From assembly GCA_030432595.1 (NCBI GenBank), contig JAUIGU010000020.1, forward strand, positions 8,144 through 72,143: a stretch of DNA of 64,000 nucleotides, in the 5' to 3' direction. The position numbers and the translations under genes were made by a program. The stretch comes from Phycisphaerae bacterium (GTDB taxonomy: Bacteria; Planctomycetota; Phycisphaerae; Phycisphaerales; Phycisphaeraceae). Below the pieces are notes generated by a model, which was not told where the DNA came from, did no database searches, and was given only the letters and a program-made list of their open reading frames with translations. How positions within the stretch are numbered: position 1 is the stretch's first letter; each line of letters begins with the position of its first letter. Positions 1 through 64,000 of this stretch are shown piece after piece.

Positions 1-56
1 AGCTTCGGGTTCAAGGTCGAGCGGTCGATCGACGAGGGTTGAGGTTGTGGTGGGTG

Positions 57-82
57 GGACGGGTCACTTAAGCGACCCGTCC
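57..82. terminator. GC-rich hairpin between convergent genes (9-bp stem GGACGGGTC/GACCCGTCC, 8-nt loop); possible bidirectional terminator
   Basis: Read directly: 57-65 pairs with 74-82. It lies between a + strand frame that stops at TGA 40-42 (13 codons visible only) and the stop of the - strand CDS at 111. There is no U-tract, so terminator function is inferred only. Confidence 0.3.
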
Positions 83-110
83 GGGGGGAACGCGTGATTT
101 GAAATGTTCG

Positions 111-638
111 TTATTCGTACCGCTTCCCGTTGTGTTCGAGGTACCCATCAGGGTGCCGTTGTTGCGGGTCGTGGTGGGTCCAGTGGACCGCGCCGCCGAG
201 TTCGTTGGCCTCGAAGTCGCCCTTGAAGGTGATCGTGTCGCCCTCGCGGGGGTCGGGGACGCGGGGGGCGAGGTCGATGTTGTGGCTGATCTTGATGGTG
301 TGGCCGTCGGAGAGTTCGACAAGGAAGCGCTGGTGGCGTGAGCCTTCGTTGTCGTCGGGCAGGACCTTGACGATGGTGCCTTCGCCGGTGACGTGGACGC
401 CCGAGAGGTTTTTCTCTTGGAGTTGGGTGATGGGGTGGGCGTCGGTTTGCGCGGTGCGATTCGTGTCGGGGCGTTCGCGTGTGGCGGTGGGCGTGCCGGG
501 GGTTTGGCGCGGGCGCGGCGCATCCTTGGGTTCGTCCTTGAGGTCGATCCACCCGAGTTGCTGGGCGATGAGCACGAGGACGGCGAACAGGATTCCGAGC
601 GCCGTGCCGCCGACGGTTTTGGTTTTCTTGCTGGGCAT
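111..638 (-). CDS. DUF3465-family membrane-anchored/secreted protein
   Basis: 175-aa ORF with ATG at 638. It has an N-terminal hydrophobic anchor (GGTALGILFAVLVLIAQ). The C-terminal block HQRFLVELSDGHTIKISHNIDLAPRVP...GDTITFKGDFEANELGGAVHWTHHDP matches my memory of the DUF3465 signature. Confidence 0.75.
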   Translation of the reverse strand: MPSKKTKTVGGTALGILFAVLVLIAQQLGWIDLKDEPKDAPRPRQTPGTPTATRERPDTNRTAQTDAHPITQLQEKNLSGVHVTGEGTIVKVLPDDNEGSRHQRFLVELSDGHTIKISHNIDLAPRVPDPREGDTITFKGDFEANELGGAVHWTHHDPQQRHPDGYLEHNGKRYE

Positions 639-683
639 GGCGGGAGTTTAAGGGCAGACGGAGAACGCCACGACCCCACCACG

Positions 684-1961
684 TCAGGACGTGGTGTTCA
701 ATAACCGCTCTTCGAGGAACGGGTTGCGGAACTTGCCGGCCGGGTCGAAGCGTTCAAGGAGGGCGGTGAAGCGGGTGAGGTGGTCGCCGTACGCCTCGTG
801 AATTGACTCAGCACGCATCGCGAACAGCTTGCCCCAGTGCGGGCGGGCCTGCAGCGGGATCAGGCGGGCTTCGAGGTCGGGGAGCAGCGCGGTGACGCCG
901 GGCACGTCACGGGTCCAGGTGAAGTGGATGCCCACGCAGTCGCGTCCGCAACACGGGCTCATCCAGAAGTTGTCGGCCGAGACGGTGCGCACTTCGGTGA
1001 CCTGGATGAGCGGCGTGATGCGGTCGCGCATGGCGTTGAGCGTGTGGAGGGCTTCGGCGGCGTGCTCGCGCGGGATGAGGTATTCGCTTTGCAGTTCAAC
1101 GCCGTTGCTGGGCGTGTGTTCGAGGCGGAAGTGCGGCAGTCGTTCGTGCCACGGCCCGGGTGCCCCGAGTTGCTGGGTGCAGGGCTCGGCCGAGATCTCG
1201 GGGAGCGGGTGCATCGATTGGTTTGCGGGCGTCGCGCCGAAGAAGTCGCGTTCGACCGGGATGGGTTGGCCGTCGGTGACGCGGTGCTTGAGCCAGACCT
1301 GGTTGAAGTGGGGGCCGGACCAGTCGGTGAAGAGGCTGACGCTGTACGCAGCGCCGGTGATGGCGTCGAGGTGTTCATCGAGTTGAGCCATCGGCAGGCC
1401 GAGGTAGACCTGCTGCGCGATGTCGAACCGTGGCTGCAGCTTGAGTTTGAGATAGACGACCGGCCCGAGCGCGCCCAGGCCGACGACCATGCCGTCAAAG
1501 TCGTCGGGGTGGGTTTGTGGCGAAACCTCGATCAACTCGCCGGCCGGACTGACGAGGGTCATTCCCACCACTGCGGCAGACAGCACGGGGTTGCGGTCGC
1601 CCGAGCCGTGGGTCGTGGTAGCGCACGCGCCGGCGACGGAGATATGCGGCAGGGATGCGAGGTTGTGCAGCGCGTAGCCCGCGTCGTTGAGGATCGGGCC
1701 GAGCTGGCCGTAGGTGATGCCGCCTTCGACGGTGACTGTGGGCGTGTCGGGGTTGGAAGTGTCGATGCCGACGACGTGGTTCAGGTTTTTCAGGCAGATC
1801 AGGTCGGCGTCCGGGCAGTCGGCGATGGGGTTGAAGGAGTGTCGTGTGCCGAGGGCGCGAACGCGGCGGCTCGCGCGGACGATCTCGCAGACTTCATCGA
1901 CGGAGCGGGGGTGGTGGATGCGCGCCGCTTGGTATCGGTGGTTGCCGGCCCAGTTTTCCAT
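684..1961 (-). CDS. FAD-linked oxidoreductase, alditol/xylitol oxidase - D-arabinono-1,4-lactone oxidase family
   Basis: 425-aa ORF. The N-terminal FAD-binding PCMH-type region includes ALGTRHSFN and LASLPHISVAGACATTTHGSG. The C-terminal ALO-type motif is ARPHWGKLF. Confidence 0.85.
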   Translation of the reverse strand: MENWAGNHRYQAARIHHPRSVDEVCEIVRASRRVRALGTRHSFNPIADCPDADLICLKNLNHVVGIDTSNPDTPTVTVEGGITYGQLGPILNDAGYALHNLASLPHISVAGACATTTHGSGDRNPVLSAAVVGMTLVSPAGELIEVSPQTHPDDFDGMVVGLGALGPVVYLKLKLQPRFDIAQQVYLGLPMAQLDEHLDAITGAAYSVSLFTDWSGPHFNQVWLKHRVTDGQPIPVERDFFGATPANQSMHPLPEISAEPCTQQLGAPGPWHERLPHFRLEHTPSNGVELQSEYLIPREHAAEALHTLNAMRDRITPLIQVTEVRTVSADNFWMSPCCGRDCVGIHFTWTRDVPGVTALLPDLEARLIPLQARPHWGKLFAMRAESIHEAYGDHLTRFTALLERFDPAGKFRNPFLEERLLNTTS

Positions 1962-2071
1962 GGAGAATGTTGGTGCGTGAGGGACGAAAAGCGAAATTGA
2001 GAAGGTGTTTTTCTAATCGCGATATTTGATCATACCGGTTGGGGTTTATGGTCGGATGGTCAACGAGAAAA

Positions 2072-2097
2072 CCCACGGACGGAGTCCGCGGGCTTCG
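2072..2097 (+). repeat. 26-nt dispersed REP-like hairpin element CCCACGGACGGAGTCCGYGGGCTTCG (copy 1)
   Basis: 25/26 identical to the reverse complement of 54478-54503. It contains a CCCACGGAC/GTCCGYGGG stem. It is intergenic, between the rny stop and the oxidase start. Confidence 0.5.
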
Positions 2098-2157
2098 TGG
2101 GAACTAGGTGAGTTTTTGGTGGGTGGGTACTGATCGTTGAAGCGACCAGTCCGGGGG

Positions 2158-3783
2158 TCACCGTGCGTAGTCGATGGTGCGGATTTCGCGGAGCACCGTC
2201 ACCTTGATTTCGCCGGGGAAGGTCATTTCTTCGGAGACCTTCTGGGCGATGGTGCGGGCGACGTGGTGGCAGCCGGCGTCGTCGATGTTGTCGGGGTCGA
2301 CGATGATGCGGACCTCGCGGCCGGCCTGGACGGCGTAGGCCTCCTTGACGCCCTTGGGTTGGCGGGCGATCTCTTCGAGTTCTTTCAAGCGCTTGATGTA
2401 TTTCTCGAGCGTCTCGCGTCGTGCGCCGGGGCGGGCGCCGGAGATGGCGTCGGCGGCCATGACGATCGGGGTGTAGGGCGTGGTCGCCGGGATGTCGTTG
2501 TGGTGGCCTTCGACGGCGTTGAGGACGGCCTCGGACTTTTCGCCGTGTTTGCGGAGGAAGTCGGCGCCGATCTTGGGGTGGCCGCCCTCGATCTCGTGGT
2601 CGAGCGCCTTGCCGATGTCGTGGAGGTAGCCGCAGCGGCGTGCGAGTTCGCCGTCGAGCCCGAGCTCGTCCGCGAGCACCTGGCAGAGCGCGGCGACCTC
2701 GACGGAGTGCCGCAGGATGTTCTGGCCGTAGGACGTGCGGTAGTGCAGCCGGCCCATGGTCTCGGAGACCTTGGGGTGCAGGCCCTGGAGGTTGACCTCG
2801 AGCGCCGCGTCTTTGCCGAACTTGGCGATCTTCTTCTCGAACTCCTCGAAGACTTCCTTGGAGAGCTCTTCGATGCGTTGCGGGTGGATGCGACCGTCCT
2901 TGAGCAGCGTGCGGAGGCACTCGGACGCGGCGGCGCGGCGGACGGGGTCGAAGCAGGACACGATCACCACGCCCGGCGTGTCGTCCACGACGACGTCGAC
3001 GCCGGTCGCCTGCTCGAAGGCGCGGATGTTCCGGCCCTCGCGGCCGATGACCCGGCCCTTCATGGCGTCGTCCTCGATCTGCACGGCGTTGGTGGTGGAC
3101 TCGGCGGTGTGCTCGCCGGCGAAGCGCTGGATGGCTTCGAGCAGGAGCTTCTGGGCGTTTTCTTTGATGTCTTCCTGGGCGCGTTCCTGGGCGGCCTTGA
3201 CGATCTCGCCGGCCTCGGTCTGGCACTGCTGCTGGAGCAGGTCCATGGCTTGACGCTTGGCCTCGTCTTCGGAGAGGTGCGAGAGGCGGAGCAGTTCCTG
3301 TTTCTTCTTCTCGTCGTGGTCGGCGTCGGCCTTGCGGCGCTGATCGATCATCTGGTCGAGGCGGTCCTGCTTGCCTTCGATGGCTTCTTCGCGCTTCTTG
3401 ACGTCGGCGCCCAGGTCGGCGAGGAACTTTTCCTTGGACGACAGCGTTTCGAGCTTGCGGTCCAGCAGGTCTTCCCGTTTGGTCAGCCGGCGTTCCTTTT
3501 CGTCGACCTCGTCGCGTTCTTTGGAGAGCTCGGCGGCGAGGTCGTCGCGGCGCTTGGCCTGCTCGTTGCGGGCGTCGAGCTCGATCTGTTTGGCGACGGT
3601 TTCGCCCTGCTGCTTCGCGTTGGCGACGATGGTGTCGGCCTCGGCCTTGGCGGCGGAGAGGGTTTTGACGCCCATGAACTTGGCGACGGCAAAGCCCGCG
3701 GCGGCGCCGAGTGCGAGCCCGAGGAGGATAAACAGCGCGATCTCGCCGCCGGTGGCCGCGAGAGTGGGGAGGAGGAGTGGCAT
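2158..3783 (-). CDS. rny: Ribonuclease Y
   Basis: N-terminal TM segment ([20 protein letters not shown]) and a K/E/A-rich coiled coil. KH domain: [28 protein letters not shown] domain: [20 protein letters not shown]...GYLHDIGKA. The ORF is open to 3876, but the ATG at 3783 (MPLLLP...) directly precedes the TM segment and is the likelier start. Confidence 0.93.
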
Positions 3784-3894
3784 GGGTGACCCTTGGGTAA
3801 AGTGCGTGGCCGCCGCACGAGGCGGGCGGTTGGCACGAACCGGGGTCGACGAGTGGCCGGGTGGGCGGCGCGGCAAAGCGCCGCCGCGATCGAA

Positions 3895-4173
3895 TCAGCA
3901 GCAGGCGTGGCGGGAAGCCAGAGGCAGGGGGGCGTGGGCCCCGGTGCCGGGCGGCGGGTGGAAGCAGCCACCGGGCGCGGCCTGCGGGGCGATGGTGAGG
4001 CTGCGGGCCGCGTCGGACGCGGCGGGGTTGATGCGTGCGACCAGCAGGCCGACGATCAGCAGCAAAACCAAGAGCAGGAACAACACGGTGGGCCTCGGAT
4101 TTCGCGTAAGCCTTGCAGCAGCGGCGGTTACAAAACCGTCGGATTCAGTCGGCCAAGGTCGTCGGTGGGTCAA
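3895..4173 (-). CDS. Hypothetical small membrane protein
   Basis: 92-aa ORF with one clear TM helix (TVLFLLLVLLLIVGLLVARI) and GC-rich third codon positions. It fills the gap between rny and the upstream operon. I recognise no family. Confidence 0.35.
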   Translation of the reverse strand: MTHRRPWPTESDGFVTAAAARLTRNPRPTVLFLLLVLLLIVGLLVARINPAASDAARSLTIAPQAAPGGCFHPPPGTGAHAPLPLASRHACC

Positions 4174-4305
4174 AAACCCGCCTGGATCGTGCCGGAAAGC
4201 GTGAAGTGAACCATCACTGAACGCTCAACAAAGTTTAATCCGGGGGGGTTAGGACCGTCAAGCATGGCGTCATGCGGCGGTTCGCTGAAAGCAGACCCTC
4301 ACCGC

Positions 4306-5070
4306 TCAGGCGGGTTTTCCCGGATCGGCCCGATTGGCGAACCGGACTTGGCGGACCCCGGTGTAGACCAGCGTCTCGAAGCCGAGCATCGCGATCCCGC
4401 CCACGGCGATGTAGGTCGCGGGGACCAGGTCGTCGGCGAGCCCGCCCGCCACCGGCCTCAGAACCCGTGCGATCTCGCCGGACTGGGCAAACCGGTGCAG
4501 CACGATCAACGCCGCGGCGGCGAGGACCCAGCCCAGCGCCGCGTAGCCGCACACCCGCTCGGCCAGGCGGATGGGCACGCGCCAGCCGCGCTGCTTGCTG
4601 AAAAAGGCCACGCCGCCGGCTTCGATGTAGGTGAGAACCAGGGTTGCCTTGGCCGCGATCATGCCCATCGCCCAAGCCAACCAGGCGGGCCGGCCCAGCC
4701 ACGCGACCTCCGCCAACGCCCACATCCCGCCGACCAGGCAGGCGACCGAGAGCAGGTACAGCCTGGCGGGGAGGTTGCCGCCGTCGGTCCGCAGGGTGCG
4801 GAAAAACACACGGGGTCGGCAGATCAGGTCCACGGCGATGTCGATCCACGCGCCCGGTCCGGGCCGGGCCTGCCACAGCGGCCCGGTGCGCCGCGCCGGG
4901 TCGGACTCGGCCAAAGGTCGGCCGCACTCGGGGCAGTCGGCGTCGAGGTGCAGGCCCTGCATCGGGTAGCCGCAGGTCTCGCACAGCCACGCGTCGGGGT
5001 GGTGGTCGGCGTCGGTGCGGAGCGCGGCGCGGCCGTGGAGGTTGACGCTTTTTGCGGGCGGGTTGCTCAC
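4306..5070 (-). CDS. Hypothetical polytopic membrane protein with N-terminal CxxC...CxxC zinc ribbon
   Basis: The zinc ribbon CETCGYPMQGLHLDADCPECG is followed by several hydrophobic helices. The ORF is open to 5397, but that extension overlaps the upstream gene (stop 5142). A GTG at 5070 (VSNPPAK) is a plausible start. The exact start is uncertain. Confidence 0.6.
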   Translation of the reverse strand: MSNPPAKSVNLHGRAALRTDADHHPDAWLCETCGYPMQGLHLDADCPECGRPLAESDPARRTGPLWQARPGPGAWIDIAVDLICRPRVFFRTLRTDGGNLPARLYLLSVACLVGGMWALAEVAWLGRPAWLAWAMGMIAAKATLVLTYIEAGGVAFFSKQRGWRVPIRLAERVCGYAALGWVLAAAALIVLHRFAQSGEIARVLRPVAGGLADDLVPATYIAVGGIAMLGFETLVYTGVRQVRFANRADPGKPA

Positions 5071-5141
5071 CGCGGGGATCGTAGAGCGCGGTGGGGTGGG
5101 TGGCGTGATGGCGGAGCGGCGGCGTGGTGAGTCGGGATGCC

Positions 5142-6161
5142 TCAAACCGCGTGCACCGGTTGGGATGCGGGTGCGCTGCCAGGTTGGCCCGTGGCCCAGG
5201 TCGTCAAGGCGTGGGCCAGGTTGCGCGGCCGGGCATCGACGGACCAGAACACGTTCGGCCGGTCGTTCAACAGTTCGCGGAACCACGGCTGATCGGGGGC
5301 GATGATCGGCCGGCCCGTTCGCGCCGCCAGATCGATGGACAACGGTCCGGCATGGTTGGACAGCAACACCGCGTCGGCGTGGGGCAGCACGCGCCACGGC
5401 GTGTCGAGCGCGGCGGTCTGCACGAACAGGTCGGCGTGCCCCGTGCCGGCCGCCACCGGCTGCTGCTCGGCCCGGCCGGCCTGCCGCGGGTGGACGATCA
5501 GCCGGAGGTTCTGCCCGGTGACCTCGCGGGTCAGCGCCAGCGCGAACGCCGGGCCGTCCACCGACGCTGCTGCGGCCGGTTCGCTGAGCAGCACGACCGT
5601 GCGGGTCCGCGGATCGACATCAAACCCGGGCGCGGCGTCGGCCGATCGGTCGAGCACCTCACCGATGTCGGCGGGCTCGACGTAGACGCGTCCCGAGGGC
5701 AGCCCGGCGCGCAGCAGGTCTTCCCGCAGCCCCTGCGTCAGCGTCCGCACGTTGAAGCCGGCCCGGTACATCAGCTTGTGCAGTCGCCGCGCGGTGGCGG
5801 GGTCGGGGCGCTGGGTGATGTGGAGCGTCCGCGCCGTGCTCGGGCGGAACGCGGCCGCCGCCGACAAGGCCTGCAACGTCCAGGCTTCGACTTCGTGGTC
5901 GGTGTCCTGCCCGGCGTGCGGTGTGTTGCCGTGATACATCGCGTGGTGGACGGCCGTGGGTGCCAACAGCGGCCGGCCCAACGGGACCCCCACGCGCTGC
6001 AGCGGCTCCACGCCCAGCGATCGTGCTTGGGCCTCCAAGGCGCTTCCGCCCATCAGCAGCACGCGCGAGGGCACTTCGCTGTCCCGCAGCGTCTGCGCGA
6101 GCAGCGCCAGCGTCGTGCCGCACGCCTGGGGGTCGCGGTCGTCGAGGATGTGCAGGGTCAT
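5142..6161 (-). CDS. Hypothetical protein, possibly GT-B fold glycosyltransferase-like
   Basis: 339-aa ORF. Its ATG overlaps the upstream stop (ATGA at 6158-6161). The C-terminal part (ADAVLLSNHAGPLSIDLAARTGRPIIAPDQPWFRELL) resembles the C-terminal half of GT1/GT4 enzymes. The functional call is weak. Confidence 0.55.
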   Translation of the reverse strand: MTLHILDDRDPQACGTTLALLAQTLRDSEVPSRVLLMGGSALEAQARSLGVEPLQRVGVPLGRPLLAPTAVHHAMYHGNTPHAGQDTDHEVEAWTLQALSAAAAFRPSTARTLHITQRPDPATARRLHKLMYRAGFNVRTLTQGLREDLLRAGLPSGRVYVEPADIGEVLDRSADAAPGFDVDPRTRTVVLLSEPAAAASVDGPAFALALTREVTGQNLRLIVHPRQAGRAEQQPVAAGTGHADLFVQTAALDTPWRVLPHADAVLLSNHAGPLSIDLAARTGRPIIAPDQPWFRELLNDRPNVFWSVDARPRNLAHALTTWATGQPGSAPASQPVHAV

Positions 6162-6895
6162 GGTTCGCGGTCCCGCCGCCGTGCCGCTTCGAGCCTTCGC
6201 TTCTCCGCCTCGGCCGCGGTGCCGGGCGCGTCGTCCTGCCAGTCGTAGAACAAGCGCGCAACCGAGAGTCCCGCGCTGTGCGCGAGGTCACGGCGCATCC
6301 GCGCCTCGCTGGTGCGGTCGGTCTCGGATGGGTCCAGGGTTTCGAACGACCGTCCCGCCACGACCGGGTACGCCGGTGCGCGCCCGCCGATCGACGGCGC
6401 GTCTGGCTGAGGGAACAGCCGCTGACCGGTCATGGTGTCGACGACGCGCACCTGCAGTTGGGCTTCGGGCCTTGAAAAGCTCGCGTCGGCGTTGAGCGAG
6501 ACCCGGGACGCCTCGACGTAGACCACGGTCTCGGCGTTGAGCCGGCGGCCCATTTCGTCGATGGGCATCGCCCGGAACGCGTCCGCGCCCCATTGTTCCT
6601 TCAGAGCGACCACCTCGTTGGCCGGGACCACGTTGGACGCGGCGACGGCGGCGTTGTCGGCGAGTTGCTGGGAGGTGCTCGCCGCGACCTGACGCGTGAA
6701 CTGCTCGGTCAACGCGTCCGCCCCCTGCGCTTCCACGACGACGACGGTCCTGCGGTTGGGCAAGGGGAACAGCGCCGGGTTCTTCCGGCTCTTGGCGGCG
6801 GCGAAGGGTGCCTCGATCAACGCGCACCCCCCGATCGACACTGGGCCGATCATCAACAGCAGCCACGCAGCGCAGGCCGTCCTACGAAAACGCAT
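6158..6895 (-). CDS. Hypothetical lipoprotein
   Basis: The start MRFRRTACAAWLLLMIGPVSIGGC gives a signal peptide plus lipobox Cys. The upstream part of the ORF (to 6988) overlaps the neighbouring gene. It has a similar size and architecture to the adjacent lipoprotein. Confidence 0.7.
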   Translation of the reverse strand: MRFRRTACAAWLLLMIGPVSIGGCALIEAPFAAAKSRKNPALFPLPNRRTVVVVEAQGADALTEQFTRQVAASTSQQLADNAAVAASNVVPANEVVALKEQWGADAFRAMPIDEMGRRLNAETVVYVEASRVSLNADASFSRPEAQLQVRVVDTMTGQRLFPQPDAPSIGGRAPAYPVVAGRSFETLDPSETDRTSEARMRRDLAHSAGLSVARLFYDWQDDAPGTAAEAEKRRLEAARRRDREP

Positions 6896-6902
6896 CAGCC
6901 GA

Positions 6903-7568
6903 TCACTCCTGGTATTCGTGGAACAGGCCCGAGGCGCGGCGGGCGAACGTGCGGAGCACCGCGAGCTGGATCGTCTGGTCGTCGCCACGCGTCAGGCCGA
7001 CCGTCGTGCTCTCGGGGAACTCGGCCCGGACGTGTTCCTCGAAGGTTTTGTCGTCGGGGTCGGTCGCCTCGGCTTCGTGGACGGCGACGTTCGCGTCGAT
7101 CACGCCCCGCCACAGGTGCGCGTTGCCGGGTTCCTGCGTCCGGTACTCGGCGATGTCGATCACGATCAGCCGCTCCACCGCCAGCGCCGTGATCAGGTCG
7201 CGCGGGGGCACCGCGCTCCAGAACGGGTTCTGCTTCTGGTACTCCGCGACCTGGTCGGGGCTCACGGTGGTCAGGCCCGGCACGCTCTGCGTGAGGTTGC
7301 GGCTGACCGCGGCGCTGACGCTGACCGCCGCGTCGGGGAACCGGTGACGGACGTACTCATCGGCGAGGACGAGCACGGCGACGTGCCGACCTTCCATGTC
7401 GTGGTACTTGGGCGCGAAGGTCTGGGGGCCTTCTTCGCGGTCCATCGCGGCGAACGGCAGGCCGATGACCTCGCACCCCGGGGCCGTAATCAACAGCCCG
7501 GTCAGCAGCAGCGCGGCCGTCAACGACAAGCGGCGGGACAGCGAATTGGCAATTCTTCGGATCGTCAT
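6903..7568 (-). CDS. Hypothetical lipoprotein (architectural paralog of 6158-6895)
   Basis: The start MTIRRIANSLSRRLSLTAALLLTGLLITAPGC gives a signal peptide plus lipobox. Its ATG overlaps the stop of the upstream DUF2752 gene (ATGA at 7565-7568). The 411-aa track ORF is an artefactual extension. Confidence 0.7.
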   Translation of the reverse strand: MTIRRIANSLSRRLSLTAALLLTGLLITAPGCEVIGLPFAAMDREEGPQTFAPKYHDMEGRHVAVLVLADEYVRHRFPDAAVSVSAAVSRNLTQSVPGLTTVSPDQVAEYQKQNPFWSAVPPRDLITALAVERLIVIDIAEYRTQEPGNAHLWRGVIDANVAVHEAEATDPDDKTFEEHVRAEFPESTTVGLTRGDDQTIQLAVLRTFARRASGLFHEYQE

Positions 7569-8074
7569 GGCAAGGTCCAGGGGTGTCCCAGCAAGGCGTC
7601 GGCGACGCGGTAAGCCCAAGCGAGGGCGACCGTCAAGCCCAGCGCGGTCAACACACGTCCCGACAGCAGGACCGCCGCGAGCGGATACAACGAACGGCCC
7701 GTCCACAACGCCCACCCGCCCACGAAGACCGACAGCGCCATCGCCAAGGCGAACATCGCGCCGGCGGGCTGGACGATGAATGCGGCGATCAGTCGGCCGT
7801 GCGCGGCGAGTGTGACGGCCGTGGTCATCCCGCAGGTCGCGCACGGGACGCCGCTGCTGGCCTCGAAGCCGCAGGGCGAAAAACCCAACTGCGTATGGGT
7901 GCCGTAACCGGCGGGGTTGGCGTCGAGGTTGACGGCCACGGCGAGCACGGCGGCACCGCCCAGCAGGAGCAGCAGACCGGCAAGCCGCGCGGACCACGTC
8001 GCCGCGACGCGTCGATCGCCGGCGGGTGCGGCGGCTCGCGGCGGGGCCGGGATGGCGGACGGATCGTTGGTCAC
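7565..8074 (-). CDS. DUF2752 domain-containing membrane protein
   Basis: 169-aa ORF with the motif FSPCGFEASSGVPCATCGMTTA (C-P/x...G-x-P-C-x-x-C-G-M-T-R/T type) and four hydrophobic helices, as in DUF2752. Confidence 0.7.
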   Translation of the reverse strand: MTNDPSAIPAPPRAAAPAGDRRVAATWSARLAGLLLLLGGAAVLAVAVNLDANPAGYGTHTQLGFSPCGFEASSGVPCATCGMTTAVTLAAHGRLIAAFIVQPAGAMFALAMALSVFVGGWALWTGRSLYPLAAVLLSGRVLTALGLTVALAWAYRVADALLGHPWTLP

Positions 8075-8144
8075 GAGCCCCAGAGGATACCCGACGGCCG
8101 GGGCGAACGGCCAAATACGGGATGCGTCGCGGTACCATGAAACG

Positions 8145-9188
8145 ATGGTGCTCGCCGCCGATCCTCAGACCGATCTCGAAGCCAAGAGCGGCACGGACGC
8201 TGCGCCGACGAAACAGCAGCGCCGCCGTGCGCGGCGCCGGCGCGTGGCCCGACGCACGATCTCCGTGTTGCCGACGCTGTTCACGCTGGGAAACCTGCTG
8301 GCGGGATTCGGGGCGGTGTTCACGGCGTCGCGCCCGCCGGACACGCCGTTGCCGTTTGGTTGGTCGCCGATTACGTTCGCCGCGCTGCTCGTGCTGCTGG
8401 GCATGATCCTCGACGGGTTGGACGGCCGGATCGCGCGGCTGACCCGCAGCTTCAGCGACTTGGGCGAGCAGCTGGACTCGATGGCGGACATGGTGACTTT
8501 CGGCGTGGCGCCGGCGTTCATCGTCGTGCAGGCCGTGCGGGTGCAGACGCCCTTCATCGGCGAGAGCGCAGAACTGGACACGTTGTTCGATCGGTTCGGG
8601 CTGGTCGTGGCGATGGCGTTCGTCGCGTGCGCCGGGCTGCGCCTCGCCCGGTTCAACGTGGAACTAAACCAGGCGGATGAAGCCCGCGACACCGGGTTGA
8701 TCGACACCCTCGACGACGAAGCCATCGAGGTCGAGGAGGGTGAAGACGACCCGGACGAGGAAGAACTCGCGAAACACCTCGCGTTCCGAGGTTTGCCTTC
8801 GCCCGCGGCGGCGGGCGCGGTGGTGGCGCTCGCGCTGCTGCATCAACACTTTCTTCACCAACCGGCACGAACGCTTCCGGCTCCGATGGAGGAACCCGGA
8901 ACGGGGCCGGCGGTCGAGGCGGCCGCGGGGGGCGCCGCGGTCGTCCTGATCATCGCGACGCTGCTCTGCGCGCTGCTGATGATCAGCCGCATCCGCTACG
9001 TCCACCTGGTCAACCGGTACGTGCGCCGGCGGGCGCCCTTCGGCGTGGTCGCGGGGGCGGTGGTCGCGGTGTTGCTGATGTCGGTCAGGCCGCAGTACAC
9101 GCTGGCCCTGGCGTTCACGGCGTACGCGGTGTCGGGGGTGGTCGGGGCCGTGGTGTCGCGGAAGCGCGGCGATCGAAGCGCCGCGTAG
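8145..9188 (+). CDS. pssA: CDP-diacylglycerol--serine O-phosphatidyltransferase (CDP-alcohol phosphatidyltransferase family)
   Basis: The CDP-alcohol motif D-G-x2-A-R-x8-G-x3-D-x3-D is present as DGLDGRIARLTRSFSDLGEQLDSMAD. The N-terminal LPTLFTLGNLLAGFGAV is also present. The ATG at 8145 (MVLAAD) is preferred to the TTG at 7917, which overlaps the divergent gene. The protein carries an acidic insertion and a long C-terminus. Confidence 0.85.
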   Translation: MVLAADPQTDLEAKSGTDAAPTKQQRRRARRRRVARRTISVLPTLFTLGNLLAGFGAVFTASRPPDTPLPFGWSPITFAALLVLLGMILDGLDGRIARLTRSFSDLGEQLDSMADMVTFGVAPAFIVVQAVRVQTPFIGESAELDTLFDRFGLVVAMAFVACAGLRLARFNVELNQADEARDTGLIDTLDDEAIEVEEGEDDPDEEELAKHLAFRGLPSPAAAGAVVALALLHQHFLHQPARTLPAPMEEPGTGPAVEAAAGGAAVVLIIATLLCALLMISRIRYVHLVNRYVRRRAPFGVVAGAVVAVLLMSVRPQYTLALAFTAYAVSGVVGAVVSRKRGDRSAA

Positions 9189-9255
9189 TCTGCGGGTGTT
9201 GGCCTTCGGGCCGGAGCAGCCTCCCCCGGCCCCTCCCGGTGAAAGGAGAAGAGCA

Positions 9256-9531
9256 TTAGTTTTCTTCGTCGAACCGTCGGTCGATCAGGTCTTTAAGCGC
9301 CGCGATGGCTTCGTCGGCGTCGGGCCCGTTGGCGTGGAGCTTCAAGCCGGTGCCCTTGGTGGCCGCGAGCATCATGATCTGCATGATGCTTTTGGCGTCC
9401 ACCGTCTGCTCGCCGTTGCTGATCTTCACGTCGCTCTTAAACCCACTGGCCACGTCGACCACCGACATCGCCGGCCGGGCGTGCAGCCCGAGGCGGTTGG
9501 AGATCGTGACGTCGGCGGAGGCTTCGGGCAT
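9256..9531 (-). CDS. ptsH: Phosphocarrier protein HPr/NPr
   Basis: 91 aa. The His15 region is NRLGLHARPA and the Ser46 region is VDAKSIMQIMML. Confidence 0.9.
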   Translation of the reverse strand: MPEASADVTISNRLGLHARPAMSVVDVASGFKSDVKISNGEQTVDAKSIMQIMMLAATKGTGLKLHANGPDADEAIAALKDLIDRRFDEEN

Positions 9532-9539
9532 AACGGTCA

Positions 9540-9623
9540 GGCGAAAGTCGAAAGGCGAAGGTCGGAACGGGAAGACGCCGCACGGCGGAAAATGTTCGCC
9601 TTTCGACTCTTCCCTTTCGACTC
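9540..9623. repeat. Back-to-back TTTCGMC heptad arrays forming a 14-bp perfect inverted repeat (9546-9559 / 9595-9608) between ptsN and ptsH
   Basis: Read directly: AGTCGAAAGGCGAA pairs with TTCGCCTTTCGACT. On the - strand the array reads CTTCGCC TTTCGAC TTTCGCC + 8 nt + the ptsH ATG. Confidence 0.6.
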
Positions 9624-9625
9624 GT

Positions 9626-10099
9626 TCAGGTGATCTGTTTCTGGTCCGCTTCTTCCAACAACGTCAAGACGGCTTCTTTGGAGGTCGCCTGGCGTAAGAA
9701 CGAGCGGAAGCGATCTTTCTGCAGGTTGGAGAAGACGGTCTCCATGGCCTGGAGGTGCTCGTCGGGTTTGGACTTGGGCGACAGCAGCAGGACGATGGAG
9801 TAGACGGGCTGTTTGTCGAGCGCGTTGAACTCGACGCCGGTCTGGCTGACACCGATCGCCGCAGCCATGTTCTTGAGGTCGTCGTGCTTGACGTGGGGGA
9901 CGGCCACGCCCTTGCCGAACCCGGTGGAGCCGTTCTTTTCCCGGGCGAGGATCTGGTCGACCAGGGCGCCGCGCAGCTTGGCGTCCGCGGCGCCGGCCTC
10001 GATCAAGGCGTCGATCAACTCCGCGATGGCGTCGTCACGCTCGGTGGATTTCAGGTCGGCGAGGATCGCGTCTTGCACAACCAGTTCGGTCAGTTTCAT
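9626..10099 (-). CDS. ptsN: PTS IIA-like nitrogen regulatory protein PtsN (EIIA-Ntr)
   Basis: EIIA fructose/Ntr family features: STGFGKGVAVPHVKH (active-site His) and PVYSIVLLLSP. Start taken at MKLTELVVQ (ATG 10099). The ORF is open to 10144. Confidence 0.85.
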   Translation of the reverse strand: MKLTELVVQDAILADLKSTERDDAIAELIDALIEAGAADAKLRGALVDQILAREKNGSTGFGKGVAVPHVKHDDLKNMAAAIGVSQTGVEFNALDKQPVYSIVLLLSPKSKPDEHLQAMETVFSNLQKDRFRSFLRQATSKEAVLTLLEEADQKQIT

Positions 10100-10212
10100 C
10101 GCAAGTCTCGGCGGCGGCGGGGGGACGGGGACGGGCCGTGACAATGATACCGCTGAACGCCCGGTGCGGCGTGCTTTCGTGGGCGTTGCGATAGGTCGGC
10201 GGTGAGGCCCGG

Positions 10213-10512
10213 TCAGTGCTTGTGATCGACGAGCCGGGCGTGGTGGTTGCGGAGCTGGCGTTCCAGCTTCGCGGCGGCTTCATCGACGGCGGCGTAGAGG
10301 TCTTCGTGTTTCACGGACGCGACGAACGGGTCGTGGCCGTCGGCGTGGACGACAAACTCGACAAAGAAGGTGTGTGTCCCGCGTTTCTCGGCGATGACGT
10401 CGGCGTCGCGCACGCGGTCCCAGAAGTGCGTGAGCTTGTCGCAGCGGCGCGAGACGTGGCCGCGGATGGCGTCGGTGATCTCGAGGTTGCGCCCGGTGAT
10501 CGTGGCTTTCAT
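10213..10512 (-). CDS. hpf: Ribosome hibernation promoting factor / sigma-54 modulation protein family
   Basis: 99 aa: MKATITGRNLEITDAIRGHVSRRCDKLTHFWDRV...DLYAAVDEAAAKLERQLRNHH is typical HPF/RaiA. The 304-aa track ORF is an artefactual upstream extension. Confidence 0.9.
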   Translation of the reverse strand: MKATITGRNLEITDAIRGHVSRRCDKLTHFWDRVRDADVIAEKRGTHTFFVEFVVHADGHDPFVASVKHEDLYAAVDEAAAKLERQLRNHHARLVDHKH

Positions 10513-10559
10513 GTGGACTCCTTTGCTGCGTGACGGCCGGCGGGCCGGTGGCGTCGGCG

Positions 10560-11570
10560 TCAGGCCGTGCGGCGACGCTGCTCCTCGTCGGGCGACGGCA
10601 GGGGCGTCGCCGCGGGTCCGCCGTTCTCGGGGATGAGTTGGTTGGGCGGGACGACCACGCCGCCCGACACCGCGAACTTTAGCGCGTCCTCGATCGTGAC
10701 CGGCAGATCGACCGTGTCCTTGATCGGGACGGTGATGACATACCCGGTGAACGGCGTGGGGGAACTGGGCACGAACACGGTGAGGCACGCGTCGCCCGCC
10801 TGGTCCTGGATCGTCCGCATGGTGTTGCCCGTGACGAGCCCGACCGACCACAGGCCCTTGCGGGGGTATTGCACGGCGACGACGCGGTTGAACTTCTGCG
10901 CCTCGTCGCTGTCGTCGCCGAACACGAAGTCGGTGATCTGCTTGAACGCGGGGTACACCCGGCCGACGAGGGGGACGCGCTGGATGGCGTCCTCGCCGGC
11001 GCGCCACAGCCGGTGGCCGATGGAGCGGGAGAGGAAGGCGCCGACGATGTAGACCAGGACGATCGCCAGCAGCAGGCCGATGACGTTGAGCACGGGCCAG
11101 CCGCCGACGGTGTACTGGTTCCACCAATCTTCAAAGGCGGCGCGACGCGCGAGCAGGATCGCGGATTCCTGCTGTTTCTGCCACCCGAGCTGCTCGCGCA
11201 GCATGACCAGCCGCGGCATGCTGTTGGGCGGGACGCCGAGTTCTTTGGCGCGCGCTTCGAGGTGGATCTGCCACTCGTCTTCGCGCAGTGACGCCGGCAA
11301 CTCTTCGAAGGTGTTGCGGAAGTTCTCCTCGCTGGCCGGCGGCCAGTCGGTGAAGCGGATGACCAGCTCCCGGATGCCGGCGTTGATGGGCCGACCGATG
11401 CGTTCGTCGACGAAGCTGAACGCGAAGAGCAGCAGCCAGATCGTCAGCACCGTCGGCAACACGATGGCCAGGCCGCGGAGGAACAGACGGCGGAAGTTCG
11501 AGCGGCCGCGGCGCGGGTCGGCGGTCGGGGTGTCCGCGGCGGTCGGATCGGGGGGCGTCGGTTCGTCCAT
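10560..11570 (-). CDS. DUF502 domain-containing membrane protein
   Basis: Motifs FRRLFLRGLAIVLPTVLTIWLL and PLVGRVYPAFKQITDFV...VFVPSSPTPFTGYVITVP match the DUF502 pattern. The alternative GTG start at 11597 is equally possible. Confidence 0.8.
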   Translation of the reverse strand: MDEPTPPDPTAADTPTADPRRGRSNFRRLFLRGLAIVLPTVLTIWLLLFAFSFVDERIGRPINAGIRELVIRFTDWPPASEENFRNTFEELPASLREDEWQIHLEARAKELGVPPNSMPRLVMLREQLGWQKQQESAILLARRAAFEDWWNQYTVGGWPVLNVIGLLLAIVLVYIVGAFLSRSIGHRLWRAGEDAIQRVPLVGRVYPAFKQITDFVFGDDSDEAQKFNRVVAVQYPRKGLWSVGLVTGNTMRTIQDQAGDACLTVFVPSSPTPFTGYVITVPIKDTVDLPVTIEDALKFAVSGGVVVPPNQLIPENGGPAATPLPSPDEEQRRRTA

Positions 11571-11662
11571 GTGCAAACAGTTCTGCTCCGCAGGCACCCC
11601 ATCGTACCACGGAGTACGCGGTGGCCCGGCAATCCGTTCGTCGAGGCCGCGTTGAACGCGTT

Positions 11663-12922
11663 TTACGCCGGGTCGAAGCGGAACAGCTTCTTCTTGCCCA
11701 CGCGCAGCAGGACGTGGCCCTGCTCGGCATCGTCCGCGGACACGGTCGCGGCGATGTCGTCCACCTTGGTTTCTCCGACGCGGACGCCGCCGCCCTGGAT
11801 GAGCCGACGCGCCTCGCCGTTGCTGGACGCGAAGCCCGACTGCTTGAGCAGTTCGATCACGCCGACCGGCTCGGTGAGGTCGATCGGTGCCGAGGGGATG
11901 CTCTCGCCGGTCACGTCGACGCCGCCGGTCGAGAACGCGCGCGACGCGGAGTCCCGCGCATTGTCCGCTTCCTCGGTCCCGTGTACGAGCTTTGTGATCT
12001 CGTACGCCAGCGTGACTTTCGCTTCATTGATCGCCGCGCCTTCGGCTTGTTCGAGCTGCTCGATCTGCTCCACCGGGAGGAACGTGAAGAAGCGCAGGTA
12101 CCGCCCGACGTCCGTGTCATCGACGTTCCGCCAGAACTGGAAGAAGTCGAACACGGGCGTGCGTTTCGGGTCGAGCCAGACGTTGCCCGATTCGCTCTTG
12201 CCGAACTTCGTGCCGTCGGCCTTGGTGACCAGCGGGAAGGTGAGCCCGGCGAGGTCGGCGTCGTGCATCTTGCGCCCCAGCTCGATGCCCATGACGATGT
12301 TGCCCCACTGGTCCTGCCCGCCGAGTTGGACGGTGCAGCCGTGGACGCGGAACAGGTGCACGAAGTCGTACGCCTGGAGGATCATGTAGGAAAACTCGAG
12401 GTACGAGATGCCCGCGCCGTCGCCGGTCATGCGCTGCTTGACCGACTCCATGCCGATCATGCGGTTGACGGAGACGCGGCTGCCCACGTCGCGGAGGACC
12501 TCGATCCAGGTGAGCGGGCCGATCCAGTCGAGGTTGTTGACCAGCGCCGCGTCGGCGGGCCCGTCGCCGAACGTGATGAACCGGCCGATCTGGTCGGCGA
12601 TGGCGGCGGCGTTGGTGCGGACGGTGGTTTCGTCGAGCATCTGCCGGGCATCGGTCTTGAACGACGGATCGCCGATCAGCCCGGTCGCCCCGCCGACCAG
12701 CACCAGCGGCCGGTGCCCGCAGCGCTGGGCGTGGGCCAGCCCCATGATGGGCACGAGTGACCCGACGTGCAGCGAGTCGGCGGTGGGGTCGAAGCCGCAG
12801 TAGCAGGTCACCGGTTGGGCGAGGCGGTCTTCGATGCGTTCGTCGGTGCACTGGGCGACCAGGCCCCGCGAATGGAGCACGGCGTGGAGGTTGGGCAGGG
12901 GGTCGGGGGGGGCGGCGGCCAT
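11663..12922 (-). CDS. tyrS: Tyrosine--tRNA ligase
   Basis: YCGFDPTADSLHVGSL (HIGH-type motif), KFGKS (KMSKS-type motif), and a C-terminal S4-like domain (GEARRLIQGGGVRVG). Start at ATG 12922 (MAAAPPDPLPNLH). The upstream 97 codons of the track ORF look non-coding. Confidence 0.95.
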   Translation of the reverse strand: MAAAPPDPLPNLHAVLHSRGLVAQCTDERIEDRLAQPVTCYCGFDPTADSLHVGSLVPIMGLAHAQRCGHRPLVLVGGATGLIGDPSFKTDARQMLDETTVRTNAAAIADQIGRFITFGDGPADAALVNNLDWIGPLTWIEVLRDVGSRVSVNRMIGMESVKQRMTGDGAGISYLEFSYMILQAYDFVHLFRVHGCTVQLGGQDQWGNIVMGIELGRKMHDADLAGLTFPLVTKADGTKFGKSESGNVWLDPKRTPVFDFFQFWRNVDDTDVGRYLRFFTFLPVEQIEQLEQAEGAAINEAKVTLAYEITKLVHGTEEADNARDSASRAFSTGGVDVTGESIPSAPIDLTEPVGVIELLKQSGFASSNGEARRLIQGGGVRVGETKVDDIAATVSADDAEQGHVLLRVGKKKLFRFDPA

Positions 12923-13082
12923 GGGGGCGTCAGTGTAATTCGGCTCGCGCGGGGTGTCGGTGTGAGGTGTTGGCTTTGGAGGTTTGTGAATGCGGGTCGT
13001 TCGCTTCATGCGGGTGCTCGGGATGGTCGATAATCGGCTACGGACGTGGCCGGGGTTGTCGTGCCGTGATGTGGGAAACGAG

Positions 13083-13625
13083 ATGCGTAAGGAACACGTC
13101 ATCCCCAGCGTTGTGATCGTGACGGTGCTGCTGGCGCAGGGCGCGGCGACGGTGGCGGGCGTGGTGATCAAGCGGCAGGGGCGGGCGTTCGACGACCACT
13201 TCTGGCCGTTCATGGACTACCCGATGTACAGCGAGGCGTACGGCCTGCCGGTGCAGACGTCCACGGTGCGGCTGGCCGTCACACTGCCAGACGGTCGCTT
13301 GGTCGAGGCCGACGCCGCGTATATGGGCCTGGACTTCTTCGGCTGGCGTTACCACATCGTGGAGAGGCTGGTCGCGGAGACACCGACGGGCGACTACGCC
13401 GAGTTGGCCGACGCCGTCGAGGCCGACCGCGCGGAAGCGCTCCGCCGCATCGTCGCGCAGGTCGAGGCGAACGAGGGCGTGGTTCCGGCGCAGGCGACCG
13501 TGCATCGCAAGGTCTACACGGTGGGCGACCACGGCCTGACCGAAACGGACACCGAGGAAAGTGTCGCGTTGAGCGGCGCGTTGAAGACGCCCCCGGACCC
13601 GACCGACGCGGAGCGATCGTTTTGA
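13083..13625 (+). CDS. Hypothetical N-terminally anchored protein, coupled to the HTTM gene
   Basis: Begins MRKEHVIPSVVIVTVLLAQGAATVAGVVI (TM anchor) followed by a soluble domain of about 150 aa. Its stop at 13623-13625 lies 14 nt upstream of the ATG (13640) of the next gene. I recognise no family. Confidence 0.55.
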   Translation: MRKEHVIPSVVIVTVLLAQGAATVAGVVIKRQGRAFDDHFWPFMDYPMYSEAYGLPVQTSTVRLAVTLPDGRLVEADAAYMGLDFFGWRYHIVERLVAETPTGDYAELADAVEADRAEALRRIVAQVEANEGVVPAQATVHRKVYTVGDHGLTETDTEESVALSGALKTPPDPTDAERSF

Positions 13626-13639
13626 ACGCGCCCACCGCA

Positions 13640-14659
13640 ATGTCTGAGCCGCGCGGCTTTTGGTCGTGGTACTTCTTTCCGACGGCGTCGCCGGTGCGGC
13701 TGGCGTTCATGCGGATCGTGTGCGCGGCGCTGCAACTGCTCTGGTTTGCCGAGCCGCTTTCGGCACAGCTCGCCAAGCTCAACGCCCCGGGGTTCGATCA
13801 CCCGCAGATGATCGTGCGCGGGTTTACCGCCGTGGTCCCGGTGGACGCGCTGCGCAGTGGGGACTTCCTGACAGCGTTGTATTGGGGGACGTTCGTGGTC
13901 GGCGTGCTCGCGCTCGTCGGGCTTCTGACCCGGGTCACGATGCTGCTGTTCGCGTTGGGCACGATCCTGCAGATCGCGCATCTATATAGCTACGGCGAGC
14001 ACCACCACCCCGAGGCGGCGTACTGCGTCTTCCTGTTCATGCTGGGGCTTGCGCCGTGCGGCCGGGCGCTGTCGGTGGACGCTTGGCTGGCCAAGAAACG
14101 AGGCGGATCGACCGCGGCGTGGGGGCCGGACGCCCGGCTGACCACGGTGATGTGGCCGATCGTCGCGATCCAGGTGTTTCTGGCGCTCGCGTATTTTGAT
14201 TCGTTCATGTCCAAGGTCGTCGTCGGCGGGCTCGACTGGATCAACGGGTACACGTTGCAGACGTACCTGCTCCAGGACGGCATCCGCTGGGACCGGCCGG
14301 CCGGCGTGTTCCTCGCGCAATACCGCTGGGCGGGCGTTCTGTTCGCGGTGGGGGCGCTGGCGTTCGAGGCGCTGTTCTTTGTGGTGCTGTTCGCGCGGTG
14401 TGCGTGGTTTCGCAGAATCCCGGGGTGGCGGCTGGTGGTGCCGGCGTTTCTGTTGGCGGGCGCGTGCATGCACCTGACGATCTGGATCGCGCAGGCGGCG
14501 CCGTTCTTTCAGTTCCTGGTGCTGTACCTGACGTGGGTGCCGTGGGAGCGGCTGTGGAATCGTCGTCGCGCGTCGAGCGAAACTTCCGGCTCAATGGACA
14601 CGGCGGTTCCAGGCCCGGGCCTCAGAACACAAAGCGCGTCCGCAGCTCCGGCGGCATGA
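13640..14659 (+). CDS. HTTM (vitamin K-dependent gamma-carboxylase-like) domain membrane protein
   Basis: Polytopic membrane protein. The N-terminal FFPTASPVRLAFMRIVCAALQLLWF and overall helix spacing fit my memory of the HTTM domain. The family call needs an HMM check. Confidence 0.6.
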   Translation: MSEPRGFWSWYFFPTASPVRLAFMRIVCAALQLLWFAEPLSAQLAKLNAPGFDHPQMIVRGFTAVVPVDALRSGDFLTALYWGTFVVGVLALVGLLTRVTMLLFALGTILQIAHLYSYGEHHHPEAAYCVFLFMLGLAPCGRALSVDAWLAKKRGGSTAAWGPDARLTTVMWPIVAIQVFLALAYFDSFMSKVVVGGLDWINGYTLQTYLLQDGIRWDRPAGVFLAQYRWAGVLFAVGALAFEALFFVVLFARCAWFRRIPGWRLVVPAFLLAGACMHLTIWIAQAAPFFQFLVLYLTWVPWERLWNRRRASSETSGSMDTAVPGPGLRTQSASAAPAA

Positions 14660-15086
14660 GCGGGCAGGCGTCGTCGGGCTTCTTGAACAGCCGGTGCCGG
14701 ACCTTCGCCACGCCGTCGTAGCACGCGTCGCGCAGGAAGCGCGGGACGATCCGGCCGACCGCGGCGCAGCCGCCCCAGAGCCCGCCGAGCCGACGCAGGA
14801 TCGCCAGCACCGCGTCCGATTTGGTCCGCAGCGTGCCGTCCGGCTCGAGCAGCACGATCGAGTCGGGCAGTTCGGCGATCGTCGGTTCGTCCAGCTTGCC
14901 CCGGATCAGCTCGCCCTGCAGCGGGGAGAAGACGAACTTCTCGCCGCCGGGGTCACGGGGGATGACGAACTTGACCCAGCGGTGGCACAGCCCGCAGTGG
15001 CCGTCGTAGAAAATGACCGCGCGGGCGTCGGCGGCGGATTCGCCGGACGGTTCGGCGGCGGCATATTCGGCGGCGGGTTCGGCCAT
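14622..15086 (-). CDS. DCC-family (DUF393) thiol-disulfide oxidoreductase
   Basis: The D-x-x-C-x-x-C motif is present in IFYDGHCGLCHRWVKFVI. The size (154 aa) is typical. Its 3' end overlaps the HTTM gene convergently by 38 nt. Confidence 0.8.
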   Translation of the reverse strand: MAEPAAEYAAAEPSGESAADARAVIFYDGHCGLCHRWVKFVIPRDPGGEKFVFSPLQGELIRGKLDEPTIAELPDSIVLLEPDGTLRTKSDAVLAILRRLGGLWGGCAAVGRIVPRFLRDACYDGVAKVRHRLFKKPDDACPLMPPELRTRFVF

Positions 15087-15166
15087 CGGGGAAGCGTAGC
15101 GCGGCGGGCGGGGTTGGGATCGCGTTGCGACCCACTGCGACCCCGGTCTGGCCTATCATCGACGCG

Positions 15167-16459
15167 GTGAACTTCCTGCTTGAAACCCTGCGACTGGGCG
15201 TGGCGAACCTGCGGCTGCACAAGCTGCGGTCGCTGCTCACGGCCCTGGGCATCATCATCGGCGTCGCCGCCGTCGTCGCCATCGCGGCCTACGGCGAGGG
15301 GGCCAAGCGCGCCGCCCTGGCCGACATCCTCGACCTGGGGGCCAACAACATCATCGTCCGCTCGGTCAAGCCCGTCGAGGTCGTCGACGACAGCCAGACC
15401 CAGAGCCGGGTCAGCGCGTACGGCCTGACCCGCCGCGACTACAACCGCATCGACGACACGGTCACCCCGGTCGAGGGCATTGTCCCGCTCAAGCGCGTCG
15501 GCGACCAGGTCATCCGCGGCAACGTCTCGATGGGCGTCGCCACCGTCATGGGCACCACGCCCGACATGCTCGAGGTCGCCAACCTCCGGGTCCGGCGCGG
15601 GCGCTACCTCGATGATTCCGACTTCTCCCCACCGGACAACGTGGCGGTCATCGGGGCCGGCATCGCTTCGCGTCTGTTCCCGCTGGCCGACCCGCTGGAC
15701 AGCACGTTCCGCATCGACGACACCACGTTCCGCGTCATCGGCGTGCTGCAGCCCGTGGGGCTGGCCGGCGGCGCGGGGTCGGCGCTGGTCGGCCGGGACC
15801 TGAACTTCGACGTGCATATCCCGCTGACCACCGCCCGCAGCCGGTTCGGCGACGTCCGCATGTCGCGCAGCTCCGGCAGCTTCAATCGCGAAGAGATCGA
15901 GATCTCGGAGCTTATCATCCGCACGCCCAGCGAGGACGCCGTGGTCAGCGTGGCCGGCCAGGTCGAGCGCGTGTTGTCGCTCGAACACGCCAAGAAGGGC
16001 GACGTCACCACCGTCGTCCCGTTGGAGTTGATCCAGCAGGCGGAGCGCGTCGAGTTCCGAAGCAACATGCTGATGGTCGTGATCGGCGGGCTGTCGCTGC
16101 TGGTCGGCGGCATCGGGATCATGAACATCATGCTCGCGTCGGTCACCGAGCGCACGCGCGAGATCGGCATCCGCCGGGCGCTGGGCGCGACGCGCCGGCA
16201 CGTCATCGCGCAGTTCCTCGTCGAGACCACGCTGCTGTCGTGCATCGGCGGGGCGATCGGCGTGGGGCTGGGGCTGTTCACCGCGATCGTGTTGGCGTGG
16301 CTGGCGCCCAGCCTCGAAGGCGTCGAGCCGCCGGCCGTCACGCCGACGCCCACCATCATCGCCTTCACCGTCGCCGCGGGCGTCGGGATCCTGTTCGGCC
16401 TGTACCCCGCGGTCAAGGCGGCCAAGCAGGACCCCATTGTCGCGCTGCGCCACGATTAA
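15167..16459 (+). CDS. MacB/FtsX-type ABC transporter permease (no ATPase partner nearby)
   Basis: N-terminal LRLHKLRSLLTALGIIIGVAAVV, a large periplasmic domain, and a C-terminal FtsX block RTREIGIRRALGATRRHVIAQFLVETTLLSCIGGAIGVGLG. GTG 15167 (VNFLLETL) is the likelier start. TTG 15125 is the alternative. Confidence 0.85.
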   Translation: MNFLLETLRLGVANLRLHKLRSLLTALGIIIGVAAVVAIAAYGEGAKRAALADILDLGANNIIVRSVKPVEVVDDSQTQSRVSAYGLTRRDYNRIDDTVTPVEGIVPLKRVGDQVIRGNVSMGVATVMGTTPDMLEVANLRVRRGRYLDDSDFSPPDNVAVIGAGIASRLFPLADPLDSTFRIDDTTFRVIGVLQPVGLAGGAGSALVGRDLNFDVHIPLTTARSRFGDVRMSRSSGSFNREEIEISELIIRTPSEDAVVSVAGQVERVLSLEHAKKGDVTTVVPLELIQQAERVEFRSNMLMVVIGGLSLLVGGIGIMNIMLASVTERTREIGIRRALGATRRHVIAQFLVETTLLSCIGGAIGVGLGLFTAIVLAWLAPSLEGVEPPAVTPTPTIIAFTVAAGVGILFGLYPAVKAAKQDPIVALRHD

Positions 16460-16533
16460 GGCCCGCCGATCCAAGAAATGCAGTCCACGGGTCGCAGCGT
16501 TCCGAGAATCGAACACCCTCGAAGAATTCGTAG

Positions 16534-19317
16534 CTACGGCTTTGCCCACGCCGGCCACGCCGCGTCGCGATCCATCTGCGACAGGAGCGCGGCGGCCGTG
16601 GTGGTGACGAACTCGAAGTCCTGGCGGCAGTCGATAGCGCGTTGCAGATGCTCACGCGCTGCGTCACGACGGCCTTCGGCCAGGTGCACCGCGGCGATCA
16701 GGAGGTGTGCCGTCGCCGAAGTGAGCCGCGACGATGCGGCGACCCGCAGAAAATCGTCGGCCGTGATTTCGCCCGACATGAACCGCACCCGCGCCAGGGC
16801 CTGCGTGTCGGCGTCGTCCGGGGCGTCGATGTTTCGTACTGCTTCGTGTGCGCGGTCCAGATCGCCGGCCAGGCACCAGAGCAGGAATACACTCCGGCGC
16901 GAGCTGTGCGGGTCCATCGTGACGATGCGCCCGAAATCGAAACTGCGGATGACTTGTTCGCGTGACGAGGCCATCGCCGCCATCACAAACGAAGTGCAAA
17001 AGTCCGGGGTGCCGGTCTGGGTGTGGAGGCGGTAACGGGCGCAGGCGTCGAGGGCGTCGTCGAATCGTCCGGCGCGGTAGAGCGTCATCGCCAGGAAGCC
17101 GATGGTTTTGTCTTCGATCGCGTACCACTCCTGGATCGCATGGTCCAGGTCGCCGATGCGCTCGTAGTAGTAGGCGCGCCAGCGGCGGGCTTCGTAACTA
17201 TCCGGGTAAGCGGCAAGCCGCTCGGCCATCGCCCGGGCGCGGTCAAGGTGGGCGTCGCGGGAGCGCGACGAACCGACGGTGTCGTACCCGGCGGCGGCGG
17301 TGAGGTGGACGTGGAGCCGGCTGCTCAGGATGTACGCCGTCTCGGGGAGCAGGCTCGCGGCCAGTTCAAGGTCGTCCAACGCGCGCTGCGCGTGCGCGGG
17401 GTCGGTGTCGGCGTAAGCACGCTGCGACCGGATCGTGCCCCGGACCAGCCGCGCAACGATGTTCTGGCGGTCGATCTCGACGACGCGGTCCAGCAGCCGT
17501 TCGGCCTCGACCGGGTCGTGGTACGACTCCATCCGCCCCGCGAGGATCAGGTCTTCGATAGACGCAGGCCCGAGCTCGAACACCTCCGTCCGGTGTTCTC
17601 GGCTGAGTGTCCAGAGATCGACTCGGGCGTAGGCTTCGGCCAACAGTGCGTGCGCTGCGAGCGACCCGGGATCGCTGGCCAATACCTCCTTGAACGCCGC
17701 AACCGCCGACTGGAAGTCCGCGGACACCGTATCGACCTGGCCGCGCAGCAGGAGCAGGCGTTCCATTGAGGCTCCCAGGTGTTCGGCTTCCCGGATCGCG
17801 TCGCGCGCGGCGGCGAGGTCGCCCTGCATCGCCGCCAGCAAGGACCGCTCGAACAGGCGCTCCTGCTCGGTCTGTTGGGTGCGCACGAGGGTGTCCTGGG
17901 CGCGTTCGAGCCGCTGCTCGGCCCGGGCACGACCGCGCCCCTCCCGGTAGATGCCGTACGCCAGCCACGACGCGCTGACGCCCAGCACCAACGCGATCGA
18001 ACAGGCTGCGGACAACGCCTGATGTCGTCGCACGAACTTGATGCCGCGCGCGACCGGCCCGGCGCGGCGTGCGTTGATGGCGAACCGGTCGACGTAACGC
18101 CGCAGGTCGTCAGCGAAGGCGCCGGCGGATCCGTACCGCTCGGCGGGATCGATGGCCAACGCCTTGAGGCAGATCGTTTCGAGGTCGCGCGGCACGCGCG
18201 GGTTCAACCGGCGCGGCGACCTCGGCGGGTCGCGCCCGATCTGCGTGAGCACCTGCTGCCGGTTGCGCCCCGGGAACGGCGGCTGTAACGTCAGCAATTC
18301 GTAGAGCGTCGCGCCCAGCGCGTACACGTCCGTACGCACATCGATCTCCGCCGAACCGCCCGCGACCTGTTCGGGGGCCATGTAGTACGGCGTGCCGATG
18401 CACTCGCCGGTCTGCGTGATGCCGGGTTCGTCGAGGATCCGGGCGAGCCCGAAGTCTCCGAGGTGCAGAGTGCCGTCATTTGAGTAAAGAAGGTTCGATG
18501 GTTTGATGTCGCGGTGGATGACGCCGTGCTGGTGGGCGTAGTCGAGCCCGGACGCCACGTCCGCCATCTGCGTCGCCACGCGGTCGAAGTAGTTCTGAGA
18601 CAGATCGTCTAGAACCGTCTGCAAGGCGTCCGACGCCTCGCCGGGCACCTCCGGCTCGGCGCCGGGGTTTGACGCGGCGTCTAATTGTGCGGTGGTCGTG
18701 CGGTCATCGCTGACGTCGTCGTGGGTGCTGGCGGACCGCAACTCGGGCAGCGGTTGGGCGCGGAGTTGCCGGATGACCTGGCCGAGGGTGGGCCCGTCCG
18801 CGAGTTCCATGGCGTAGTACACGCAGCCCCGGGCTTGCCCGGACGCGAACACGCCGATCAGGTTCGTGTGGTGGAGCCGGGCGGCGGCCTCGATCTCGTG
18901 CTGAAACCGCTTGCGGGCCCGCGGCGAAAACTGGAGCTGAGCGGGCAGCACCTTGAGCGCGACGTCGCGTTGGAGCGAGAGCTGCCGGGCGCGGAAGACG
19001 CGCCCCATGCCGCCGGCCCCGATCAACGCCTCGACCTGGAAGTCACCGAGTGTGACCCCCGGGCCGGGGCTCGTGTACGCGTCCACTGACGCTTGAGCAG
19101 CGGGCATGTCTTGCGTCACGTCCTCACCCACGCCGTCATCCGGCAGGAACGTCGAGGCCTGGTCGTGCATTTCGAGCAGCGCCTGCACTTCGCCGAACAA
19201 CCCGTCGTCTTCTCCACACGCCCCGCGCACGAACGCCGCGCGTTCTTGAGGTTCCCGGTCCAGCGTCGCCTCGAATACCTCCAGCGCCCGGCGTGCGCGG
19301 TCAGTGTCCATGCTCAC
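16534..19317 (-). CDS. Transmembrane Ser/Thr protein kinase with C-terminal TPR-like sensor region (ECF-associated)
   Basis: Kinase motifs HRDIKPSNLL, GDFGLA and YMAPEQ. One TM helix (ALSAACSIALVLGVSASWLAYGIY) and about 470 aa of helical repeats. The start (GTG 19317 or ATG 19311) overlaps the 3' end of the ECF sigma gene. Confidence 0.9.
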   Translation of the reverse strand: MSMDTDRARRALEVFEATLDREPQERAAFVRGACGEDDGLFGEVQALLEMHDQASTFLPDDGVGEDVTQDMPAAQASVDAYTSPGPGVTLGDFQVEALIGAGGMGRVFRARQLSLQRDVALKVLPAQLQFSPRARKRFQHEIEAAARLHHTNLIGVFASGQARGCVYYAMELADGPTLGQVIRQLRAQPLPELRSASTHDDVSDDRTTTAQLDAASNPGAEPEVPGEASDALQTVLDDLSQNYFDRVATQMADVASGLDYAHQHGVIHRDIKPSNLLYSNDGTLHLGDFGLARILDEPGITQTGECIGTPYYMAPEQVAGGSAEIDVRTDVYALGATLYELLTLQPPFPGRNRQQVLTQIGRDPPRSPRRLNPRVPRDLETICLKALAIDPAERYGSAGAFADDLRRYVDRFAINARRAGPVARGIKFVRRHQALSAACSIALVLGVSASWLAYGIYREGRGRARAEQRLERAQDTLVRTQQTEQERLFERSLLAAMQGDLAAARDAIREAEHLGASMERLLLLRGQVDTVSADFQSAVAAFKEVLASDPGSLAAHALLAEAYARVDLWTLSREHRTEVFELGPASIEDLILAGRMESYHDPVEAERLLDRVVEIDRQNIVARLVRGTIRSQRAYADTDPAHAQRALDDLELAASLLPETAYILSSRLHVHLTAAAGYDTVGSSRSRDAHLDRARAMAERLAAYPDSYEARRWRAYYYERIGDLDHAIQEWYAIEDKTIGFLAMTLYRAGRFDDALDACARYRLHTQTGTPDFCTSFVMAAMASSREQVIRSFDFGRIVTMDPHSSRRSVFLLWCLAGDLDRAHEAVRNIDAPDDADTQALARVRFMSGEITADDFLRVAASSRLTSATAHLLIAAVHLAEGRRDAAREHLQRAIDCRQDFEFVTTTAAALLSQMDRDAAWPAWAKP

Positions 19318-19885
19318 CGTCCTCGGTCATCGCCCGCATCAGCCAGGTCCGCGCGACGTCCCAGTCGCGCTTCACCGTCGCCGGCGAGATCGACAGGGCC
19401 TGCGACACCTCGGCGACCGACAGCCCTCCGAAGTAACGCATCTCCACGACCTGCCCTTTGCGCGGGTCAATCTCGGTCAGGCCGTTGAGCGCTTCGTGCA
19501 GGTCGAGCAACTCGGGGCTCTGCTCTTCGCAGGCGATGAGTGCTTCGTCGAGCGAGAGCTTCTGCCGTCCGCCTCCGCGCTTGGTCCGGCCCCGGCCGCG
19601 GGCGTGATCGACCAGCAGGTTCCGCATGGCCCGCGCCGCCAACGCCATGAACTCCCCCTGGCTCTCGACGGTCACCGAGCTGTTTTCCAACAGCTTGACC
19701 GAGACCTCGTGGACCAAGGCCGTGGCGGTGAGCGTGTGGTCAGGCCGTTCGCTCCGCATCCGCGCGGTTGCGAGCCGGTGCAACTGGTCGTAGGTCGCCT
19801 GGAGCAGTTCGCTCCGCGCGTCCGAGTCGCCGGTGCGGGCACGGGATAGCAGGGCAGAGACATCCATCATCCGGCTCGTGAACAC
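19301..19885 (-). CDS. ECF sigma factor, Ser/Thr-kinase-associated type (ECF43 / TIGR02999-like)
   Basis: LLSRARTGDSDARSELLQATYDQLHRLA...TLTATALVHEVSVKL (sigma-2 region) and VVEMRYFGGLSVAEVSQALSISPATVKRDW (sigma-4 region). No anti-sigma gene is present; a kinase gene follows directly. Confidence 0.9.
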   Translation of the reverse strand: MFTSRMMDVSALLSRARTGDSDARSELLQATYDQLHRLATARMRSERPDHTLTATALVHEVSVKLLENSSVTVESQGEFMALAARAMRNLLVDHARGRGRTKRGGGRQKLSLDEALIACEEQSPELLDLHEALNGLTEIDPRKGQVVEMRYFGGLSVAEVSQALSISPATVKRDWDVARTWLMRAMTEDGEHGH

Positions 19886-20101
19886 GCCCGCGGGGTTTTA
19901 CGCAACATCAGTTTGATTCGAGAGTTATGGATGAACCGCGGCGCTCGACCAGGCCGTGAACATTTTAACTTCACGTTGGGAATCGAGCGATCTTCGTCTT
20001 TTTTCCTTTCTCGGGTGAGCCCCACGGCCTGCGGTTGTCGCTTTGGAGGTTGGCGGGCGTCCTCGTGGACGCCCGGGTGGAACCTTCAACGGAGAGACCC
20101 C

Positions 20102-22234
20102 ATGTTTCCCGCACCGCGGCGTCGGCGTTGTCGAACCCCTTGGAACCGGTTAGCCCGGGCGTGTGTCGCCGTGGGCATGATCCTCATGGCCGTCGGACCC
20201 GCGTCCCGGGCCCAGGACACCCACGAGTGGATCGACCCGACCGGCGGGGTTTACGGCAGCTTCAACAACTGGACGCCGATCGGCGTCCCCGCGCCGCTGG
20301 ACACCGCGCGCTTCAACCTCAACGCCGACTACCGCGTGTCCTTCATCCAGAACCGCCAGACGCGGCTGCTTCAGGTGCTCAACGGCGACGTCGTCTTCGA
20401 AGGTTCCGGCATCGACACCAGCGACCGCACCTTCACGGTGGAGGACCTGTTCATCAGCAACGCACCCGAAGTTGCGATCGAGCAGAACGCGTCGGGGAAG
20501 AGGCTCACGCTCGAGGTCACGGACGACGCGAGTGTCCGCGGGACGCTGACCGTGAGCCAGCACAACACGTTCGAGACCAACAGCGCCGTCGTGGACAGCG
20601 GGTTGTCGGCGAGCAGAGCGTCCGTCTACGTCATCGGTGGTCTTTCGAACACCGACCGCTCGTTCTGGGAGACGTCCACCCTCGAAGTCGGCAGCAACGA
20701 CAACGGCTCGGTCTGGCTGCTCGACGGCGGCATGCTGCAGGCCCACGGCCACACCACCGTGGGACGCGCCGCGGGCAGCGACGGCGAGATCGTCGTAACG
20801 GGCGTCGGCGGGCTCTACAGCTCGGACTTCCGCAGCGCGGGGGGGATCACGCTCGGCGAATCCGGCACCGCACGCCTCTCGGTGTTGAACGGCGCGTTCG
20901 CCTCGACGGCCGGGGCTGTGCTCGGGGACAGCGCGGGCGGGCGCGGGACGGTGACCATCGGCGGCACGTCGGGCAACATCGTCTCGCAATGGATCGCCGG
21001 GAACCTCAACGTCAAGCGGGGCGACGTCACCGTGAACCGCGGCGGATCGCTCCGGTCCGACGGCGCCACGATCGGTGATGCGGAAGTCAGCAGCCTCACG
21101 CTTTCGGGTACGGGTACCGCTGGGGTATTGCCGATCTGGAATGCCGAGGGCGAAACCACGATCGGAGACGGCGCAAACGCCAACCTCGAAGTGCAGGCCG
21201 GCGGGCGGGCCAACATGGAGCAGGTCTACGTCGGCCGCGACCCCGGCACGACCGGCCGCATCAACCTCTCGAGCTCGTTCACTGAGACCGAGTCCCGGCT
21301 GTTCGTGTCCAACAACCTCTACCTCGGCGGTACCGGCTTCGGCCAGGGCGGCGTCGGGCACCTCAACCTGATCGGCAACGCGTTCGCCCGCATCGACAAC
21401 CGCATCACGATCTTCGGCAGCAGCAGCGTCGTCCTGGGGCCCAGCAGCCAGCTCGTGGTCAGAGAGATCGAGAACGACAACGGCGGCTTCTTCGACTTCC
21501 TTCGCGGCGAGCTGAACGTGCGCACATATACCGGCGACCTGGTCAATCAAGAGGGCACGATCTCCCCGTACGCCGGGGGCTCGTTGTCTGGCGACGGCGC
21601 GGGGTTGATGACCATCGACGGCGACTACACCCAGCAGGCCGGCGCGACCTACGCCGTGGACATCGACGGCGAGATCTGCGGCATCGGCTACGACCACATC
21701 GACGTGACCGGCCAGGCGTTCCTGGGCGGCGACCTGGAGCTCACGCTGCTCGACGGGTTCGAGCCCGATGGCGACGACCTCTTCGACATCCTGTCCGCGA
21801 GCTCCCTCATCGGCAGCTTCGCCAACGCCGCGCCCGGTCAGCGCCTCGAGACCACCGACGGCATGGGTTCCTTCGTCGTCAACTACGGCAACACCAGCCC
21901 GTTCAACGCGAACCAGGTCATCCTCAGCGACTACCTCTTCCTCGGTGCCGACCTGCCCGGCGACTACAACCTGAACGGCCAGGTCGAGCAGGGTGACCTG
22001 GACCTGGTCCTCCAGAACTGGGGCCTGGACACGACCGCGTCGGGCATCCCTGCGGGTTGGCTCAACGACATCCCCGACGGCCTGATCGATCAGGCCGAGC
22101 TGGACGGCGTGCTCCTGAACTGGGGCGGCGCGGCCGCGCCGGACTTCACCGGCTCCGCCGTGCCCGAGCCCGCGTCCGTGGTGCTGCTCGCGCTGGGCGG
22201 TCTGGTGGCCCGGAGCCGGACGCAGCACCGCTGA
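20102..22234 (+). CDS. Large secreted beta-helix-like protein with C-terminal dockerin-like repeat and PEP-CTERM anchor (paralog A)
   Basis: Signal peptide MFPAPRRRRC...AVGPASRAQD. N-terminal W-x-x-x-G-G-x-Y-x-x-x-N-W motif and G/S/T/N-rich repeats. C-terminus: GDYNLNGQVEQGDLDLVLQNWG...AVPEPASVVLLALGGLVARSR. The start is chosen at the first ATG preceding the signal peptide. Confidence 0.8.
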   Translation: MFPAPRRRRCRTPWNRLARACVAVGMILMAVGPASRAQDTHEWIDPTGGVYGSFNNWTPIGVPAPLDTARFNLNADYRVSFIQNRQTRLLQVLNGDVVFEGSGIDTSDRTFTVEDLFISNAPEVAIEQNASGKRLTLEVTDDASVRGTLTVSQHNTFETNSAVVDSGLSASRASVYVIGGLSNTDRSFWETSTLEVGSNDNGSVWLLDGGMLQAHGHTTVGRAAGSDGEIVVTGVGGLYSSDFRSAGGITLGESGTARLSVLNGAFASTAGAVLGDSAGGRGTVTIGGTSGNIVSQWIAGNLNVKRGDVTVNRGGSLRSDGATIGDAEVSSLTLSGTGTAGVLPIWNAEGETTIGDGANANLEVQAGGRANMEQVYVGRDPGTTGRINLSSSFTETESRLFVSNNLYLGGTGFGQGGVGHLNLIGNAFARIDNRITIFGSSSVVLGPSSQLVVREIENDNGGFFDFLRGELNVRTYTGDLVNQEGTISPYAGGSLSGDGAGLMTIDGDYTQQAGATYAVDIDGEICGIGYDHIDVTGQAFLGGDLELTLLDGFEPDGDDLFDILSASSLIGSFANAAPGQRLETTDGMGSFVVNYGNTSPFNANQVILSDYLFLGADLPGDYNLNGQVEQGDLDLVLQNWGLDTTASGIPAGWLNDIPDGLIDQAELDGVLLNWGGAAAPDFTGSAVPEPASVVLLALGGLVARSRTQHR

Positions 22235-22338
22235 TTCGGAAATCCGTTGAGCCCATTCGTTTCGTTTTGTCGCCTTCGAGGTTGAGGGCCGCGGTTCGGT
22301 GGGTCCTCTGCAAACTGAACTTCAACCGGAGACTCGGC

Positions 22339-24495
22339 ATGTTCCTCACCCGTGCAGCGTTCCTGGCGTCTAAATCCATCACCGGAACCCTGGCGGCGGC
22401 GGCCGTGGTGATGAACGCTTCTCCAGGCCACGCCCAGAATGCGTCGTGGATCAACTCCCTCGGCGGCTTCTACGAAAACGCCAACAACTGGGTGCCCGGC
22501 GTCGTGCCGACGGCGACCAACGACGTCATCTTCGGCGTGTCCGGCGACTACTTCGTGGGCCTGTTCAACGACCAGACCGTGCACGACGTGCTCATCGCCA
22601 ACAACGTCGATCTGAATCTGAGCGTGGCAGGGCCTTCGGGCAACTCGCGTCTCTACACCCTCACCGGGCAGGCGACCATCGACAACAGCTCGCTCACCCT
22701 CGGCGGCACCGGCCCCGACGGGCGCGTCAACATGGAGGTCGGCGGCAAACTCGAGATGCAGGGCGGAAGATTCGATTTGCTCAACGGAGCCCAATTGACC
22801 TCGCAGACGAGTCTGACCAACTCGAACATTCTCGAGGGTGCGGGGAGCATCGACAGCACGATGATTATCCGCGGCACCGACGCCACCGGGCAGCCGTCGC
22901 GTTGGCAGTCGGGTGGGGGCACGAAGGTGGGAGACAGCGGCGGCCCGGCCGGCTTAGCCGTTCTCGAAGGCGGGCAGGTGTCCGCGGTGGGCTCCGTGTC
23001 CATTGGCGGTAATGTCATGGCCGACGGTTCGTCGCTCGAAGTCCGCGGAACATCGACGGGCGGCGCGCCTTCGAGTTTGACCAGCGGTTTCTTCCAACTC
23101 GGATTCTTGAGCGGGGGCGGCGGCCTCTCCCGGGCGACTGCACAGGTTGCTGACGGCGCAAACGTCATCACGGGCGGCGTGCAGGTGTTTCGAGACAGCA
23201 GGGTGATCGTCGATCATGAAGACGTGAACCGGAACGCGTCGCGTTTGGCGGCCAGCGGCTTTCAGGTTTTCGGAGGGTTTGTAGACGTTCTGAGGGGCGG
23301 ACTTATCACGAGCGACTCGCTCAGTCTTGACCGACTTGCCATCGCCAGAGTCGAGGGCGTCGGGGCGAACGGCCGGCCCTCGCGGTGGGACGTCAACGGC
23401 AACATCCGACTCGGCAGCAGCAACGGATTCGGCTCGCTGCTCATCGACAGCGGGCTCGTCACCAGCACGACCACGACGATCGGCGAGGGCACCGGCAGCA
23501 GCCTGCTCAGCGTCGAAGGGCTGTTCGGTGCCCAAGGCGTCTGGGAAAACACCGGCGACGTCTACGTCGGCGGCTCGACGACCGGGCCCGAGGCCGACGG
23601 GCTCTTGCGCCTGTTCGACGACGACGCCCGTGTCGCGATCGGCGGCACCCTCAAGGTCTGGAGCTCCGGCACGACCACCATGCACGGCGGCATCTTGCGC
23701 GCCGACACCATCGACCACACCCACGGCGGTACGTTCGATTTCAACGCAGGCACGCTCGGCGTCAACACCTTCAACGGCGACCTGCTAAACCAGGCCGGCA
23801 CGTTCGCGCCCGGCGTCGGCACCGATGTGGGTGCGTCCACCGTCGTCGGCGACTACACCCAGCAATCCAGCGGCAAGCTCGCCCTGGACATCGGTGGCAC
23901 CGGCCCCGGGTCGACGCATGACCTCGTCAGTATTACCGGCGACGCGCAGGTCGATGGCCTTTTGGAGCTGTCTCTGATCAACGGCTTCACGCCCGACGCG
24001 GCCGACACCTTCACCGTCTTCGCCGCCGGCAGCCTCATCGGCTTCTTCGACAACGTCTTCACCGGCCAGCGCCTCGACACCACGGATGGCGGCGGCTCCT
24101 TCGTGGTGAACTACGGCCTCGGCAGCGCGTTCAACGAAAACCGCATCATCCTCAGCGACTTCCTTGCCAACGTGTTGCTCGCCGGCGATTACAACGGCTC
24201 GGGTCAGGTCGAGCAGGGCGACCTGGACCTGGTGCTCCAGAACTGGGGCGTCGATACCGATGTGGCGGGCACCCCCGCCGGATGGAACCACGATCTGCCG
24301 TCCGGGCTGATCGAGCAGACCGAACTCGACGGCGTGCTCCAGAACTGGGGCAGCGCTTCGACGCCCGACTTCCGCGGGTCGGCGGTGCCCGAGCCTTCGT
24401 CGATGGTTGTTCTGGTTGTAGGCTTCTCGGCGTTGATCAACCGTCGCCGCCGAGTCGGGGGTCATGTCGTTTTGCTGCGATATCACTCCGTGTAA
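22339..24495 (+). CDS. Large secreted beta-helix-like protein with dockerin-like repeat and PEP-CTERM anchor (paralog B)
   Basis: GGAG lies 7 nt upstream of ATG 22339. Signal peptide MFLTRAAFLASKSITGTLAAAAVVMNASPGHAQ. It shares the N-terminal and GDYTQQ...FVVNYG modules with paralog A. C-terminus: GDYNGSGQVEQGDLDLVLQNWG...AVPEPSSMVVLVVGFSALINRRRR. Confidence 0.8.
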   Translation: MFLTRAAFLASKSITGTLAAAAVVMNASPGHAQNASWINSLGGFYENANNWVPGVVPTATNDVIFGVSGDYFVGLFNDQTVHDVLIANNVDLNLSVAGPSGNSRLYTLTGQATIDNSSLTLGGTGPDGRVNMEVGGKLEMQGGRFDLLNGAQLTSQTSLTNSNILEGAGSIDSTMIIRGTDATGQPSRWQSGGGTKVGDSGGPAGLAVLEGGQVSAVGSVSIGGNVMADGSSLEVRGTSTGGAPSSLTSGFFQLGFLSGGGGLSRATAQVADGANVITGGVQVFRDSRVIVDHEDVNRNASRLAASGFQVFGGFVDVLRGGLITSDSLSLDRLAIARVEGVGANGRPSRWDVNGNIRLGSSNGFGSLLIDSGLVTSTTTTIGEGTGSSLLSVEGLFGAQGVWENTGDVYVGGSTTGPEADGLLRLFDDDARVAIGGTLKVWSSGTTTMHGGILRADTIDHTHGGTFDFNAGTLGVNTFNGDLLNQAGTFAPGVGTDVGASTVVGDYTQQSSGKLALDIGGTGPGSTHDLVSITGDAQVDGLLELSLINGFTPDAADTFTVFAAGSLIGFFDNVFTGQRLDTTDGGGSFVVNYGLGSAFNENRIILSDFLANVLLAGDYNGSGQVEQGDLDLVLQNWGVDTDVAGTPAGWNHDLPSGLIEQTELDGVLQNWGSASTPDFRGSAVPEPSSMVVLVVGFSALINRRRRVGGHVVLLRYHSV

Positions 24496-24533
24496 GGCTG
24501 ATCGATGCACTATGTCGGCGCGGGGGGATGGAC

Positions 24534-27134
24534 TTACGGCACGTTGATGACGGTTTCACCCTCGGCCGCGAGGTCGATGCCCGGGCCGCCGTCGAGGAAG
24601 TCCACGCCGTCGCCGCCGTTGAGAACGTCGTTGTCGGCCTCGCCGAACAGGTCGTCGTCGCCGTCGCCGCCCAGGATCGTGTCGTTGCCCGCGCCGCCGC
24701 GGATCTCGTCGTTGCCGTCGCCGCCGGTGAGGACGTCGTCGCCCAGGCCGCCGTTGATCTCGAAGGTGATCAGGCCGGCGAGGCCGGTGCTGCCGGTGAC
24801 GGTGTCGTTGCCGTCCAGGGTGTTGACCTCGAGCGTCTCGGTGGTGCCGATGTCGAGGGTGAAGGCGTCGAGGTTGGTGCGTTGAAGCGCGACGCGGATA
24901 CCGTTGGGGTTGACGAAGATGTCGTCGCCTTCGGTGTTCGAGCCGTTGACCTGGACGGTGTCATTGCCGGTGCCGCCTTCGAGCAGGTCGGACCCGTCGC
25001 CGTGGTTCCAGACGAGGGTGTCGTCGTCGGACTGCCCGAGCACGACGTCGTTGCCGGGGCCGCCGATGAGGGTGTCGTTGCCGGCGCCGCCGCGGAGAAC
25101 GTCGTCGCCGTCGCTGCCGACGAGCAGGTCGTTGCCCTCACCGCCATCGAGGTCGAGGTTGATCCGCCCGGCGAGTCCGGGGTTCCCGCCGATCAAGTCC
25201 GCGCCGCCCTGGCCGTTGATGTCGAGGTTGTCAACGGCGGCCAGGTTGAGGACGGTGGTGGTCACGAGCGTGTGCTTCACCTGAACACGGTGACGCACTA
25301 CATCGACGGTGATGACGTCGCCGGCGTTGTTGCTGCCGTTGACCTGGACGGTGTTGATGCCGAAGCCGCCGTACAGGTTGTCCGCGCCGTCGCCGAAGTT
25401 CCAGATCATCAGGTCGTGGCCGTGGCCGCCGCCCACGCTGTCGTTGCCGCGCCCGCCGAGGAGGGTGTCGTTGCCGTGGCCTCCGTCGAGGCTGTCGTCG
25501 CCGTCGCCGCCCATGATGAAGTCGTTGTCGTCGCCGCCGAAGAGGCGCAGGTCGATCATGTCGGCCAGTCCGTTGGACGCAACGATCGTGTCCCTGCCGC
25601 CGTTGCCGTGGACGTCAAGCATTTCGGTCGTGCCGATGTCCATGGTGTATGCCCAGTTGTTGGTGCGTTCGAGGCGGACGCGGTCGCCGTTGGGTTGGAT
25701 GGTGATGTCGTCGCCGATGGCGTCGGACCCGTGGACCACGACGGTGTCGCGGTCGGCACCGCCTTCAAGGAAGTCCGAGCCGTCACCGTTGTGCACAATC
25801 ATTCGGTCGTTGCCGGATTCGCCGATTTTGATGTCGTTCCCGCGGTGGCCGATGAGCGTGTCGTTGCCGGCGCCGCCGCGGAGGACGTCGACGCCGTCGC
25901 CGCCGATGAGCAGGTCGTTGCCCTCGCCGCCGTCGAGGTCGAGGTCGATCAGCCCGTCGAGGCCGACGGAGCCGCGCAGGGTGTCGTTTCCGCCCTGGCC
26001 GTTGACGTCGAGGTTTTCGGTGGTGCCGATGTCGAGGGTGAACAGCCCGAGGTTGTCGCGGTCGAAGCGGACGCGGTTGCCGTTGGGCGAAATGGTGAAC
26101 TCGTCGCCGTCGGCGTTGCTGCCGTTGACCTGGACAACGTCGTTGTCGTCGCCGCCTTCCATCAGGTCGGAGCCGTCGCCGTGATTCCAGACGAACAGGT
26201 CGTGGCCCTGCTCGCCGAGTTGTATGTCGTTGCCTCGTCCGCCGATCAGGGTGTCCTGGCCGGCGCCGCCGCGAAGTACATCGACGCCGTCGCCGCCGAT
26301 GAGCAGGTCGTTGCCCTCGCCGCCGTCGAAGTCGAGCTCGATCAGCCCGCCGAGCCCGACGGAGCCGGCGATGATGTCGCTGCCGCCCTGGCCGTTGACG
26401 TCGAGGTCTTCGACGCCGCCGATGTCGAGGGTGAACAGGCCCAGGTTGTTGCGCTGGAAGCGGACGCGGTCGCCGTTGGGGTCGACGGAGAAGTCGTCGC
26501 CGGCCCCGTTGGCACCGTTGACCTGAACGATGTCGCGGTCGTCGCCGCCTTCGAGGACGTCGGAGCCGTCGCCGTTGTTCCAGATCATCAGGTCCACGCC
26601 GCTCTGGCCCTGGACGGAGTCGTTGCCGCGGTCGCCGAGGATGGTGTCGTTGCCGGAGCCGCCGAAGAGCCGGTCGACGTTGTCGCCGCCGCGGATGAAG
26701 TCGTTGTCCGCGCCGCCGAGGATGGTGTCCTCGCCCGCGCCGCCGATGAGGGTGTCGTTGCCGTCGCCGCCGAGCAGGGTGGCCTGGGGCAGCGCGCCCT
26801 GCGCCTCGTTGAGGACGATGTTGTCGTTGCCGTCGAGGCCCGAGGCGAGGATGACGGTGGTGTTGGCGACCGTGGGCACGCCGCCGGTGATCGCGACCGC
26901 GCCGTCGTTGACGAGGATGTTGCCGTTGGCGGCCCGGCTGATCTCGATGTTGTTGTCCAGGTTGTCGCCGACGACCTGGAGCAGCCCGCCGGCCGGCGAG
27001 AAGGTCGCGCTGACGGAGAACAACTCGCGCCGTTCGAGGCCTTCGAGCTGTGGCCCTGCCGCGGGCAGGCGGTCGAGCAACTCGGCGGTGGCGGGGCGGC
27101 ATCGGCGGGACAGGCGGCGGAACAGGGCGTGCAT
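24534..27134 (-). CDS. Giant hemolysin-type (RTX) calcium-binding repeat protein with five tandem modules of about 131 aa
   Basis: Dozens of GGxGxD nonapeptides (GGDGNDTLIGGAGEDTILGG...). The modules start VQVNGSN..GD.F...PNG.RV. and recur every 390-393 nt. Start taken at MHALFRRL (ATG 27134), with LEGLERRELFSV near the N-terminus. Confidence 0.85.
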   Translation of the reverse strand: MHALFRRLSRRCRPATAELLDRLPAAGPQLEGLERRELFSVSATFSPAGGLLQVVGDNLDNNIEISRAANGNILVNDGAVAITGGVPTVANTTVILASGLDGNDNIVLNEAQGALPQATLLGGDGNDTLIGGAGEDTILGGADNDFIRGGDNVDRLFGGSGNDTILGDRGNDSVQGQSGVDLMIWNNGDGSDVLEGGDDRDIVQVNGANGAGDDFSVDPNGDRVRFQRNNLGLFTLDIGGVEDLDVNGQGGSDIIAGSVGLGGLIELDFDGGEGNDLLIGGDGVDVLRGGAGQDTLIGGRGNDIQLGEQGHDLFVWNHGDGSDLMEGGDDNDVVQVNGSNADGDEFTISPNGNRVRFDRDNLGLFTLDIGTTENLDVNGQGGNDTLRGSVGLDGLIDLDLDGGEGNDLLIGGDGVDVLRGGAGNDTLIGHRGNDIKIGESGNDRMIVHNGDGSDFLEGGADRDTVVVHGSDAIGDDITIQPNGDRVRLERTNNWAYTMDIGTTEMLDVHGNGGRDTIVASNGLADMIDLRLFGGDDNDFIMGGDGDDSLDGGHGNDTLLGGRGNDSVGGGHGHDLMIWNFGDGADNLYGGFGINTVQVNGSNNAGDVITVDVVRHRVQVKHTLVTTTVLNLAAVDNLDINGQGGADLIGGNPGLAGRINLDLDGGEGNDLLVGSDGDDVLRGGAGNDTLIGGPGNDVVLGQSDDDTLVWNHGDGSDLLEGGTGNDTVQVNGSNTEGDDIFVNPNGIRVALQRTNLDAFTLDIGTTETLEVNTLDGNDTVTGSTGLAGLITFEINGGLGDDVLTGGDGNDEIRGGAGNDTILGGDGDDDLFGEADNDVLNGGDGVDFLDGGPGIDLAAEGETVINVP

Positions 27135-27283
27135 AGCGGGCCTCGGCAGGTGTTGAACGTTTGAAAGAGCCGGCGGTTGGGCGAGGGAGGGCACCCGACG
27201 CGCCGCCCCGGGTCATGGAGCCATGCGACGCTCTGTGGTGCCGGACCCATTAGGAATGTCCCCAGGTTTTTGACCCCTTTGCG

Positions 27284-27898
27284 GTGTACGGGGACATCGA
27301 ATCCCCGCGATTGGCCTTAAACTGCGGCATCGTGTCCGACCCGGGCGACATCACGCGGATCCTGCAGGCCTCGGAACCGGGCGACGGGTCGGCCGTGGAC
27401 CGGCTGCTGCCCGCCGTTTACGAAGAACTCAAACAGATGGCCTCGGCCAAGCTCGCGCGCGAGTCTGGCCGGGTGTTCCAGCCGACCGCGCTGGTCCACG
27501 AGGCCTACCTCCGCCTGGTCGGGCCCAGCCAGCGCGGGTTCGAGAACCGGGGCCACTTTTTTGCGGCTGCGGCCGAAGCGATGCGCCGGGTCCTCATCGA
27601 CGACGCCCGCTCGCGCTCCCGGCTTAAGCGCGGCGGCGGCGCGTCACGTGTCGATCTCGACACCGGCATGATCACCATCGACGACGACCCCCACGAGCTG
27701 CTCGCCATCGACGAGGCCCTGACGGCGCTCGAATCCCAGGACGCGCGGAAAGCCAGCCTCGTCAAGCTGCGGTTCTTCGGCGGGCTGACCCAGGCCGAGG
27801 CCGCCGGGCTGCTGGGCGTCTCGCGCTCCACCGCCGACAACGACTGGGCCTACGCCCGGGCCTGGCTGCACCAGGCCATCCAGGGCAACGTTTCCTGA
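27284..27898 (+). CDS. ECF sigma factor, Ser/Thr-kinase-associated type (ECF43 / TIGR02999-like), second copy
   Basis: DITRILQASEPGDGSAVDRLLPAVYEELKQMASAKLA...PTALVHEAYLRLV and LVKLRFFGGLTQAEAAGLLGVSRSTADNDW. The start is either GTG 27284 or GTG 27332 (VSDPGD). Confidence 0.9.
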   Translation: MYGDIESPRLALNCGIVSDPGDITRILQASEPGDGSAVDRLLPAVYEELKQMASAKLARESGRVFQPTALVHEAYLRLVGPSQRGFENRGHFFAAAAEAMRRVLIDDARSRSRLKRGGGASRVDLDTGMITIDDDPHELLAIDEALTALESQDARKASLVKLRFFGGLTQAEAAGLLGVSRSTADNDWAYARAWLHQAIQGNVS

Positions 27899-27995
27899 GT
27901 CGGGCGGGCCGCGTTTCGTTCAATCCAATCAAAGTGCTTGTGCGCCACGCTTGCCGGGGTGACGATGGGTGCCCCTGCGTCACGAGACACTCTCC

Positions 27996-30900
27996 ATGCC
28001 GGCATCGAAGTCGAACGAAGAGCAGATCTTCCTCGCCGCCCTCGGTGAGCCCGATCCCGACCGCCGCGCCCGGCAGGTCGCCGAGGCTTGCAGCGACAAC
28101 CAAGAGCTGCGCGATCGAATCGAAGCCCTCCTGCAGTCGCATTTCGAGGCGAAACACTTCCTCGAAACCCCAGCGCTGGTGAAGGACGGTCGGCTCAGCC
28201 GGACGCTCGGCCTGCACGTCGGCCTAGAGGTCGGGGCGGTCGTCATGGGGCGTTACCGCATCGACGGCGTCCTCGGCGAGGGCGGGATGGCGGTGGTGTA
28301 CGCGGCGGAACAGGTCTCCCCCGTTCAACGCCCCGTCGCGCTCAAGGTCATCAAGCCCGGACTGGACACCAAGCAGGTCGTTACGCGTTTCGAGGCCGAG
28401 CGACAGGCACTGGCGCTGATGAACCACCCGCACATCGCCAGCGTGCTCGACGGCGGGACCACTGATTCGGGCCACCCGTTCTTTGTGATGGACCGTGTCG
28501 AGGGCCCGCCGATCACGACGTACTGTGACGAGCACGCCCTGCCGATCGACCGGCGGATCGAGCTGTTCCTCGATGTCTGCCGCGCCGTCTGGCACGCGCA
28601 TCAGAAAGGCATCATCCACCGCGACCTCAAGCCGTCGAACGTGTTGATCGCCACCCAGGGGCAGCTCGCGGCACCCGTGGTCATCGACTTCGGCATCGCC
28701 AAAGCCACCGAGCGTCGGCTCACCGAGCACACGCTCGAGACCGGCGGCGCCGTGTTCCTGGGCACGCCGGAGTACATGAGCCCCGAACAGGCCGACGCCA
28801 GCAAAGACCTTGACACGCGCACCGACATCTTCGCGCTGGGCGCGTTGCTGCGCCAGCTTCTCACGGGCTCGACGCACCTGGACCCCCGCACGCTGCGCGA
28901 GATGCCCTACGACCGCATGCTCGTGACGGTGCGTGAGCAGGAGCCGTCGCGCCCGAGCACGCGCCTCCACACGTTGGGTGACGACGCACTCGAGGTCGCG
29001 CGCTCCCGACGCACCACCCCGGGCCGGCTCAAAGCGCGGCTCCGCGGCGACCTCGACTGGATCGTCGTCAAAGCCATGCAGAACGACCGCACCCGGCGCT
29101 ACGGCGGCGTCGGCGTGCTCATCGAAGACCTCGAACGCTACCTGCGCGGCGACTCCGTGTCGGCCGGTCCGCCCAACCCGATCCACCGCATCCGCAGCAC
29201 GTTCCGACGCCACCGCCCGACCTTCATCTCCGCGGGTTTGATCCTGCTCGCGCTGCTCGTGGGGCTGGGCGTCGCGATCCGCAAAGCCGCCGACGAGCGC
29301 GACGCCCGACTCCGCGCCGACGCGCTGCGTCTTGAAACCCAGGACGCGCTCGACCGGTCTGAGTCGCTCCGCCAGCTCCTGGCCCGCATGGTCACCCTCG
29401 CCGAGCCGCGTCCGGGCAAGTCCGCCGACTACACCGTTGCCGAGATGCTGTCCGACTTCGGCGGGGACATCGACACCCTCGCCGCGGACCGCCCGGACGT
29501 CGCGGCCGAGCTCCACACGCTCGTCGGCAGCGCTTTGCGCACGCTGGACCTTCGCGAGCAGGCCGCCGTGCATTTCGAGCTCGCGCTCGATCTTTACCGA
29601 ACCCTCGACGACACGCCGCCCGCCACGCGCAGCGACGCGATCCTCGACCTGGTCGAGATGCGCCAGGCCTACGCGCAGAGCGACGTGCAACACTGGGTCG
29701 AGCTGACCAACGAGGCGCTCGGCTTGAGCTACACCCCCGACGGGCAGCCGGGGTTGACCACGTCCCGCGCGATGGAAGTCATGGGCTGGATCCACCACGC
29801 CGGCCTCAACGACGCCGAGGCGCTGCGCTGGTTCCACGAAAGCCTAGACGTCGCTGAAAAACTGAACAACGACCGCCAGGCCTCGCGTCTGCACTCCGCA
29901 CTGGCGACTGCGTACTACTCGGCCGGCCGCAACGAGCGCTCGATCCACCACGCCCGCACCGCGATGCAACTCGTCGAGTCGCTCTACGACCCGCTCAGCC
30001 ACGAACACCTCCGGGCCCGCTCGATGCTGGCCAGCAGCCTGGCGCGGTCCGGCGATGCGGCCGAGGGCTGCGCGATGCTCATCGACGTCCTCGAAGCCCG
30101 CCACGGCCTCGGCCTGCCGACCTCCGTTTGGTCCGTGCTGTCGCTGCAGCGCGGCGTGTTGCGCCTGCAGCGGGAGGCAGACGTGGAACACGCCGCCGTC
30201 TACGCCGAGCATGCCGCCCGCTGGTTTGATCTTGTACCCGACGCGGATCGGTCTGCGGAGTGGGGCATCATCGCGCGGGACCAGGCGACATATCACTTCA
30301 TGTTGGGGCAGGATCAGGCCGGGTGTTCCCGGATCGCGTACACCGTCAAGCTGTTCGCGCAGTCCGAACGGTTCATGACGGTCGCGGTGGCGAACGCGGC
30401 ATTCCTCGCGATCGTCGGTGACGAGACCGGGAGCCGGCCCCAAGCCGTGCGGGCGTTCGACCACCTGGCGCAGCGCTGTGAAGAGTTCGGGTTGGCCGGT
30501 TTCGGCAAAGCGGTCGAACACCTGCGGAACGACCTGCTCGGCAGCCATGCTCCGTCATACTCTCCCGCCCCTTTCACCGACCTCGAAGCCGAGAGCATCG
30601 ACCAGTGGCAATCCGTCATCGAGTCGATGGTCGCGCTGCGTTTCGACGGTCGGCTCGGTCAGCGGAATCGGCCGCGCATGCTCGAGGCGGTGTGCGTTTT
30701 GGCTGAACCTTTGATCGAGGCCAGGCCCGACGATCCCCGGCCACACCTGTTGCTGGCGGTGGGGCGGTACAACCTCGGGCATTACGCCGACGCCTTGGTC
30801 ATTCTGGACCGCGCGGACGTGCTGGTCGAACCCGAGCCGACGCCGGACACGCTCGTGCTCAAGACCCACCGCATCGCCGCGCTGTCCGCCACCGGCCGAG

Positions 30901-31046
30901 TCGACGAAGCGCACACGCAATACGCCGCGCTCAAGCCCTGGCTCGACCGGCCGGACATCGCGCTCCCCGAACTGGCGATGCGGGCCCTGGACGACTATCG
31001 GAAACGGGTTGACGAGGTGTCGCCACGTCACGACGCTCCCCCATGA
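27996..31046 (+). CDS. Transmembrane Ser/Thr protein kinase with C-terminal TPR-like sensor region (ECF-associated), second copy
   Basis: Kinase motifs HRDLKPSNVL, IDFGIA and YMSPEQ. TM helix FISAGLILLALLVGLGVAI and about 560 aa of helical repeats. The N-terminal leader of about 55 aa ends in a conserved ALLxxH motif, as in the first kinase. Confidence 0.9.
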   Translation: MPASKSNEEQIFLAALGEPDPDRRARQVAEACSDNQELRDRIEALLQSHFEAKHFLETPALVKDGRLSRTLGLHVGLEVGAVVMGRYRIDGVLGEGGMAVVYAAEQVSPVQRPVALKVIKPGLDTKQVVTRFEAERQALALMNHPHIASVLDGGTTDSGHPFFVMDRVEGPPITTYCDEHALPIDRRIELFLDVCRAVWHAHQKGIIHRDLKPSNVLIATQGQLAAPVVIDFGIAKATERRLTEHTLETGGAVFLGTPEYMSPEQADASKDLDTRTDIFALGALLRQLLTGSTHLDPRTLREMPYDRMLVTVREQEPSRPSTRLHTLGDDALEVARSRRTTPGRLKARLRGDLDWIVVKAMQNDRTRRYGGVGVLIEDLERYLRGDSVSAGPPNPIHRIRSTFRRHRPTFISAGLILLALLVGLGVAIRKAADERDARLRADALRLETQDALDRSESLRQLLARMVTLAEPRPGKSADYTVAEMLSDFGGDIDTLAADRPDVAAELHTLVGSALRTLDLREQAAVHFELALDLYRTLDDTPPATRSDAILDLVEMRQAYAQSDVQHWVELTNEALGLSYTPDGQPGLTTSRAMEVMGWIHHAGLNDAEALRWFHESLDVAEKLNNDRQASRLHSALATAYYSAGRNERSIHHARTAMQLVESLYDPLSHEHLRARSMLASSLARSGDAAEGCAMLIDVLEARHGLGLPTSVWSVLSLQRGVLRLQREADVEHAAVYAEHAARWFDLVPDADRSAEWGIIARDQATYHFMLGQDQAGCSRIAYTVKLFAQSERFMTVAVANAAFLAIVGDETGSRPQAVRAFDHLAQRCEEFGLAGFGKAVEHLRNDLLGSHAPSYSPAPFTDLEAESIDQWQSVIESMVALRFDGRLGQRNRPRMLEAVCVLAEPLIEARPDDPRPHLLLAVGRYNLGHYADALVILDRADVLVEPEPTPDTLVLKTHRIAALSATGRVDEAHTQYAALKPWLDRPDIALPELAMRALDDYRKRVDEVSPRHDAPP

Positions 31047-31212
31047 ATCGTCTTGACCGGATGCCGCTTCGGCCTGCGACGGGTAACTGGCTCCACGTCA
31101 AATCACCGTGTGGCTTTTGACGGATTGTCACAAACGTCGCATATGTCGGAGATGTCAGGAAAAAGTCGAACGACACGTTTGACTTGTCCGCGATGAATCC
31201 GATGGTTGGGGT

Positions 31213-31851
31213 GTGATCAGCAACCACCCCGAAACGACAGACGATGCCCAGACGCCACGAGGGCAGAAGCCCGGCCGAACGTTGACCACCGGCCAGATCG
31301 CCGCGTATTGCCGTGTGAACTACCGGACGGTCTTGCGGTGGATCAAGGCGGATCGGTTGCCGGCCCATCAACTCCCCGGTCGCGGAGACCACCGCGTCGA
31401 AGCCTCGGACTTCGTGGCGTTCCTGCGCCGGCACCGCATGCCCGTCCCGATCGAATTCCTGAAGCGCTCGAATCAGGTCCTGATCGTGGACGATGATCCG
31501 CAGATGGCTTCGAGTATCCGGCGCGTCTTGAAGCGTGCCGGGTTTCAGACGCAGGTCGCTCCCAACGGCTTCCAGGCGGGCGCGATGCTCGGTTCGTTCG
31601 AACCCCGTTTGGTCGTGTTGGACCTGAAGATGCCGGGCATCGGCGGGCTGGACGTCCTGCGTTTCATCCGTGAACAGGCGAGCTACCACGACGTCAAGGT
31701 TTTGATCGTTTCGGGTCAGAGCGACGCGGAACTCGTGGCCGCGGTCGAGGCCGGCGCGGACGACGCACTGGCCAAGCCATTTGCCAGCGATGCCCTGGTC
31801 GAGAAGGTGCGTCGCCTGACGGACGGTCCGTTGCTCGGGAAAGCGGGCTGA
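31213..31851 (+). CDS. Response regulator with N-terminal excisionase/MerR-like HTH
   Basis: The HTH LTTGQIAAYCRVNYRTVLRWIKADRLPAH is followed by a receiver domain VLIVDDDPQM...LVVLDLKMPGIGG...ALAKPF. GTG start. Confidence 0.85.
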   Translation: MISNHPETTDDAQTPRGQKPGRTLTTGQIAAYCRVNYRTVLRWIKADRLPAHQLPGRGDHRVEASDFVAFLRRHRMPVPIEFLKRSNQVLIVDDDPQMASSIRRVLKRAGFQTQVAPNGFQAGAMLGSFEPRLVVLDLKMPGIGGLDVLRFIREQASYHDVKVLIVSGQSDAELVAAVEAGADDALAKPFASDALVEKVRRLTDGPLLGKAG

Positions 31852-31892
31852 GTCCGGCGGCTCGACATCAACTCTCGTGAACAGGAGCACCC

Positions 31893-32594
31893 ATGCGCGG
31901 AATCAATGAGATTCTCGGCCCCGCCCTCCGGACCGGACCTTCGGCGACAGACCTTCAGCCGACCACGGACGGCGGCGAATCGCCCGCTCAGGCGGGTCTG
32001 ATAACGGGATCGGCTGCCGCTTATACGCCGGCCAAGTGGTCAACCGGTGGCGAACCCAAGTCGATGATCAATAACGGGAGGGGCTTGATCTTCGGACCGG
32101 AGCAGACCGCTCATCCATCCGTCGCAGGCGCTCCCATGTCCCGGAAACCCCAAGTCCTTGCGATTGATGATGAAGGCCATCAACTGGCCTCCGTGCGTCG
32201 CGTGCTCAGACGCTCGGGCATCGAGGTCACCTGCGCCACCGGCGGTGCCAAAGCGCTGCGGCTGACCGCCTCGCGCCGGCCCGACCTGATTCTGGTCGAC
32301 GTGAGCATGCCCGGCATGTCGGGGCATGAGTTCGTTCGCCGCTTCCGCAAGCAGGAACGAGAGCTGCACGCTCGATCCGAGCCCTGTGTCCTGCCGGTGC
32401 CCGTGATCTTTGTGTCGGGGCGTTCCGGCTTGAGCCATCGGCTCTCAGGGCTGGACGCGGGGGGCATCGATTACATCGTCAAGCCGATCGTCCCAGAGGA
32501 CCTTCGCGCCCGCGTTCGAACCCATCTCCGGTGGGCTCGGAGTCAGCAGGAACACGTTCACACTTTTGTCGCCCCCGTCGGCGCGGCGGCCTGA
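31893..32594 (+). CDS. Stand-alone receiver (REC) protein
   Basis: The receiver domain runs from VLAIDDEGHQ through DLILVDVSMPGMSG to IVKPI. The first 80 or so codons are low complexity. The alternative start ATG 32136 (MSRKPQ) gives a canonical REC-only protein. Confidence 0.75.
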   Translation: MRGINEILGPALRTGPSATDLQPTTDGGESPAQAGLITGSAAAYTPAKWSTGGEPKSMINNGRGLIFGPEQTAHPSVAGAPMSRKPQVLAIDDEGHQLASVRRVLRRSGIEVTCATGGAKALRLTASRRPDLILVDVSMPGMSGHEFVRRFRKQERELHARSEPCVLPVPVIFVSGRSGLSHRLSGLDAGGIDYIVKPIVPEDLRARVRTHLRWARSQQEHVHTFVAPVGAAA

Positions 32595-32612
32595 GTGAAA
32601 TGGAGCCATGGC

Positions 32613-33164
32613 ATGAAAGGCATCGTCTTCACCGAGTTCATCGCGCTGGTCGAGGACAAGTTCGGGCTCGAGGTCGCGGATACCGTGCTCGGTGCCTGCC
32701 CGCTCGATTCCGGCGGCGCCTACACCGCGGTCGGCACCTACGACCACGGCGAGATCCTGCAACTGGTCTCCAAACTATCCGACGTGACCGGCGTCGATGT
32801 GCCGACCCTCGTCGAGACCTTCGGCCAGCACCTGTTCGGGACGCTGGCCACGGCCCACCCGTCCTTCCTGCAAGAGGTGGGCGGGACCTTTGATTTCCTC
32901 GAGCGGATCGACAACCACATCCACGTCGAGGTCCGCAAGCTCTACCCGGACGCGGAGTTGCCAACGTTCAAGTTCCGTCGTGACGGCGACGACCGGTTCG
33001 AGATGGCGTACCGCTCGTCGAGGCCGTTCGCCCACTTGGCCGTCGGTCTCATCCGCGGGTGTGCCGGACATTTCGGCGAAGACATCGACATCGAACACAT
33101 CGACGAGTCGGGCGGTGTCGGGAACGCCGCGACCTTCATCCTGAACCGGAAGGCCGCCGCATGA
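32613..33164 (+). CDS. H-NOX (heme-nitric oxide/oxygen binding, HNOB) sensor protein
   Basis: MKGIVFTEFIALVEDKFG is a typical H-NOX N-terminus. The proximal His lies in NHIHVEV (His102/104). The Y-x-S-x-R heme-propionate motif is present as YRSSR (133-137). GGAG lies 7 nt upstream of the ATG. Confidence 0.85.
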   Translation: MKGIVFTEFIALVEDKFGLEVADTVLGACPLDSGGAYTAVGTYDHGEILQLVSKLSDVTGVDVPTLVETFGQHLFGTLATAHPSFLQEVGGTFDFLERIDNHIHVEVRKLYPDAELPTFKFRRDGDDRFEMAYRSSRPFAHLAVGLIRGCAGHFGEDIDIEHIDESGGVGNAATFILNRKAAA

Positions 33165-34201
33165 CGGACCCGGCCGTCCTCCAGCGTCGGTTCGATCGCG
33201 AGCGCGCCGCCCGCCAAGAGGCGGAACGCCTGCTCGAGGCGAAGTCGCGCGAGTTGTTCCTCGCGCACACCGAGCTGAAAGCGCAGTTCGAAGAGCTCCA
33301 GTCGGCGCATGACCAGCTCCGCCGGGCGCAGGAGCAGGCACTTCAGGCCGAAAAGCTTGCTTCGATCGGGCAGCTCGCCGCGGGTGTCGCCCACGAGATC
33401 AACACGCCGCTGGGCTTTGTCATCTCGAACCTGAACACGCTGAGCGAGTACGGGTCCGACCTGCGACGCGTCTTCGATCTGCTGAATCAGGACGCACCGC
33501 AGACGTCCCGCTCCTCGAATCAGACGGAATGGCTACAGGGCGTGCGGGACGCGTGCAACGAAGTCGATCTGGGCTTCGTCCTGGGCGACCTGCGGGACCT
33601 GGTCGGCGAGTCGATCGAGGGGGCACAGCGTGTGCGGCAGATCGTTGCCGACTTAATGAACTTTTCGAAGATGTCGAACGATGCGGACTCGGTGGTGAGC
33701 CTCAACGCGCTCATCGAGCAGACCGTTCGCGTGGCCGTCAACGGCGCCGCCGACGATGTCCATGTGACCTATGAACTCGGTGAAGTGGGTCCGGTCCGAT
33801 GCCGTGAAGGCCAGGTCTCTCAGGTGGTCATGAACCTCGCCGCCAACGCGATCGAGGCGCTCGACGGCGGCGGCACGATCACGGTCCGGTCGGGCACCAC
33901 CCAAAGCGGTGCCTGGTTCGAGATCCAGGACTCGGGCGTCGGGATCGCGAATGAGCAACTCGGCCGCATCTTCGACCCGTTCTACACGACCAAGGACGTC
34001 GGGCACGGCACGGGGATGGGGCTCAGCCAGGCCTACCGCGTCGTCGAGGACCACGGCGGAACCATCACCGTTCGCAGCGCCGTCGGGCGGGGAACCACCT
34101 TCCGGGTGGAGCTGCCGCTCGGGGGCGCAAGCGCCGAGGACGCGAACGGGCAACCCCGCGAACAGAAACTCAGTGCGGCCACTGCAGGAGCCCCGTCATG
34201 A
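33161..34201 (+). CDS. Soluble H-NOX-associated histidine kinase (coiled coil-HisKA-HATPase)
   Basis: Its ATG overlaps the H-NOX stop (ATGA at 33161). H-box [14 protein letters not shown], and G-boxes DSGVGI and GTGMGLS. No TM segment. Confidence 0.9.
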   Translation: MTDPAVLQRRFDRERAARQEAERLLEAKSRELFLAHTELKAQFEELQSAHDQLRRAQEQALQAEKLASIGQLAAGVAHEINTPLGFVISNLNTLSEYGSDLRRVFDLLNQDAPQTSRSSNQTEWLQGVRDACNEVDLGFVLGDLRDLVGESIEGAQRVRQIVADLMNFSKMSNDADSVVSLNALIEQTVRVAVNGAADDVHVTYELGEVGPVRCREGQVSQVVMNLAANAIEALDGGGTITVRSGTTQSGAWFEIQDSGVGIANEQLGRIFDPFYTTKDVGHGTGMGLSQAYRVVEDHGGTITVRSAVGRGTTFRVELPLGGASAEDANGQPREQKLSAATAGAPS

Positions 34202-35562
34202 ACGATGACAGCATCTTTTCGACCGAAGCGCTCGACGCGCACGGCAACCCGTTCAAGGTCTTGATCGTGGACGACAGCGCGGTCTGCCGGAACGCGCTGA
34301 AGAAATGTCTGGAGCAGTACGGGTTCCACGTCATCGCGCTGTCGGACAGCCGCGAGGTGGTCACGGGCGCCAAGCGCGAGCGCCCGACCATCATCCTCAC
34401 CGATGTCCAGATGCCCGAGATGGACGGCTTTGACGTGTGCATCGCGGTCAAGGACGACCCGGAGACGAAGGATATCCCGGTGCTGTTCGTGACGTCCGAC
34501 GACCGGCCGGAGCACAAGCTCTGCGGGTTCGAGGCCGGCGGAGCCGACTTCATCGCCAAGGGCGCGGACACGCTCGAGGTGATTGCGCGGGTGCGGACCC
34601 ACGTGCGGATTGCGTCGCTGCAGAACGAGCTCCGCGATAAGCTCAACGCGATCCAGGAACACGCCGAGCGGGAGCGTGAACTCCGTCAGCAGATCGAGGC
34701 GCAACAGACGCAGATGCTGCAGAACGAGAAGATGGCGTCGATCGGGCAGTTGGCCGCGGGCGTGGCACACGAGATCAACAACCCGATCGGCTTCATCTCT
34801 TCGAACCTCAACACGCTGGCGGAATACGCCGGCGACATCAAAGACGCTGTGGGGGCTCTGCTCGGCGTACACGAATCCCTGCGGGACCGCAGCCCCGGCG
34901 TGCGGGAGAAGTGGGAAGCCGCGGACGGCGTGATCGAGCGGGTCGATCTTCAGTTCCTGCTCGACGACCTGACCGACGTCGTGACCGAGTCGGTGGACGG
35001 TGCCGACCGTGTGCGCCAGATCGTGGCGGACCTCAAGGACTTTTCGCACGTTGACACGCCGGACCTCACGGTTGAGGACATCAACGTCCTGATCGAGCGC
35101 ACCCTGAACGTCGCGCACAACGAGACGAAGTACAAGGCCGAGGTCAAGACCGAGTTCGGCGACCTCCCGCCGGTGCCGTGCTACGGCGGCAAGCTTGCGC
35201 AGGTGGTGCTCAACCTGGTCGTCAACGCCGCCCAGGCGATCGAAGACCACGGGACGATCACCGTCGCGTCCGGGACCGCCGGCCGCAACGTCTGGATCGA
35301 AGTCCGCGACACCGGCTGCGGCATCCCGGAAGAAAACCTCAAACGCATCTTCGACCCCTTCTTCACCACCAAGGACGTCGGCAAGGGGACCGGGCTGGGG
35401 CTGCACCTGGCCTACCAGATCATCCAGTCGCACGAAGGACGGATCACGGCCCGGAGCACCGTCGGCGAGGGCACGACCTTCCGCATCGAGATCCCCAAGG
35501 AAGGCCCCAGCGACGCGAACACCTGCCCCGAACCGGAGAACGCCATTGACCAAGCTGCTTGA
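34198..35562 (+). CDS. REC-histidine kinase hybrid (N-terminal receiver, HisKA, HATPase)
   Basis: ATGA overlap at 34198. Receiver: VLIVDDSAV...[14 protein letters not shown]-box [20 protein letters not shown] in the ATPase domain. Confidence 0.9.
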
Positions 35563-36391
35563 ACAACCGGCCTCCCGCCGAGGCGTGACCCCCGCGGCCG
35601 AGGATCGGCCCCGCCTGCTCCTGGTCGACGACGAGCCGAGCATTCTCTCTGCGCTCAAACGTCTCCTGCGCCGTGAGGGCTACGAGATCCTCACCGCCGA
35701 CTCGGGCCCGCGTGCGCTGGAGATTCTGGACCAGACGCAGGTGGACGTGGTCATGACCGACTTCCGCATGCCCGAGATGACCGGGACGGAATTGCTCAAG
35801 CGGGTTCACGAGCGCTGGCCGGACACCAAGCGCATCGTCCTGAGCGGATACTCCGAGGTGACGGCCGTCCTCGACGCCATCAACAGCGGCGCGATCTACA
35901 AATACCTCAACAAGCCGTGGAACGACGAAGAACTCAAACTCCACCTCAAGCGTGCCGTCGAGCAGCACCGACTGGAATCGGCCAACCTCCGTTTGATCGA
36001 CGAAGTCGAACGGCAGAACGAACAGCTCCGCGAACTGAACGCCCGGCTGGACCGGCGCGCCGCCGACGCCAACCTGGGCCTGGCCGTCTCGCAGGCCATG
36101 ATGGAGCGCGTCGCGGCGTTGGTCCTCGGCGTGGACCGCAACGGCCTCGTTGTCGGCGCGTTCGGCAAGGTCAACGGGCTGCTCGAACCCGACCGTGAAC
36201 TCATCAGCGTTCCGTTGAGTCAGGTGCTTCCTCAACCGATGCAAGGCGCACTCCCGGATTTGGGGGCCACCGATGAACCGATGAACGGTCGATTCACGAT
36301 GCGGGAACGCGAAGTTCAGTGGCGGTCGACGCCTTACCACGCCGACGGCGAAGTGGCCGGCCACGTGCTGACGCTGTGGGAGGCGCTCTGA
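35546..36391 (+). CDS. Response regulator (RpfG-type receiver) with coiled coil and uncharacterised C-terminal domain of about 100 aa
   Basis: LLLVDDEPSILSALKRLLRREGYEILTA...VVMTDFRMPEMTG...YLNKPWNDEEL. The start is uncertain: TTG 35546 overlaps the upstream stop, and the track ORF start at 35195 lies inside the preceding gene. Confidence 0.75.
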   Translation: MTKLLEQPASRRGVTPAAEDRPRLLLVDDEPSILSALKRLLRREGYEILTADSGPRALEILDQTQVDVVMTDFRMPEMTGTELLKRVHERWPDTKRIVLSGYSEVTAVLDAINSGAIYKYLNKPWNDEELKLHLKRAVEQHRLESANLRLIDEVERQNEQLRELNARLDRRAADANLGLAVSQAMMERVAALVLGVDRNGLVVGAFGKVNGLLEPDRELISVPLSQVLPQPMQGALPDLGATDEPMNGRFTMREREVQWRSTPYHADGEVAGHVLTLWEAL

Positions 36392-36393
36392 CC

Positions 36394-37584
36394 ATGGTTG
36401 CCGCGCAAACCACATCACGTCCCGGCCCCCTGACCGGCCGGATCGAGTCGCTGCCGCCGCTTCCGCGGGTCGTCCCCGAGATCCTGCGGGTCGCCGCCCG
36501 AAGCGACGCCTGCGCTGCCGACCTCGCCGAGGTCATCGACCGCGACCCGGCCATCGCCGGGAAGGTGCTGCGGGTGGCCAACTCGCCCTTTTTCGGCGCG
36601 GCCAACGACATTACGGACACCACTCGTGCCGTGGTCCGCCTGGGCATCACCACCATCCAAAACCTGGTCATCGGGCTGGGAACGGCCGACGCGTTCGGCG
36701 CGGGCCCCGCTTCATCACCGGCCCACAGGAACCTCTGGCACCACGCCGTTGCGACCGCCGCCGCCGCCGACCTCGTCGCCCGCCGCGTCCGGTACCACCG
36801 CCCCGAAGAAGCGCTTCTCGCCGGGCTGCTGCACGACATCGGCCAACTCGCCATGCTCATGTGGAACGCCGACGCCTTCGAGGAAGTCAGCCGCGACGAC
36901 CCCTCGAACGGCACGGGTTTCCTGACGCGCGAGCGCCGCCGTTTCGGCTCGGACCACACCGAGGTCGGCGACCGCCTGCTCGAACACTGGGGCCTGCCCG
37001 ATGTCCTGCGCGTCGTGGCCCGAGACCACCACCGTCGAGGGTCTGACGCGAAGTCCGACCTGTTGTCACTGGTAATCTTCGCCGACACGCTCAGCCATCA
37101 CCTCGGCATCGGATTCGATTTCACGGTCGGTTGGCCCGAGCGCGGCCGCGACGCGATGGCCGCCCTCGGGCTGTCTTCCGACGCCTTAATGGAGATCGCC
37201 GCGGCCCTGCCCAACCACGTCCGCGCGGCCGAGCAGATGTTGGGGCAGCGTCACCGACGCCCCGACGGGGCCACCGCACGAGGCGGCCGTGTTCGCTGGG
37301 TGTCTCGCGGTGGTGAAGCGCCATCGCCGATGCACCAGTTCATGATCGAATCGGAGGGCCTCGCGTGGGTGTCCGAATCTTCCTCGGAACCACCGTCGGA
37401 CCGCAACGGCGATGACCTGCTGGTCTTCGTGGATGCGCCGCCGGAACCGATCCCGAACCCGTGCGTCCTGCTTGAGCCCGACCGACACGACCGCCGTTAC
37501 GAGCCCGGCCGGGGCCTCTGCCGGATCCCTTTCAACTTCAGCGCATTCGACCTGCGTTGGGCACGCGAGGTGCTTAGCCGATGA
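36394..37584 (+). CDS. HDOD domain-containing signalling protein
   Basis: LPPLPRVVPEILRVAARSDACAADLAEVIDRDPAIAGKVLRVANSPFFG...LWHHAVATAAAADLVA...AGLLHDIGQLAML is typical HDOD. ATG 36394 lies 3 nt after the upstream stop. Confidence 0.8.
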   Translation: MVAAQTTSRPGPLTGRIESLPPLPRVVPEILRVAARSDACAADLAEVIDRDPAIAGKVLRVANSPFFGAANDITDTTRAVVRLGITTIQNLVIGLGTADAFGAGPASSPAHRNLWHHAVATAAAADLVARRVRYHRPEEALLAGLLHDIGQLAMLMWNADAFEEVSRDDPSNGTGFLTRERRRFGSDHTEVGDRLLEHWGLPDVLRVVARDHHRRGSDAKSDLLSLVIFADTLSHHLGIGFDFTVGWPERGRDAMAALGLSSDALMEIAAALPNHVRAAEQMLGQRHRRPDGATARGGRVRWVSRGGEAPSPMHQFMIESEGLAWVSESSSEPPSDRNGDDLLVFVDAPPEPIPNPCVLLEPDRHDRRYEPGRGLCRIPFNFSAFDLRWAREVLSR

Positions 37585-38927
37585 ATTCAACCGAACCGAA
37601 CCGCGAACGTCCCACCGTCCTCATCGTCGATGACGAGCCGGGCATCCTGCGGGCGATCCAACGCACGCTCCGTCGCGAGGGCTACAACGTCGAGACCGCC
37701 GAGGGCGGCCGCGCGGCCATCGCGTTCCTCGAGCGGAATCCGATCGACGTCATCGTCTGCGATCAACGCATGCCCGATGTGGCCGGACCCGAGGTGCTGG
37801 CCAAAGCGTACGAGCACCACCCCGACGCGTTCCGCATCACCCTCACGGGATACACCGACCTCGAAGCGGCGCAGAAGTCCATCAACGAAGGCCGCGTCAA
37901 TCAGTTCTTGATGAAGCCGTGGAACGACGACCACCTGAAGCGGTGCGTCGCCGACGGCGTCCGGGCGCATCGGCTCATCATTGAAAACCGAGAACTCGAA
38001 GCCCAGGTCCGTGAGCAGAACGCCAAGCTCGAAGCATGGAACCAGGAGCTCGAGCAGGCCGTCAAAGACCGCACCCGGAAGCTCGAAGCCCAGAACGCGC
38101 AGCTCGACAAACTCGTGCAGTTCTTCCAGAGCATGCTCCGCGACACGGTCGGGGTGCTTGCGGCGATGCTCGAGATGGCCAGCCCCGCGCTGGGCATCCA
38201 CTGCAAACGTGTCTCCGGCCTGGCCAAGCAGTTGGGGCAACACCTCGGCGTCGACGAGAACATGATCCGCGACTTGGAACTCGCCGCCTGGCTGCACGAC
38301 TTGGGCAAGATGGCGTCGCTGACGAGGCAAAACGCCGCGGACACGCCCCAAGCCACCGGCCGGGATACCCGTGTCAACGTCTCGGAAGCCGGATACCACA
38401 TCCTGTCCCGCATCGGCGGCTTCAAGCGCATCGCCGAGGGCGTCCGTTACCAATCCGAGAAATACGACGGCTCGGGCGGTCCCAAGCGGATGCGCGGGGA
38501 GGCGATCCCCCTGGTCTCCCGGGTCATCGCGATCGTTGATGCCTACGACAACGCCGTCTACGCCGGCAGCGACCCGTCCAAGCCCGACCACGCCGCGGCG
38601 GAGAAGCTCCTGCAACGCAACGCCGGCCGGGCGTTTGACCCCAAGCTGGTGCGCGCCTTCCTGGATTCTCTCCGCGCGGCGGCCTCCGAAGCGCCCAGCG
38701 AAGTCGAGGTGGAAATCTCCCCCCGTCAGGCACGCCCCGGCATGACCCTGGCCCGCGACCTGGTGAACTCCGACAAGGTGCTGCTCGCCAAGCAAGGCAC
38801 CAAACTCACCGAAGCCATGGTCCAGAAGATCCGGGACATGGCCAGCGGCGACTGCATCCTCAGCACCCTCAGCGTCATGGTGCCCCAGTTGCCCGAAGAA
38901 ACACCAACCAATGCGCGGGCCGCGTAG
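37581..38927 (+). CDS. Response regulator with HD-GYP-family domain (apparently degenerate: QS-E-x2-DGSGGP)
   Basis: ATGA overlap at 37581. Receiver: VLIVDDEPGIL...VIVCDQRMPDVAG...LMKPWNDDHL. HD motif WLHDLGK (38295-38300). The motif region QSEKYDGSGGPKRMRGEAIPL (38451-38483) sits where the family consensus is HHE-x2-DG-x-GYP. Confidence 0.85.
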   Translation: MNSTEPNRERPTVLIVDDEPGILRAIQRTLRREGYNVETAEGGRAAIAFLERNPIDVIVCDQRMPDVAGPEVLAKAYEHHPDAFRITLTGYTDLEAAQKSINEGRVNQFLMKPWNDDHLKRCVADGVRAHRLIIENRELEAQVREQNAKLEAWNQELEQAVKDRTRKLEAQNAQLDKLVQFFQSMLRDTVGVLAAMLEMASPALGIHCKRVSGLAKQLGQHLGVDENMIRDLELAAWLHDLGKMASLTRQNAADTPQATGRDTRVNVSEAGYHILSRIGGFKRIAEGVRYQSEKYDGSGGPKRMRGEAIPLVSRVIAIVDAYDNAVYAGSDPSKPDHAAAEKLLQRNAGRAFDPKLVRAFLDSLRAAASEAPSEVEVEISPRQARPGMTLARDLVNSDKVLLAKQGTKLTEAMVQKIRDMASGDCILSTLSVMVPQLPEETPTNARAA

Positions 38928-39347
38928 CGGCAGTGCCAAACGGGTCGATTCCTTTTTGGTGACCGGATGACGGACCGGGGTCGCCGTCTAGCTTTCCGCC
39001 GAGCCGGGTCGGCGGCCCGCAACAAACTGTCTGAGGAACCGTATGCGCTGCCCGTCGTGATTCGCCTCGGTCGGGCCTGACCGTGATGTACCGCCTGCTC
39101 AAACGTAATGAATCACGGTTGAGGCGACGCATTCACTGAGGGGCGTACGGTCAACTCCTGGACAGACTGAATTAACCTCCGTCCGCCCATCCACCGACCC
39201 CGCTCGTCGTAACCGGTCGGCCTTGGTAGAATCCAGGCCTCGTCAGTATCTGGTTGGCGGCGTGCGTAGGAAAGCCCGCCGTCCGCCCAGAAACCTGACG
39301 CATCGCGTCATCGCAAGCCGCGGATTGGCAAGGGCTTGCGAAGATTT

Positions 39348-39420
<73 letters not shown>

Positions 39421-39649
39421 TTTCGTTCTCTTCATATTGACAGAATCGGTTCCGGGTTCCGAAGTGTTTTCCGGGTGAGTCGATCCGAGGCCATGCCTTG
39501 GTATCCGGTCAATATGAAAGCGCCATGGCCTGGTTCCCACGCCAAGGTCCGGCTCGGTTCCGGTGATGGGGGCGGGCCCGACCGAATGCAGGTCAGTGTC
39601 CGCGAGTGTTGCGTTGCGAACGTGAGTCGTTGTAACGCGAGGTGTTGCT

Positions 39650-41905
39650 TCACGCGCGCATCGCAACATCGCGGCGTCGATTCAAGAGCGCACGCGATGG
39701 TCGGCTTGCCCCAATCGTGAACAGCACGAGAACGCTGACCGAGGCCGGCTCGGGGATCGGCGAATGCAGGCCGGTCGGTGCGGACGCGGCGCCCCAGTGC
39801 TGGAGGACTCGGTCGAGTTCGCTTTGTTCGATCACGCCGGTGGGTAGATCATTGACCCAGCCCGCCGGGATGCCGTTGACGGCCGTGTCCAGCCCCCAGT
39901 TCTGCAGCACGAGGTCGAGGTCGCCTTGCTCGACCTGGCCGTTGCCCGAGTAGTCGCCGGGCAAAACGGACGATGCGCCGAGGAGGCGGTTGGCCAGGTC
40001 CACGATCAGGCGGACGTGTTCGTTCTGCTGCGTGGTGGTGAAGGTCTGCGTGCGTGCGTTGTCATTGAAGCCGTCGGTGCCGACCTGGTCCCACCAGTCC
40101 TGGCCGAACGTGGCCTTGAACTGGTACGTGCCGACCGAATCGATCACGGCCTCGAACGTGTAGAAGCCGTCGCCGTGGGCGGTCATGTTGAAGGCGTCGT
40201 CGGCGGGGTCCCAATTGTTGGCGCCGCCGGCCGCGATCATGAAGTCGCCGACGACCTGGAGCGGGGCGGTGTCGAAGTCGATCCAGACGACGGGGTTGCC
40301 TTTGTTGTTGGTGATGCGGGTATCGACGGTGATGGTCGCGGCACCGTCGGCGTCGCCGTAGAGCGTGAGGTTGGCGTTGTTGGAGCCCAGGTCGCTGGGC
40401 GGTTGGTCGGCGGTGTCGTAGACGCGGAAGTCGTAGGCGACGTTGGCGCTGAGGTTGTTAGCGGTGACGGTGTAGACGCCGTCGGTGCCGGTCATGACCA
40501 GCGAGCTGCCGGCCGGGTCCCAGTCGGCCGGGTCGCCTTGCTCGGTCTGCAACGAGCCGGCGACGACCAGCGACGGCGTAAACGTTGCGCCCAGCACGAC
40601 GACCTCGTACGGCGCGAGCAGGCGTGTCGCGCCCAGGCTCGTGGCCTGCTCGCTGAGCAGGTCGGTCCAGTCGCCGCGCCAGCCAGCGGGGACCGAGACC
40701 TGTCGGCTCTGGCCGCGCGTGTTGACCAGGACCACGGCCTGCTCGTCGCCGTGTTGCCGGTGCAGCAGGACGACGTCGGCGGTGCTCTGGTCGTTGAGGT
40801 TGCCGTGGATCAACGCGGACGACGCGGACCGGGCGTTGAGCAGGTCGGTGTACCACGCCTCGGTGGCGGCACCGGTGTTCCAGTCGAGCGGGCTCTTGTT
40901 GAAGATGGGGATGTTCTCGTCCCAGCCGATCTCCTGGCCGGCGTAGACCAGCGGCGCGCCGCCGTAGGCCACGGTGACGGCGTAGGCGGCGAGCGAGGCT
41001 TCGACGTTGCCGAACGCGTCGGGGGGCGTTTCGTCGAAGGCGCTGAAGTCGTGGTTAGTCGTGAAGCGGAGGATTTCGGCGTCCTGCGGCACGCCGGCGT
41101 ACTCGGCGTGGTGCGCCGCGATGAGTGATGACGCCGAGGCCGACCCGTTGAACACCGCATCGACGGCGTTGTAGAAGTCCCAGCCGTAGGTCAGGTCGAA
41201 CCCGGCGTTGTAGTGATCCGTTCGGCCTCCCTCGGCGAGCATGATCAAATCGCGCGACACGCTGTTGCGGACCGCGGGCACGGCCTGCTGCCAGAAGCTG
41301 TACGGCACGAAGTCGGCGGTATCGACACGGAAGCCGTCGATGCCGACGTCGGTAACCCAGTACTTCATCTCGTTGATCATCGTCGCCCGCAGCGACGGGT
41401 TGTTGTAGTTCAGGTCCGCGACGTCGGTCCAGTTGGTCCCGGGCGGGTGGATGATGTTGCCTTGCCCGTCCTGGCTGTACCACTCGGGATGCTCGGTGAT
41501 CCAGGCGTGGTCCCAGGCGGTGTGGTTGGGGACCCAATCCATGATCACCGACAAGTCACGTTGATGGGCCTGATCGATGAGGTTCGTCAAGTCGGCGAGC
41601 GACCCGTACTCGTTGCTGACCACGCCGTGGTCCCGCACGGAATACGGCGAGCCCAGGCCGCCGACGGAGTTCACCTGCCCGACCGGGTGGATCGGCATCA
41701 GCCACACCGTGTTCGCGCCCAGCGCCTGGATCTCGTCGAGGCGTGCGCTCACGCCCGCGAGATCGCCGGCCTGGCTGAACGAGCGCAGGTTGACCTCGTA
41801 CACCACCAGGTCGCTGACGGCAGGGACCGCACGGGCGTGAGTCCCGAGCAGCCCGGCCGCGGTCAGCAGGAACAGGCGGCGCAGCCCGTGGCGTCGAAAC
41901 GTCAT
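39650..41905 (-). CDS. GH13 alpha-amylase with C-terminal bipartite carbohydrate-binding-like module, dockerin-like repeat and PEP-CTERM anchor
   Basis: Signal peptide MTFRRHGLRRLFLLTAAGLLGTHA. GH13 motifs DWVPNHT, GFRVDTADF, IMLAEG and FTTNHD. C-terminus: GDYSGNGQVEQGDLDLVLQNWG...IPEPASVSVLVLF. The 1215-aa track ORF is an artefactual extension across the next gene. Confidence 0.88.
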   Translation of the reverse strand: MTFRRHGLRRLFLLTAAGLLGTHARAVPAVSDLVVYEVNLRSFSQAGDLAGVSARLDEIQALGANTVWLMPIHPVGQVNSVGGLGSPYSVRDHGVVSNEYGSLADLTNLIDQAHQRDLSVIMDWVPNHTAWDHAWITEHPEWYSQDGQGNIIHPPGTNWTDVADLNYNNPSLRATMINEMKYWVTDVGIDGFRVDTADFVPYSFWQQAVPAVRNSVSRDLIMLAEGGRTDHYNAGFDLTYGWDFYNAVDAVFNGSASASSLIAAHHAEYAGVPQDAEILRFTTNHDFSAFDETPPDAFGNVEASLAAYAVTVAYGGAPLVYAGQEIGWDENIPIFNKSPLDWNTGAATEAWYTDLLNARSASSALIHGNLNDQSTADVVLLHRQHGDEQAVVLVNTRGQSRQVSVPAGWRGDWTDLLSEQATSLGATRLLAPYEVVVLGATFTPSLVVAGSLQTEQGDPADWDPAGSSLVMTGTDGVYTVTANNLSANVAYDFRVYDTADQPPSDLGSNNANLTLYGDADGAATITVDTRITNNKGNPVVWIDFDTAPLQVVGDFMIAAGGANNWDPADDAFNMTAHGDGFYTFEAVIDSVGTYQFKATFGQDWWDQVGTDGFNDNARTQTFTTTQQNEHVRLIVDLANRLLGASSVLPGDYSGNGQVEQGDLDLVLQNWGLDTAVNGIPAGWVNDLPTGVIEQSELDRVLQHWGAASAPTGLHSPIPEPASVSVLVLFTIGASRPSRALLNRRRDVAMRA

Positions 41906-41928
41906 ACCCACAACTCCGACCAAGCCGA

Positions 41929-43548
41929 TCAAGCGTCGCCACGCCGGCGACGCGCCGCCCACATCATCCCCGGAACGATCACCGTCAGCGCTGCGGGTTC
42001 GGGGACGTTCGCGCCCGAGAGGTTCGGCGTGGCGGTCGCGCCCCAGTTCAGCAGCACACCGTCGAGTTCTGCCTGGTCGATCAGGCCCTCGGGCAGGTCG
42101 TGGACCCAGAGCGTCGGGACGCCGTTCGCGTCGGTGTCGCGCCCCCAGTTCTGGAGCACGAGGTCGAGGTCGGCCTGCTCGACCTGACCGGAGCCGTTGT
42201 AGTCTCCGATCAGCTCGGCGACTTCGGAGAGCACGCCGAGCACCTGGTTGGCCAGATCGACGAACAGGGTGACGGCCTCGTCGGTTTCGGTGGTCTCGAA
42301 GCCGAAGGATGTGGCGTTGTCGCTGAACCCGTCGGTGCCGACCTGGTCGCCCCAGCCTTCGCCGAAGCTGGCCTTGAATTGGTATATGCCCGGGGTGGAG
42401 ATCGTCGCGTCGTAGGTGTAGTAGCCGTCGCCCTGGGCGCTCATGTTGAACAGGTCGTCGGTGGGGTCCCAGTCGGCGGCGCCGCCGGCCTCGTCCATGA
42501 AGTCGCCGACGACCTGCAGCGGCGCCGAGTCGAAGTCGACCCAGACCACGGGGTTGCCCTGGAGGTTGGTCTGGTTGGTGTCCACGGAGATGGTGGCCGA
42601 GCCGCTCGCGTCGCCGTAGAGCGTCAGGTCGTAAGGAGTGACGCGCGGGTCGCCGGCTTCGATGGGCGGGGTGCCGGCGTCGTTGTAGACGGCAAAGTCG
42701 TAGGCCGTGCCGTTGGCGAGGTTGTTCGCGGTGACGGTGTAGACGCCGCCGGACTCGATCATCAGAAGGGAACTGTTGACGACGTCGTTGTCCGCGGGGT
42801 CGCCCTGCTCGGTCTGCAGGTCGCCGGCGACGACGAAGTTGCCGAAGGGGAACGACTCGACGACCGCGCCGATCGCCCGCGCGTCCAGGTCGACGAAGAA
42901 GGTGACCTGCTGGTCGGCGGCGGAGGTGATGAAGCCGTGCGTGATCGCGTTGTTGTTGAACCCGTCGGTGCCGACCTGGTATCCCCAACCGTCGCCGGTG
43001 GTGACCTTGAACTGGTACACACCCGGCGTGCTGAGCGACGCGTCGAAGGTGTAGTAGCCGTTGCCCTGGGAGCTCATCTGGAAGGTCGGGTCGGCGGGTT
43101 CCCAGTTGGCGGCGCCGCCGGCGGCGACCATGAAGTCGCCGACGACTTGGAACGGCGCGCCGTCGAAGTTGAGCCAGGTCTGCGGGTTGCCCTGGGCGTT
43201 GGTGAGGTTGGTGTCGACGGTGATCGTGGCCGACCCGTCGGCGTCGCCGAAGAGCCGGAGGTCGGCGCCGGGCGGGTTGATCTCCGGGTCGCCCCATTCC
43301 GCGGGCGGCGTGCCTTCGTCGTCCACGATCCGGAAGTTGTAGGGCTCACCATTCAACAGGTTGTTGGCGGTGACCGTGTGGGTTCCGTCGCCCTGATCAA
43401 TCAAAATCAAAGAACTGAAGAACGGGTCCCAGTCAACGATGTCGTTTTGTTCGGTCTGCATCTCACCGGCGACGACAAACGCGGCGTGGGTCGGCGTGAC
43501 GGAGGCCAACAAGGCGAGCGCGGAAAGTCCGGTCAGCAAATGTTTCAT
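41929..43548 (-). CDS. Secreted protein with two copies of a bipartite module of about 210 aa (carbohydrate-binding-like), dockerin-like repeat and PEP-CTERM anchor
   Basis: GGAG lies 7 nt upstream of the ATG. Signal peptide MKHLLTGLSALALLASVTPTHA. Repeated VVAG.LQTEQ...TVTANNL and QVVGDFM..AGGA.NW(D/E)P...YQFK blocks. C-terminus: GDYNGSGQVEQADLDLVLQNWG...NVPEPAALTVIV. Confidence 0.8.
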   Translation of the reverse strand: MKHLLTGLSALALLASVTPTHAAFVVAGEMQTEQNDIVDWDPFFSSLILIDQGDGTHTVTANNLLNGEPYNFRIVDDEGTPPAEWGDPEINPPGADLRLFGDADGSATITVDTNLTNAQGNPQTWLNFDGAPFQVVGDFMVAAGGAANWEPADPTFQMSSQGNGYYTFDASLSTPGVYQFKVTTGDGWGYQVGTDGFNNNAITHGFITSAADQQVTFFVDLDARAIGAVVESFPFGNFVVAGDLQTEQGDPADNDVVNSSLLMIESGGVYTVTANNLANGTAYDFAVYNDAGTPPIEAGDPRVTPYDLTLYGDASGSATISVDTNQTNLQGNPVVWVDFDSAPLQVVGDFMDEAGGAADWDPTDDLFNMSAQGDGYYTYDATISTPGIYQFKASFGEGWGDQVGTDGFSDNATSFGFETTETDEAVTLFVDLANQVLGVLSEVAELIGDYNGSGQVEQADLDLVLQNWGRDTDANGVPTLWVHDLPEGLIDQAELDGVLLNWGATATPNLSGANVPEPAALTVIVPGMMWAARRRRGDA

Positions 43549-43673
43549 GGTTCATCTCCAGGCAGGTCGCGGATGAATCGTTCTGTAGGCGATTCCGAGG
43601 AAGCGACGCGCCCCCGGTTCCGGGAACGCGCCGTGGAAAGTTGTGGTCGTCCGGGCGGTCCCGGCTCCGCGGA

Positions 43674-44492
43674 TCAGGCGTTGTTTCGCGTCCGGCCCAG
43701 CAGCACGACGCCGCCAAGACCCAGGAGCGCCAGCGACGCGGGCTCGGGCACCGAGTTGAAGGTGTTGAAGTCGCCGGCCGACAGCGTGACATCGTCGAAG
43801 CCGATGTTGTTGTCGCTCACGGAGGCGTCTGCGACGCCGTGAAACTCGTTGGAGCGGAACGTCCCGATCGGGTCCAGGTAGGTGCCGACGTAGCGGAACG
43901 AGTCGCCCGGGAGCAGCCCCAGGTCGAGCATCGAGTGGCTGAACGAGTACGGGCCGCCGGCCCCGAAGCCCGCGCCGGTCGCGTTGGCGATGAACGTGTG
44001 GCTGGGCGTGTCGAGTTGGAAGAGGATCGCCAGCCCCGAGTTGATCGCCAGGCCGTAGTTGGCCCGGAACCCCGGGGCGAACGTGACGTCGGCACGCTCG
44101 GTGCCGTTGGTGGCCGAGGTGGCGGCGCGGAGTTCGTCGAAGAACGTGTCGCCGGTGTCGGTGAAGGCGGTCGTGCTCTCGAAGCCGGTCGCGCCGTTGT
44201 CGGTGTCGATGTAGAGGACGACGGCGTTGGCGCCGTCGAGGTTGCTCCCGCCGCCGGTGTTGGCGCCGACGGTCAACGTCCAGTCGAGGTTGCCCAGGGC
44301 GTCGGACGAGATGGCTAGGTCGGAGTTGGTGCCGAAGGCGTTGCCAAATCCGGAGTTGATGCCCGTGCTGGAACCGGCACCGTTGATGACGGTCGGCACC
44401 GCGACCGCGGGCGCGGCCCCCAGACCCAGGACGGCAACACCTAAAGCCACACCAAAGGCGGTACGGACGTTGCTGAGTGATCGATGAATCAT
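43674..44492 (-). CDS. PEP-CTERM-anchored secreted protein of unknown function
   Basis: GGAG lies 7 nt upstream of the ATG. It has a signal peptide and a G/S/T/N-rich body. C-terminus: SVPEPASLALLGLGGVVLLGRTR. Confidence 0.75.
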   Translation of the reverse strand: MIHRSLSNVRTAFGVALGVAVLGLGAAPAVAVPTVINGAGSSTGINSGFGNAFGTNSDLAISSDALGNLDWTLTVGANTGGGSNLDGANAVVLYIDTDNGATGFESTTAFTDTGDTFFDELRAATSATNGTERADVTFAPGFRANYGLAINSGLAILFQLDTPSHTFIANATGAGFGAGGPYSFSHSMLDLGLLPGDSFRYVGTYLDPIGTFRSNEFHGVADASVSDNNIGFDDVTLSAGDFNTFNSVPEPASLALLGLGGVVLLGRTRNNA

Positions 44493-44642
44493 GGCTCTTC
44501 TCCTTCTAAAACAGGGATGACAGACGTGTCGAGACAGAAATCATTCCGTAGTGCGAGGCCGAAACATTCAGCGCGGCCGACCTCGGCTTGATTCATTCGC
44601 CTCGGAAGCGAACCGCGGAACACCGGGCGTTGGAACAAGGCA

Positions 44643-45587
44643 TCAGTTGTGCGGGGTCAGGTAGACCTCCTCGAAGCTGTCGGGGCCGTGCGACGCGCCG
44701 TGGCCGTCGGCAAACGCCACGTCCATGGCGTTGTTGTGCCGGTCTTCCGATTCGTCGTTGTCGCGGATCGGGAGCTTGCCCAGCGACCAGGGCGTCTGGT
44801 AGATCGCGTCGAGCGTGCCGGGCTCGCCTTCGGTCATGAAGGTGCTCGCGGTGTACATCAGCGCCGACCCGCGGCGCATCGGCGTGCCGCTGGCGTTGGT
44901 GCGCGTCCCGCCGTCGGCGAAGAGCATGGTCGTCGTGGGCGACTCGATCAGGTCCAGGCTGCCGCCGACCGCGTCGCCGCCGACCACCTCGATGGGTTGC
45001 ACGTTCGGCCCGCCCAGCGACGGCATCCAGAACGCCCGGCCGTCTCCCTGCGGGTCCGAGTCCCAGGTCGTGACGTCCGCGTTGGGCGCGTACGAAATCG
45101 GCAGAAAGACGCCCTGGTTCGGCCCGGCGATGTTGCTGACCACCTCGTGGCCTTCTTCGTGCGGGTCGCTCGGACAGCGGAAGATCGCAGACACCTTCGG
45201 GTCGGCCGTGTCGAACTGCGCCTCGTTGTCGCCGCCCAGGTACGGCACCAGCGCGCTGGCCCAGTCCTTCATCCGGCCCTTGACGCCGGGGTACTCGGCG
45301 ATCCGCCCCGACAACTGGCCCGGGATCGGCGGCAGCCCGCTCCACGCCAGGTCGCTGCTGCTCAGCGGCACGTGGTAGTCGTGCTCGACGGCGAAGGCCT
45401 GCGCCGCCTGCCCCATCGACCGGACGTTGGCCAGGCAGCCCAGCGTCCGCGCGGCGTTGCGGGCGGCGCTCAGGGCCGGCAGCAGGATCCCGATCAGCAG
45501 GGCGATGATCGAGATCACCACCAGCAGTTCGATGAGCGTAAAGCCGGGGTTTCGCCCCACCCGCGAGGTGTGTGCCGAAGCGAGCAT
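44643..45587 (-). CDS. DUF1559 protein with prepilin-type N-terminal methylation motif and H-X9-DG motif
   Basis: GFTLIELLVVISIIALLIGILLPAL at the N-terminus. HNNAMDVAFADG (H-X9-DG) near the C-terminus. This is a family hallmark of Planctomycetota/Verrucomicrobiota. Confidence 0.88.
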   Translation of the reverse strand: MLASAHTSRVGRNPGFTLIELLVVISIIALLIGILLPALSAARNAARTLGCLANVRSMGQAAQAFAVEHDYHVPLSSSDLAWSGLPPIPGQLSGRIAEYPGVKGRMKDWASALVPYLGGDNEAQFDTADPKVSAIFRCPSDPHEEGHEVVSNIAGPNQGVFLPISYAPNADVTTWDSDPQGDGRAFWMPSLGGPNVQPIEVVGGDAVGGSLDLIESPTTTMLFADGGTRTNASGTPMRRGSALMYTASTFMTEGEPGTLDAIYQTPWSLGKLPIRDNDESEDRHNNAMDVAFADGHGASHGPDSFEEVYLTPHN

Positions 45588-45622
45588 GGTGATCAGTTCC
45601 AGAAGAAAACCAGACTTGGAAG

Positions 45623-45642
45623 ATATAACTCTTGTGTTATAT
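45623..45642. promoter_or_regulatory. AT-rich palindrome ATATAAC-N6-GTTATAT in the divergent promoter region; candidate operator for the adjacent GntR-type regulator
   Basis: Read directly. It is the only AT-rich patch in the 128-nt gap between the DUF1559 gene (-) and the GntR-type gene (+). GntR-family operators are typically short palindromes with GT/AC cores. The function is inferred. Confidence 0.35.
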
Positions 45643-45715
45643 TAACCCGTGCCGGCTCCGTGTCAAGCCCTTTGTGCCCGGCACCGTTTCCCCCGCCCGT
45701 CGGTAGGATTGATCC

Positions 45716-46804
45716 GTGCCCCGTTCGCCCAAGTACACCGAAGTCATGACCGTCCTCGAGCGGCGCATCCGCCGGGGCGACTACCTGCTCGACAGCCTCC
45801 CCGGCGAGCGCACCATCGCCGCCGAGACCGGCGTGAGCCACATGACCGCGCGCAAGGCCGTCCAGGCCCTGATCCACAAACAGGTGCTCTCGCGCGCCGC
45901 CAACGGCACCCTCGAAGTCAATCCGCAGTTCCAGGCCAGCGCCCGCGTCGCCCAGGTCGTGATGCTCTACCCCGCGTACCCCTCGCCGTTCCTGACGCAG
46001 CTCCGGCAGACTGCGCTGGCCGCGACGCGCAAGCACGGCCTCGAGCTCCGCCCCGTCCAGTATGTCCACTGGGACGAGCCCGTCGTGATGGACGCGGTCA
46101 ACCACGAAGGCGGCACCATCATTATCCCCGCCTCCACCGACGTGCCCGAGCGCATCCGGGACACGATGCGCCGGTCGCGCTGCGTCTCGCTCGACATCGA
46201 CCTCAGCCACCACGGCATCAAGTCCGTGCGCCTCTTCCCCGACCAGCACATCCGCCGGCTGCTTAACCACCTCAAACGCCAGGGGCACACCTGCGTGCAC
46301 TGCCTCTCCACGCACACCCGCAACGCCGAGATCGAACGCCGCATCGACCTCTGGAAAGACTGGAAAACCCGGGAAAACCTGGACGGCGAGCTCTGGGAAA
46401 ACCCCGCGCCGTCCTTCGAAGACCCCGCCCCCCTCGCGCACCAGACGATGCGCCCGCTCATCAACAAAAAGGTCAAGCCCGGCGACGCGGTCGTCGCCAC
46501 CACCTTCCCCGCCGCGATGGGCGCGGCCCGCGCCGCGGCCGAGGGCGGGCTCCGCGTCGGCGAAGACCTCTCCGTCTGCGCCGTCAACATCGAGTCGCCC
46601 GCCAAGTTCACCACGCCCACCATCGCCGGCCTCGACACGCCGGGCCTCGCGCCCATCCTCAAAGACTGCTTCGACTGGTTTGCCGGCGACGAGCCCTGGC
46701 CCGGGCCCGACCTCATCGAGCCCCAACGCATCGCCTTCTACCGCGGCGAGTCGATCATCTCCGGCAAAACCAAACCACGCGGCCGATCCAAAGCCAACGC
46801 GTAA
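45716..46804 (+). CDS. GntR-family transcriptional regulator with LacI/PBP-type sugar-binding C-terminal domain
   Basis: The N-terminal wHTH is KYTEVMTVLERRIRRGDYLLDSLPGERTIAAETGVSHMTARKAVQALI. A periplasmic-binding-protein-like fold of about 270 aa follows. GTG start. Confidence 0.8.
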   Translation: MPRSPKYTEVMTVLERRIRRGDYLLDSLPGERTIAAETGVSHMTARKAVQALIHKQVLSRAANGTLEVNPQFQASARVAQVVMLYPAYPSPFLTQLRQTALAATRKHGLELRPVQYVHWDEPVVMDAVNHEGGTIIIPASTDVPERIRDTMRRSRCVSLDIDLSHHGIKSVRLFPDQHIRRLLNHLKRQGHTCVHCLSTHTRNAEIERRIDLWKDWKTRENLDGELWENPAPSFEDPAPLAHQTMRPLINKKVKPGDAVVATTFPAAMGAARAAAEGGLRVGEDLSVCAVNIESPAKFTTPTIAGLDTPGLAPILKDCFDWFAGDEPWPGPDLIEPQRIAFYRGESIISGKTKPRGRSKANA

Positions 46805-46872
46805 TCAAGTTGTTTCAGCACCGGCTCTGCAGATCCCGCCTGCCATCTCCGTAACCCTTACCGCAACCGCTT

Positions 46873-48258
46873 ATGAACCGCATACCCACCGGCCGGAGCG
46901 CCGCCGTCTGCGTGCTGGTCTGTCTCAGCTATCTCGGAACGTTCACGATGAGCCCGCACGCCCGCGCCGACGACCGCGCTTATCCCGACCCGCCGGACTG
47001 GGTCGGCGACAAAGTCTGCTACCAGGTGAACCTCCGGCAGTTTTCCGAGCAAGGCGGGCTCGCCGGCTTCCGGGAACACCTCCCGCGGCTCAAAGAACTC
47101 GGCGTCGGCGTGCTGTGGTTCATGCCCATCCACCCCATCGGCGTCGAGGCCCGCTCCGGCACGCTCGGCAGCCCCTACGCCGTCCGCGACTTCACCGCGT
47201 TCAGCCCCGAGTTCGGCACGATCGACGAATTCAAACACGTCGTCGACGAAGCCCACGGCCTGGGCATGCACGTCATCCTCGACTGGGTCGCCAACCACAC
47301 CGCGCCCGACCACCCCTGGGTCCAACAACACCCCGACTGGTACACCCGCGATGCGCAAGGCCAACTCGTTGCCCCGATCCCCGAGTGGGCGGACGTGGTC
47401 GAGCTGAACTTCGACGCGATGCCCATGCGCGACGCGATGATCGAAGCGATGGAATTCTGGGTCCGCGAAACCGATATCGACGGCTTCCGCTGCGACACCG
47501 CTGAGTGGCAGCCGCTCGACTTCTGGGAGACCGCCCGCGACCGGCTGCGAACGATCAAGCCCGTCTTCATGCTCGCCGAAGGCGCGAAGCCCGAGCTCAT
47601 CGACTACGCCTTCGACGCGACCTACGGCTGGGACTTCGCCGTGATCCTCGAAGGCATCGCCAAGCAGGAGCGCCCGGTCAACGACCTCCGCGAATACATC
47701 GCCAAAGAGGCCGAGATCGTTCAGGGCAGCGCCTTCCGCCTCAACTACACCACCAACCACGACATCAACGCTTGGCAAGGCACGATCGCCGAACGGCTCG
47801 GTGCCGCCGCAGACGCCGCGGCGGTCCTCGCGTTCACGCTGCCCGGCATGCCGCTGATCCATACCGGGCAAGAGGTCGGCCTCGACCGCCGCCTGCCCTT
47901 CTTTGAGCACGCCCCCGTGGCCTGGAAAGAATCACCAAACTCCCGGTTTTTTCAGTCGCTCGGCGAGCTCAAGCGTGCGCTGCCGCCGCTGCATCACGGT
48001 CAGGCCGACGCCCCGGTTCGGATGCTCGAAACAAAGGCGGACAGCCCGGTGATCCTTTTCCGCCGCGAACGCGGGGGGCATGCCGTGACCGTGGCCGTGA
48101 ACCTCAGCCCGGAACCGCAAGTCGTTCACGGCGTTTCAGAATCGGGCAAGGTCAAACCGCCGAGCCACGGCTACGCGTTCGGGCGCGACGGAACGCTCCG
48201 GCTGGACCCGTGGGGCTTTGTGATCTGTCATGCGTCCACACCCGCCGGCCGTCGCTGA
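46873..48258 (+). CDS. GH13 alpha-amylase (secreted, no anchor); paralog of the catalytic domain at 39650-41905
   Basis: It has a signal peptide. GH13 motifs DWVANHT, GFRCDTAEW, FMLAEG and YTTNHD. It is colinear with the catalytic domain of the anchored amylase. Confidence 0.9.
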   Translation: MNRIPTGRSAAVCVLVCLSYLGTFTMSPHARADDRAYPDPPDWVGDKVCYQVNLRQFSEQGGLAGFREHLPRLKELGVGVLWFMPIHPIGVEARSGTLGSPYAVRDFTAFSPEFGTIDEFKHVVDEAHGLGMHVILDWVANHTAPDHPWVQQHPDWYTRDAQGQLVAPIPEWADVVELNFDAMPMRDAMIEAMEFWVRETDIDGFRCDTAEWQPLDFWETARDRLRTIKPVFMLAEGAKPELIDYAFDATYGWDFAVILEGIAKQERPVNDLREYIAKEAEIVQGSAFRLNYTTNHDINAWQGTIAERLGAAADAAAVLAFTLPGMPLIHTGQEVGLDRRLPFFEHAPVAWKESPNSRFFQSLGELKRALPPLHHGQADAPVRMLETKADSPVILFRRERGGHAVTVAVNLSPEPQVVHGVSESGKVKPPSHGYAFGRDGTLRLDPWGFVICHASTPAGRR

Positions 48259-48350
48259 GGGAGCTCCGCTCGACCAGTTCGATCTCCACACCCTCTTCCT
48301 CGAAGCACCCCAGCTCCGCCGCGAGCGCGGCGACGCGAGTCAAGCCTGCG

Positions 48351-50195
48351 CTAATGACGTCCGGCAGCCGGCTTGACGTCCGTGGTGATGCGTGGCCGTG
48401 CCGGCGTCGTCATGCCGTGGCCTAGATAGAAGTCCACCATGTTCGACTGCATGTAGCCGCGGACGGTGAAGCACAGGCGGTACATCGGGTTGTGCGGCAA
48501 CGTGTACAGCCGGCGATCGGTCGGCGTGGTGGTCGTGAAGATGAGCAGGCGGTCACGGTCTTGGTGTTCGAAGATGATTTCTTCGCGCCAGTCGCCGAGG
48601 ATGTCGCCGTAGAAGGGCGGGGCGTTGCGCCAGGAGTGCACGGCTCCGAACGTTGAGGCGTCCAGCACACGCTCGGCGGATTCGGTCTGCGGGTTCCACT
48701 TCAAGACGTGGGTCTTGTCGAGGACTTCGCTTAGGGCATCGCCGTCCCACCAGATGCGGAAGTTGGCGGGGGGTTGTTTGTCGCTGAGCAACTCGCCGGT
48801 TGCCGCGTTGTAGAGGCCGCCGCGGAACCAGTACTCGTAGCCGGGGTGGTCGGGGTCGAGGTCGGCGGCGGTGGCGCGGCCGACGTCATAGACCTCGTCG
48901 CCGTGGTGTTTGCGGAGGATTTCACCGGTGGCGGCGTCGTAGTAGTAGGCCCAGAGTTTCGAGTCGTTGTCCTGCTGGCAGCCCATGCCTTCGAGGCCGG
49001 GGCGTTCGGGGTCGAGGTCGCCGATGTGGAAGCGGTCGCCGTGGATGACACCTTCGAGGCCGTAGAGCAGCGTGCCGTCGTCGTCGATCACGTACCCGCC
49101 GTCGCAGACCTCATCGCGTCCGTCGGCATCAACGTCGACGATGCGGATCTGGTGGAAGTTGCTGGCGTTCGGCGTGTTGCCGCGCTTCCACTGCCAGCGG
49201 TGCGTGAGTTGATCGTCGCGGAAGTCCCACGCGTTGACCTGGAGGTTGAAGCCGCGGCGGACATCATCGCGGCGGTTCTCGGATTTGTAGACCAGGCTCG
49301 GACGAACACCGTCGAGGTACGCGACGCCCATGTGTCCGCCGACCGGGCCGTGCTCGTCGTCGTCGTTGGGGAACGGGGCGCGGGCGCGTTCGGTGCCGGT
49401 CATGCCGTCGAGGATGCTGATGAACTGGTCGGTGTCGTTGTCGTGTTCAAGCGTTGTGCCGTCACCGAACGTGACGCCGTTGGCGGTGCGGATCGCGACC
49501 TCTGCCTTGCCGTTGGAATCGAAGTCGTAGGCCGTGACGTTGTCGGTGTCGCGGAAGCCGGCGACGTTGCCGTGCCCGCTGATCGACGCGGACGGTGTGT
49601 CGTTGCGGGTGACGCGCTGCGAGCCGTTGGGCCCGGTGTCGAGCCGCCAGAGAAACGTGCCGTCGCTGAGGTACGCGTCGAGCTTGGGCGTGCCTTCCGC
49701 GTCGGGCAGGCGATCAACGAGGTAGTCGTACGCGCCGTCGCCATTGAGGTCGGCGACCCAGATCATGTGGACGTAGTGGCCGGGCAGCGGGTCGAGCGAG
49801 ACGGTGATGAAGGGTTGAATCGGCGTGTTCGCAGGCAGGTTGAATGCTTTGCTTGGTTCGCCTTCTTGTCCGTCATCGTCAACGTTCCACACGGTGAACG
49901 CCGTGGTCTGCGCGAAGTCGAGGCCGCGGGCCTCGAAGCAGGTGCCGGCGGTGAGCGGCTGATCGTTGAGTTTGACGGGGTCGGCGTTGCCGGTCGTGGC
50001 GTAGAGGTTGAACGCCGTGTCCTGCGGTTCGGTGCCGAGCAGACGCCAACTGACGAACGCGGCGTTGTCTTGGTGGCGCACGGCGACGATGCCGCGGTCG
50101 AGGTGTTCCATGAGGCGCTGGGCTGAACCGCGCGTCGCTGGCAGCGTGATGAACAACGCGAACACCGCCAGGAAGTGTGCTCGTCGGTGCGTCAT
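48351..50195 (-). CDS. Rhamnogalacturonan endolyase, PL11 (YesW-like)
   Basis: It aligns along its full length with my memory of B. subtilis YesW. Matching blocks: LDRGIVAV...FVSWRLLGTE...FNLY, DFDSNGKAEVAIRTANG, AYLDGVRPSL, VDVDADGRDEV, GDLDPERPGLE, IWWDGD, and LGDWREEIIF...RLYTLPHNPMYRL. Confidence 0.88.
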   Translation of the reverse strand: MTHRRAHFLAVFALFITLPATRGSAQRLMEHLDRGIVAVRHQDNAAFVSWRLLGTEPQDTAFNLYATTGNADPVKLNDQPLTAGTCFEARGLDFAQTTAFTVWNVDDDGQEGEPSKAFNLPANTPIQPFITVSLDPLPGHYVHMIWVADLNGDGAYDYLVDRLPDAEGTPKLDAYLSDGTFLWRLDTGPNGSQRVTRNDTPSASISGHGNVAGFRDTDNVTAYDFDSNGKAEVAIRTANGVTFGDGTTLEHDNDTDQFISILDGMTGTERARAPFPNDDDEHGPVGGHMGVAYLDGVRPSLVYKSENRRDDVRRGFNLQVNAWDFRDDQLTHRWQWKRGNTPNASNFHQIRIVDVDADGRDEVCDGGYVIDDDGTLLYGLEGVIHGDRFHIGDLDPERPGLEGMGCQQDNDSKLWAYYYDAATGEILRKHHGDEVYDVGRATAADLDPDHPGYEYWFRGGLYNAATGELLSDKQPPANFRIWWDGDALSEVLDKTHVLKWNPQTESAERVLDASTFGAVHSWRNAPPFYGDILGDWREEIIFEHQDRDRLLIFTTTTPTDRRLYTLPHNPMYRLCFTVRGYMQSNMVDFYLGHGMTTPARPRITTDVKPAAGRH

Positions 50196-50239
50196 GGCTC
50201 AGCCTTGCGTGTGGCTTTGGTTCGATTTCGATCTCGGGT

Positions 50240-50325
50240 GCCACGGTTGCTTGCAACCGTGCCTGCGGTCACTCGGATGTTCACCGCAACGTTGTGGAGA
50301 CGGCACGGTCGCAAGCGACCGTGGC
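50240..50325. repeat. Pair of inverted REP-like hairpins (CACGGTTGC-TT-GCAACCGTG at 50242-50261 and CACGGTCGC-AA-GCGACCGTG at 50304-50323)
   Basis: Read directly. The second copy is the reverse complement of the first except for two changes (T->C and A->G) that stay complementary within the stem. The pair lies between the stop of the Gfo/Idh/MocA gene and the start of the PL11 gene. Confidence 0.5.
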
Positions 50326-50353
50326 ACCCTTCATCCAAGTCGTTTTGAACGGT

Positions 50354-51715
50354 TTATGCCCCCGCGGTCTGTTTCACTTTCGGCCAGAGGCTTGCGAGTT
50401 TAACCGCCTGGCCGGTTGCGATGGACTGGTTGGCGGCGACGCCGGTGAGGACGGACGCGGCGCCGTCGATGTGCGAGGCGTCGCGGCCCATCTCATCGGG
50501 CGGGCTGTCGGGGATGAAGATGCGGGTCAGCAGTCGTGAGTCGCCGCCGCCGTGGCCGCCGGTGGCCTTGGGGACCTCGAGTTCCTGCGGCGCTTCGAAC
50601 ATGCGTTGCAGGCGGATGTACTGCTCGCCCTGGTACTGGTCCTTGGTGAGTTCTTCGTCGCTCTGGCCGGCGATGATGTGGCCCGAGCCGCGGCCGAAGT
50701 ACTCGACCTGGCCCTCGGTGCCGTTGACGCAGAGGCGCTCGCCTTCCCACGGGCAGTAGGCGATGAGCGAGTAGCTGAGCGCCGCGCCTTTCGTGAACCG
50801 TGCCGACAGCGAGACGGTGTCTTCGGAGGTGACGGGCCACTTGTTTTCGCCGCCGAAGACGTTGCGGTCGCGGATGTAGCCGGACTCGGCCTCGGCGTCG
50901 AGGTAGAGGGCCTTCATCTCGTTGCCCTTGGACACGCCGTTGGGGCTCATGGTCGTGTCCATGAACAGGCCGAACGGGTCATCCTTGGCTTCGGGCACGC
51001 CGGTGTAGCGTTCGTAGGGCGCGTCGACGCCGCGCCGCTTCGCGTTGTCTTCGCCGTAGAACATGAGCCCGCCGGCGGCGAAGACGGTCTCGGGGTGGTC
51101 GTCGAGCAGCCAGTTGACCAGGTCGAAGTGGTGCGTGGACTTGTGGACGAGCAGCCCGCCGGAGTGCTGTTTCTCGCGGTGCCACCGGCGGAAGTAGTCT
51201 GCGCCGTGCCGGGTGTCGAGGCGCCACTGGAAGTCCACGAGCGTGGGCGTGCCGATCGCGCCCGAGAGGATCACTTCCTTGACCTTGGAGAAGGTGGTCT
51301 GCCAGCGGTAGTTGAACGCGACGCGCAGGGTCTGCCCGGTGCGTTCGATGGCGTCGAAGATGGCGGCGACCTTGTGCTCGTCGGTCGTCATCGGCTTTTC
51401 GCTGACCGCGTCGCAGCCGAGCTCCATGGCGCGGATGATGTACTGGTGGTGGGTCGCGTCGACGCTGGTGACGATGACGACGTCGGGCTTCGCCTTCTTG
51501 ACCATGTCGTCGAACTTGTCCGCCTTGTAGGTCGGCAGCTTGTCGGTGCCGTAGGTGTCGGCGACGTACTGGTTCCAGTAGTCCATGCGGACCTGGCTGG
51601 TGTCGCAGAAGGCGACGAGCTGGGCGTGGTCGGCGAAGTCTTTGCAGATCGCGTCGGTGAACATCCGGCTGCGGCCGCCGGTGCCGACGATGGCGTAACG
51701 CTTGCGGTCGGGCAT
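50354..51715 (-). CDS. Gfo/Idh/MocA family oxidoreductase
   Basis: The N-terminal Rossmann motif is YAIVGTGGRSRMF, followed by DVVIVTSVDATHHQYIIRAMELGCDAVSEKPM. The start MPDRKRY is at 51715. The 762-aa track ORF is an artefactual extension. Confidence 0.85.
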   Translation of the reverse strand: MPDRKRYAIVGTGGRSRMFTDAICKDFADHAQLVAFCDTSQVRMDYWNQYVADTYGTDKLPTYKADKFDDMVKKAKPDVVIVTSVDATHHQYIIRAMELGCDAVSEKPMTTDEHKVAAIFDAIERTGQTLRVAFNYRWQTTFSKVKEVILSGAIGTPTLVDFQWRLDTRHGADYFRRWHREKQHSGGLLVHKSTHHFDLVNWLLDDHPETVFAAGGLMFYGEDNAKRRGVDAPYERYTGVPEAKDDPFGLFMDTTMSPNGVSKGNEMKALYLDAEAESGYIRDRNVFGGENKWPVTSEDTVSLSARFTKGAALSYSLIAYCPWEGERLCVNGTEGQVEYFGRGSGHIIAGQSDEELTKDQYQGEQYIRLQRMFEAPQELEVPKATGGHGGGDSRLLTRIFIPDSPPDEMGRDASHIDGAASVLTGVAANQSIATGQAVKLASLWPKVKQTAGA

Positions 51716-51991
51716 GGGAACACTCCTCGGGGGTCGGGGAACAGGGAAGGGGCAGCCGGGCGGGTCATCGTAACGGCCGCGGGTTGCCGGATCGCGTCGT
51801 GCGGTTCCGATAACCCGTGGCGGGGTCGGCGGCGGTGAAGCGGCGCGGGGCAGGGCGGGCAGCGGTGGGTGGCGGCGCGCCCGAGTTTGGCGGCCCGACC
51901 ACGGCCCAACCGATAACGAAGCGGAGGCGGCGGCTTTGTCTCCCGTCGTCCCGTTGCCCTTGATCCCCGCGGTTGTTTGGAGTGCCTGAAG

Positions 51992-52630
51992 ATGAGACGG
52001 ATCGCCGGCCTGATCGTGGTGGTGTGCTCGGTGGTGGCGTTGACCGCAAGCCCGGCCGGGGGCGAGACCCTGGCCATCGTCGATGCGTCCGTGCTGCACA
52101 AGCCCGAAACCGGGATGGTGTACTTCAGCGCGACCTTCAACCGCCCGCCGAACCTGACCCCGAGCATCTCCACCGGCGGCGACGACGGGACGACCGCGCC
52201 GACCGGCACGGGTGGGCCGCTGATCTTCGACCTGCCGGACCTGGACGGCTTCCAGTTCCTGCTCGACGTCGCGGACGACGGTGAGGACGGCGCCGCGTTC
52301 CCCTGGGAGGTCGTGGTGCGCGGCAGCGAGGCGTCGACCGCCAACGGCATCCCCTTCCGCGATGGGCACGCCCCGCCGGTCGAGGGCGACTTCAACAACG
52401 GCGGCTGGGGCCCGGTGCTGGGCGTCGCGGACTACGAGCTCGACGGCGCGACCGTGTCGTTCTCGGCCCCCAACTCGTGGGTCGGCGTTGGCGAAGCGGG
52501 CGTCCGATATGAACTGCTCGCGCTCGAGGGCGACGAACTCGTCGACCACTTCGTCCCCACGCCCACCGCCGCCTTCGCGGGTCTGACCCTCCTGGCCGGG
52601 CTGGCGAGCCGACGACGCCCGCAGGGCTGA
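51992..52630 (+). CDS. Secreted protein with variant PEP-CTERM-like tail (VPTP)
   Basis: Signal peptide MRRIAGLIVVVCSVVALTASPAGG. C-terminus: FVPTPTAAFAGLTLLAGLASRRR. I recognise no family. Confidence 0.6.
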   Translation: MRRIAGLIVVVCSVVALTASPAGGETLAIVDASVLHKPETGMVYFSATFNRPPNLTPSISTGGDDGTTAPTGTGGPLIFDLPDLDGFQFLLDVADDGEDGAAFPWEVVVRGSEASTANGIPFRDGHAPPVEGDFNNGGWGPVLGVADYELDGATVSFSAPNSWVGVGEAGVRYELLALEGDELVDHFVPTPTAAFAGLTLLAGLASRRRPQG

Positions 52631-52771
52631 GCGCGGCCTCACCTCGTCATTCAGGTCCGGCGATGTGGCGTCGGATTAAACACCCCGATGAACGCGTCGA
52701 TCCGGTGGTTCGATAGCGCTGAAACCGGGCCTTTTCGGGCCCGACGGTTTCGCGTTATTCGGAGCACGGAG

Positions 52772-53797
52772 ATGACGAATCATTCGAGGCAACAAGCGAC
52801 CCGCACGCGCCGCCGGCGGACCCCCGTCGCCGCGCTGGTCACGCTCACGCTGGCGCTGACGCTCTGGGGCAACGGTGCCGGCGCCGGCATCATTCACGCC
52901 GGCCAGACCGAGCAGATCGCCATCAACTTCGGCAACGCCCGCCCCTTCGCGAGCGTCGGCCAGGTGGTCTCCATCGAGCAGGGCGGCGGCGGCCTCGCCG
53001 GCTCGGGCGTCTACCTCGGCGACCGCTGGATGATCACCGCCGCCCACGTCGTCGACTCCGCCGCCGACGTCCGCTTCTCGCTCGGCGGCGTCACCGCCTT
53101 CGGCATCACCGCCTACATCCACCCGGTCTGGGACGCGAACAACATCCTCGCCGGCAACGACCTCGCGCTCGTCCGACTCGACCGCGACTTCCCCACCGTC
53201 ACCCCCGCCACCCGCCTCGAAGGCCGCGGCGACGCCGGACGCTTCTCCGCCATGGTCGGCTACGGCCACACCGGCACGCCCACCGGCGGCTTCGACACCT
53301 CCACCGCCCTCATCAAACGCGGCGGACGCAACAACATCGACGCCGTCCTCAGCAACCGCATCCTCCTCGCCGACTTCGACTCCGGCAGCGACGCCGACAA
53401 CATCATCGGCACCCCGCGCGTCGACCGCCTCGAATACCTCATCGCCCCGGGCGACTCCGGCGGCGGCGCCTTCGTCTACAAGGACCAGCAGTGGGTCCTC
53501 GCCGGCATCCACTCCTTCGGCGCCGCCACCGTCGACGGCCTGGCCAACTCCGACTACGGCGACCTGTCCGGCCACTCCCGCATCCTCTACCACAACCGCT
53601 GGATCGACCGTGTCCTCGACACCGCCGACACGCTCCCCAACGCCATCGGCGCCACCCTCGCCACCAACCTCTCCGGCGGCACCGCCTTCGGCGCTGTCAC
53701 CCAACTGCCCGAGCCGGCGCTGCTGCTCGCGGCGCTCGCGGTCACCTTCGGCGGACGCCCCGGTCGCCGTCGGCGCTTTCTTCACGACCCGCGGTAA
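52772..53797 (+). CDS. Trypsin-like serine protease with PEP-CTERM anchor
   Basis: Catalytic triad context: ITAAHV (His), NDLALVRL (Asp), GDSGGGAF (Ser). C-terminus: LPEPALLLAALAVTFGGRPGRRRR. Start taken at MTNHSRQQ; 52688 is the alternative. Confidence 0.8.
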   Translation: MTNHSRQQATRTRRRRTPVAALVTLTLALTLWGNGAGAGIIHAGQTEQIAINFGNARPFASVGQVVSIEQGGGGLAGSGVYLGDRWMITAAHVVDSAADVRFSLGGVTAFGITAYIHPVWDANNILAGNDLALVRLDRDFPTVTPATRLEGRGDAGRFSAMVGYGHTGTPTGGFDTSTALIKRGGRNNIDAVLSNRILLADFDSGSDADNIIGTPRVDRLEYLIAPGDSGGGAFVYKDQQWVLAGIHSFGAATVDGLANSDYGDLSGHSRILYHNRWIDRVLDTADTLPNAIGATLATNLSGGTAFGAVTQLPEPALLLAALAVTFGGRPGRRRRFLHDPR

Positions 53798-54435
53798 AGC
53801 CCGTGCTCCCGGATGTACCCCATGACCGCCGGCGACACCCACGCTGAAACGTCTTCGCCGCCGCGCACCGCCGCGCGGATCGCCGACGACGACACGTCCA
53901 ACGCCGGCGCTTCGATCAGTGTCGTGCCGCGCAAAAACGCCGGCGCGTGCCCGAGCCAATGTCGCGCCTGTGCCAGGTCGTGCGGCGGACGCACCAGCAC
54001 CGCCAACGGCGAAAGCCCCGCCAACGCCTCGGCTTCCCGCCACTTCGCAAAACTGAACAACTGATCCGTCCCGATCAGCAGCCGGAACTCGGTCTGCTCG
54101 GTGGCCTGCGCGTTCAACCGCCGCACTGTGTCGATCGTGTACGACGGCCCGTCGTCGCCGCGCTCGATCTCGCCCGTGTCGATCGTCGCGTGCGCCACCC
54201 CCGCCAACGCCAGCCGCAGCATCGCCAGACGGTGCTCCGGCGACGACTGCGCATGATCCAGCTTGAACGGCGAACGCCCGGCCGGCACATAGCAAACCTC
54301 GTCCGCACCCAGCGCATCCACTACCAGCTTCGGCAACGACGTGTGCGCCACGTGCGGCGGATCAAACGTCCCGCCGAACACCACGACCCGTCTCACCTTG
54401 TCCGCTTGGTCGATCTCGGTATTCACCCGCGCCAT
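53782..54435 (-). CDS. nadD: Nicotinate-nucleotide adenylyltransferase
   Basis: VVVFGGTFDPPHVAH (nucleotidyltransferase HxGH-type motif) and ISSSAIR near the C-terminus. Start at MARVNTE (54435) or 54447. Confidence 0.9.
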   Translation of the reverse strand: MARVNTEIDQADKVRRVVVFGGTFDPPHVAHTSLPKLVVDALGADEVCYVPAGRSPFKLDHAQSSPEHRLAMLRLALAGVAHATIDTGEIERGDDGPSYTIDTVRRLNAQATEQTEFRLLIGTDQLFSFAKWREAEALAGLSPLAVLVRPPHDLAQARHWLGHAPAFLRGTTLIEAPALDVSSSAIRAAVRGGEDVSAWVSPAVMGYIREHGLYRGS

Positions 54436-54477
54436 GCTAGCGCACAATCTAAAGTCACGAAACAGTCCACGTACATA

Positions 54478-54503
54478 CGAAGCCCACGGACTCCGTCCGT
54501 GGG
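54478..54503 (-). repeat. 26-nt dispersed REP-like hairpin element (copy 2, inverted relative to 2072-2097)
   Basis: The reverse complement reads CCCACGGACGGAGTCCGTGGGCTTCG, with a perfect 9-bp stem. A second hairpin CCCAGCCC-TGAAA-GGGCTGGG (54504-54524) follows immediately. Confidence 0.5.
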
Positions 54504-54580
54504 ACCCAGCCCTGAAAGGGCTGGGCTTCTAAAACTCGTGATTCCCCACCACTCGCCACCATCGCCGGTATCATCGCCCC

Positions 54581-55204
54581 ATGCCCTGTTTCCTCGACGA
54601 TCAGGAACTCGCCCTCCCCGACGCGACCTCGCCCGACTCGGCCACCCTCGGCAACCTCCTCCAACACGCCCGCGCTCAGTCCGAGCAACTCGGCCGCGTC
54701 ATCGTCGAGGTCCGCATCGACGGCGACGCGCTCGGCCAGGACGCGCTCGACGAGCGCATGGACCAGCCCGTCGGCGACGCCGACGTCCGCCTGTACTCCG
54801 TCGACCCCGCCGAGCTCGGCGTCCAGGCGCTCGGCGAAGCGCGCACCCAACTCGCGGCGCTCGGCGACCTGCAACAGGAAGCCGCCGACCTGCTCCAGGC
54901 CGACCAGGCCGGCGAGGCCTTCGCCAAACTCGGCGGCGCCGTGCAGGGCTGGATCAACGTCGCCTCCGCCGTCACGCAGAGCGCCCACCTCAACGGCATC
55001 AACCTCGACGACGTCGAGGCCGGCGACGACTCCGCCCTCGCCATCGTCAACGCCCTCGCCCAGCAGCTCCAGGAATTCAAAACCCTCATCGAGGCCGGCG
55101 ACACCACGGCGCTGGCCGACGCCCTCGGCTACGAGTGGCCCGACGTCGTCTCCCGCTGGGACGACCTCCTCCAAGCCCTCGCCAACCGCCTCTCGGTCGC
55201 GTGA
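54581..55204 (+). CDS. Hypothetical acidic protein
   Basis: 207-aa ORF with protein-like composition (D/E/A/L-rich, helical) and GC-rich third positions. I recognise no family. Confidence 0.6.
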   Translation: MPCFLDDQELALPDATSPDSATLGNLLQHARAQSEQLGRVIVEVRIDGDALGQDALDERMDQPVGDADVRLYSVDPAELGVQALGEARTQLAALGDLQQEAADLLQADQAGEAFAKLGGAVQGWINVASAVTQSAHLNGINLDDVEAGDDSALAIVNALAQQLQEFKTLIEAGDTTALADALGYEWPDVVSRWDDLLQALANRLSVA

Positions 55205-55215
55205 TGCCTCGGTGC

Positions 55216-55264
55216 TTTCGACTTTCGACTTTTGCCTTTCCACCTTCGCCTTTAGGCTGAACCC
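55216..55264 (+). repeat. Seven in-register heptads TTTCGAC TTTCGAC TTTTGCC TTTCCAC CTTCGCC TTTAGGC TGAACCC ending at the nuoC ATG
   Basis: Read directly. The 7-nt period is maintained up to ATG 55265. It is the same family as the arrays at 57858-57899 (-), 57972-58020 (+) and 9540-9623. Confidence 0.6.
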
Positions 55265-55825
55265 ATGCCCACGCTCGACCACCCCGCGCTGCCCGCCGTC
55301 AAGGCCGCCTTCCCCGACGCGAAGCTCTTCGCCACCGAGTTCCGCGGCGAGACGACGCTGGTCGTCGAGCCCGCGCTCCTGCACGAACTGCTCCACTTCC
55401 TCAAGCACGGCCCCCACACCGCCTGCGACTTCCTCTCCGACCTCGTCGGCATCGACTACCTCAACTACCCCCAACCCAAAGAAGGCGCGCCGCACGGCCG
55501 CTTCGCCGTCGTCTACAACCTCGAGAGCACCACCAAACACCACCGGCTCTTCGTCAAGGTCTTCCTCGACCCCACGCTCGACACCGCCGGCACCGACGAC
55601 GACCCCGCCCTGCACCTGCCCACCGCCACCGACCTCTGGCCCGGCGCCGAGTGGCTCGAACGCGAGGTCTTCGACATGCTCGGCGTCCGCTTCGACGGCC
55701 ACCCCGACCTCCGCCGCATCCTCACCTGGGAATCCTTCCCCGCCCACCCCCACCGCAAAGACTACCCCGTCACCGGCCGCGGCGAACGCGAGGACTACCG
55801 CGTCGTCGAACGCGACGACGTGTGA
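55265..55825 (+). CDS. nuoC: NADH-quinone oxidoreductase subunit C (isolated copy)
   Basis: DFLSDLVGIDYL...RFAVVYNL...LWPGAEWLEREVFDMLGVRFDGHPDLRRIL is the typical NuoC/30-kDa subunit signature. Confidence 0.9.
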   Translation: MPTLDHPALPAVKAAFPDAKLFATEFRGETTLVVEPALLHELLHFLKHGPHTACDFLSDLVGIDYLNYPQPKEGAPHGRFAVVYNLESTTKHHRLFVKVFLDPTLDTAGTDDDPALHLPTATDLWPGAEWLEREVFDMLGVRFDGHPDLRRILTWESFPAHPHRKDYPVTGRGEREDYRVVERDDV

Positions 55826-55852
55826 GTCGGTTCGGCTCGCTAGGCCGCTTTC

Positions 55853-56470
55853 CTATTGCCCCAATAATCCCTCAACACCCTGTGTACCCATGCGCCATGA
55901 GCGGGGGTCGAAACTCGCCTCGCGGTATTCCTGGTAGACCTCGGTGACCTGGCCGTGCACCACCCGCACGCCCAGCACGAACTTGGGGACGGTCGAAGAA
56001 GAGAGCTCCAACTCCGAGCTACGCTCCTCTCCGGGCACGCTGAAATACCACTCAACCGTTTCCATAGACACCAGCGGGCTTCGGAAGTTCGGGTTCCTTC
56101 CCGCGGCCTCGATGCACCCAAGCGTTGTCATTCCCTCTCGGAAGACCGGAAGGTCCGGTGGCACCTTGCCCTCGATCTGACGCGGCTCGAGCTGGTCCAG
56201 CCGGTGTTCGGCCCGCGCGAGCGCAGTCTTCAACTCGAGCCTTTCCGCATAAAGGTTCTCCACCAACGTGCGAAGGTCCTCCGCCGACATCGCCGGCAAC
56301 GCTTCGACGAAACGGTCCGTACGTTCCTTTTCGGTTGCTAGTTCCTTGGTGACGTCCTCCGGCAAGACGTCCGAGAGTCGCGTCTGAGGTGTTGAAGCCG
56401 GCTGGGCAACGGTAACCAGCGCAGTCAATGAGATGGTCATCATTACAGCGGTCGACGTTAGGCGAGGCAT
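55853..56470 (-). CDS. Hypothetical secreted protein with coiled-coil segment
   Basis: 205-aa ORF with signal peptide MPRLTSTAVMMTISLTALVTVAQPA and protein-like composition. I recognise no family. Confidence 0.6.
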   Translation of the reverse strand: MPRLTSTAVMMTISLTALVTVAQPASTPQTRLSDVLPEDVTKELATEKERTDRFVEALPAMSAEDLRTLVENLYAERLELKTALARAEHRLDQLEPRQIEGKVPPDLPVFREGMTTLGCIEAAGRNPNFRSPLVSMETVEWYFSVPGEERSSELELSSSTVPKFVLGVRVVHGQVTEVYQEYREASFDPRSWRMGTQGVEGLLGQ

Positions 56471-56916
56471 GACGGTGCTCCAATGTGGGATGACGCCCGT
56501 ATCTTACGCCCGGTGCCTGATCTCGTATGTGCTGGGTTAGTCTGGGAACGTCGAAAACGGCCCGCGCACATCACCTTCGGCGGGATGCGGCACCCATCAA
56601 GCCGTCTCGATTGTCTGCGCACGCTTTGCCCGAGAGTTCGCCGCGTCATCTTGACGCACGGGTAAAATGTAGGTGCAGGTGAAGGGCGTGGCCTCCGCGC
56701 GGGTGCCAGGTGGGTGAGGGCTTGAGTTCCTTAATCACGAAATGCCGTGTGGCCTTGGACGCGGGTGGGTCGGAATGGATTTCGATCGCACGCCGCCTCC
56801 CGCCGGAACCCCCCGAGCGAGTCCCATCCGAAGCGCGGTGACGGCGGGTTGAAAAACCGACGCCGGCCGGGGGTCTGTGGATCGTGACGACGGTCCCGCC
56901 CCGGGTTTGTTTCGCA

Positions 56917-56974
56917 GCGAGCCGGGCCGTGTCGGCCCGGATGCAGGACACCGGGCCGACACGGCCCGGCTCGC
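56917..56974. repeat. Perfect 24-bp inverted repeat with 10-nt loop; each arm is itself a hairpin (nested palindrome)
   Basis: Read directly: GCGAG-CCGGGCCG-TGT-CGGCCCGG / ATGCAGGACA / CCGGGCCG-ACA-CGGCCCGG-CTCGC. Confidence 0.7.
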
Positions 56975-57148
56975 TCAGAGGCGCACACGGTGTTCTTTCA
57001 CAAGTGAATCCGAGGGGCGTTGTCGTCCCCACACTCGTCCGTGTCGAGTGCACGGATAGCCGGAACCGGGCCGGTTCCGGACCGGGAGCCGCCGGCTCCC
57101 GGCTGCAAGCGCGCGATAATCTCAACCGCGCGCCGAAACGAGAGTCAC

Positions 57149-57172
57149 AGCCCCGCAAGCGCTTGCGGGGCT
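57149..57172 (-). terminator. Palindromic hairpin AGCCCCGCAAGC/GCTTGCGGGGCT 17 nt downstream of the thuA stop; probable terminator
   Basis: Read directly: a perfect 24-nt palindrome (about a 10-bp stem with a 4-nt loop) located just 3' of the - strand CDS that ends at 57189. There is no clear U-tract. Confidence 0.45.
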
Positions 57173-57188
57173 ACGAACCACAAACCGC

Positions 57189-57857
57189 TTACCGGCTTGC
57201 CCACGTCATCCCGCGGAAGACGATCTCTTTCGCTTCGTCCACCTCGAAGTCTTTGTACGTGTGGCCCCAGCACGCGCAGAACACCCGGCCCTTCCCCCAC
57301 GTCTTCGTGTACGCGTACGGCAGCACCGCGTTCTGGTGGTACAGCGACGGGTCGTCGTGGGCCTGATCGAACACGGTCTCGCACAGCACGTGGTTGCCCG
57401 GGTCGTGGTGGCAGTAGTACTGCTCGGTGTCGAGCAGCTCGAAATCATCCAGCCCGGCGGTGATCGGGTGGGTGGGGTCGGTGATCTCGACGGTGTAGCG
57501 CTCGATGCAGTTGCCCGGGTGCGCGACCCACTGGGCGCCGGTCATCCACTGGTACTCGGTGTTCATGCGGAAGCTGTCGATCATCCCGCCGTGGAAACCC
57601 GCGAGCCCGGTGCCGTTTTGCACCGCGGTGTTCAAACCCTTCCACTGCGCGTCGCTGATCTCACTCATGGTGAAGATCGGGACGATGAGCGCGGCGTCTT
57701 TGAGGTAGTCGGCGTCGAGGTAGGCGTCGAGCGTGTCGGACAGCTTGACGGTGAAGCCGGCCTGGTCGAGCAGGGGGGCGAAGGTTTCGGCGGACTGCTT
57801 GGGCGTGTGGCCGTCCCAGCCGCCGTAGACGATGAGCGCGTGTTTGGTGTCGGGCAT
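57189..57857 (-). CDS. ThuA (trehalose utilisation) domain-containing protein
   Basis: ALIVYGGWDGHTP...GLAGFHGG...THPITAGL.DFEL.TEQYY...WGKGRVFCACWGH matches the ThuA family pattern. Start at MPDTKHA (57857). Confidence 0.85.
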   Translation of the reverse strand: MPDTKHALIVYGGWDGHTPKQSAETFAPLLDQAGFTVKLSDTLDAYLDADYLKDAALIVPIFTMSEISDAQWKGLNTAVQNGTGLAGFHGGMIDSFRMNTEYQWMTGAQWVAHPGNCIERYTVEITDPTHPITAGLDDFELLDTEQYYCHHDPGNHVLCETVFDQAHDDPSLYHQNAVLPYAYTKTWGKGRVFCACWGHTYKDFEVDEAKEIVFRGMTWASR

Positions 57858-58020
57858 GGCACGAGCATAGAGGCGAAAGTGAAAAGTCGAAAGTCGAAAG
57901 CCGAGCGGGTCGGAGTCGAAAACCAATGATCAACCTGGGGCGGCCGATCGAGCCGGAGTTTCTGACTTCACTTTCGCCTTTGAACTTTTGCCTTTCGACT
58001 TTCCCGACTACCGCAAATGC
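57858..58020. repeat. Back-to-back (divergent) TTTCGMC heptad arrays: - strand array 57858-57899 leading to the thuA ATG, + strand array 57972-58020 leading to an ATG antisense to mrpG
   Basis: Read directly. The - strand reads TTTCGAC TTTCGAC TTTTCAC TTTCGCC TCTATGC TCGTGCC ATG. The + strand reads TTTCGCC TTTGAAC TTTTGCC TTTCGAC TTTCCCG ACTACCG CAAATGC ATG. Confidence 0.6.
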
Positions 58021-58352
58021 ATGCCGTCGTCGTGGTGTTCGTCGCCGGCGGCCTGGTTCCATTGGTGGGTGCCGGCTTTGAGGGCGGCCTTGGCGAGCAG
58101 GTGCGAGCCGATGGGCACGGCGACGAAGGCGAAGACGAGGGTGGCCAGCGACTTGGCGGCGACGTCGCCCGTGCCGATGTGCACGACAACCGCCAGCAGC
58201 AGCCCGATGAGCCCGAGCGTGGCGCACTTGCTCGCGGCGTGCAGACGCAGGAACGTGTCGGGCAGGCGCACGATCCCCAACGCGCCGACGAACATGAAGA
58301 ACAGACCGCCGAGCAGGAACAGCGCGGCAATGACGTCGAACAAGGCGCTCAT
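58008..58352 (-). CDS. mrpG: Na+/H+ (monovalent cation/proton) antiporter subunit G
   Basis: The 114-aa protein starts MSALFDVIAALFLLGGLFFMFVGALGIVRLPDTFLRLHAASK, which is the typical MnhG/MrpG pattern. It is the last gene of the mrp operon. Confidence 0.88.
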   Translation of the reverse strand: MSALFDVIAALFLLGGLFFMFVGALGIVRLPDTFLRLHAASKCATLGLIGLLLAVVVHIGTGDVAAKSLATLVFAFVAVPIGSHLLAKAALKAGTHQWNQAAGDEHHDDGMHLR

Positions 58353-58801
58353 GAGGACACCTCCGCGGCGGCGGGCGGCTCGTTGTCTTCGCGGCCCTGG
58401 GCGCCGATGTACTGAGCGAAGCCGACGGTGCCGGCGAACCCGATGATCGACACGCCCAGCACGGCGTCGAAGAAGGTCAGGTCGCCCAGGTAGATGGTCA
58501 GCAGCACGACCAGCGCGACGACGTGCAGCGCGAGCGTGTCGGACGCGAGGACGCGGTCGGCCAGCGACGGGCCGCGCCACAGACGAACCAGGCACAGCAG
58601 GATGCCGACCGAAAGGGTGAAGAACCCGAGGGTCACGGTCCAGCGGAGCAGGGCGATCATCTCGCCGGGCTCGGGGCCGGGGTCGTCGGCGGCGTGCAGG
58701 GCGTCACCGGCGCCGGCGGGGTCGGCCGCGGCGAGTAGGCTGAACACGTGATCGAACACGCCGGATTGCGTTAGCGCGGGCAGGCATTCAAGCAGGGTCA
58801 T
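58349..58801 (-). CDS. mrpF: Monovalent cation/proton antiporter subunit F
   Basis: LLCLVRLWRGPSLADRVLASDTLALHVVALVVLL is the MrpF signature. It overlaps the mrpG start by 4 nt. The N-terminal extension of about 45 aa is uncertain (the internal Met at MIALLRW is a possible start). Confidence 0.8.
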   Translation of the reverse strand: MTLLECLPALTQSGVFDHVFSLLAAADPAGAGDALHAADDPGPEPGEMIALLRWTVTLGFFTLSVGILLCLVRLWRGPSLADRVLASDTLALHVVALVVLLTIYLGDLTFFDAVLGVSIIGFAGTVGFAQYIGAQGREDNEPPAAAEVSS

Positions 58802-59273
58802 CGAACACCTCCTCGATCAGGCGGTCGCGCAGGGCGTCGAGCTCGGCGAGGGCGGCGTCGCGGTCCTGGCCGTACATGCAGTGGATGTAGAGCGTGCGGG
58901 TGTGCTCGTCGAAGTCGGCCGAGAGCGTGCCGGGCGTGAGGGTGATGGCGCTGGCGAGCGCGGTGACCTCGGCGTCGGTGAGGCCGTGCACGGGGTAGCG
59001 GAGGATGCGGGGCGTGAAGTTGAAGCCTGGCGTGATGACTTCCCACGCGACCTGGAGGTTGGCCTTGACGAGGATGACGACGAAGTAGCCAACGAACTTG
59101 GTGATGGCGACGAGCCGGCCGAAGTACTTCCCGCCGCCGGTGACGCGGTTGATGATGGTGACCACGACGAAGCTGATCAGAAACCCGATGGCAAAGTCGA
59201 GGAAGGTGACCCGGCCCAGCAGCGCCACGTAGACGACGGCCAGGAACACGTTGAGCATGAAGCTTGTGATCAT
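58788..59273 (-). CDS. mrpE: Monovalent cation/proton antiporter subunit E
   Basis: 161 aa. NVFLAVVYVALLGRVTFLDFAIGFLISFVV...ANLQVAWEVITPG...ITLTPGTLS is typical of MrpE. Confidence 0.85.
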   Translation of the reverse strand: MITSFMLNVFLAVVYVALLGRVTFLDFAIGFLISFVVVTIINRVTGGGKYFGRLVAITKFVGYFVVILVKANLQVAWEVITPGFNFTPRILRYPVHGLTDAEVTALASAITLTPGTLSADFDEHTRTLYIHCMYGQDRDAALAELDALRDRLIEEVFDDPA

Positions 59274-59274
59274 G

Positions 59275-61011
59275 TCAGTGGCCTCCCCGCAGGCGGATGG
59301 GGTGGTTGGGGCCGAAGCGGTCGTCGGCGTGGGTCGCCGGCGGCGTCGAGTCCTGGGCGTGATGCTCCGGCGTGCTCGGCGAAGCGCGGTGGGCTTGATC
59401 GTTAGCCGGCGTCGTCGTGCCGTGGGTGCTGGCGTAGCTCGGCTCGGTCGTTTCCGGTTGCAACACCGCGGTGATGTAGCGTTGCGGGTCGGCGAGGTTG
59501 GTGCCGGCGTCTTTGGCGAGCGCGAGCACGGGCTCGGCGGCGACGCCCATCCACAATGACGCGGCCAGCAGGAGCGCCACGGCGAGCGTCAGGGAGCGCG
59601 GTCCGGTCGAGGCGGGTTGCGTGGCCGGGGGTTCTTCGGTCTGGTCTTCCCGGCCCAGCCAGAACACGCCGGTCCACCAGCGCAGGGCCGCGAGGAGCGT
59701 GATGGTGCCGGCGACCAGGCCCGCGAGGCCGAGCCACCAGACGCTGTGGCCGGGCGTTTCGTCGGGGCCGGTGAACGCGGCCTGCACGACCCACAGCTTG
59801 CCGTAGAACCCCGACAGCGGCGGCAGGCCGACGAGCGTCATCGCCAGCACGAAGCCGACCACCGCGAGCCACGGCGCGGCGCGGTACCAACTGAACTGCC
59901 CGGCGTCGTCGATGTCGTCGGAGCCCACGCGGTTTTCGATCTGCCCGCACACCAGGAACGACAGCGCGGCGACGATCATCGACTGCGTCATGTAGAACGC
60001 CGCGCCGGCCAGCCCGGTCTCGCCGCCCACCGCCACGCCCGCCAGCGCGAAGCCCACGCCGACGATCACGAACATGCACAGCACCGCACGCAGCCGGCGG
60101 TACGCCACGGCCATGATCGCGCCCAGCACCATCGTCAGCGCCGCGGCGGTCAGCAGAATGGGGACGATCACTTCGGCGGCCTCGCCGGCCGCGAAGATCG
60201 GCGGGAAGGTCCGGGCAATAACGTACACGCCGACCTTGGTCAGCACGCCGCCGAACACCGCCAGCAGCGGCACCGGCATCGTCGGGTACGCGTCGGGCAA
60301 CCAGAACCACAGCGGGAAGATCGCCGCCTTGAGCCCGAACACGGTCAGCAGCACGACGGACACCGCGGTGAACCCGGTGGGTAAGGCCTCGCCTTGCTCG
60401 GAGGTTTCCCGCACGATCCGCATGAGGTCGGCGAGGTTGAGCGTGCCGAACATGCCGTACACCAGGCCCGCGGCGATCACGAACAGCGCCGAGGCGAGCA
60501 GGTTTAAAAGCACATACTTGTAAGCCTGCCGCAGTTGGGCTTCCCCGCCGGCCAGGCAGAGCAGCCCGTACGACGCCATCAGCATGATCTCGAAGGCGAC
60601 GAAGAGGTTGAACAGGTCGCCCGTGAGGAAGCTGAGGTTCACGCCAGCGAGCATGAAGTGCATGAGCGGGTGGAAGTAGCGGCGCTCGACGGTGCGGTCG
60701 AGCGTGCCCAGCGCGGCGACGTAGCCGCAGAGGGTCACGGCCGCCGCGGCGCAGAGCATCAGGCCCGAGAAGGTGTCGAAGACCAGCGAGATGCCGTAGG
60801 GCGCGGCCCAGCCGCCCATCTGCGACACGAGGATGCCGCCGGCCTGTTCGGAGGTCGCGTTGTTCAGAAGCAGCAACCCCGCGATCAGCGTGGCGCTCAA
60901 ACCCACCACCCCGAGCACGCGCGACAGCCGCAGCCGCGCCACAATCGGCGTGGACAGCACGCCGGTCAGCAGCGGCAGCAGCACCATCAAGACGATCCAG
61001 CGGTTGGTCAC
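59275..61011 (-). CDS. mrpD: Monovalent cation/proton antiporter subunit D (NuoM/N-like)
   Basis: A polytopic proton-conducting membrane transporter fold (FNLFVAFEIMLMASY, WLPDAYP). It carries a hydrophilic C-terminal tail of about 70 aa. Confidence 0.88.
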   Translation of the reverse strand: MTNRWIVLMVLLPLLTGVLSTPIVARLRLSRVLGVVGLSATLIAGLLLLNNATSEQAGGILVSQMGGWAAPYGISLVFDTFSGLMLCAAAAVTLCGYVAALGTLDRTVERRYFHPLMHFMLAGVNLSFLTGDLFNLFVAFEIMLMASYGLLCLAGGEAQLRQAYKYVLLNLLASALFVIAAGLVYGMFGTLNLADLMRIVRETSEQGEALPTGFTAVSVVLLTVFGLKAAIFPLWFWLPDAYPTMPVPLLAVFGGVLTKVGVYVIARTFPPIFAAGEAAEVIVPILLTAAALTMVLGAIMAVAYRRLRAVLCMFVIVGVGFALAGVAVGGETGLAGAAFYMTQSMIVAALSFLVCGQIENRVGSDDIDDAGQFSWYRAAPWLAVVGFVLAMTLVGLPPLSGFYGKLWVVQAAFTGPDETPGHSVWWLGLAGLVAGTITLLAALRWWTGVFWLGREDQTEEPPATQPASTGPRSLTLAVALLLAASLWMGVAAEPVLALAKDAGTNLADPQRYITAVLQPETTEPSYASTHGTTTPANDQAHRASPSTPEHHAQDSTPPATHADDRFGPNHPIRLRGGH

Positions 61012-61472
61012 GCGGCGCCTCCTTGCACGGTGCCGTCGGCGGCGGGGCGCTCGACCGGGTCGTGGCGTTTCTCGCCGGTGGCGAGTTCATCGACGTCGAG
61101 GGTCTGCACCTTGCGGGACGTGGCGACCAGCAGCGTGAGCACGAAGCCCATCACCGCGAAGCCGATGACGATCGCCGTGAGGATCAGCGCCTGCGGCAGC
61201 GGATCGACCATCACGTCCAGCGGCGCGGCGATGTCGCCGTGTCTCAGCGCGCCGTCGAAGTCGTAGTCCGAGATCGGCGGGCGCTTGGTGATGCCCAGCT
61301 CGGGGTCGGGGGTGGGCAGGATCGGCGAGCCGGACATCGCGAGGATCGACAGGTTCGCCGCGTGGCTGATGAGGAACACGCCCATGGCGACCGCCTTGAG
61401 CTCGCGGCCCAGCAGCAGGTAGACGCTCACGGCGAACGTCACGGCGACACAGATGGCCAGGACCGCGGTCAT
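61008..61472 (-). CDS. mrpC: Monovalent cation/proton antiporter subunit C (NuoK-like)
   Basis: [41 protein letters not shown]...[16 protein letters not shown]. It overlaps its neighbours by 4 nt on both sides. It contains an insertion between helices 2 and 3. Confidence 0.85.
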
Positions 61473-61911
61473 GCCAGGTCTCCTTCGAGGCCGGTCGATT
61501 CGTCGGGGACCTCTTCGCTGAGGCGTTGGATCATGCCGGTCGACACCCCGATGACGACGAGCATCACGCCGAAGTCGAAGAAGAACGCGGTGACCAGGTG
61601 CAGCCCCAGCCCCAGGAAGTTGTCGATCGCGAACGAGTGCAGCAACGGGTAGCCCCACAGCAGCGGCAAGGCGGCGGTGGCGAGGGCGATCAGCAAACCG
61701 AAGCCCACGACGACGCGCGGGTGCACGGGGACCAGGGCGATCAGCGCGTCCCGGCCGTGCGCCATGGCGAACAGCCACAGCGCGACCGACGCGATGAGCC
61801 CGCCGATGAACCCGCCGCCGGGCGCGTTGTGCCCCTTGAAGGACATGAACGCGGCGAACAGCAGCGACAACGGCAGGATCAGTCGGGTGGCGGTTTTGAA
61901 AAGCAGTGAGG

Positions 61912-61915
<4 letters not shown>
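61469..61915 (-). CDS. mrpB: Monovalent cation/proton antiporter subunit B
   Basis: [33 protein letters not shown] is the MrpB/MnhB signature. Confidence 0.88.

Positions 61916-64000
<2,085 letters not shown>

Follow-up and report, generated by a model that had tools for sequence, protein, structure and literature searches.

The window analysed here, a 64-kb stretch of DNA, contains an island in which two ECF43-type sigma factors, each encoded beside a transmembrane Ser/Thr kinase, flank two PEP-CTERM genes (PA and PB) and an RTX gene (Table 1). Conserved divergent synteny and a conserved ECF-like motif support, at the level of sequence, a link between the left pair (S1/K1) and PA and PB, while the link of the right pair (S2/K2) to the RTX gene is unproven. 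With moderate confidence, we read the island as two independent ECF43-type modules in which a Thr in region sigma2.2 would be phosphorylated, the N-terminal leader of the kinase would recruit the sigma factor, S1 would act on the PA and PB promoters and S2 on its divergent genes. Family membership, the sigma2.2 signature, synteny, motif conservation and the co-occurrence of leader and ECF43-type sigma factors were computed here. This is a known type of signalling, a kinase switching on its own sigma factor, and the regulon and promoter predicted here can be tested.

Table 1. Features of the island, in positions of the 64-kb window
Feature	Position (strand)	Remarks
K1, transmembrane Hanks-type Ser/Thr kinase	16534..19311 (-)	From ATG, 925 aa; longer ORF to 19317
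K1 leader, N-terminal	19138..19311 (-)	~55-58 aa
S1, ECF43-type sigma factor	19301..19885 (-)	PF07638 and TIGR02999
S1 Thr55 codon (third residue of TATA-LVHE)	19721..19723 (-)	Predicted phospho-acceptor, sigma2.2
ECF-type promoter-like motif TGAGCC-N14-TGTCGC before PA	20016..20041 (+)	61 nt 5' of PA start codon
PA, PEP-CTERM protein	20102..22234 (+)	710 aa; translation
Second TGAGCC-N14-TGTCGC copy, before PB	22248..22273 (+)	69 nt 5' of PB start codon
PB, PEP-CTERM paralog of PA	22342..24495 (+)	717 aa
RTX calcium-binding repeat protein	24534..27134 (-)	866 aa; PF00353
Intergenic block CATGCGAC...TCCCCAGG, RTX gene/S2	27222..27266	
S2, ECF43-type sigma factor	27284..27898 (+)	204 aa; possible alternative GTG start at 27332
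S2 Thr68 codon (third residue of QPTA-LVHE)	27485..27487 (+)	Predicted phospho-acceptor
K2, transmembrane Hanks-type kinase	27996..31046 (+)	1016 aa
K2 leader, N-terminal three-helix module (predicted)	27996..28169 (+)	

The left pair lies on the - strand and the right pair on the + strand, with the RTX gene convergent with PB and divergent from S2; these are the only sigma/kinase pairs in the window. Gene positions, strands and mirror arrangement agree with an earlier, sequence-only reading of this DNA. That reading had also noted the lack of an anti-sigma gene, and the intergenic gaps of 216, 107, 38, ~150 and 97 nt are indeed too small to hold one. Its description of three 'giant' secreted proteins needs correction: the lengths are only 710 to 866 aa, and whereas PA and PB are PEP-CTERM proteins, no hydrophobic signal was found at the N-terminus of the RTX protein, the secretion of which is suggested by its family only. 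The S1 3' end overlaps the K1 5' end by 11 nt when K1 starts at its ATG (8 nt in orthologs), suggesting translational coupling. The whole mirror layout is conserved as one unit in one relative, GCA_028285385.1, where the flanking genes differ.

Both sigma factors match PF07638 (S1 E 5e-53, S2 E 3e-53, both ~180 bits) and score 192 (S1) and 199 bits (S2) against TIGR02999, for which the cutoff is 126 bits. In sigma2.2, where the acidic motif normally sits, both carry xxTA-LVHE (TATA-LVHE in S1, QPTA-LVHE in S2), and the Thr at motif position 3 is found in 116 of 117 S2 homologs. The published ECF43 signature is STTA/QTTA with the phospho-Thr at the third position (PMC8999054, PMC13147305, PMC8103513); the equivalent of S1 Thr55 is the third residue of STTA in EcfP and of QATE in EcfK (PMC8999054, PMC13147305). 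Orthologs of S1 with 55-75% identity occur in six relative loci (L001, L002, L008, L165-L167), and those of S2 have 76% and 72% identity. Together with the adjoining Hanks kinases and the lack of an anti-sigma gene, these profile scores and the conserved Thr support the ECF43-type assignment to which the sequence-only reading had pointed.

The Pkinase domain is clearly matched in both kinases (K1 E 5e-43, K2 E 1e-33), with TPR matches beyond the transmembrane helix. As previously noted, each kinase has one such predicted helix (K1 434-456, K2 415-442, ORF numbering). Beyond it lies a TPR-like region, extracytoplasmic by prediction, of ~470 aa in K1 and ~580 aa in K2 (470-560 aa in the earlier estimate). 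These sensor regions cannot be aligned to each other, and the K1 kinase domain holds an insert of ~60 aa, visible in the alignment with PknB. More than 70 full-length K1 orthologs were found, the source-named ones being Planctomycetota/Pirellulales, against only two for K2. The best solved relative of K2 is 9eed_A (E 2.4e-53; PknB 5e-35), an entry labelled 'Kinase domain protein'. We infer that this is X. citri PknS(1-364), the EcfK kinase, because its 364-residue length fits the construct in PMC13147305.

PA and PB share 36% identity over their full length. PA has a signal peptide, contains the dockerin-like motif QGDLDLVLQNWG twice, ends in a VPEP-TM-basic tail and gives a sub-threshold TIGR04393 match, while PB scores 18.3 bits against TIGR02595 PEP_CTERM (cutoff 16). 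The body of PA is probably beta-helical: its AF2 model is all-beta, with a pLDDT of 70-92 across ~residues 110-480, and the top Foldseek matches are all autotransporter passenger beta-helices, but with E values of at least 0.011. Genes of the PA/PB family stand divergent from the sigma/kinase pair in five independent relatives (L001, L002, L165, L166 and L167, the last with a PB ortholog of 54% identity), at S1 identities of 55-75% and K1 identities of 45-55%. They are kept even where the kinase precedes the sigma factor, and the linkage persists where target genes have been fused or split and where no flank synteny is left.

The exact sequence TGAGCC-N14-TGTCGC has two matches in the window, one ahead of PA and one ahead of PB, where 0.03 would be expected, and a relaxed form still retrieves just these two sites. 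In each orthologous locus, a bipartite TGAGCC-N17-CG(C/T) precedes the first divergent gene by 52-78 nt; it is kept at the equivalent position in all five relatives and, in L166, also stands ahead of further PA-like genes. The spacer is fixed in length and not conserved in sequence. A matrix trained on these very sites scores them at 23.7-41, compared to a best score of 18.5 elsewhere in 1.93 Mb of other loci. Upstream of S1 itself there is no copy; many ECF sigma factors autoregulate, but a phosphorylation-activated one need not. TGAGCC-N17-CG(C/T) is thus likely the promoter joining the left pair to PA and PB.

The right module presents a different picture. The RTX protein matches PF00353 (E 6.5e-59, 10 stretches) and contains five tandem repeats, each exactly 131 aa long, in phase at residues 203, 334, 465, 596 and 727. 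No RTX homolog was found in the related island; at its position, GCA_028285385.1 has two PEP-CTERM proteins of 762-764 aa instead. Only the block CATGCGAC...TCCCCAGG can be aligned across the window, L004 and L168; in the window as in L004 it lies ~116 nt from the divergent ATG. This weakly shared block may be a regulatory region. No robust shared S2-type promoter motif was found, with TAAGCA-N16-CGC in relatives versus a degenerate TAATGG-N16-CGTCGC in the window.

An alternative would be that both pairs control genes elsewhere and that PA, PB and the RTX gene adjoin them through block inheritance. On the right side, this fits with unrelated PEP-CTERM genes replacing the RTX gene in the sole relative with the right module, and with the lack of a clear S2-type motif. 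Moreover, none of the characterised ECF43 regulons (T6SS, polymyxin resistance) amounts simply to a single divergent gene (PMC8999054). On the left side, however, the linkage survives 45-55% kinase identity as well as the changes in order, targets and flanks described above, and is accompanied by a motif that is specific to its targets, which makes block inheritance unlikely as an overall explanation. The proposal that each kinase-sigma pair may control its divergent genes is therefore supported, at the level of sequence, for the left pair and is unproven for the right, where the RTX gene is not conserved. Likewise, the arrangement is conserved in relatives as regards the PA/PB linkage (five loci) and the mirror layout (one), but not the RTX gene. 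As this gene is not conserved by S2/K2 and no convincing right-module motif was found, the 'two-regulon island' of the sequence-only reading is evidenced in its left half only; 'surface remodelling' is suggested by the types of protein.

The leader of ~55 aa that had been noticed ahead of both kinase domains is real and conserved, as judged from the alignment and from leader HMM matches (K1 E 2e-21). It has no match among Pfam or NCBIfam models, although at least 68,000 protein clusters contain it, and it aligns to the N-terminus of X. citri PknS, if 9eed_A is indeed that protein. The AF2 model of the family has three helices with a core pLDDT of ~88. In the sampled loci, the leader accompanies ECF43-type sigma factors only. 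In ~84 planctomycete loci, a leader-bearing ORF comes after each strong ECF43 sigma factor, and the same holds for 54 of the 68 usable metagenomic ECF43 loci; among ~75 leaderless kinases, used as negative controls, none adjoins an ECF43 sigma factor and ~23 come after a different ECF sigma factor. Since Foldseek gave no informative structural relative for the leader model, its role is read from this co-occurrence.

Another possibility is that the leader is an anti-sigma-like domain, holding the sigma factor inactive at the membrane until phosphorylation frees it, rather than merely docking it. A small cytoplasmic N-terminal helical bundle on a single-pass membrane protein beside a sigma factor is the classical anti-sigma topology, and both the strict co-occurrence with ECF43 sigma factors and the tandem leader arrays of up to 10 copies would suit it. 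However, no anti-sigma Pfam model matched significantly (zf-HC2 reached E 0.09, in one two-copy sequence only), Foldseek returned no anti-sigma structure (best E 2.6) and the HxxxCxxC motif is absent. As ECF43 sigma factors are intrinsically inactive (PMC8999054), sequestration would also be unnecessary, and we consider this role improbable.

The mechanism that we favour, recruitment and activation of each sigma factor by its own kinase, is modelled on characterised ECF43 family members, and phosphorylation, leader role, promoter use and physiological output are carried over by analogy. K1 and K2 would be single-pass Hanks kinases with large extracytoplasmic TPR-like sensors, reading different cues because these sensors differ. 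Each would bind its co-encoded sigma factor through the cytoplasmic three-helix leader and phosphorylate the sigma2.2 Thr (S1 Thr55, S2 Thr68), the phospho-Thr supplying the negative charge of the ordinary ECF DAED/DxxD motif for RNA polymerase core binding. The sigma2.2 Thr of X. citri EcfK is dispensable, and linker sites matter as well (PMC13147305), so a single-Thr switch may be too simple. Active S1 would then transcribe from the TGAGCC-N17-CG(C/T) promoters ahead of PA and PB, the beta-helix-like products of which are predicted to be exported and sorted via the PEP-CTERM/exosortase route. S2 would presumably drive its divergent neighbours, RTX here and two PEP-CTERM proteins in the relative, on weaker evidence. 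That the motif is real but read by another ECF sigma factor or DNA-binding regulator travelling with PA/PB, with S1/K1 acting elsewhere, would accord with a sequence-level tie between S1 and motif, the missing copy upstream of S1 and the fact that a bipartite site with fixed spacing could equally be an operator, but is improbable given the ECF promoter architecture (6-nt -35-like box, fixed-length free-sequence spacer, CG(C/T) -10-like core), the placement on the target strand 52-78 nt before the ATG, the strict co-occurrence with S1 orthologs in the examined loci and the lack of any other regulator gene conserved in the orthologous loci.

The closest known system is EcfK/PknS of Xanthomonas citri, an ECF43 sigma factor and transmembrane Hanks kinase controlling a T6SS (PMC13147305). 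Shared with it are the adjacent sigma and kinase genes, the sigma2.2 motif with its conserved Thr and the kinase build of N-terminal helical region, kinase domain, one TM helix and large extracytoplasmic domain; the alignment of K2 to 9eed_A, presumed to be PknS, starts at residue 9 and so includes the leader. In contrast, the sensor domains differ, the candidate neighbouring targets here are PEP-CTERM or RTX proteins, there are two modules as a mirror pair, and neither TATA nor QPTA retains an acidic residue, as opposed to one in QATE of EcfK. In EcfP/PknT of Vibrio parahaemolyticus, also ECF43, Thr phosphorylation in sigma2.2 activates EcfP, which controls polymyxin resistance (PMC8999054, PMC8103513). 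There too an uncharged xxTA with Thr third replaces DAED (PMC8999054, PMC8103513), and a kinase is co-encoded without an anti-sigma factor, although host phylum, sensor and presumed regulon differ and the system described here is known from its DNA. ECF59, ECF61, ECF62 and ECF217 are likewise planctomycete ECF sigma factors encoded directly upstream of Ser/Thr kinases. By their sequences, S1 and S2 are not of the kind of the sampled kinase-linked control sigma factors (not assigned to a named group), which score 23-36 bits against PF07638, keep the acidic Dx[SAD]D-V[LI]Q[ED] in 9 of the 12 examined and adjoin leaderless kinases. Finally, classical ECF/anti-sigma pairs such as RpoE/RseA and SigW/RsiW also combine a two-domain sigma factor with an adjacently encoded membrane partner and a bipartite -35/-10 promoter with a CGT-like -10, the promoter being a predicted one here; in the present modules, however, there is neither an anti-sigma gene nor an acidic core-binding motif, and the partner is a kinase.

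All genes of the island were located where the sequence-only reading had placed them, i.e. the left sigma factor and transmembrane Hanks kinase (S1 and K1), the paralogous PEP-CTERM protein genes PA and PB, the RTX repeat protein gene and the right sigma/kinase pair (S2 and K2). The three flanked proteins had been called giant, which is an overstatement since they measure 710, 717 and 866 aa. The GC content of the window is about 67%, and a tblastn search with the island proteins against the whole window retrieved these two sigma/kinase pairs only. S1 and K1 overlap by 11 nt; the remaining gaps in the island are 216, 107, 38, approximately 150 and 97 nt, the last one separating the end of S2 from the start of K2. 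With 216 nt as the largest unassigned gap, there is therefore no room in the island for a concealed anti-sigma gene, and the reported absence of such a gene is borne out. S1 and S2 are 40% identical. The identity between K1 and K2 is 29% and is confined to the leader (an N-terminal module of both kinases), the kinase domain and the juxtamembrane part, the sensor halves being unalignable.

Features of the island and of related loci (L-numbers denote loci retrieved from relatives)
Feature	Sequence	Position	Strand	Remark
K1 kinase	window	16534-19311/19317	-	
S1 sigma factor	window	19301-19885	-	
Motif copy 1	window	20016-20041		61 nt before the PA ATG
PA	window	20102-22234	+	710 aa
Motif copy 2	window	22248-22273		69 nt before the PB ATG
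PB	window	22342-24495	+	717 aa
RTX protein	window	24534-27134	-	866 aa
S2 sigma factor	window	27284-27898	+	
K2 kinase	window	27996-31046	+	
GH13 alpha-amylase with pullulanase X25 domains, PEP-CTERM	window	39650-41902	-	
X25-repeat protein, PEP-CTERM	window	41929-43548	-	
272-aa PEP-CTERM protein	window	43674-44492	-	
272-279-aa PEP-CTERM gene	L002	8364-9185		first gene behind S1-type motif
272-279-aa PEP-CTERM gene	L165	8373-9212		first gene behind S1-type motif
272-279-aa PEP-CTERM gene	L166	8920-9738		first gene behind S1-type motif

Next to the island, a MacB/FtsX-type ABC permease gene (15125-16459, +) is convergent with K1 and ends 75 nt from the K1 3' end. Directly 3' of K2 lies a signalling cluster (31213-38927, +) encoding an HTH_17+REC response regulator, a REC protein, an H-NOX (HNOB) haem-NO-binding protein, two histidine kinases (one hybrid), an HDOD protein and a protein with REC and HD-GYP-like (HD_5) domains. 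This cluster looks like an NO/H-NOX-linked two-component module and is possibly a c-di-GMP module as well.

Based on their sequence, S1 and S2 classify as ECF43-type sigma factors. S1 scores 180.1 bits on PF07638 and 192.3 bits on TIGR02999, and S2 scores 180.8 and 198.8 bits, compared to curated cutoffs of 21.1 and 126.15 bits, respectively; the PF07638 E-value is about 1e-53 for both. As described in PMC8999054, PMC8103513 and PMC13147305, the hallmarks of ECF43 are linkage to a Ser/Thr kinase, the lack of an anti-sigma factor and the exchange of the acidic sigma2.2 residues DAED/DxxD for uncharged ones. According to the same papers, sigma2.2 reads STTA in EcfP and QTTA in the family consensus, and the Thr at the third position is phosphorylated. 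The corresponding segment is TATA-LVHE in S1 and QPTA-LVHE in S2, uncharged in both, with Thr as the third residue and no acidic DAED/DxxD. The L[VIL]HE anchor is found in 117 of 120 S2 homologs, with Thr at position 3 in 116 of these 117.

K1 and K2 match the Pkinase model with E-values of 5e-43 and 1e-33 and carry the catalytic motifs HRDIKPSN/DFG and HRDLKPSN/DFG, respectively. Each has one predicted TM helix followed by TPR-type hits, in agreement with the single helix and distal repeat region noticed before. The closest solved structure to K2 is 9eed_A (E 2.4e-53, versus 5e-35 for PknB), which is labelled in the database as ‘Kinase domain protein’ only. Since its length of 364 residues equals that of the construct crystallised in PMC13147305, we infer that it is PknS(1-364) of X. 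citri, the partner kinase of EcfK, an ECF43 sigma factor. The kinase domain of K1 is nearest to PknB, with its hinge and helix E separated by an insert of about 60 aa. Over 70 full-length orthologs were found for K1 and two only for K2. From these features, both proteins are classed as PknS/PknT-like Hanks-type transmembrane receptor kinases. As the sigma scores, the sigma2.2 signature and the kinase relatives all agree with ECF43, the family assignment made earlier was correct; scores above the PF07638 and TIGR02999 cutoffs, xxTA-LVHE, an adjoining kinase and no anti-sigma gene are found for both sigma factors. The insert of the K1 family (window 18570-18770, -; K1 residues ~182-246) is acidic and Ser/Thr-rich, has conserved edges (LRxxPxPEL ... 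NYFDxVA) and has no counterpart in PknB or K2.

The left module is syntenic with PA/PB-family genes. In five independent loci with long flanks, i.e. L001 (GCA_028285385.1), L002/L003 (GCA_038745355.1), L165, L166 and L167, the S1 orthologs are 55-75% and the K1 orthologs 45-55% identical, and in all five PA/PB-family genes are divergent from the S1/K1 module. L001 and L002 encode a fused protein of 1370-1410 aa with two PA/PB-like halves, while L165-L167 carry one to three separate PA/PB-family genes of 665-711 aa, including a PA ortholog (51%) in L166 and a PB ortholog (54%) in L167. The linkage is also kept where the kinase gene precedes the sigma gene, as in L166 and L167. A PEP-CTERM gene of 272-279 aa, about 60% identical between loci and with no Pfam match, is the first divergent gene in three loci and is missing from the window, L001 and L167. 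The fusion ORFs span 4990-9222 in L001 and 4145-8257 in L002, with a dockerin-like remnant at the junction (L001 7072-7347).

Alignment of the intergenic regions of the left-module loci revealed a single conserved feature, in which 14 unconserved bases separate TGAGCC from T..CG(C/T); it reads TGTCGCTTT in the closest loci. The exact motif occurs twice in the window compared to 0.03 expected occurrences, and a relaxed pattern retrieved the same two sites only, before PA and PB. The relatives carry the motif 52-78 nt before the first divergent gene; in L166 it also precedes two further PA-like genes. A matrix built from nine motif sites scores 23.7-41 on these sites, values that are partly circular for training sites, and gave no score higher than 18.5 across 1.93 Mb of other loci and no further hit in the window; this absence of hits outside the sites is informative despite the circularity. 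The motif has a -35-like hexamer, a spacer of fixed length and free sequence, and a CGT/CGC -10 core, at promoter distance and on the target strand, so that its predicted architecture is that of an ECF promoter. It resembles the SigW promoter, TGAAAC-N16-CGTA. Exact, relaxed and matrix searches of the window found no copy on the S1 strand that would point to autoregulation of S1, and scans with sigma-70 promoter and terminator consensus sequences were uninformative. Taken together, the comparison of loci provides good evidence for a putative PA/PB regulon tied to S1/K1. In L004, the right-module locus of a relative, TGAGCC-N15-TGTCGC (18205-18231, -), with a spacer longer by one base, falls within the 5' portion of a predicted PEP-CTERM gene (710 aa) that is located downstream of K2' (the K2 ortholog in GCA_028285385.1). 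Either the start of this gene was called too early or the gene is another member of the regulon of S1', the S1 ortholog of that relative.

PA and PB each contain two QGDLDLVLQNWG-type motifs; they start with a signal peptide and end in a VPEP-hydrophobic-basic tail. For PB, this tail scores 18.3 bits on TIGR02595 (cutoff 16); for PA, it was read straight from the sequence because no model matched its C-terminus, VPEPASVVLLALGGLVARSRTQHR. No Pfam model matches the body of either protein, and TIGR04393 (T5SS/PEP-CTERM-associated repeat) stays just under its cutoff, with 22 versus 23 bits. An AF2 model of the body, based on a shallow alignment, is all-beta with a mean pLDDT of 60 and 70-92 in the core. 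The top 16 Foldseek hits of this model are all autotransporter passengers, but with E-values of at least 0.011 and TM-scores of at most 0.27 none of them is significant. An adhesin-like cell-surface beta-helix would be a reasonable reading of this modelled body. A scan of 20 window genes flanking the island detected no exosortase. Elsewhere in the window, three further PEP-CTERM proteins are encoded between 39650 and 44492, with no TGAGCC motif upstream; the GH13 and X25-repeat proteins share with PA and PB the dockerin-like QGDLDLVLQNWG C-terminal module (50-69% identity over ~80-130 aa).

For the right module, the K2 ortholog P0123 shares a contig with the K1 ortholog P0002. On this contig, K1' and S1' on one strand are followed by the 1410-aa PA/PB fusion, by genes of 762 and 764 aa on the opposite strand and by S2' and K2', and its flanks contain no homologs of the genes flanking the island in the window. 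Since the mirror layout recurs with unrelated flanks, the island as a whole behaves as a conserved unit. The RTX gene is not conserved and two PEP-CTERM proteins take its place. These 762- and 764-aa proteins have in common with PA and PB the N-terminal W..G...W...NW motif and the C-terminal third only. A second K2 ortholog was recovered on a 1.6-kb contig only (P0243 look-up), and P0249 has a different genomic context.

A three-way alignment of the upstream regions at the right module shows one common block, CATGCG(A/T)C then T(C/T)CCC(C/T)A(G/A)GG; in both measurable loci, its distance to the divergent ATG is about 116 nt. A search for exact bipartite words common to the window and L004 gave chance matches only. 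Read by eye, TAAGCA-N16-CGC is present in the relatives, and TAAGCG-N15-CGC precedes the 762-aa gene in L004; at this position the window carries only TAATGG-N16-CGTCGC, and it has no relevant match to the form TAAGC-N15-17-CGC. In the gap between S2 and K2 (92-97 nt), no conserved element was found. S2/K2 may control the RTX gene, although the support for this is weak. The idea that each pair controls the genes divergent from it is thus supported in part, on the left by synteny and the motif before PA and PB; on the right, the RTX gene is not conserved and no convincing common motif emerged.

The RTX protein matches PF00353 with an E-value of 6.5e-59 in 10 stretches and contains 24 GGxGxD matches. 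It consists of five exact 131-aa units of nonapeptide repeats plus a spacer module of about 70 aa, with VQVNGSN recurring at residues 203, 334, 465, 596 and 727. This exact period points to recent internal duplication or homogenisation. Its N-terminus (27015-27134, -) reads MHALFRRLSRR...LEGLERRELFS, with no N-terminal hydrophobic signal; LExRxL(F/L)(S/A) is an N-terminal motif recurrent in planctomycete repeat proteins. No type I secretion system (ABC, MFP, OMP) was found in the island or the scanned flanks, and the MacB/FtsX-like permease at 15125-16459 does not belong to the ABC exporters of such systems.

The conserved leader of about 55 aa noticed in both kinases is supported by alignment, consensus and profile matches. 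It makes up the N-terminal 55-58 residues of either kinase; its consensus is ..F..AL.....ER...L..ACG.D..LR..VE.LL.AH..A..FL, and no Pfam or NCBIfam model covers it. An AF2 model based on a 60-sequence alignment has three helices (3-16, 21-31 and 36-57) with a core pLDDT of about 88. Residues 9-60 of K2 align with residues 13-60 of 9eed_A inside one hit, and K1 has the same module. According to PMC13147305, the N-terminal region of PknS is disordered in the crystal and predicted to be helical. Similarity to an anti-sigma domain such as ZAS/zf-HC2 or RskA was considered and is not supported: a Pfam search with E-values up to 10 yielded nothing but noise, and Foldseek against the PDB gave a best E-value of 2.6, with no anti-sigma factor among the hits.

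A leader profile search of 1.84 billion cluster representatives retrieved 68,119 proteins at E<=1e-3 and 23,769 at E<=1e-10, so the leader is spread over at least 68,000 protein clusters. Nearly all matches are N-terminal, and in some proteins two to ten tandem copies precede the kinase domain, which suggests an autonomous, multivalent protein-binding module. Examples of such multi-leader kinases are P0361 (1156 aa), P0364, P0362, P0365 and P0373.

Two search sets served as controls for the co-occurrence of leader and sigma factor. The first comes from a genome-contig profile search with the K1 family alignment; the matches listed are mostly unrelated planctomycete kinases because the profile picked generic kinase catalytic motifs. 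In the second, a metagenome search with S1 gave generic ECF43 sigma factors at 40-52% identity, which are not S1 orthologs. In about 84 planctomycete loci, a leader-bearing ORF directly follows every strong ECF43 match (the window twice, L001, L002/L003, L004, L005, L008, L035 and L052), while the approximately 75 leaderless anchor kinases have no adjoining ECF43 sigma factor. In 54 of the 68 metagenomic ECF43 loci with enough downstream sequence, a leader ORF starts -28 to +297 nt from the sigma end. Based on this co-occurrence, a leader goes together with gene adjacency and the xxTA sigma2.2 motif. About 23 leaderless kinases (of ~80 planctomycete kinase loci) are preceded by an ECF sigma factor of a different type, scoring 23-36 bits on PF07638 (8 scanned) and carrying an acidic Dx[SAD]D-V[LI]Q[ED] sigma2.2 motif in 9 of the 12 examined. 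These probably belong to other STK-linked planctomycete ECF groups and may use a different mechanism; examples are found at L031 3696-4355, L030 7718-8512 and L027 8989-9660. The leader appears to mark those kinases that would phosphorylate an ECF43 sigma factor, apart from the many other Hanks kinases. It may function in sigma recognition and is an obvious candidate determinant of the kinase-sigma match.

The best-supported model is the published ECF43 mechanism applied twice, once per sigma/kinase pair. Each membrane kinase would sense an envelope or external cue via its own TPR-like domain and phosphorylate the sigma2.2 Thr of its partner, and the phosphorylated sigma factor would bind core RNA polymerase and transcribe the divergent secreted-protein genes. 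The sequences themselves show the family membership, the synteny, the sigma2.2 signature, the motif and the leader co-occurrence, whereas phosphorylation, promoter use, any role of the leader and the physiological output are predicted steps. More tentatively, and with somewhat less than even confidence, the leader could be a dedicated sigma-recruiting module defining a very large ‘sigma-kinase’ class, the island a two-channel switch, and the motif the first planctomycete ECF43 promoter consensus proposed in the literature found. If true, the presence of a leader would predict an adjacent ECF sigma factor switched on by sigma2.2 phosphorylation, and different envelope cues would select the secreted or surface set, either the PEP-CTERM beta-helix proteins or the RTX protein.

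Environmental phyla, among them Planctomycetota and Acidobacteriota, are rich in ECF43 sigma/kinase pairs. To our knowledge, the examples studied come from Vibrio, Xanthomonas and Hyphomonas only, and no regulon was reported for a planctomycete member in the literature found. New here is the prediction of a promoter and a regulon for an ECF43 sigma factor of a planctomycete, with one sigma factor, one promoter consensus and two target genes, conserved over several relatives. Also new is evidence that a widespread N-terminal domain with no Pfam or NCBIfam match marks the putative partner kinases of ECF43 sigma factors, useful for annotation beyond this locus. EcfK can do without its sigma2.2 Thr, and residues of the linker also play a part (PMC13147305), a caveat for a Thr switch in S1 and S2, which also have Ser/Thr in the KRGGG linker region. 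The island system is of the same kind as EcfP/PknT and EcfK/PknS but belongs to another phylum and has other sensors, other candidate targets and a paired, inward-facing layout.

Follow-up and report, generated by a model that had tools for sequence, protein, structure and literature searches.

The eight-gene cluster in the 64-kb window (the whole stretch of DNA analyzed) appears to be a conserved planctomycete cassette of six genes (g1, g2, g5, g6, g7, and g8) that carries an H-NOX/kinase pair, g3 and g4, between g2 and g5 (Table 1). Among the cassette genomes compared, the combination of an H-NOX protein and a second kinase seems to be confined to the window genome. The initial annotation viewed this locus as a more branched H-NOX circuit. 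Comparison with relatives points instead to a conserved cassette that also holds an H-NOX protein and a REC-less kinase paralogue. The best explanation overall, which we consider reasonably probable, is that a conserved planctomycete phosphorelay cassette has gained an NO input and operates through the circuit proposed below.

Table 1. Features of the H-NOX gene cluster (window coordinates)
Feature	Position	Strand	Description	Pfam matches
Candidate operator region	31137–31203	+	5′ of g1; half-site-like sequences and imperfect palindrome	
g1	31213–31851	+	HTH_17 (MerR/excisionase-type) DNA-binding domain, then receiver	HTH_17 (residues 24–75, 39.8 bits); Response_reg (residues 89–200, 91.8 bits)
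g2	31893–32594	+	Single-domain receiver	Response_reg (residues 88–209, 82.4 bits)
g3	32613–33164	+	Stand-alone H-NOX heme sensor	HNOB (140 bits)
g4	33161–34201	+	Soluble histidine kinase, no sensor domain	HisKA; HATPase_c
g5	34198–35562	+	REC, coiled coil, DHp, CA	Response_reg; HisKA; HATPase_c
g6	35546–36391	+	Receiver, long coiled-coil helix, divergent PAS domain (residues about 190–281)	Response_reg alone
g7	36394–37584	+	Stand-alone HDOD protein	HDOD (186 bits)
g8	37581–38927	+	Receiver, coiled coil, degenerate HD-GYP, unassigned ~80-aa tail	Response_reg; HD_5 (87 bits)

Gene organization

An ORF check located all eight co-directional reading frames of the cluster (31213–38927), and exactly matching protein sequences are on record from an NCBI contig (76,841 bp). 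Two further sequencing runs yielded contigs that match the window at 100% identity over 31811–35373 (L002) and 36655–39383 (L001), and therefore the eight-gene arrangement is not an assembly artefact. Pfam matched every family that the initial annotation had named for HMM searches (HNOB, HisKA, HATPase_c, Response_reg, HDOD, and HD_5) and agrees with the order it gave: HTH-REC, REC, H-NOX, soluble kinase, REC-kinase, REC with a C-terminal domain, HDOD, and REC-HD-GYP. In the translations all five receivers have D-x-x-M-P, as read previously, and the H-box noted earlier in both kinases is H-E-I-N-T/N-P. The H-E-x-x-N/T motif is a mark of bifunctional kinase/phosphatases (PMC12570481).

Junctions from g2 through g8 are tight or overlapping. 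The ATGA overlaps reported at 33161, 34198, and 37581 are present, and the TTG start of g6 lies inside the g5 stop region, creating a 17-nt overlap that recurs at two orthologous loci, L170 and L172. Two reported distances required correction. All H-NOX family members in the alignment begin with MKG, and therefore g3 starts at the ATG at 32613 rather than at 32595. This makes the g2/g3 gap 18 nt, not 0 nt (32594/32595). The g6/g7 gap is 2 nt instead of 3.

The planctomycete-like character noted earlier is evident from the closest g1 homologues, which belong to named Planctomycetota, and from the flanks, where ECF sigma factors of family PF07638 are paired with Ser/Thr kinases and where PEP-CTERM proteins and a DUF1559/N_methyl protein are also encoded. 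Planctomycetota response regulators are 62%–65% identical to g1, and its architecture is common to 765 homologues.

The 5′ end of the cluster is less well defined. Over the first 81 codons of g2 (31893–32135), GC content by codon position is 0.62/0.63/0.69, versus about 0.7/0.45/0.85 elsewhere in the cluster, and g2 orthologues are only 163–200 aa long (49%–52% identical). Because of this flat profile and the short orthologues, the N-terminal extension of g2 is probably non-coding and the true start probably lies within 32064–32136. If so, then about 210–280 nt of non-coding sequence separate g1 from g2, and for this reason g1 may be its own transcription unit. The start of g1 is uncertain: either GTG 31213, which falls within a block that is non-coding in relatives, or TTG 31282.

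Upstream of g1, half-site-like sequences TCGCATATG (31137–31145) and GAATCCGAT (31195–31203) surround an imperfect palindrome, AAGTCGAACG-ACA-CGTTTGACTT (31163–31185), that occurs once in the whole window. An equally good palindrome arises in 2.8% of region shuffles, versus about 7% of real 166-nt windows. Orthologues of g1 in four related genomes are preceded by TCGCATTTG-N12-CAAATGCGA (or TGAATGCGA) and then TTTGGGTTGTTCGTCGC, and the window has diverged at the position homologous to this conserved operator. We treat the candidate operator as a lead only.

A conserved cassette lacking the H-NOX/kinase pair

Synteny was compared with four distinct related Planctomycetota genomes or contigs (L170, L172/L173, L174, and L175), as the initial annotation had proposed. 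Orthologues of g1, g5, g6, g7, and g8 (and of g2) occur there with the same order and overlaps as in the window. Identities are 62%–64% for g1, 49%–52% for g2, about 60% for g5, 54%–56% for g6, about 44% for g7, and 48%–50% for g8. The g5-g6-g7-g8 block is repeated in L087 and L088. No H-NOX was detected by tblastn in the four cassette-bearing relatives, and none of the four has a second kinase. In these relatives g2 runs directly into g5, its stop overlapping the g5 start; in the window, g3 and g4 occupy exactly this place. This six-gene order without g3 and g4 is the basis for viewing the window cluster as a conserved cassette with an additional H-NOX/kinase pair.

The two kinases fit this interpretation. 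Along its whole length, the g5 protein shares about 60% identity with the only kinase of the L170, L172, and L174 cassettes, and it is the cassette's own kinase. The g4 protein, which has a coiled-coil N-terminus of ~65 aa, the H-box HEINTP, and a complete CA domain, is a REC-less paralogue of g5. Their cores share 50.5% identity over 285 aa; the g4 core is 49%–51% identical to the g5 lineage, versus 31%–40% to H-NOX-adjacent kinases of other genomes. In a neighbour-joining tree (265 columns), g4 clusters with g5 and its orthologues, apart from the H-NOX-adjacent kinases of other genomes. The clade containing g4 and g5 included none of the latter in 200 of 200 bootstraps and cassette kinases only in 148 of 200. 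Within this clade, g4 sits on a long branch outside g5 and its orthologues.

In the sequence of events that we favor, the cassette kinase gene was duplicated in the window genome, the upstream copy lost its receiver to yield g4, and a stand-alone H-NOX gene came to lie directly 5′ of this copy, between g2 and g5. The opposite direction, an ancestral eight-gene state with H-NOX and two kinases from which the four relatives dropped g3 and g4, is also conceivable: taken at face value, the position of g4 outside g5 and its orthologues makes the duplication older than the divergence of these genomes. H-NOX clusters with two kinases also exist in other Planctomycetota, such as Stieleria (L064) and Rubripirellula (L043). 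We nevertheless consider loss unlikely. The pair is absent in all four informative relatives, and the long branch is compatible with faster change after duplication. Moreover, the relatives' g2/g5 junction (CCGGAGCCGCCGCATGA) is like the g3/g4 junction of the window and unlike its g4/g5 junction, so a junction of this kind would not result from simply deleting g3 and g4. H-NOX proteins of other phyla (54%–59% identity) are at least as similar to g3 as those of other planctomycetes (46%–52%); the best g3 homologue outside the source organism is 59% identical.

The H-NOX protein

The HNOB match at 32613–33164, on which the initial annotation had let the H-NOX assignment depend, covers the full Pfam model (E = 8.5e-41). 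Among solved structures, PDB 6OCV (169 bits) and 6BDE (150 bits) are matched. The proximal His and Y-x-S-x-R motif recognized earlier are borne out by alignment with Tt H-NOX, in which H104, P117, and Y133-x-S135-x-R137 of g3 correspond to H102, P115, and YxSxR. F9, L74, and L142 of g3 align to Tt W9, N74, and Y140, so that the distal pocket is non-polar, as in the NO-selective type.

For Vibrio cholerae H-NOX, heme-free redox sensing based on thiols or zinc is documented (PMC7108781), and 6OCV, the closest solved structure, shares an H-NOX subgroup with g3. It is conceivable that g3 likewise works without heme, or that it senses O2 or redox state rather than NO. This possibility seems very unlikely, however, given that g3 retains the proximal His, Y-S-R, and P117, that the pocket is devoid of the Tyr/Asn/Trp network required for O2 stabilization, and that a single Cys in the C-terminal part makes a Cys-rich zinc site improbable. 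NO is the ligand that we favor.

The g6, g7, and g8 proteins

The C-terminal domain of g6, previously described as unknown, is a divergent PAS domain of a rare family, as judged from profile, Pfam, and AlphaFold evidence. An exhaustive HMMER search of 1.84 billion cluster representatives returned 26 matches. The family profile matches the cytoplasmic PAS domain of CitA (5FQ1, E = 3e-5), and weak Pfam PAS matches occur in 20 of 22 family members, although not in the window copy. In the AlphaFold model (pLDDT 89.4), a helix of 62 residues leads into a five-stranded sheet. The receivers of g6 and g8 are 45% identical.

Alignment of g7 to the di-iron HDOD structure 3HC1 reveals that the W-H, LLHD, SDH, and DHH positions are retained, making this a candidate di-metal site; an HDOD metal site has been described (PMC12075610). 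No family match was found for the C-terminal ~160 aa, a tail that is conserved among orthologues.

As the initial annotation suspected, the HD-GYP domain of g8 looks inactive. Its ligand pattern is A-H-HD-V-QSE-GGP-D, versus E-H-HD-H-HHE-GYP-D in PmGH: V, Q, and S replace the metal ligands H250, H276, and H277, and the GYP motif lacks its Tyr. Orthologues are still more degenerate (HD to HE). The NCBIfam NosR model aligns with g8 over its full length at 376 bits, where the cutoff is 400.

Comparison with known NO networks

In Shewanella oneidensis, HnoK and HnoS converge on the HTH-REC repressor HnoC, the REC-degenerate HD-GYP protein HnoD, and the REC-EAL enzyme HnoB (PMC6335343; bioRxiv 10.1101/2021.11.05.467447). 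NO-bound H-NOX inhibits its kinase, and phosphorylation de-represses HnoC (PMC8738867). Burkholderia NosR, also a REC-degenerate HD-GYP protein, accepts phosphate from an NO-regulated kinase whose H-box reads H-E-I-N-N (PMC12570481). Such degenerate proteins work via protein contacts (bioRxiv 10.1101/2021.11.05.467447; PMC12570481). The window cluster matches the Shewanella Hno system in its two kinases, its HTH-REC protein (g1, with the architecture of HnoC), and its REC-degenerate HD-GYP protein (g8, resembling HnoD and NosR); the only Hno-type part missing from the window is an HnoB-type enzyme. Because the cluster fits the logic of both Hno and Burkholderia NosRPK, the earlier statement that its output logic could not be derived from known models was too strong. 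In the literature searched, no paper names both H-NOX and Planctomycetes, consistent with the prior view that no planctomycete H-NOX pathway has been characterized.

Proposed circuit

The circuit is inferred throughout, from heme binding by g3 and its response to NO to co-transcription of the genes and each transfer of phosphate. NO would bind the ferrous heme of g3, which would bind sensor-less g4 and shift its balance between autophosphorylation and phosphatase activity, likely by inhibition in analogy to HnoX/HnoK. The H-NOX/kinase pairing in the initial annotation is supported. Since g4 lies outside the clade of H-NOX-adjacent kinases, the interaction of g3 with g4 is assumed from adjacency and the ATGA overlap only.

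After the phospho-acceptor His, DHp helix α1 of g4 differs from that of g5 at 5 of 19 positions. Because these specificity helices are almost identical, g4 is predicted to address the same receivers as g5, namely g1, g2, g6, and g8, and possibly the receiver of g5 itself. NO would thereby be integrated with an upstream phospho-signal arriving at the g5 receiver. A linear cascade is also plausible on some grounds: g4 would phosphorylate only the N-terminal receiver of g5 as an on/off switch, with g5 alone feeding g1, g2, g6, and g8, and an unlinked kinase would take the role of g4 in relatives. In every cassette the sole input domain of g5 is this receiver, which requires a kinase acting upstream of it, and a kinase gene directly 5′ of g5 would supply one. 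Of the five receivers in the window cluster, that of g5 is also the most divergent. We find this scheme doubtful, because the near identity of the helices predicts shared partners and a kinase's own N-terminal receiver is rarely its main substrate. The two routes could, however, coexist.

In the convergent circuit that we prefer, g1 would be an HnoC-like repressor under phosphorylation control and g2 a phosphate sink or connector. The g6, g7, and g8 proteins may form a protein-interaction module with little or no catalytic activity that modulates a c-di-GMP enzyme, or other target, encoded elsewhere in the genome. An output unrelated to c-di-GMP is a lesser but appreciable possibility: g1 would control transcription, the PAS and HDOD proteins would govern an unrelated process, and g8 would be a degenerate relic that serves only as a phospho-sink. 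Pfam detected no GGDEF or EAL domain in the eight genes, in agreement with the initial annotation, or in the other likely genes of the 64-kb window, and a complete HD-GYP is likewise absent. HDOD proteins with known roles but no phosphodiesterase activity include the proteolysis adaptor SadB and the motility regulator GsmR, and the greater degeneracy of the g8 orthologues fits a relic. However, the NO-sensor-linked degenerate REC-HD-GYP proteins HnoD and NosR are tied to c-di-GMP phenotypes (PMC6335343; PMC12570481; bioRxiv 10.1101/2021.11.05.467447), and REC-HD-GYP proteins in related planctomycete H-NOX clusters are catalytically complete. Conservation of g8 over its full length, tail included (48%–50% identity), also argues for a selected function. 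If the proposed circuit is correct, then the cassette with its H-NOX protein and duplicated kinase would be a variant of the multi-branch NO network known from Shewanella.

Organization of the gene cluster

Genes g1 to g8 (see table) follow one another in the same orientation on the + strand, from 31213 to 38927, as proposed in an initial annotation of this DNA. The ATGA overlaps that it placed at 33161, 34198, and 37581 are present, and the start of g6 is indeed located inside the end of g5, forming a 17-nt overlap that recurs in orthologous loci. Pfam searches, suggested in the same annotation, matched all of the expected families (HNOB, HisKA, HATPase_c, Response_reg, HDOD, and HD_5). The eight protein sequences are all recorded from a single NCBI contig (76.8 kb). 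The window is matched at 100% identity by contigs from two further sequencing runs across g2-g5 and g7-g8, so the arrangement is real. A scan for sigma-70-like promoters inside the cluster found none, and sites resembling intrinsic terminators occur there at the level expected by chance.

Features of the H-NOX cluster, its surroundings, and related loci (positions refer to the window unless a fetched locus is named)
Feature	Positions	Strand	Content
g1	31213-31851	+	HTH_17 + Response_reg (Pfam)
g2	31893-32594	+	Response_reg (Pfam)
g3 (H-NOX)	32613-33164	+	HNOB, 140 bits, full model (Pfam)
g4 (kinase)	33161-34201	+	HisKA + HATPase_c (Pfam)
g5 (REC-kinase)	34198-35562	+	Response_reg + HisKA + HATPase_c (Pfam)
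g6 (REC-PAS)	35546-36391	+	Response_reg alone (Pfam)
g7 (HDOD)	36394-37584	+	HDOD, 186 bits (Pfam)
g8 (REC-degenerate HD-GYP)	37581-38927	+	Response_reg + HD_5 (Pfam)
g3 initiation region	32597-32616		GGAGCCATGGCATGA
g4 initiation region	33146-33164		GGAAGGCCGCCGCATGA
g5 initiation region	34184-34201		GGAGCCCCGTCATGA
g7 C-terminal 160 residues	37099-37581		no Pfam match at E = 1
g8 last 80 residues	38676-38924		no Pfam match at E = 1
Half-site-like sequences	31137-31145; 31195-31203		diverged site
Palindrome	31163-31185
TCGCATTTG inverted-repeat element	L170 7209-7260		upstream of g1 orthologue
TCGCATTTG inverted-repeat element	L172 9918-9970		upstream of g1 orthologue
TCGCATTTG inverted-repeat element	L174 2727-2780		upstream of g1 orthologue
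TCGCATTTG inverted-repeat element	L175 9919-9972		upstream of g1 orthologue
ECF sigma / Ser/Thr kinase pair	19301-19885 / 16534-19317	-	PF07638-type; kinase with TPR
812-aa ORF	22057-24495		zero Pfam matches
886-aa RTX-repeat protein	24534-27194	-	HemolysinCabind, 196 bits
ECF sigma / Ser/Thr kinase pair	27284-27898 / 27969-31046	+	PF07638-type; kinase with TPR
Non-coding region after g8	38928-39649		720 nt, apart from tRNA-Gly
tRNA-Gly	39348-39420	+	anticodon CCC
Glycan-active cluster	39650-44492	-	secreted proteins
Mechanical ORF	39650-43297		amylase match within 39650-41800
Further genes	44643-48258		DUF1559/N_methyl protein, GntR regulator, second amylase
H-NOX cluster of Stieleria marina K23_9	L064 9443-17227		NZ_CP036526.1
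Metagenome locus with g1 homologue	L127 8174-12352		without H-NOX
Metagenome REC-HD-GYP	L129 9992-11275		g8-like degeneracy

Several gene starts could be refined. The start of g3 had been placed at 32595, with a 0-nt gap behind g2, and this assignment does not hold. Since MKG is the N terminus of every H-NOX relative in the alignment, g3 starts at ATG 32613, 18 nt past g2, and not at GTG 32595. In g2, GC content is flat over the codon positions of the first 81 codons, unlike in all other cluster genes, and the orthologues of this protein are 163-200 aa long. These two features suggest that the true start of g2 is probably at 32064-32136, so that a few hundred non-coding bases would follow g1. 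The gap behind g1 in every relative is 130-270 nt, which is comparable to that of the window. The proposed g1 start, GTG 31213, sits in a block that is non-coding among relatives; TTG 31282 could be the start instead.

The end of the cluster is marked by a tRNA-Gly gene ∼420 nt downstream of g8. The glycan-active cluster beyond it includes genes for two proteins with pullulanase X25 domains, one of which is an alpha-amylase, as well as for a PEP-CTERM protein, and its mechanically called ORF looks over-extended. Upstream are two pairs of a PF07638-type ECF sigma factor and a large Ser/Thr kinase with TPR, the second of which ends 166 nt before the cluster; such pairing is typical of Planctomycetota. 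Also present are an 886-aa protein with ten matches to RTX calcium-binding nonapeptide repeats and a neighboring 812-aa ORF. A defense-system role for the cluster was considered and rejected, since the PADLOC matches were weak and generic (HTH and HD only).

A predicted NO-selective H-NOX sensor

The g3 protein is a member of the H-NOX family with intact haem motifs. It matches HNOB (PF07700) at 140 bits, where the cutoff is 25.5, over model positions 1-163. Its closest solved relatives are PDB 6OCV (E = 7.6e-49) and 6BDD/6BDE. In an 18-member alignment, H104, P117, Y133, S135, and R137 are invariant or nearly so, and these residues line up with H102, P115, Y131, S133, and R135 of the Tt H-NOX reference, whose alignment range agrees with the structure-database match. 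Residues F9, L74, and L142 of g3 occupy the positions of Tt W9, N74, and Y140, which we take to be the O2-stabilizing network. A non-polar distal-pocket pattern marks NO-selective H-NOX proteins, and g3 is predicted to be of this type, lacking the distal hydrogen-bonding Tyr network.

A homology search with g3 returned 6,159 homologues, the nearest being 59% identical, and 80 H-NOX loci were drawn from many phyla, including about a dozen from Planctomycetota. Most have only the H-NOX and kinase pair in common with the window, as do the loci of the closest homologues (L003, L005, and L007). Loci that combine H-NOX and one or more kinases with REC-HDOD and REC-HD-GYP genes occur in Stieleria marina, Rubripirellula, two Pirellulaceae, one Rhodothermaceae, and some Proteobacteria. 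Neither an HTH_17-REC nor a REC-PAS gene was found in the loci of this kind.

An H-NOX/kinase pair within a conserved six-gene cassette

Synteny anchored on H-NOX missed a conserved gene set, because the closest H-NOX loci share just the H-NOX/kinase pair. A search anchored on g1 was decisive in revealing it. The closest g1 homologues are 62-65% identical and belong to named Planctomycetota. Two of the fetched loci, L170 and L172/L173, carry genes in the order HTH_17-REC, REC, REC-kinase, REC-PAS, HDOD, and REC-HD_5, with protein sizes and overlaps as in the window. Two others, L174 and L175, carry the same set without g2, and the g5-g6-g7-g8 block recurs on two short metagenome contigs. The carriers of the cassette include the assemblies GCA_038747275.1, GCA_039033595.1, and GCA_039815175.1 and the JGI entry 3300003871. 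Full-length identities of the orthologues are 62-64% for g1, 49-52% for g2, about 60% for g5, 54-56% for g6, about 44% for g7, and 48-50% for g8.

No H-NOX gene was detected by tblastn in the loci of these relatives, each of which has a single kinase. The stop of g2 overlaps the start of g5 in the relatives, and this is the exact position of g3 and g4 in the window. The synteny comparison that the initial annotation had called for thus recovers the cassette order in related loci, without H-NOX and the second kinase. Because the relatives' loci correspond to the window order minus g3 and g4, the cluster consists of a six-gene cassette (g1, g2, and g5 to g8) plus an H-NOX/kinase pair. Among the sequences compared, the presence of this pair within the cassette appears so far to be confined to this genome.

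A scan of metagenome loci with REC-PAS alignments returned mostly receiver-only relatives; it also supplied a kinase sample and locus L127. In this locus, the gene for a g1 homologue with 56% identity precedes genes for a same-type kinase, a REC-HDOD protein, and one more REC protein.

Origin of the kinase beside H-NOX

The g4 protein has no sensor domain: ∼65 residues of coiled coil are followed by the DHp domain. Its start codon overlaps the stop of g3 (ATGA), so that the gene for a soluble, sensor-less kinase lies directly beside that for H-NOX. The H-box reported for both kinases is present as H-E-I-N-T/N-P, and the N, G1, F, and G2 boxes are complete in g4 and g5. The two kinase cores are 50.5% identical, and alpha-1 of the DHp domain differs at 5 of the 19 positions that follow the phospho-acceptor His.

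A neighbor-joining (distance-based) tree was built from 73 kinase cores and 265 columns. H-NOX-adjacent kinases from at least 17 genomes form one large separate clade in this tree. The g4 kinase falls outside it and groups, on a long branch, with g5 and the g5 orthologues. The clade of g4 and g5 contains nothing but cassette kinases in 148 of 200 bootstraps (same-organism duplicate contigs removed) and is free of foreign H-NOX-linked kinases in 200 of 200. Core identities agree, with g4 being 49-51% identical to the g5 lineage versus 31-40% to H-NOX-adjacent kinases. By sequence, then, the H-NOX partner kinase is of a non-HnoK lineage.

The simplest reading of these relationships is that the cassette kinase was duplicated, that the upstream copy lost its receiver, and that an H-NOX gene of separate origin now stands before it. 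A 12-mer at the g3/g4 junction, GCCGCCGCATGA, is identical at the g2/g5 junction of relatives. It is single-copy in the window, where 0.06 copies are expected by chance. This match fits a duplication of the cassette kinase but is supportive only, because the sequence overlaps ribosome-binding context. Its interpretation as a recombination scar was downgraded, given that it contains a GGAG-type ribosome-binding context found in looser form upstream of g3 and g5.

The initiation regions of g3, g4, and g5 are alike, and the g2/g5 junction of relatives, GGAGCCGCCGCATGA, resembles them. In addition, Ala-Ala-Ala-stop ends both g2 and g3. The likeness of the initiation regions may be a trace of duplication or insertion, or it may reflect plain shared ribosome-binding context.

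Given that g4 branches outside g5 and its orthologues, an ancient duplication with later loss from the relatives is a possible alternative to gain, and the direction of change is tentative. Duplication with loss of the receiver from the upstream copy is still the simplest reading.

The HTH-REC regulator and a candidate operator

The phospho-acceptor Asp annotated in all five receivers is in place, and the acidic pair, Ser/Thr, and Lys are kept too. In g1, an N-terminal MerR/excisionase-type HTH domain (HTH_17, residues 24-75) precedes a C-terminal receiver (Response_reg, residues 89-200). Some g1 homologues also match the Pfam MerR family (PF00376).

A non-coding element is strongly conserved upstream of g1 orthologues in four genomes. 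It has the form TCGCATTTG-N12-(C/T)(A/G)AATGCGA, in which inverted 9-bp arms flank a 12-nt spacer, and is directly followed by TTTGGGTTGTTCGTCGC. The element probably serves the cassette as operator and promoter, and no further copy occurs in the gap behind g1. The homologous site of the window has diverged, leaving two half-site-like sequences. A separate palindrome in the window is only modestly unusual, as an equally good one occurs in 2.8% of shuffles and ∼7% of real windows. At its default stringency, an inverted-repeat tool found no inverted repeats upstream of g1. The AT-rich upstream region of L127 carries repeated TGACAG and TGTCAT motifs instead of the TCGCATTTG repeat.

Output proteins g6, g7, and g8

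The C-terminal domain of g6 had been listed as unknown. It can now be assigned to the PAS fold by family profile, member matches, and predicted structure. A word-indexed homology search with this region yielded no matches. When 1.84 billion cluster representatives were searched exhaustively with HMMER, just 26 relatives of g6 emerged, almost all of which are 280-300 aa long and have the same layout. The family profile matches the cytoplasmic PAS domain of CitA (PASc, E = 3e-5) and the PAS domain of DosP (8e-5). Weak Pfam PAS matches are seen in 20 of 22 family members, and the window copy, which is the most divergent, gives none alone. An alignment-based AlphaFold model (pLDDT 89.4), which superseded a poor single-sequence model (pLDDT 54.5), consists of a receiver, a single helix of 62 residues, and a sheet of five strands in which short helices come after strand 2. 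A Foldseek search with the full model returned receiver-domain matches only. The C-terminal 95-130 residues of g6 are predicted from the profiles and the model to form a PAS domain. At 45% identity, g6 and g8 are paralogous in their receiver and linker.

The best solved relatives of g7 (HDOD, PF08668) are MmoQ and Geobacter 3HC1. Compared with 3HC1, a di-iron HDOD structure, g7 keeps all conserved His/Asp positions (W-H, LLHD, SDH, and HH); the metal site has been described (PMC12075610). The C-terminal tails of g7 and g8 have no Pfam match even at E = 1 and are kept by the cassette orthologues. They may be interaction surfaces.

The HD-GYP domain of g8 had been described as apparently inactive, and the residue comparison agrees. 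We used the numbering of PmGH (4MCW), a catalytic HD-GYP reference. Its metal ligands coincide with invariant columns of the catalytically complete proteins compared. In g8, H189, H221, D222, and D305 are kept, V, Q, and S replace H250, H276, and H277, and GGP replaces GYP. Neither g8 nor its orthologues have the complete ligand set (H, HD, H, HHE, D) and GYP, both of which are found in the controls PmGH, PA4781, and V-cGAP3 and in many proteins from the fetched loci. These substitutions suggest that the first metal site could survive and that the second cannot, which makes c-di-GMP hydrolysis by g8 unlikely. The protein also scores 376.4 bits against the NosR family model NF053512, below its cutoff of 400, over model positions 1-412 of 422.

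No partner c-di-GMP enzyme for g8 is encoded in the 64-kb window. The reported lack of GGDEF and EAL domains extends to every likely gene in it. The metagenome protein L129 resembles g8 in its degeneracy, keeping the HD and the last Asp and having I, Q, and G at H250, H276, and H277. Together, the two proteins hint at a distinct HD-GYP sub-family that keeps just one metal site.

Comparison with known systems

The initial annotation held that the output logic of the cluster could not be derived from known models. This view is too strong, because two kinases, an HTH-REC protein, and a REC-degenerate HD-GYP protein constitute the scheme of the Shewanella Hno system, and a REC-degenerate HD-GYP protein downstream of an NO-controlled H-E-I-N-N kinase is that of Burkholderia NosRPK. 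Our comparison with the Shewanella proteins (HnoX, HnoK, HnoS/NahK, HnoB, HnoC, and HnoD) draws on published descriptions in reviews. Like the window, Shewanella oneidensis has a stand-alone H-NOX beside a sensor-less kinase, as well as a second kinase, which in Shewanella feeds the same regulators, as proposed for the window. Two-input integration and branching onto several receivers have already been described for this system. HnoC and g1 are both HTH-REC regulators with an N-terminal DNA-binding domain described as MerR-type for HnoC (PMC9938897). In both HnoD and g8, a REC-degenerate HD-GYP protein has HHE changed to Q-x-E, which is QLE in HnoD (bioRxiv 10.1101/2021.11.05.467447) and QSE in g8.

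The differences are also substantial. The Shewanella system is spread over two loci and includes the REC-EAL enzyme HnoB, whereas the components in the window form one cluster with no such enzyme in the 64 kb. The input of the second kinase is a NosP partner in Shewanella and the N-terminal receiver of g5 in the window. The window has additional REC, REC-PAS, and HDOD proteins, g8 retains the HD dyad lost by HnoD, and g4 lies outside the H-NOX-adjacent kinase lineage, unlike the HnoK type.

The nosRPK genes of Burkholderia pseudomallei/thailandensis provide a second parallel. They encode a soluble, sensor-less kinase with an H-E-I-N-N box (NosK) and a REC-degenerate HD-GYP regulator (NosR, corresponding to g8). 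Their kinase responds in trans to an auxiliary haem NO sensor, a mode of control proposed here for the window as well. However, the sensor is the FIST-type NosP rather than H-NOX, NosR has HG and GTP where g8 has HD and GGP, and the system comprises three genes as opposed to five receivers and two kinases in the window.

Also comparable are the H-NOX clusters of other Planctomycetota, namely Stieleria marina K23_9 (L064), Rubripirellula (L043), and Pirellulaceae (L034 and L072). These are likewise multi-gene and co-directional with tight junctions, kinases of the same H-box type follow H-NOX, and HDOD and REC-HD-GYP proteins are encoded. In contrast to the window, their HDOD is fused to a receiver where g7 stands alone, one REC-HD-GYP has a complete catalytic set, and the kinase adjoining H-NOX contains a PAS domain and falls in a different clade from g4. 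HTH_17-REC and g6-type REC-PAS genes are lacking. In L064, a BLUF blue-light sensor gene lies directly upstream of H-NOX. The cluster also encodes two kinases, REC-HDOD, a weak REC-HD_5 (probably degenerate), a single-domain REC, and a catalytically complete REC-HD-GYP. L064 may represent a form of the circuit that takes in both light and NO, with HD-GYP replacing the Shewanella EAL enzyme.

HDOD response regulators such as Xanthomonas GsmR, Methylococcus MmoQ (3LJX), and Desulfovibrio DVU0330 differ from g7, which has no receiver of its own and carries an unassigned C-terminal region of ∼160 aa. We know of no HDOD protein with an established function in an NO pathway.

Several features of the window differ from Hno and NosRPK. 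There is no catalytic c-di-GMP enzyme in the cluster or the 64 kb. A REC-kinase replaces the NosP-controlled kinase, a rare REC-PAS and a stand-alone HDOD are present, and the partner kinase is of non-HnoK lineage.

A proposed circuit

In the mechanism that we favor, NO would bind g3, which would in turn bind g4 and shift its balance of kinase and phosphatase activity. In the systems examined to date, NO-bound H-NOX acts as an inhibitor of its kinase (PMC8738867), and the H-E-I-N-N box of the NO-regulated kinase NosK has been read as a phosphatase motif (PMC12570481). Since g4 and g5 have nearly the same DHp specificity helix, they would probably address the same receivers, as has been described for Shewanella HnoK and HnoS (PMC6335343). 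The NO signal would thereby be merged with a phospho-signal arriving at the g5 receiver. The main alternative to shared receivers is that g4 passes phosphate to the g5 receiver in a cascade; the two routes may coexist.

Among the outputs, g1 would be the counterpart of HnoC, a repressor of MerR type that sits on promoter palindromes until phosphorylation releases it (PMC8738867, PMC9938897). The g6, g7, and g8 genes are always adjacent and translationally coupled. The HDOD-fused receiver of other H-NOX clusters most resembles the g6 receiver, and for this reason we propose that g6 and g7 could be the two parts of a split REC-(PAS)-HDOD. These two proteins and g8 would make up an interaction module that has no catalytic role and whose target is encoded outside the cluster. 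A phosphate sink or connector is the likely role of g2.

Two linked ideas are offered tentatively, and we consider the pair more doubtful than probable: that the six-gene cassette is an undescribed signaling device, and that the window records a natural plug-in event. The device would comprise HTH_17-REC, REC, REC-kinase, REC-PAS, a di-metal HDOD, and REC-degenerate HD-GYP. Its g6, g7, and g8 proteins could conceivably form a phosphorylation-controlled complex that acts without a canonical c-di-GMP enzyme. The plug-in event, also a possibility, would have wired H-NOX to a foreign-lineage kinase through duplication of the cassette kinase and deletion of the receiver.

Implications

To our knowledge, H-NOX signaling has been dissected in a few Proteobacteria only, and we know of no characterized example among the Planctomycetota H-NOX clusters (about a dozen genomes). 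In the literature searched, no paper connected HDOD with H-NOX, or H-NOX with Planctomycetes. The locus would give a first handle on H-NOX signaling in Planctomycetota. Current models are not overturned by these findings; rather, the multi-component scheme of Shewanella is extended.

The locus also ties an uncharacterized, lineage-conserved cassette to a defined chemical signal, and the tie to NO offers an assay route for HDOD and degenerate HD-GYP, both of which are poorly understood. Cassettes with and without H-NOX make up a natural before-and-after pair, which could show how a sensor acting in trans gains a partner kinase and by what route receivers become shared between two kinases. If the plug-in idea is true, then H-NOX proteins are able to take on kinases that are not their cognate partners, and one could study directly how a new interface between sensor and kinase arises.

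What the first reader, a model, noticed from the sequence alone, without database searches (positions are those of the whole stretch)
55216..55267. Seven-nucleotide periodic TTTCGMC array phase-locked to the start codon: a recurrent leader element replacing a Shine-Dalgarno
Seen on the + strand: TTTCGAC TTTCGAC TTTTGCC TTTCCAC CTTCGCC TTTAGGC TGAACCC, then the nuoC ATG (55265). The 7-nt register is kept right up to the start codon.

Other members of the family in this window:
- Before thuA on the - strand (57899 down to 57855): TTTCGAC TTTCGAC TTTTCAC TTTCGCC TCTATGC TCGTGCC ATG.
- On the + strand at 57972-58023: TTTCGCC TTTGAAC TTTTGCC TTTCGAC TTTCCCG ACTACCG CAAATGC ATG.
- A shorter form before ptsH: CTTCGCC TTTCGAC TTTCGCC + 8 nt + ATG (- strand, 9566 down to 9529).
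- A degenerate form before the FAD oxidase: TTTCGCT TTTCGTC + 21 nt + ATG (- strand, 1996 down to 1959).
- A weak copy may lie at 22254-22281.

In three cases the last CG-containing heptad ends exactly 14 nt before an ATG. None of these leaders has a GGAG. In contrast, GGAG sits 7 nt before the ATGs at 32613, 22339, 43548 and 44492.

I know of no described element with this structure. The hypotheses (all inference) are an SD-independent translation enhancer or S1-binding leader, a tandem binding array for an RNA- or DNA-binding protein, a promoter-proximal element, or a REP/MITE-like repeat that happens to land in 5' regions.
Basis: seen in the sequence. Interest (0 to 1): 0.62.

Follow-up and report, generated by a model that had tools for sequence, protein, structure and literature searches.

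The report
Heptad-repeat arms of gene-bracketing palindromic elements
The 7-base repeats before nuoC are real, but they are not a ribosome-recruiting leader: they are one arm of a widespread, barely described family of intergenic heptad-repeat palindromes that in their full form bracket a small four-helix-bundle (23S-rRNA-IVS/Avd-like) gene, and here they sit in the promoter region of a leaderless gene.

Summary
The TTTCGMC arrays exist and are far above chance (16 two-unit hits against 1.95 expected). The "SD-replacing, phase-locked leader" reading does not hold.

- The "+ leader" at 57972-58023 precedes no gene. It lies 1 nt past the stop codon of mnhG on the other strand.
- nuoC and thuA carry a -10-like TAnnnT at exactly -12. 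This is the signature of a leaderless gene class in this Phycisphaera-like clade (32 genes at -12 against 1.4 background; SD core in 1 of 52). Their arrays therefore lie at promoter positions -15 to -50.
- Phase to the ATG is uniform across 72 arrays.

The arrays form inverted pairs, stop-(GAAAGnn)n...(nnCTTTC)n-start, at ptsN-ptsH and mnhG-thuA. The nuoC array is a solo arm.

The same architecture brackets PF05635 "23S rRNA intervening-sequence protein" genes in many phyla. Of 80 loci chosen without reference to repeats, 70 have flanking arrays, and 142 of 164 arrays have period 7. Arms hold about 5 anchors. The PVC subfamily uses the CTTTCnn unit seen in the window.

The window copies are ORF-less derivatives. 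Heptamer arrays are known (LSSR, STRR, TAACTGA). I found no description of the link to IVP cassettes.

The parts
55216..55250 (+). Solo 'CT arm': TTTCGAC TTTCGAC TTTTGCC TTTCCAC CTTCGCC. It has 5 in-register CT/AG anchors plus 2 more. It starts 11 nt after the upstream stop codon and ends 14 nt before the nuoC ATG. No inverted partner.
55253..55258 (+). -10-like hexamer TAGGCT at -12 to -7 of nuoC. Predicted leaderless promoter with the transcription start at the A of the ATG.
   Evidence: Relatives carry TATCCT, TACCGT or TAATTT at -12/-13.
55265..55825 (+). nuoC (PF00329, Complex1_30kDa)
54581..55204 (+). Upstream ORF of 207 aa with no Pfam match. It is itself preceded by TATCAT at -12.
57872..57899 (-). 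CT arm of the mnhG-thuA pair: TTTCGAC TTTCGAC TTTTCAC TTTCGCC. It ends 14 nt before the thuA ATG.
57864..57869 (-). -10-like hexamer TATGCT at -12 to -7 of thuA
57189..57857 (-). thuA (PF06283)
57928..57949 (-). Terminator-like hairpin with a T-rich tail, located in the loop between the two arms
57972..58006 (-). AG arm of the same pair. On the - strand it reads GGGAAAGTCGAAAGGCAAAAGTTCAAAGGCGAAAG, with 5 anchors, and begins 1 nt after the mnhG TAG stop.
58008..58352 (-). mnhG (PF03334), last gene of an mnh/mrp operon
9540..9567 (-). CT arm of the ptsN-ptsH pair: TTCCGAC CTTCGCC TTTCGAC TTTCGCC. It ends 8 nt before the ptsH ATG.
9594..9621 (-). AG arm of the same pair (GAGTCGAAAGGGAAGAGTCGAAAGGCGAAC). 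It begins 4 nt after the ptsN TGA stop and forms a 16-bp perfect stem with the CT arm.
9256..9531 (-). ptsH / HPr (PF00381)
9626..10099 (-). ptsN-like EIIA-2 (PF00359)
1983..1996 (-). Two-unit match TTTCGCT TTTCGTC before the FAD oxidase gene. It is at chance level and I do not count it as a member.

Best explanation
The TTTCGMC arrays are arms of an intergenic heptad-repeat palindromic element. They are not a translational leader.

The full element, which I defined from 110 loci chosen without reference to repeats, reads: upstream gene stop, then a 5' arm of about 5 heptads with an invariant AG (GAAAG in the PVC subfamily), then about 23 nt, then a roughly 118-aa PF05635 four-helix-bundle gene ('23S rRNA intervening-sequence protein', a homologue of the pentameric Avd), then about 21 nt, then a reverse-complementary 3' arm (nnnnnCT, or CTTTCnn), then 4-17 nt, then the next gene's start codon.

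The window holds two ORF-less copies, at ptsN-ptsH and mnhG-thuA, and one solo 3' arm, at nuoC. All use the CTTTCnn unit of the PVC subfamily.

The arrays sit next to start codons because the element fills the short spacer between two genes.

Shown: the anatomy, the polarity, the complementarity of the arms, the association with IVP genes, and the leaderless-type -10 boxes.

Inferred: the elements spread as pre-formed units (they also occur as in-frame insertions inside genes). Where both arms are transcribed, they pair and loop out the insert, bringing the upstream stop and the downstream start together so that the operon still works. At nuoC and thuA the T-rich arm now forms the -15 to -50 part of a leaderless promoter, with a neutral or mildly UP-element-like effect.
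For: Arrays and inverted pairs in the window. Stems of 12-16 perfect pairs (z -3.1 and -2.2).

mnhG on the - strand.

Relatives: inverted heptad pairs with locus-specific units fill gene spacers (0-9 nt after the stop, 0-7 nt before the start) and fold at -36 to -128 kcal/mol.

IVP association: in L122, the closest relative, a pair brackets a PF05635 pseudogene between nuoC and thuA. Of 80 IVP loci chosen without reference to repeats, 70 have flanking arrays, 142 of 164 arrays have period 7, and 39 loci have both arms. AG is present in 104 of 113 arms against 26 of 113 for the control dinucleotide, and the commonest anchor run is 5. Arm units are complementary (0-2 mismatches in 36 of 36 pairs). 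Flanking genes are co-directional in 30 of 36, and the 5' arm starts -2 to +5 nt from the stop codon, which is TAG in 19 of 28.

Second subfamily (PVC bacteria): 18 of 30 loci have both arms, with units AAAGCAG/TTTCTGC, AAAGTCG/TTTCGAC and similar. GAAAG is present in 26 of 41 arms against 3 of 112 in subfamily 1.

Polarity across 120 loci: the outer end of the T-rich strand abuts a gene end (median 10 nt), while the inner end lies 100-145 nt away.

In-frame insertions in MiaB, IleRS and RecF, and a whole pair in L014.

Leaderless class.

RNA contigs span both arms of a cassette together with the neighbouring genes.
Against: Neither IVP subfamily has a gene in the 64-kb window, so descent of the ORF-less copies from a cassette is inferred. 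The nuoC array has no partner arm. Heptad arrays can also arise in place by slippage: L137 has (ATCGCAC)x8 at the orthologous site, apparently amplified from a resident heptamer and lacking an AG/CT anchor. Mobility is not shown: I found no target-site duplication and no within-species presence/absence polymorphism. At mnhG-thuA a terminator-like hairpin lies between the arms, so the two arms may rarely be on one RNA. Gene calls come from my own codon-usage caller. The IVP loci are the best tblastn hits for two queries, not a random sample of the family. No transcription data exist for this organism.
Confidence: 0.62

Rival explanations
1. A protein-binding array with a present regulatory role. 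A ring-shaped or multi-domain protein reads the roughly 5 anchors spaced 7 nt apart on single-stranded RNA or DNA and controls transcription or translation of nuoC, thuA and ptsH. Candidates are a PF05635 pentamer encoded elsewhere in the genome, a cold-shock protein, or S1.
For: The same unit recurs at three loci within 64 kb. The anchor is invariant while the other positions vary, and the anchor count peaks at 5. IVP homologues 2GSC and 2RLD crystallised with 5 chains, and PF05635 is related to Avd (PMC10053308). The arm core co-varies with IVP subfamily. MacGregor proposed S1, Csp or CsrA for the TAACTGA repeats (PMC4679880).
Against: There are no binding data. No IVP gene lies in the window. 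The arrays also occur inside coding regions and after stop codons, which a dedicated regulon would not predict. A 7-bp period does not match the helical repeat of double-stranded DNA.
Confidence: 0.2
2. Ordinary heptanucleotide microsatellites (LSSR/STRR type) produced in place by replication slippage. They would be unrelated to IVP cassettes and selectively neutral.
For: Heptanucleotides are the commonest long simple repeats in many bacteria (Mrazek 2007, as summarised in PMC4679880). L137 shows an array amplified in place at the same site. The site is not conserved among relatives.
Against: Independent slippage does not explain four things: the same unit at three loci in one window, the inverted pairs with a fixed AG-first polarity, the AG/CT anchor (92% against 23%), or the match to the unit class of PVC IVP cassettes. 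No 7-nt length polymorphism was seen in four metagenomes.
Confidence: 0.12
3. One reading: the array is a transcribed, unstructured, pyrimidine-rich 5' leader that recruits ribosomes without a Shine-Dalgarno (an S1-type enhancer), phase-locked to the ATG.
For: There is no SD before nuoC, thuA or ptsH. The nuoC array is unstructured (z -0.3). ptsH has no -10 box and is probably co-transcribed with ptsN, so its CT arm is in the mRNA. TAACTGA repeats in Beggiatoaceae show similar placement.
Against: The -10 boxes at -12 place the nuoC and thuA arrays upstream of the transcription start, and the leaderless class explains the missing SD. There is no phase-lock and no bias toward start codons across 120 loci. 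One claimed member is not upstream of any gene. At ptsH the arm is sequestered in a 16-bp stem.
Confidence: 0.08

Closest known systems
TAACTGA heptamer direct repeats of marine Beggiatoaceae, Cyanobacteria and Bacteroidetes (MacGregor 2015, PMC4679880)
   Same: These are tandem heptamers of 2-6 or more copies, mostly intergenic, lying in 'forward' orientation within a few nt of start codons that lack an SD. They are sometimes found in reverse orientation inside ORFs or after stop codons. The unit contains CT (AG on the complement), so it obeys the polarity rule found here.
   Different: The unit differs (TAACTGA against CTTTCnn). No inverted arm pairs or IVP genes were reported, and a translational role was favoured. 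Here the arrays lie upstream of leaderless start sites or form stop-to-start hairpins.
Long simple sequence repeats (Mrazek 2007) and cyanobacterial STRR heptamers (Mazel 1990; the latter from my own knowledge)
   Same: Both are intergenic tandem heptanucleotides of unknown function. STRR1 (CCCCAGT) and STRR3 (CAACAGT) contain the AG(T) anchor.
   Different: They are described as simple tandem repeats attributed to slippage. No arm pairing, gene-bracketing geometry or associated protein was described.
23S rRNA intervening sequences carrying a PF05635 (S23p/IVP) ORF
   Same: The same protein family sits inside an insert bounded by complementary arms that pair and loop the insert out of a host RNA (general knowledge; the family link is).
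   Different: Here the host is an operon spacer and not an rRNA helix, and the arms are built from heptad repeats. Processing by RNase III is untested.
REP/BIME elements, REPINs and MITEs
   Same: These are short, dispersed, imperfect palindromes in intergenic DNA, often between operon genes. ORF-less copies greatly outnumber any protein-coding form.
   Different: The arms here are internally periodic (7 nt) with only 2-5 conserved bases. No RAYT or transposase is associated, and no terminal inverted repeat plus target duplication was seen.
TRAP binding to its 11 (G/U)AG repeats (own knowledge)
   Same: A ring oligomer reads a short purine anchor repeated at fixed spacing on single-stranded RNA next to a start codon. 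This is a working analogy for five AG anchors and a pentamer.
   Different: The protein fold, spacing (5-6 nt) and copy number (11) all differ. Binding by IVP is hypothetical.

Membership tests
IVP-cassette heptad palindromes (defined here) | Tandem units of period 7 | tested here: met
   TRF reports period 7 at 9542-9564, 55215-55253, 57874-57904 and 57970-58003.
IVP-cassette heptad palindromes (defined here) | Invariant anchor: AG in the 5' arm and CT in the 3' arm; GAAAG/CTTTC in the PVC subfamily | tested here: met
   In-register AG runs are 5 (+2) for nuoC, 6 and 5 for the thuA pair, and 3 and 4 for the ptsH pair. The units are CTTTCnn, as in subfamily 2.
IVP-cassette heptad palindromes (defined here) | Two reverse-complementary arms with the AG arm 5' of the CT arm | tested here: inconclusive
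   Met at ptsN-ptsH and mnhG-thuA. Not met at nuoC, which is a solo arm.
IVP-cassette heptad palindromes (defined here) | The 5' arm starts within about 5 nt of the upstream stop codon, and the 3' arm ends 4-17 nt before the next start codon | tested here: met
   Gaps are 1 and 4 nt after the stops and 14 and 8 nt before the starts. For nuoC they are 11 and 14 nt.
IVP-cassette heptad palindromes (defined here) | A PF05635 gene between the arms | tested here: not met
   Neither subfamily profile finds an IVP ORF in the window. The window copies are therefore filed as ORF-less derivatives, not full members.
TAACTGA-type start-proximal heptamer repeats (MacGregor 2015) | The unit TAACTGA itself | tested here: not met
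   The unit here is TTTCGMC.
TAACTGA-type start-proximal heptamer repeats (MacGregor 2015) | Forward orientation within a few nt of a start codon that lacks an SD | tested here: met
   This holds for nuoC, thuA and ptsH.
Slippage microsatellite (LSSR) | Copy-number polymorphism in steps of one unit between close strains | tested here: inconclusive
   No 7-nt indels appear in contigs from 4 metagenomes, but contigs drop rare variants, and those of X3 and X4 break at 55206.
SD-independent translational enhancer in a 5' UTR | The element lies inside the transcribed leader | tested here: not met
   TAGGCT and TATGCT at -12 predict transcription starts at the ATG of nuoC and thuA. This is a prediction from sequence only. 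It could hold for ptsH.
SD-independent translational enhancer in a 5' UTR | Fixed phase or distance to the start codon | tested here: not met
   The mod-7 distribution is uniform over 72 arrays.
REP/MITE | Terminal inverted repeats with a target-site duplication, or an associated RAYT or transposase | not tested
   No duplication is obvious at the junctions. There was no systematic search, and no transposase was seen in the loci.
Intrinsic terminator | Short GC-rich hairpin followed by a T-tract | tested here: not met
   The scan does not call the arms as terminators. A separate terminator-like hairpin lies in the loop at 57949-57928.
Rfam families | A match at gathering score | tested here: not met
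   The only match in the window is a tRNA at 39348-39420.

The most novel reading that the evidence does not exclude
PF05635 'intervening-sequence' proteins (Avd-like pentamers) may be the trans-acting partners of heptanucleotide repeat arrays. Each arm would present about five anchors (AG, or GAAAG in PVC bacteria) spaced 7 nt apart to one pentameric ring. The gene plus its two complementary arms would form a self-propagating cassette that inserts exactly between a stop codon and the next start codon, or in frame into protein loops. It would stay harmless because the arms pair and loop it out. ORF-less arms would spread like MITEs. If so, this would give one explanation for cyanobacterial STRRs, the Beggiatoa TAACTGA repeats and the excess of heptamer LSSRs in many phyla, and a function for a protein family that has had none for 30 years.
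Probability: 0.3. Interest if true: 0.85.

Novelty: new variant of a known kind. Interest (0 to 1): 0.6.

Why it matters
Heptanucleotide tandem repeats have been catalogued for decades without a mechanism: STRRs since 1990, LSSRs since 2007, TAACTGA since 2015. PF05635 proteins are abundant in Bacteroidota, Cyanobacteria, PVC bacteria, Chloroflexota, Acidobacteriota and Patescibacteria and still have no known function. A fixed anatomy now ties the two together: about five anchored heptads per arm, two complementary arms, exact stop-to-start placement, and arm cores that co-vary with the protein subfamily. That turns both puzzles into bench-testable questions about binding stoichiometry, RNA processing and mobility. 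For annotation, it warns that such arrays next to start codons are not evidence of a translational signal, and that roughly a sixth of genes in Phycisphaerales look leaderless.

Tried and rejected
- **Rfam:** the gathering scan of the whole window found only a tRNA. An E-value scan of 56400-57300 gave only spurious miRNA hits on a palindrome.
- **Literature:** the exact repeat string returned 0 papers. Searches linking IVP or four-helix-bundle proteins to repeats found nothing relevant.
- **Conservation at the orthologous site:** the nuoC upstream region is not conserved among 45 relatives, so no alignment or covariation model could be built.
- **Strain polymorphism:** no 7-nt indels were found.
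- **RNA data for the window organism:** none usable; one run holds 7% of the sampled words.
- **Alignment-based locus search:** a four-protein IVP alignment was too divergent for the search, so I used single queries.
- **First ad-hoc IVP profile:** too narrow, with 2 hits. I rebuilt it from 80 and then 29 proteins.
- **tmRNA or a structured RNA at 56610-57180:** rejected.
- **Complementarity of the heptad to the 16S rRNA 3' region, and Rho YC-dinucleotide spacing:** I considered both from memory and dropped them for lack of fit.
- **A full sigma-70 consensus promoter within the arrays:** none at the tool's threshold.
- **IVP genes next to the arrays in viral contigs:** none found.
Full report
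**1. The observation**

The heptad arrays are real. Reading the sequence gives TTTCGAC TTTCGAC TTTTGCC TTTCCAC CTTCGCC at 55216-55250, followed by TTTAGGC TGAACCC and the nuoC ATG at 55265. Similar arrays lie on the - strand at 57899-57872 before thuA, on the + strand at 57972-58006, and on the - strand at 9567-9540 before ptsH.

A two-unit pattern with up to 2 mismatches occurs 16 times in the window against 1.95 expected, and none of 100 dinucleotide-preserving shuffles reaches that. Tandem Repeats Finder reports period-7 arrays at exactly these four places and nowhere else in the 64 kb.

**2. Corrected gene context**

The window has 67% GC and comes from a Phycisphaera-like planctomycete. 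The best NuoC match is 84% identical, in an uncultured Phycisphaera MAG, and the DNA is found in biofloc metagenomes.

The coding strand there is the - strand, which carries mnhG (PF03334, E = 1e-22), the last gene of an mnhD-E-F-G operon. Its TAG stop lies 1 nt from the array.

On the - strand the spacer therefore reads: mnhG stop, (GAAAGnn)5, 72 nt, (nnCTTTC)4, 14 nt, thuA ATG. The 9.5-kb locus has the same plan: ptsN (EIIA-2) TGA, 4 nt, (GAAAGnn)4, 26 nt, (nnCTTTC)4, 8 nt, ptsH ATG.

The two arms are complementary. They give a 16-bp perfect stem at ptsN-ptsH (-40 kcal/mol, z = -3.1) and 12-16 bp at mnhG-thuA (z = -2.2). The nuoC array has no partner and no structure (z = -0.3).

**3. Why there is no Shine-Dalgarno**

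In the window, 9 of 54 genes carry a TAnnnT hexamer starting at -12 or -13 from the start codon, where about 0.5 would be expected. nuoC (TAGGCT) and thuA (TATGCT) are among them.

Across 298 Phycisphaerales genes, with the nuoC orthologues removed, TAnnnT starts 32 times at -12 and 12 times at -13, against a background of 1.36 per position. Only 1 of the 52 such genes has an SD core, against 79 of 246 other genes.

This is the signature of leaderless transcripts: a -10 box placed so that transcription starts at the A of the ATG. The nearest nuoC orthologues keep a -10-like hexamer at -12 or -13 (TATCCT, TACCGT, TAATTT), while everything upstream of it differs.

The register seems to run up to the ATG because the distance from the end of the -10 box to the start site is itself about 7 nt. 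The arrays before nuoC and thuA occupy about -15 to -50 of a promoter, not a leader. This rests on sequence statistics; no RNA data exist for this organism.

A general test for phase-locking is negative. For 72 CT-anchored arrays followed by a start codon within 30 nt, (start - anchor) mod 7 gives 9, 12, 13, 8, 11, 9, 10.

**4. The arrays are not specific to start codons**

Hits were mostly in Bacteroidota, Planctomycetota, Chloroflexota, Cyanobacteria, Patescibacteria, Acidobacteriota and Verrucomicrobiota, with several hits per genome in some MAGs. The array also occurs in 37 viral contigs.

Using a self-trained codon-usage gene caller, I placed 193 arrays. Among the intergenic ones, 58 are sense and 58 antisense to the downstream gene. 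There is a strong polarity, however. The 3' end of the TTTCGAC strand abuts a gene end. Most often this is the stop codon of an opposite-strand gene (median 10 nt; 35 of 58 within 20 nt), so that gene's mRNA reads stop-(GTCGAAA)n. The other end of the array lies 100-145 nt from the nearest gene.

Another 57 arrays are genuine in-frame insertions inside genes. Almost all are read as GTCGAAA, which encodes a K/V/E/S/R repeat. Examples are MiaB, an IleRS-like synthetase, RecF and an oxidoreductase. In L014 a whole inverted pair sits in frame inside a protein.

**5. The family behind the arrays**

In 474 kb around nuoC orthologues, period-7 arrays commonly come as inverted pairs whose unit differs from locus to locus: AGGTTGT/ACCTACA, AAGTTGG/TTCCAAC, TAGGGAG/CCCTACT, GGGCAGG/CCCTGCC, AATGCAG/CATTCTG. 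These pairs fill the spacer between neighbouring genes, with 0-9 nt after the stop codon and 0-7 nt before the start codon. They fold into hairpins of -36 to -128 kcal/mol.

In L122, the closest relative, such a pair lies between nuoC and thuA and brackets a degenerate PF05635 gene, the "23S rRNA intervening-sequence protein" or IVP. In L104 a TTTCGAC pair brackets an intact IVP gene.

I then fetched 80 IVP loci using an IVP protein as the query, so the choice did not depend on repeats.
- 70 of the 80 have a short tandem array within 200 nt, and 39 have one on both sides.
- 142 of the 164 arrays have period 7.
- The two arms are reverse complements, with 0-2 unit mismatches in all 36 pairs.
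- AG is present in 104 of 113 arms in the 5'-arm orientation, against 26 of 113 for the control dinucleotide. The other five positions vary.
- In-register AG runs peak at 5, with most between 4 and 6.
- The flanking genes are co-directional with the IVP gene in 30 of 36 loci.
- The 5' arm begins -2 to +5 nt from the upstream stop codon. That stop is TAG in 19 of 28 cases, and its AG often serves as the first anchor.
- The 3' arm ends 4-17 nt before the next ATG.

A second IVP subfamily, mostly from Verrucomicrobiota and other PVC bacteria, shows the same plan: 18 of 30 loci have both arms and 68 of 96 arrays have period 7. Its units are AAAGCAG/TTTCTGC, AAAGCTG/TTTCAGC, AAAGTCG/TTTCGAC and TTTCAAC. 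GAAAG is present in 26 of 41 arms of this subfamily against 3 of 112 in the first, so the arm core co-varies with the protein subfamily.

The window's arrays belong to this CTTTCnn class and match the geometry, but the window encodes no IVP gene.

Metatranscriptome contigs cover a Proteiniphilum cassette continuously from the upstream gene through the 5' arm into the IVP gene, and from the IVP gene through the 3' arm into the downstream gene. No excision joints were seen.

**6. Interpretation**

The best-supported reading is that the window holds two ORF-less copies and one solo arm of this element family. Their position next to start codons follows from the element filling stop-to-start spacers.

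How it works is inferred. The elements appear to spread as pre-formed units. The evidence is the same unit at several loci in one genome, genome-specific unit families, whole pairs inserted in frame, and presence or absence between species. Where both arms are transcribed they should pair. This would loop out the insert and bring the upstream stop next to the downstream start, which would limit the harm to operon expression, much as rRNA intervening sequences are tolerated.

At mnhG-thuA a terminator-like hairpin lies between the arms. There the 3' arm probably acts only as T-rich DNA upstream of the promoter, as at nuoC.

A more ambitious reading is that the IVP pentamer binds the roughly five anchors of an arm. 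The homologues 2GSC and 2RLD have five chains per entry, and PF05635 is related to Avd (PMC10053308). The anchor count and the co-variation between subfamily and arm core fit this idea, but there are no binding data.

Simple slippage does occur, as shown by (ATCGCAC)x8 in L137. It does not explain the shared unit, the anchor, the polarity or the pairing.

**7. What is known**

Heptamer tandem repeats are known as LSSRs, as STRRs, and as the TAACTGA repeats that sit before SD-less start codons in Beggiatoaceae (PMC4679880). The TAACTGA repeats are the closest published parallel and obey the same CT-forward polarity. None of my searches found a description of inverted heptad arms bracketing PF05635 genes. 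The library does not hold most subscription journals, so I claim novelty cautiously.

**8. Verdict**

The feature is a new variant of a known kind, and it leads to an apparently undescribed and widespread element architecture.

Noticed in passing
window 56610-57180: An ORF-free stretch made of several GC-rich perfect palindromes, including a 40-nt inverted repeat at 56901-56990. The - strand folds with z = -5. Summed contig depth reaches about 900x against about 10x for the flanks in four metagenomes, so the sequence is multi-copy or shared by many organisms. There is no Rfam, tRNA or tmRNA match. It looks like a second, REP-like repeat family.
   Followed up: partly
window, 9 of 54 genes (for example starts at 638-, 8145+, 15086-, 45716+, 54581+, 55265+, 57857-); Phycisphaerales loci L122-L165: A sharp peak of TAnnnT at -12/-13 from start codons (32 and 12 genes against a background of 1.4). 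It is mutually exclusive with SD cores. This implies that about one gene in six in this clade is leaderless.
   Followed up: yes
L001 7210-7237, L006 657-684, L008 2349-2376, L021 2893-2920, L014 1434-1511: Heptad arrays occur as in-frame insertions inside conserved proteins (MiaB, an IleRS-like synthetase, RecF, a 2-oxoacid:ferredoxin oxidoreductase). They are read as GTCGAAA, which encodes K/V/E/S/R-rich linkers. L014 carries a complete inverted pair in frame.
   Followed up: partly
L137 3938-3995: A perfect (ATCGCAC)x8 lies directly before nuoC in a relative. It was apparently amplified in place from a heptamer that is present once in the sister genome L131. It has no AG/CT anchor, so it is a separate, slippage-type origin at the same site.
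   Followed up: partly
L122 4565-5014: In the closest relative, the nuoC-thuA spacer holds a degenerate subfamily-2 PF05635 gene flanked by (ATTTGGG)n and (AATCCGA)n arms, each 6 nt from a stop codon of the convergent neighbours.
   Followed up: yes
L270 1458-1479 and 1905-1923: Metatranscriptome contigs X12-10 and X14-20 match both arms of the Proteiniphilum cassette but carry different sequence between and around them. Other loci in those communities therefore share the same arm units.
   Followed up: no
window 24534-27134 (- strand): A large gene built from nested tandem repeats of 27, 54 and about 393 nt (5.3 copies of the 393-nt unit). It is probably a repeat-rich secreted or surface protein.
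   Followed up: no
L276-L312 (IMG/VR contigs): The same TTTCGAC arrays, up to 13 units long, occur in 37 viral contigs. No subfamily-1 IVP gene was detected nearby.
   Followed up: partly
L335, L337, L338, L340 (Verrucomicrobiota IVP loci): Some subfamily-2 cassettes have arms of period 8 instead of 7 (for example TTTCAGTT, GCGTTTCA), so the spacing is not strictly fixed across the family.
   Followed up: no
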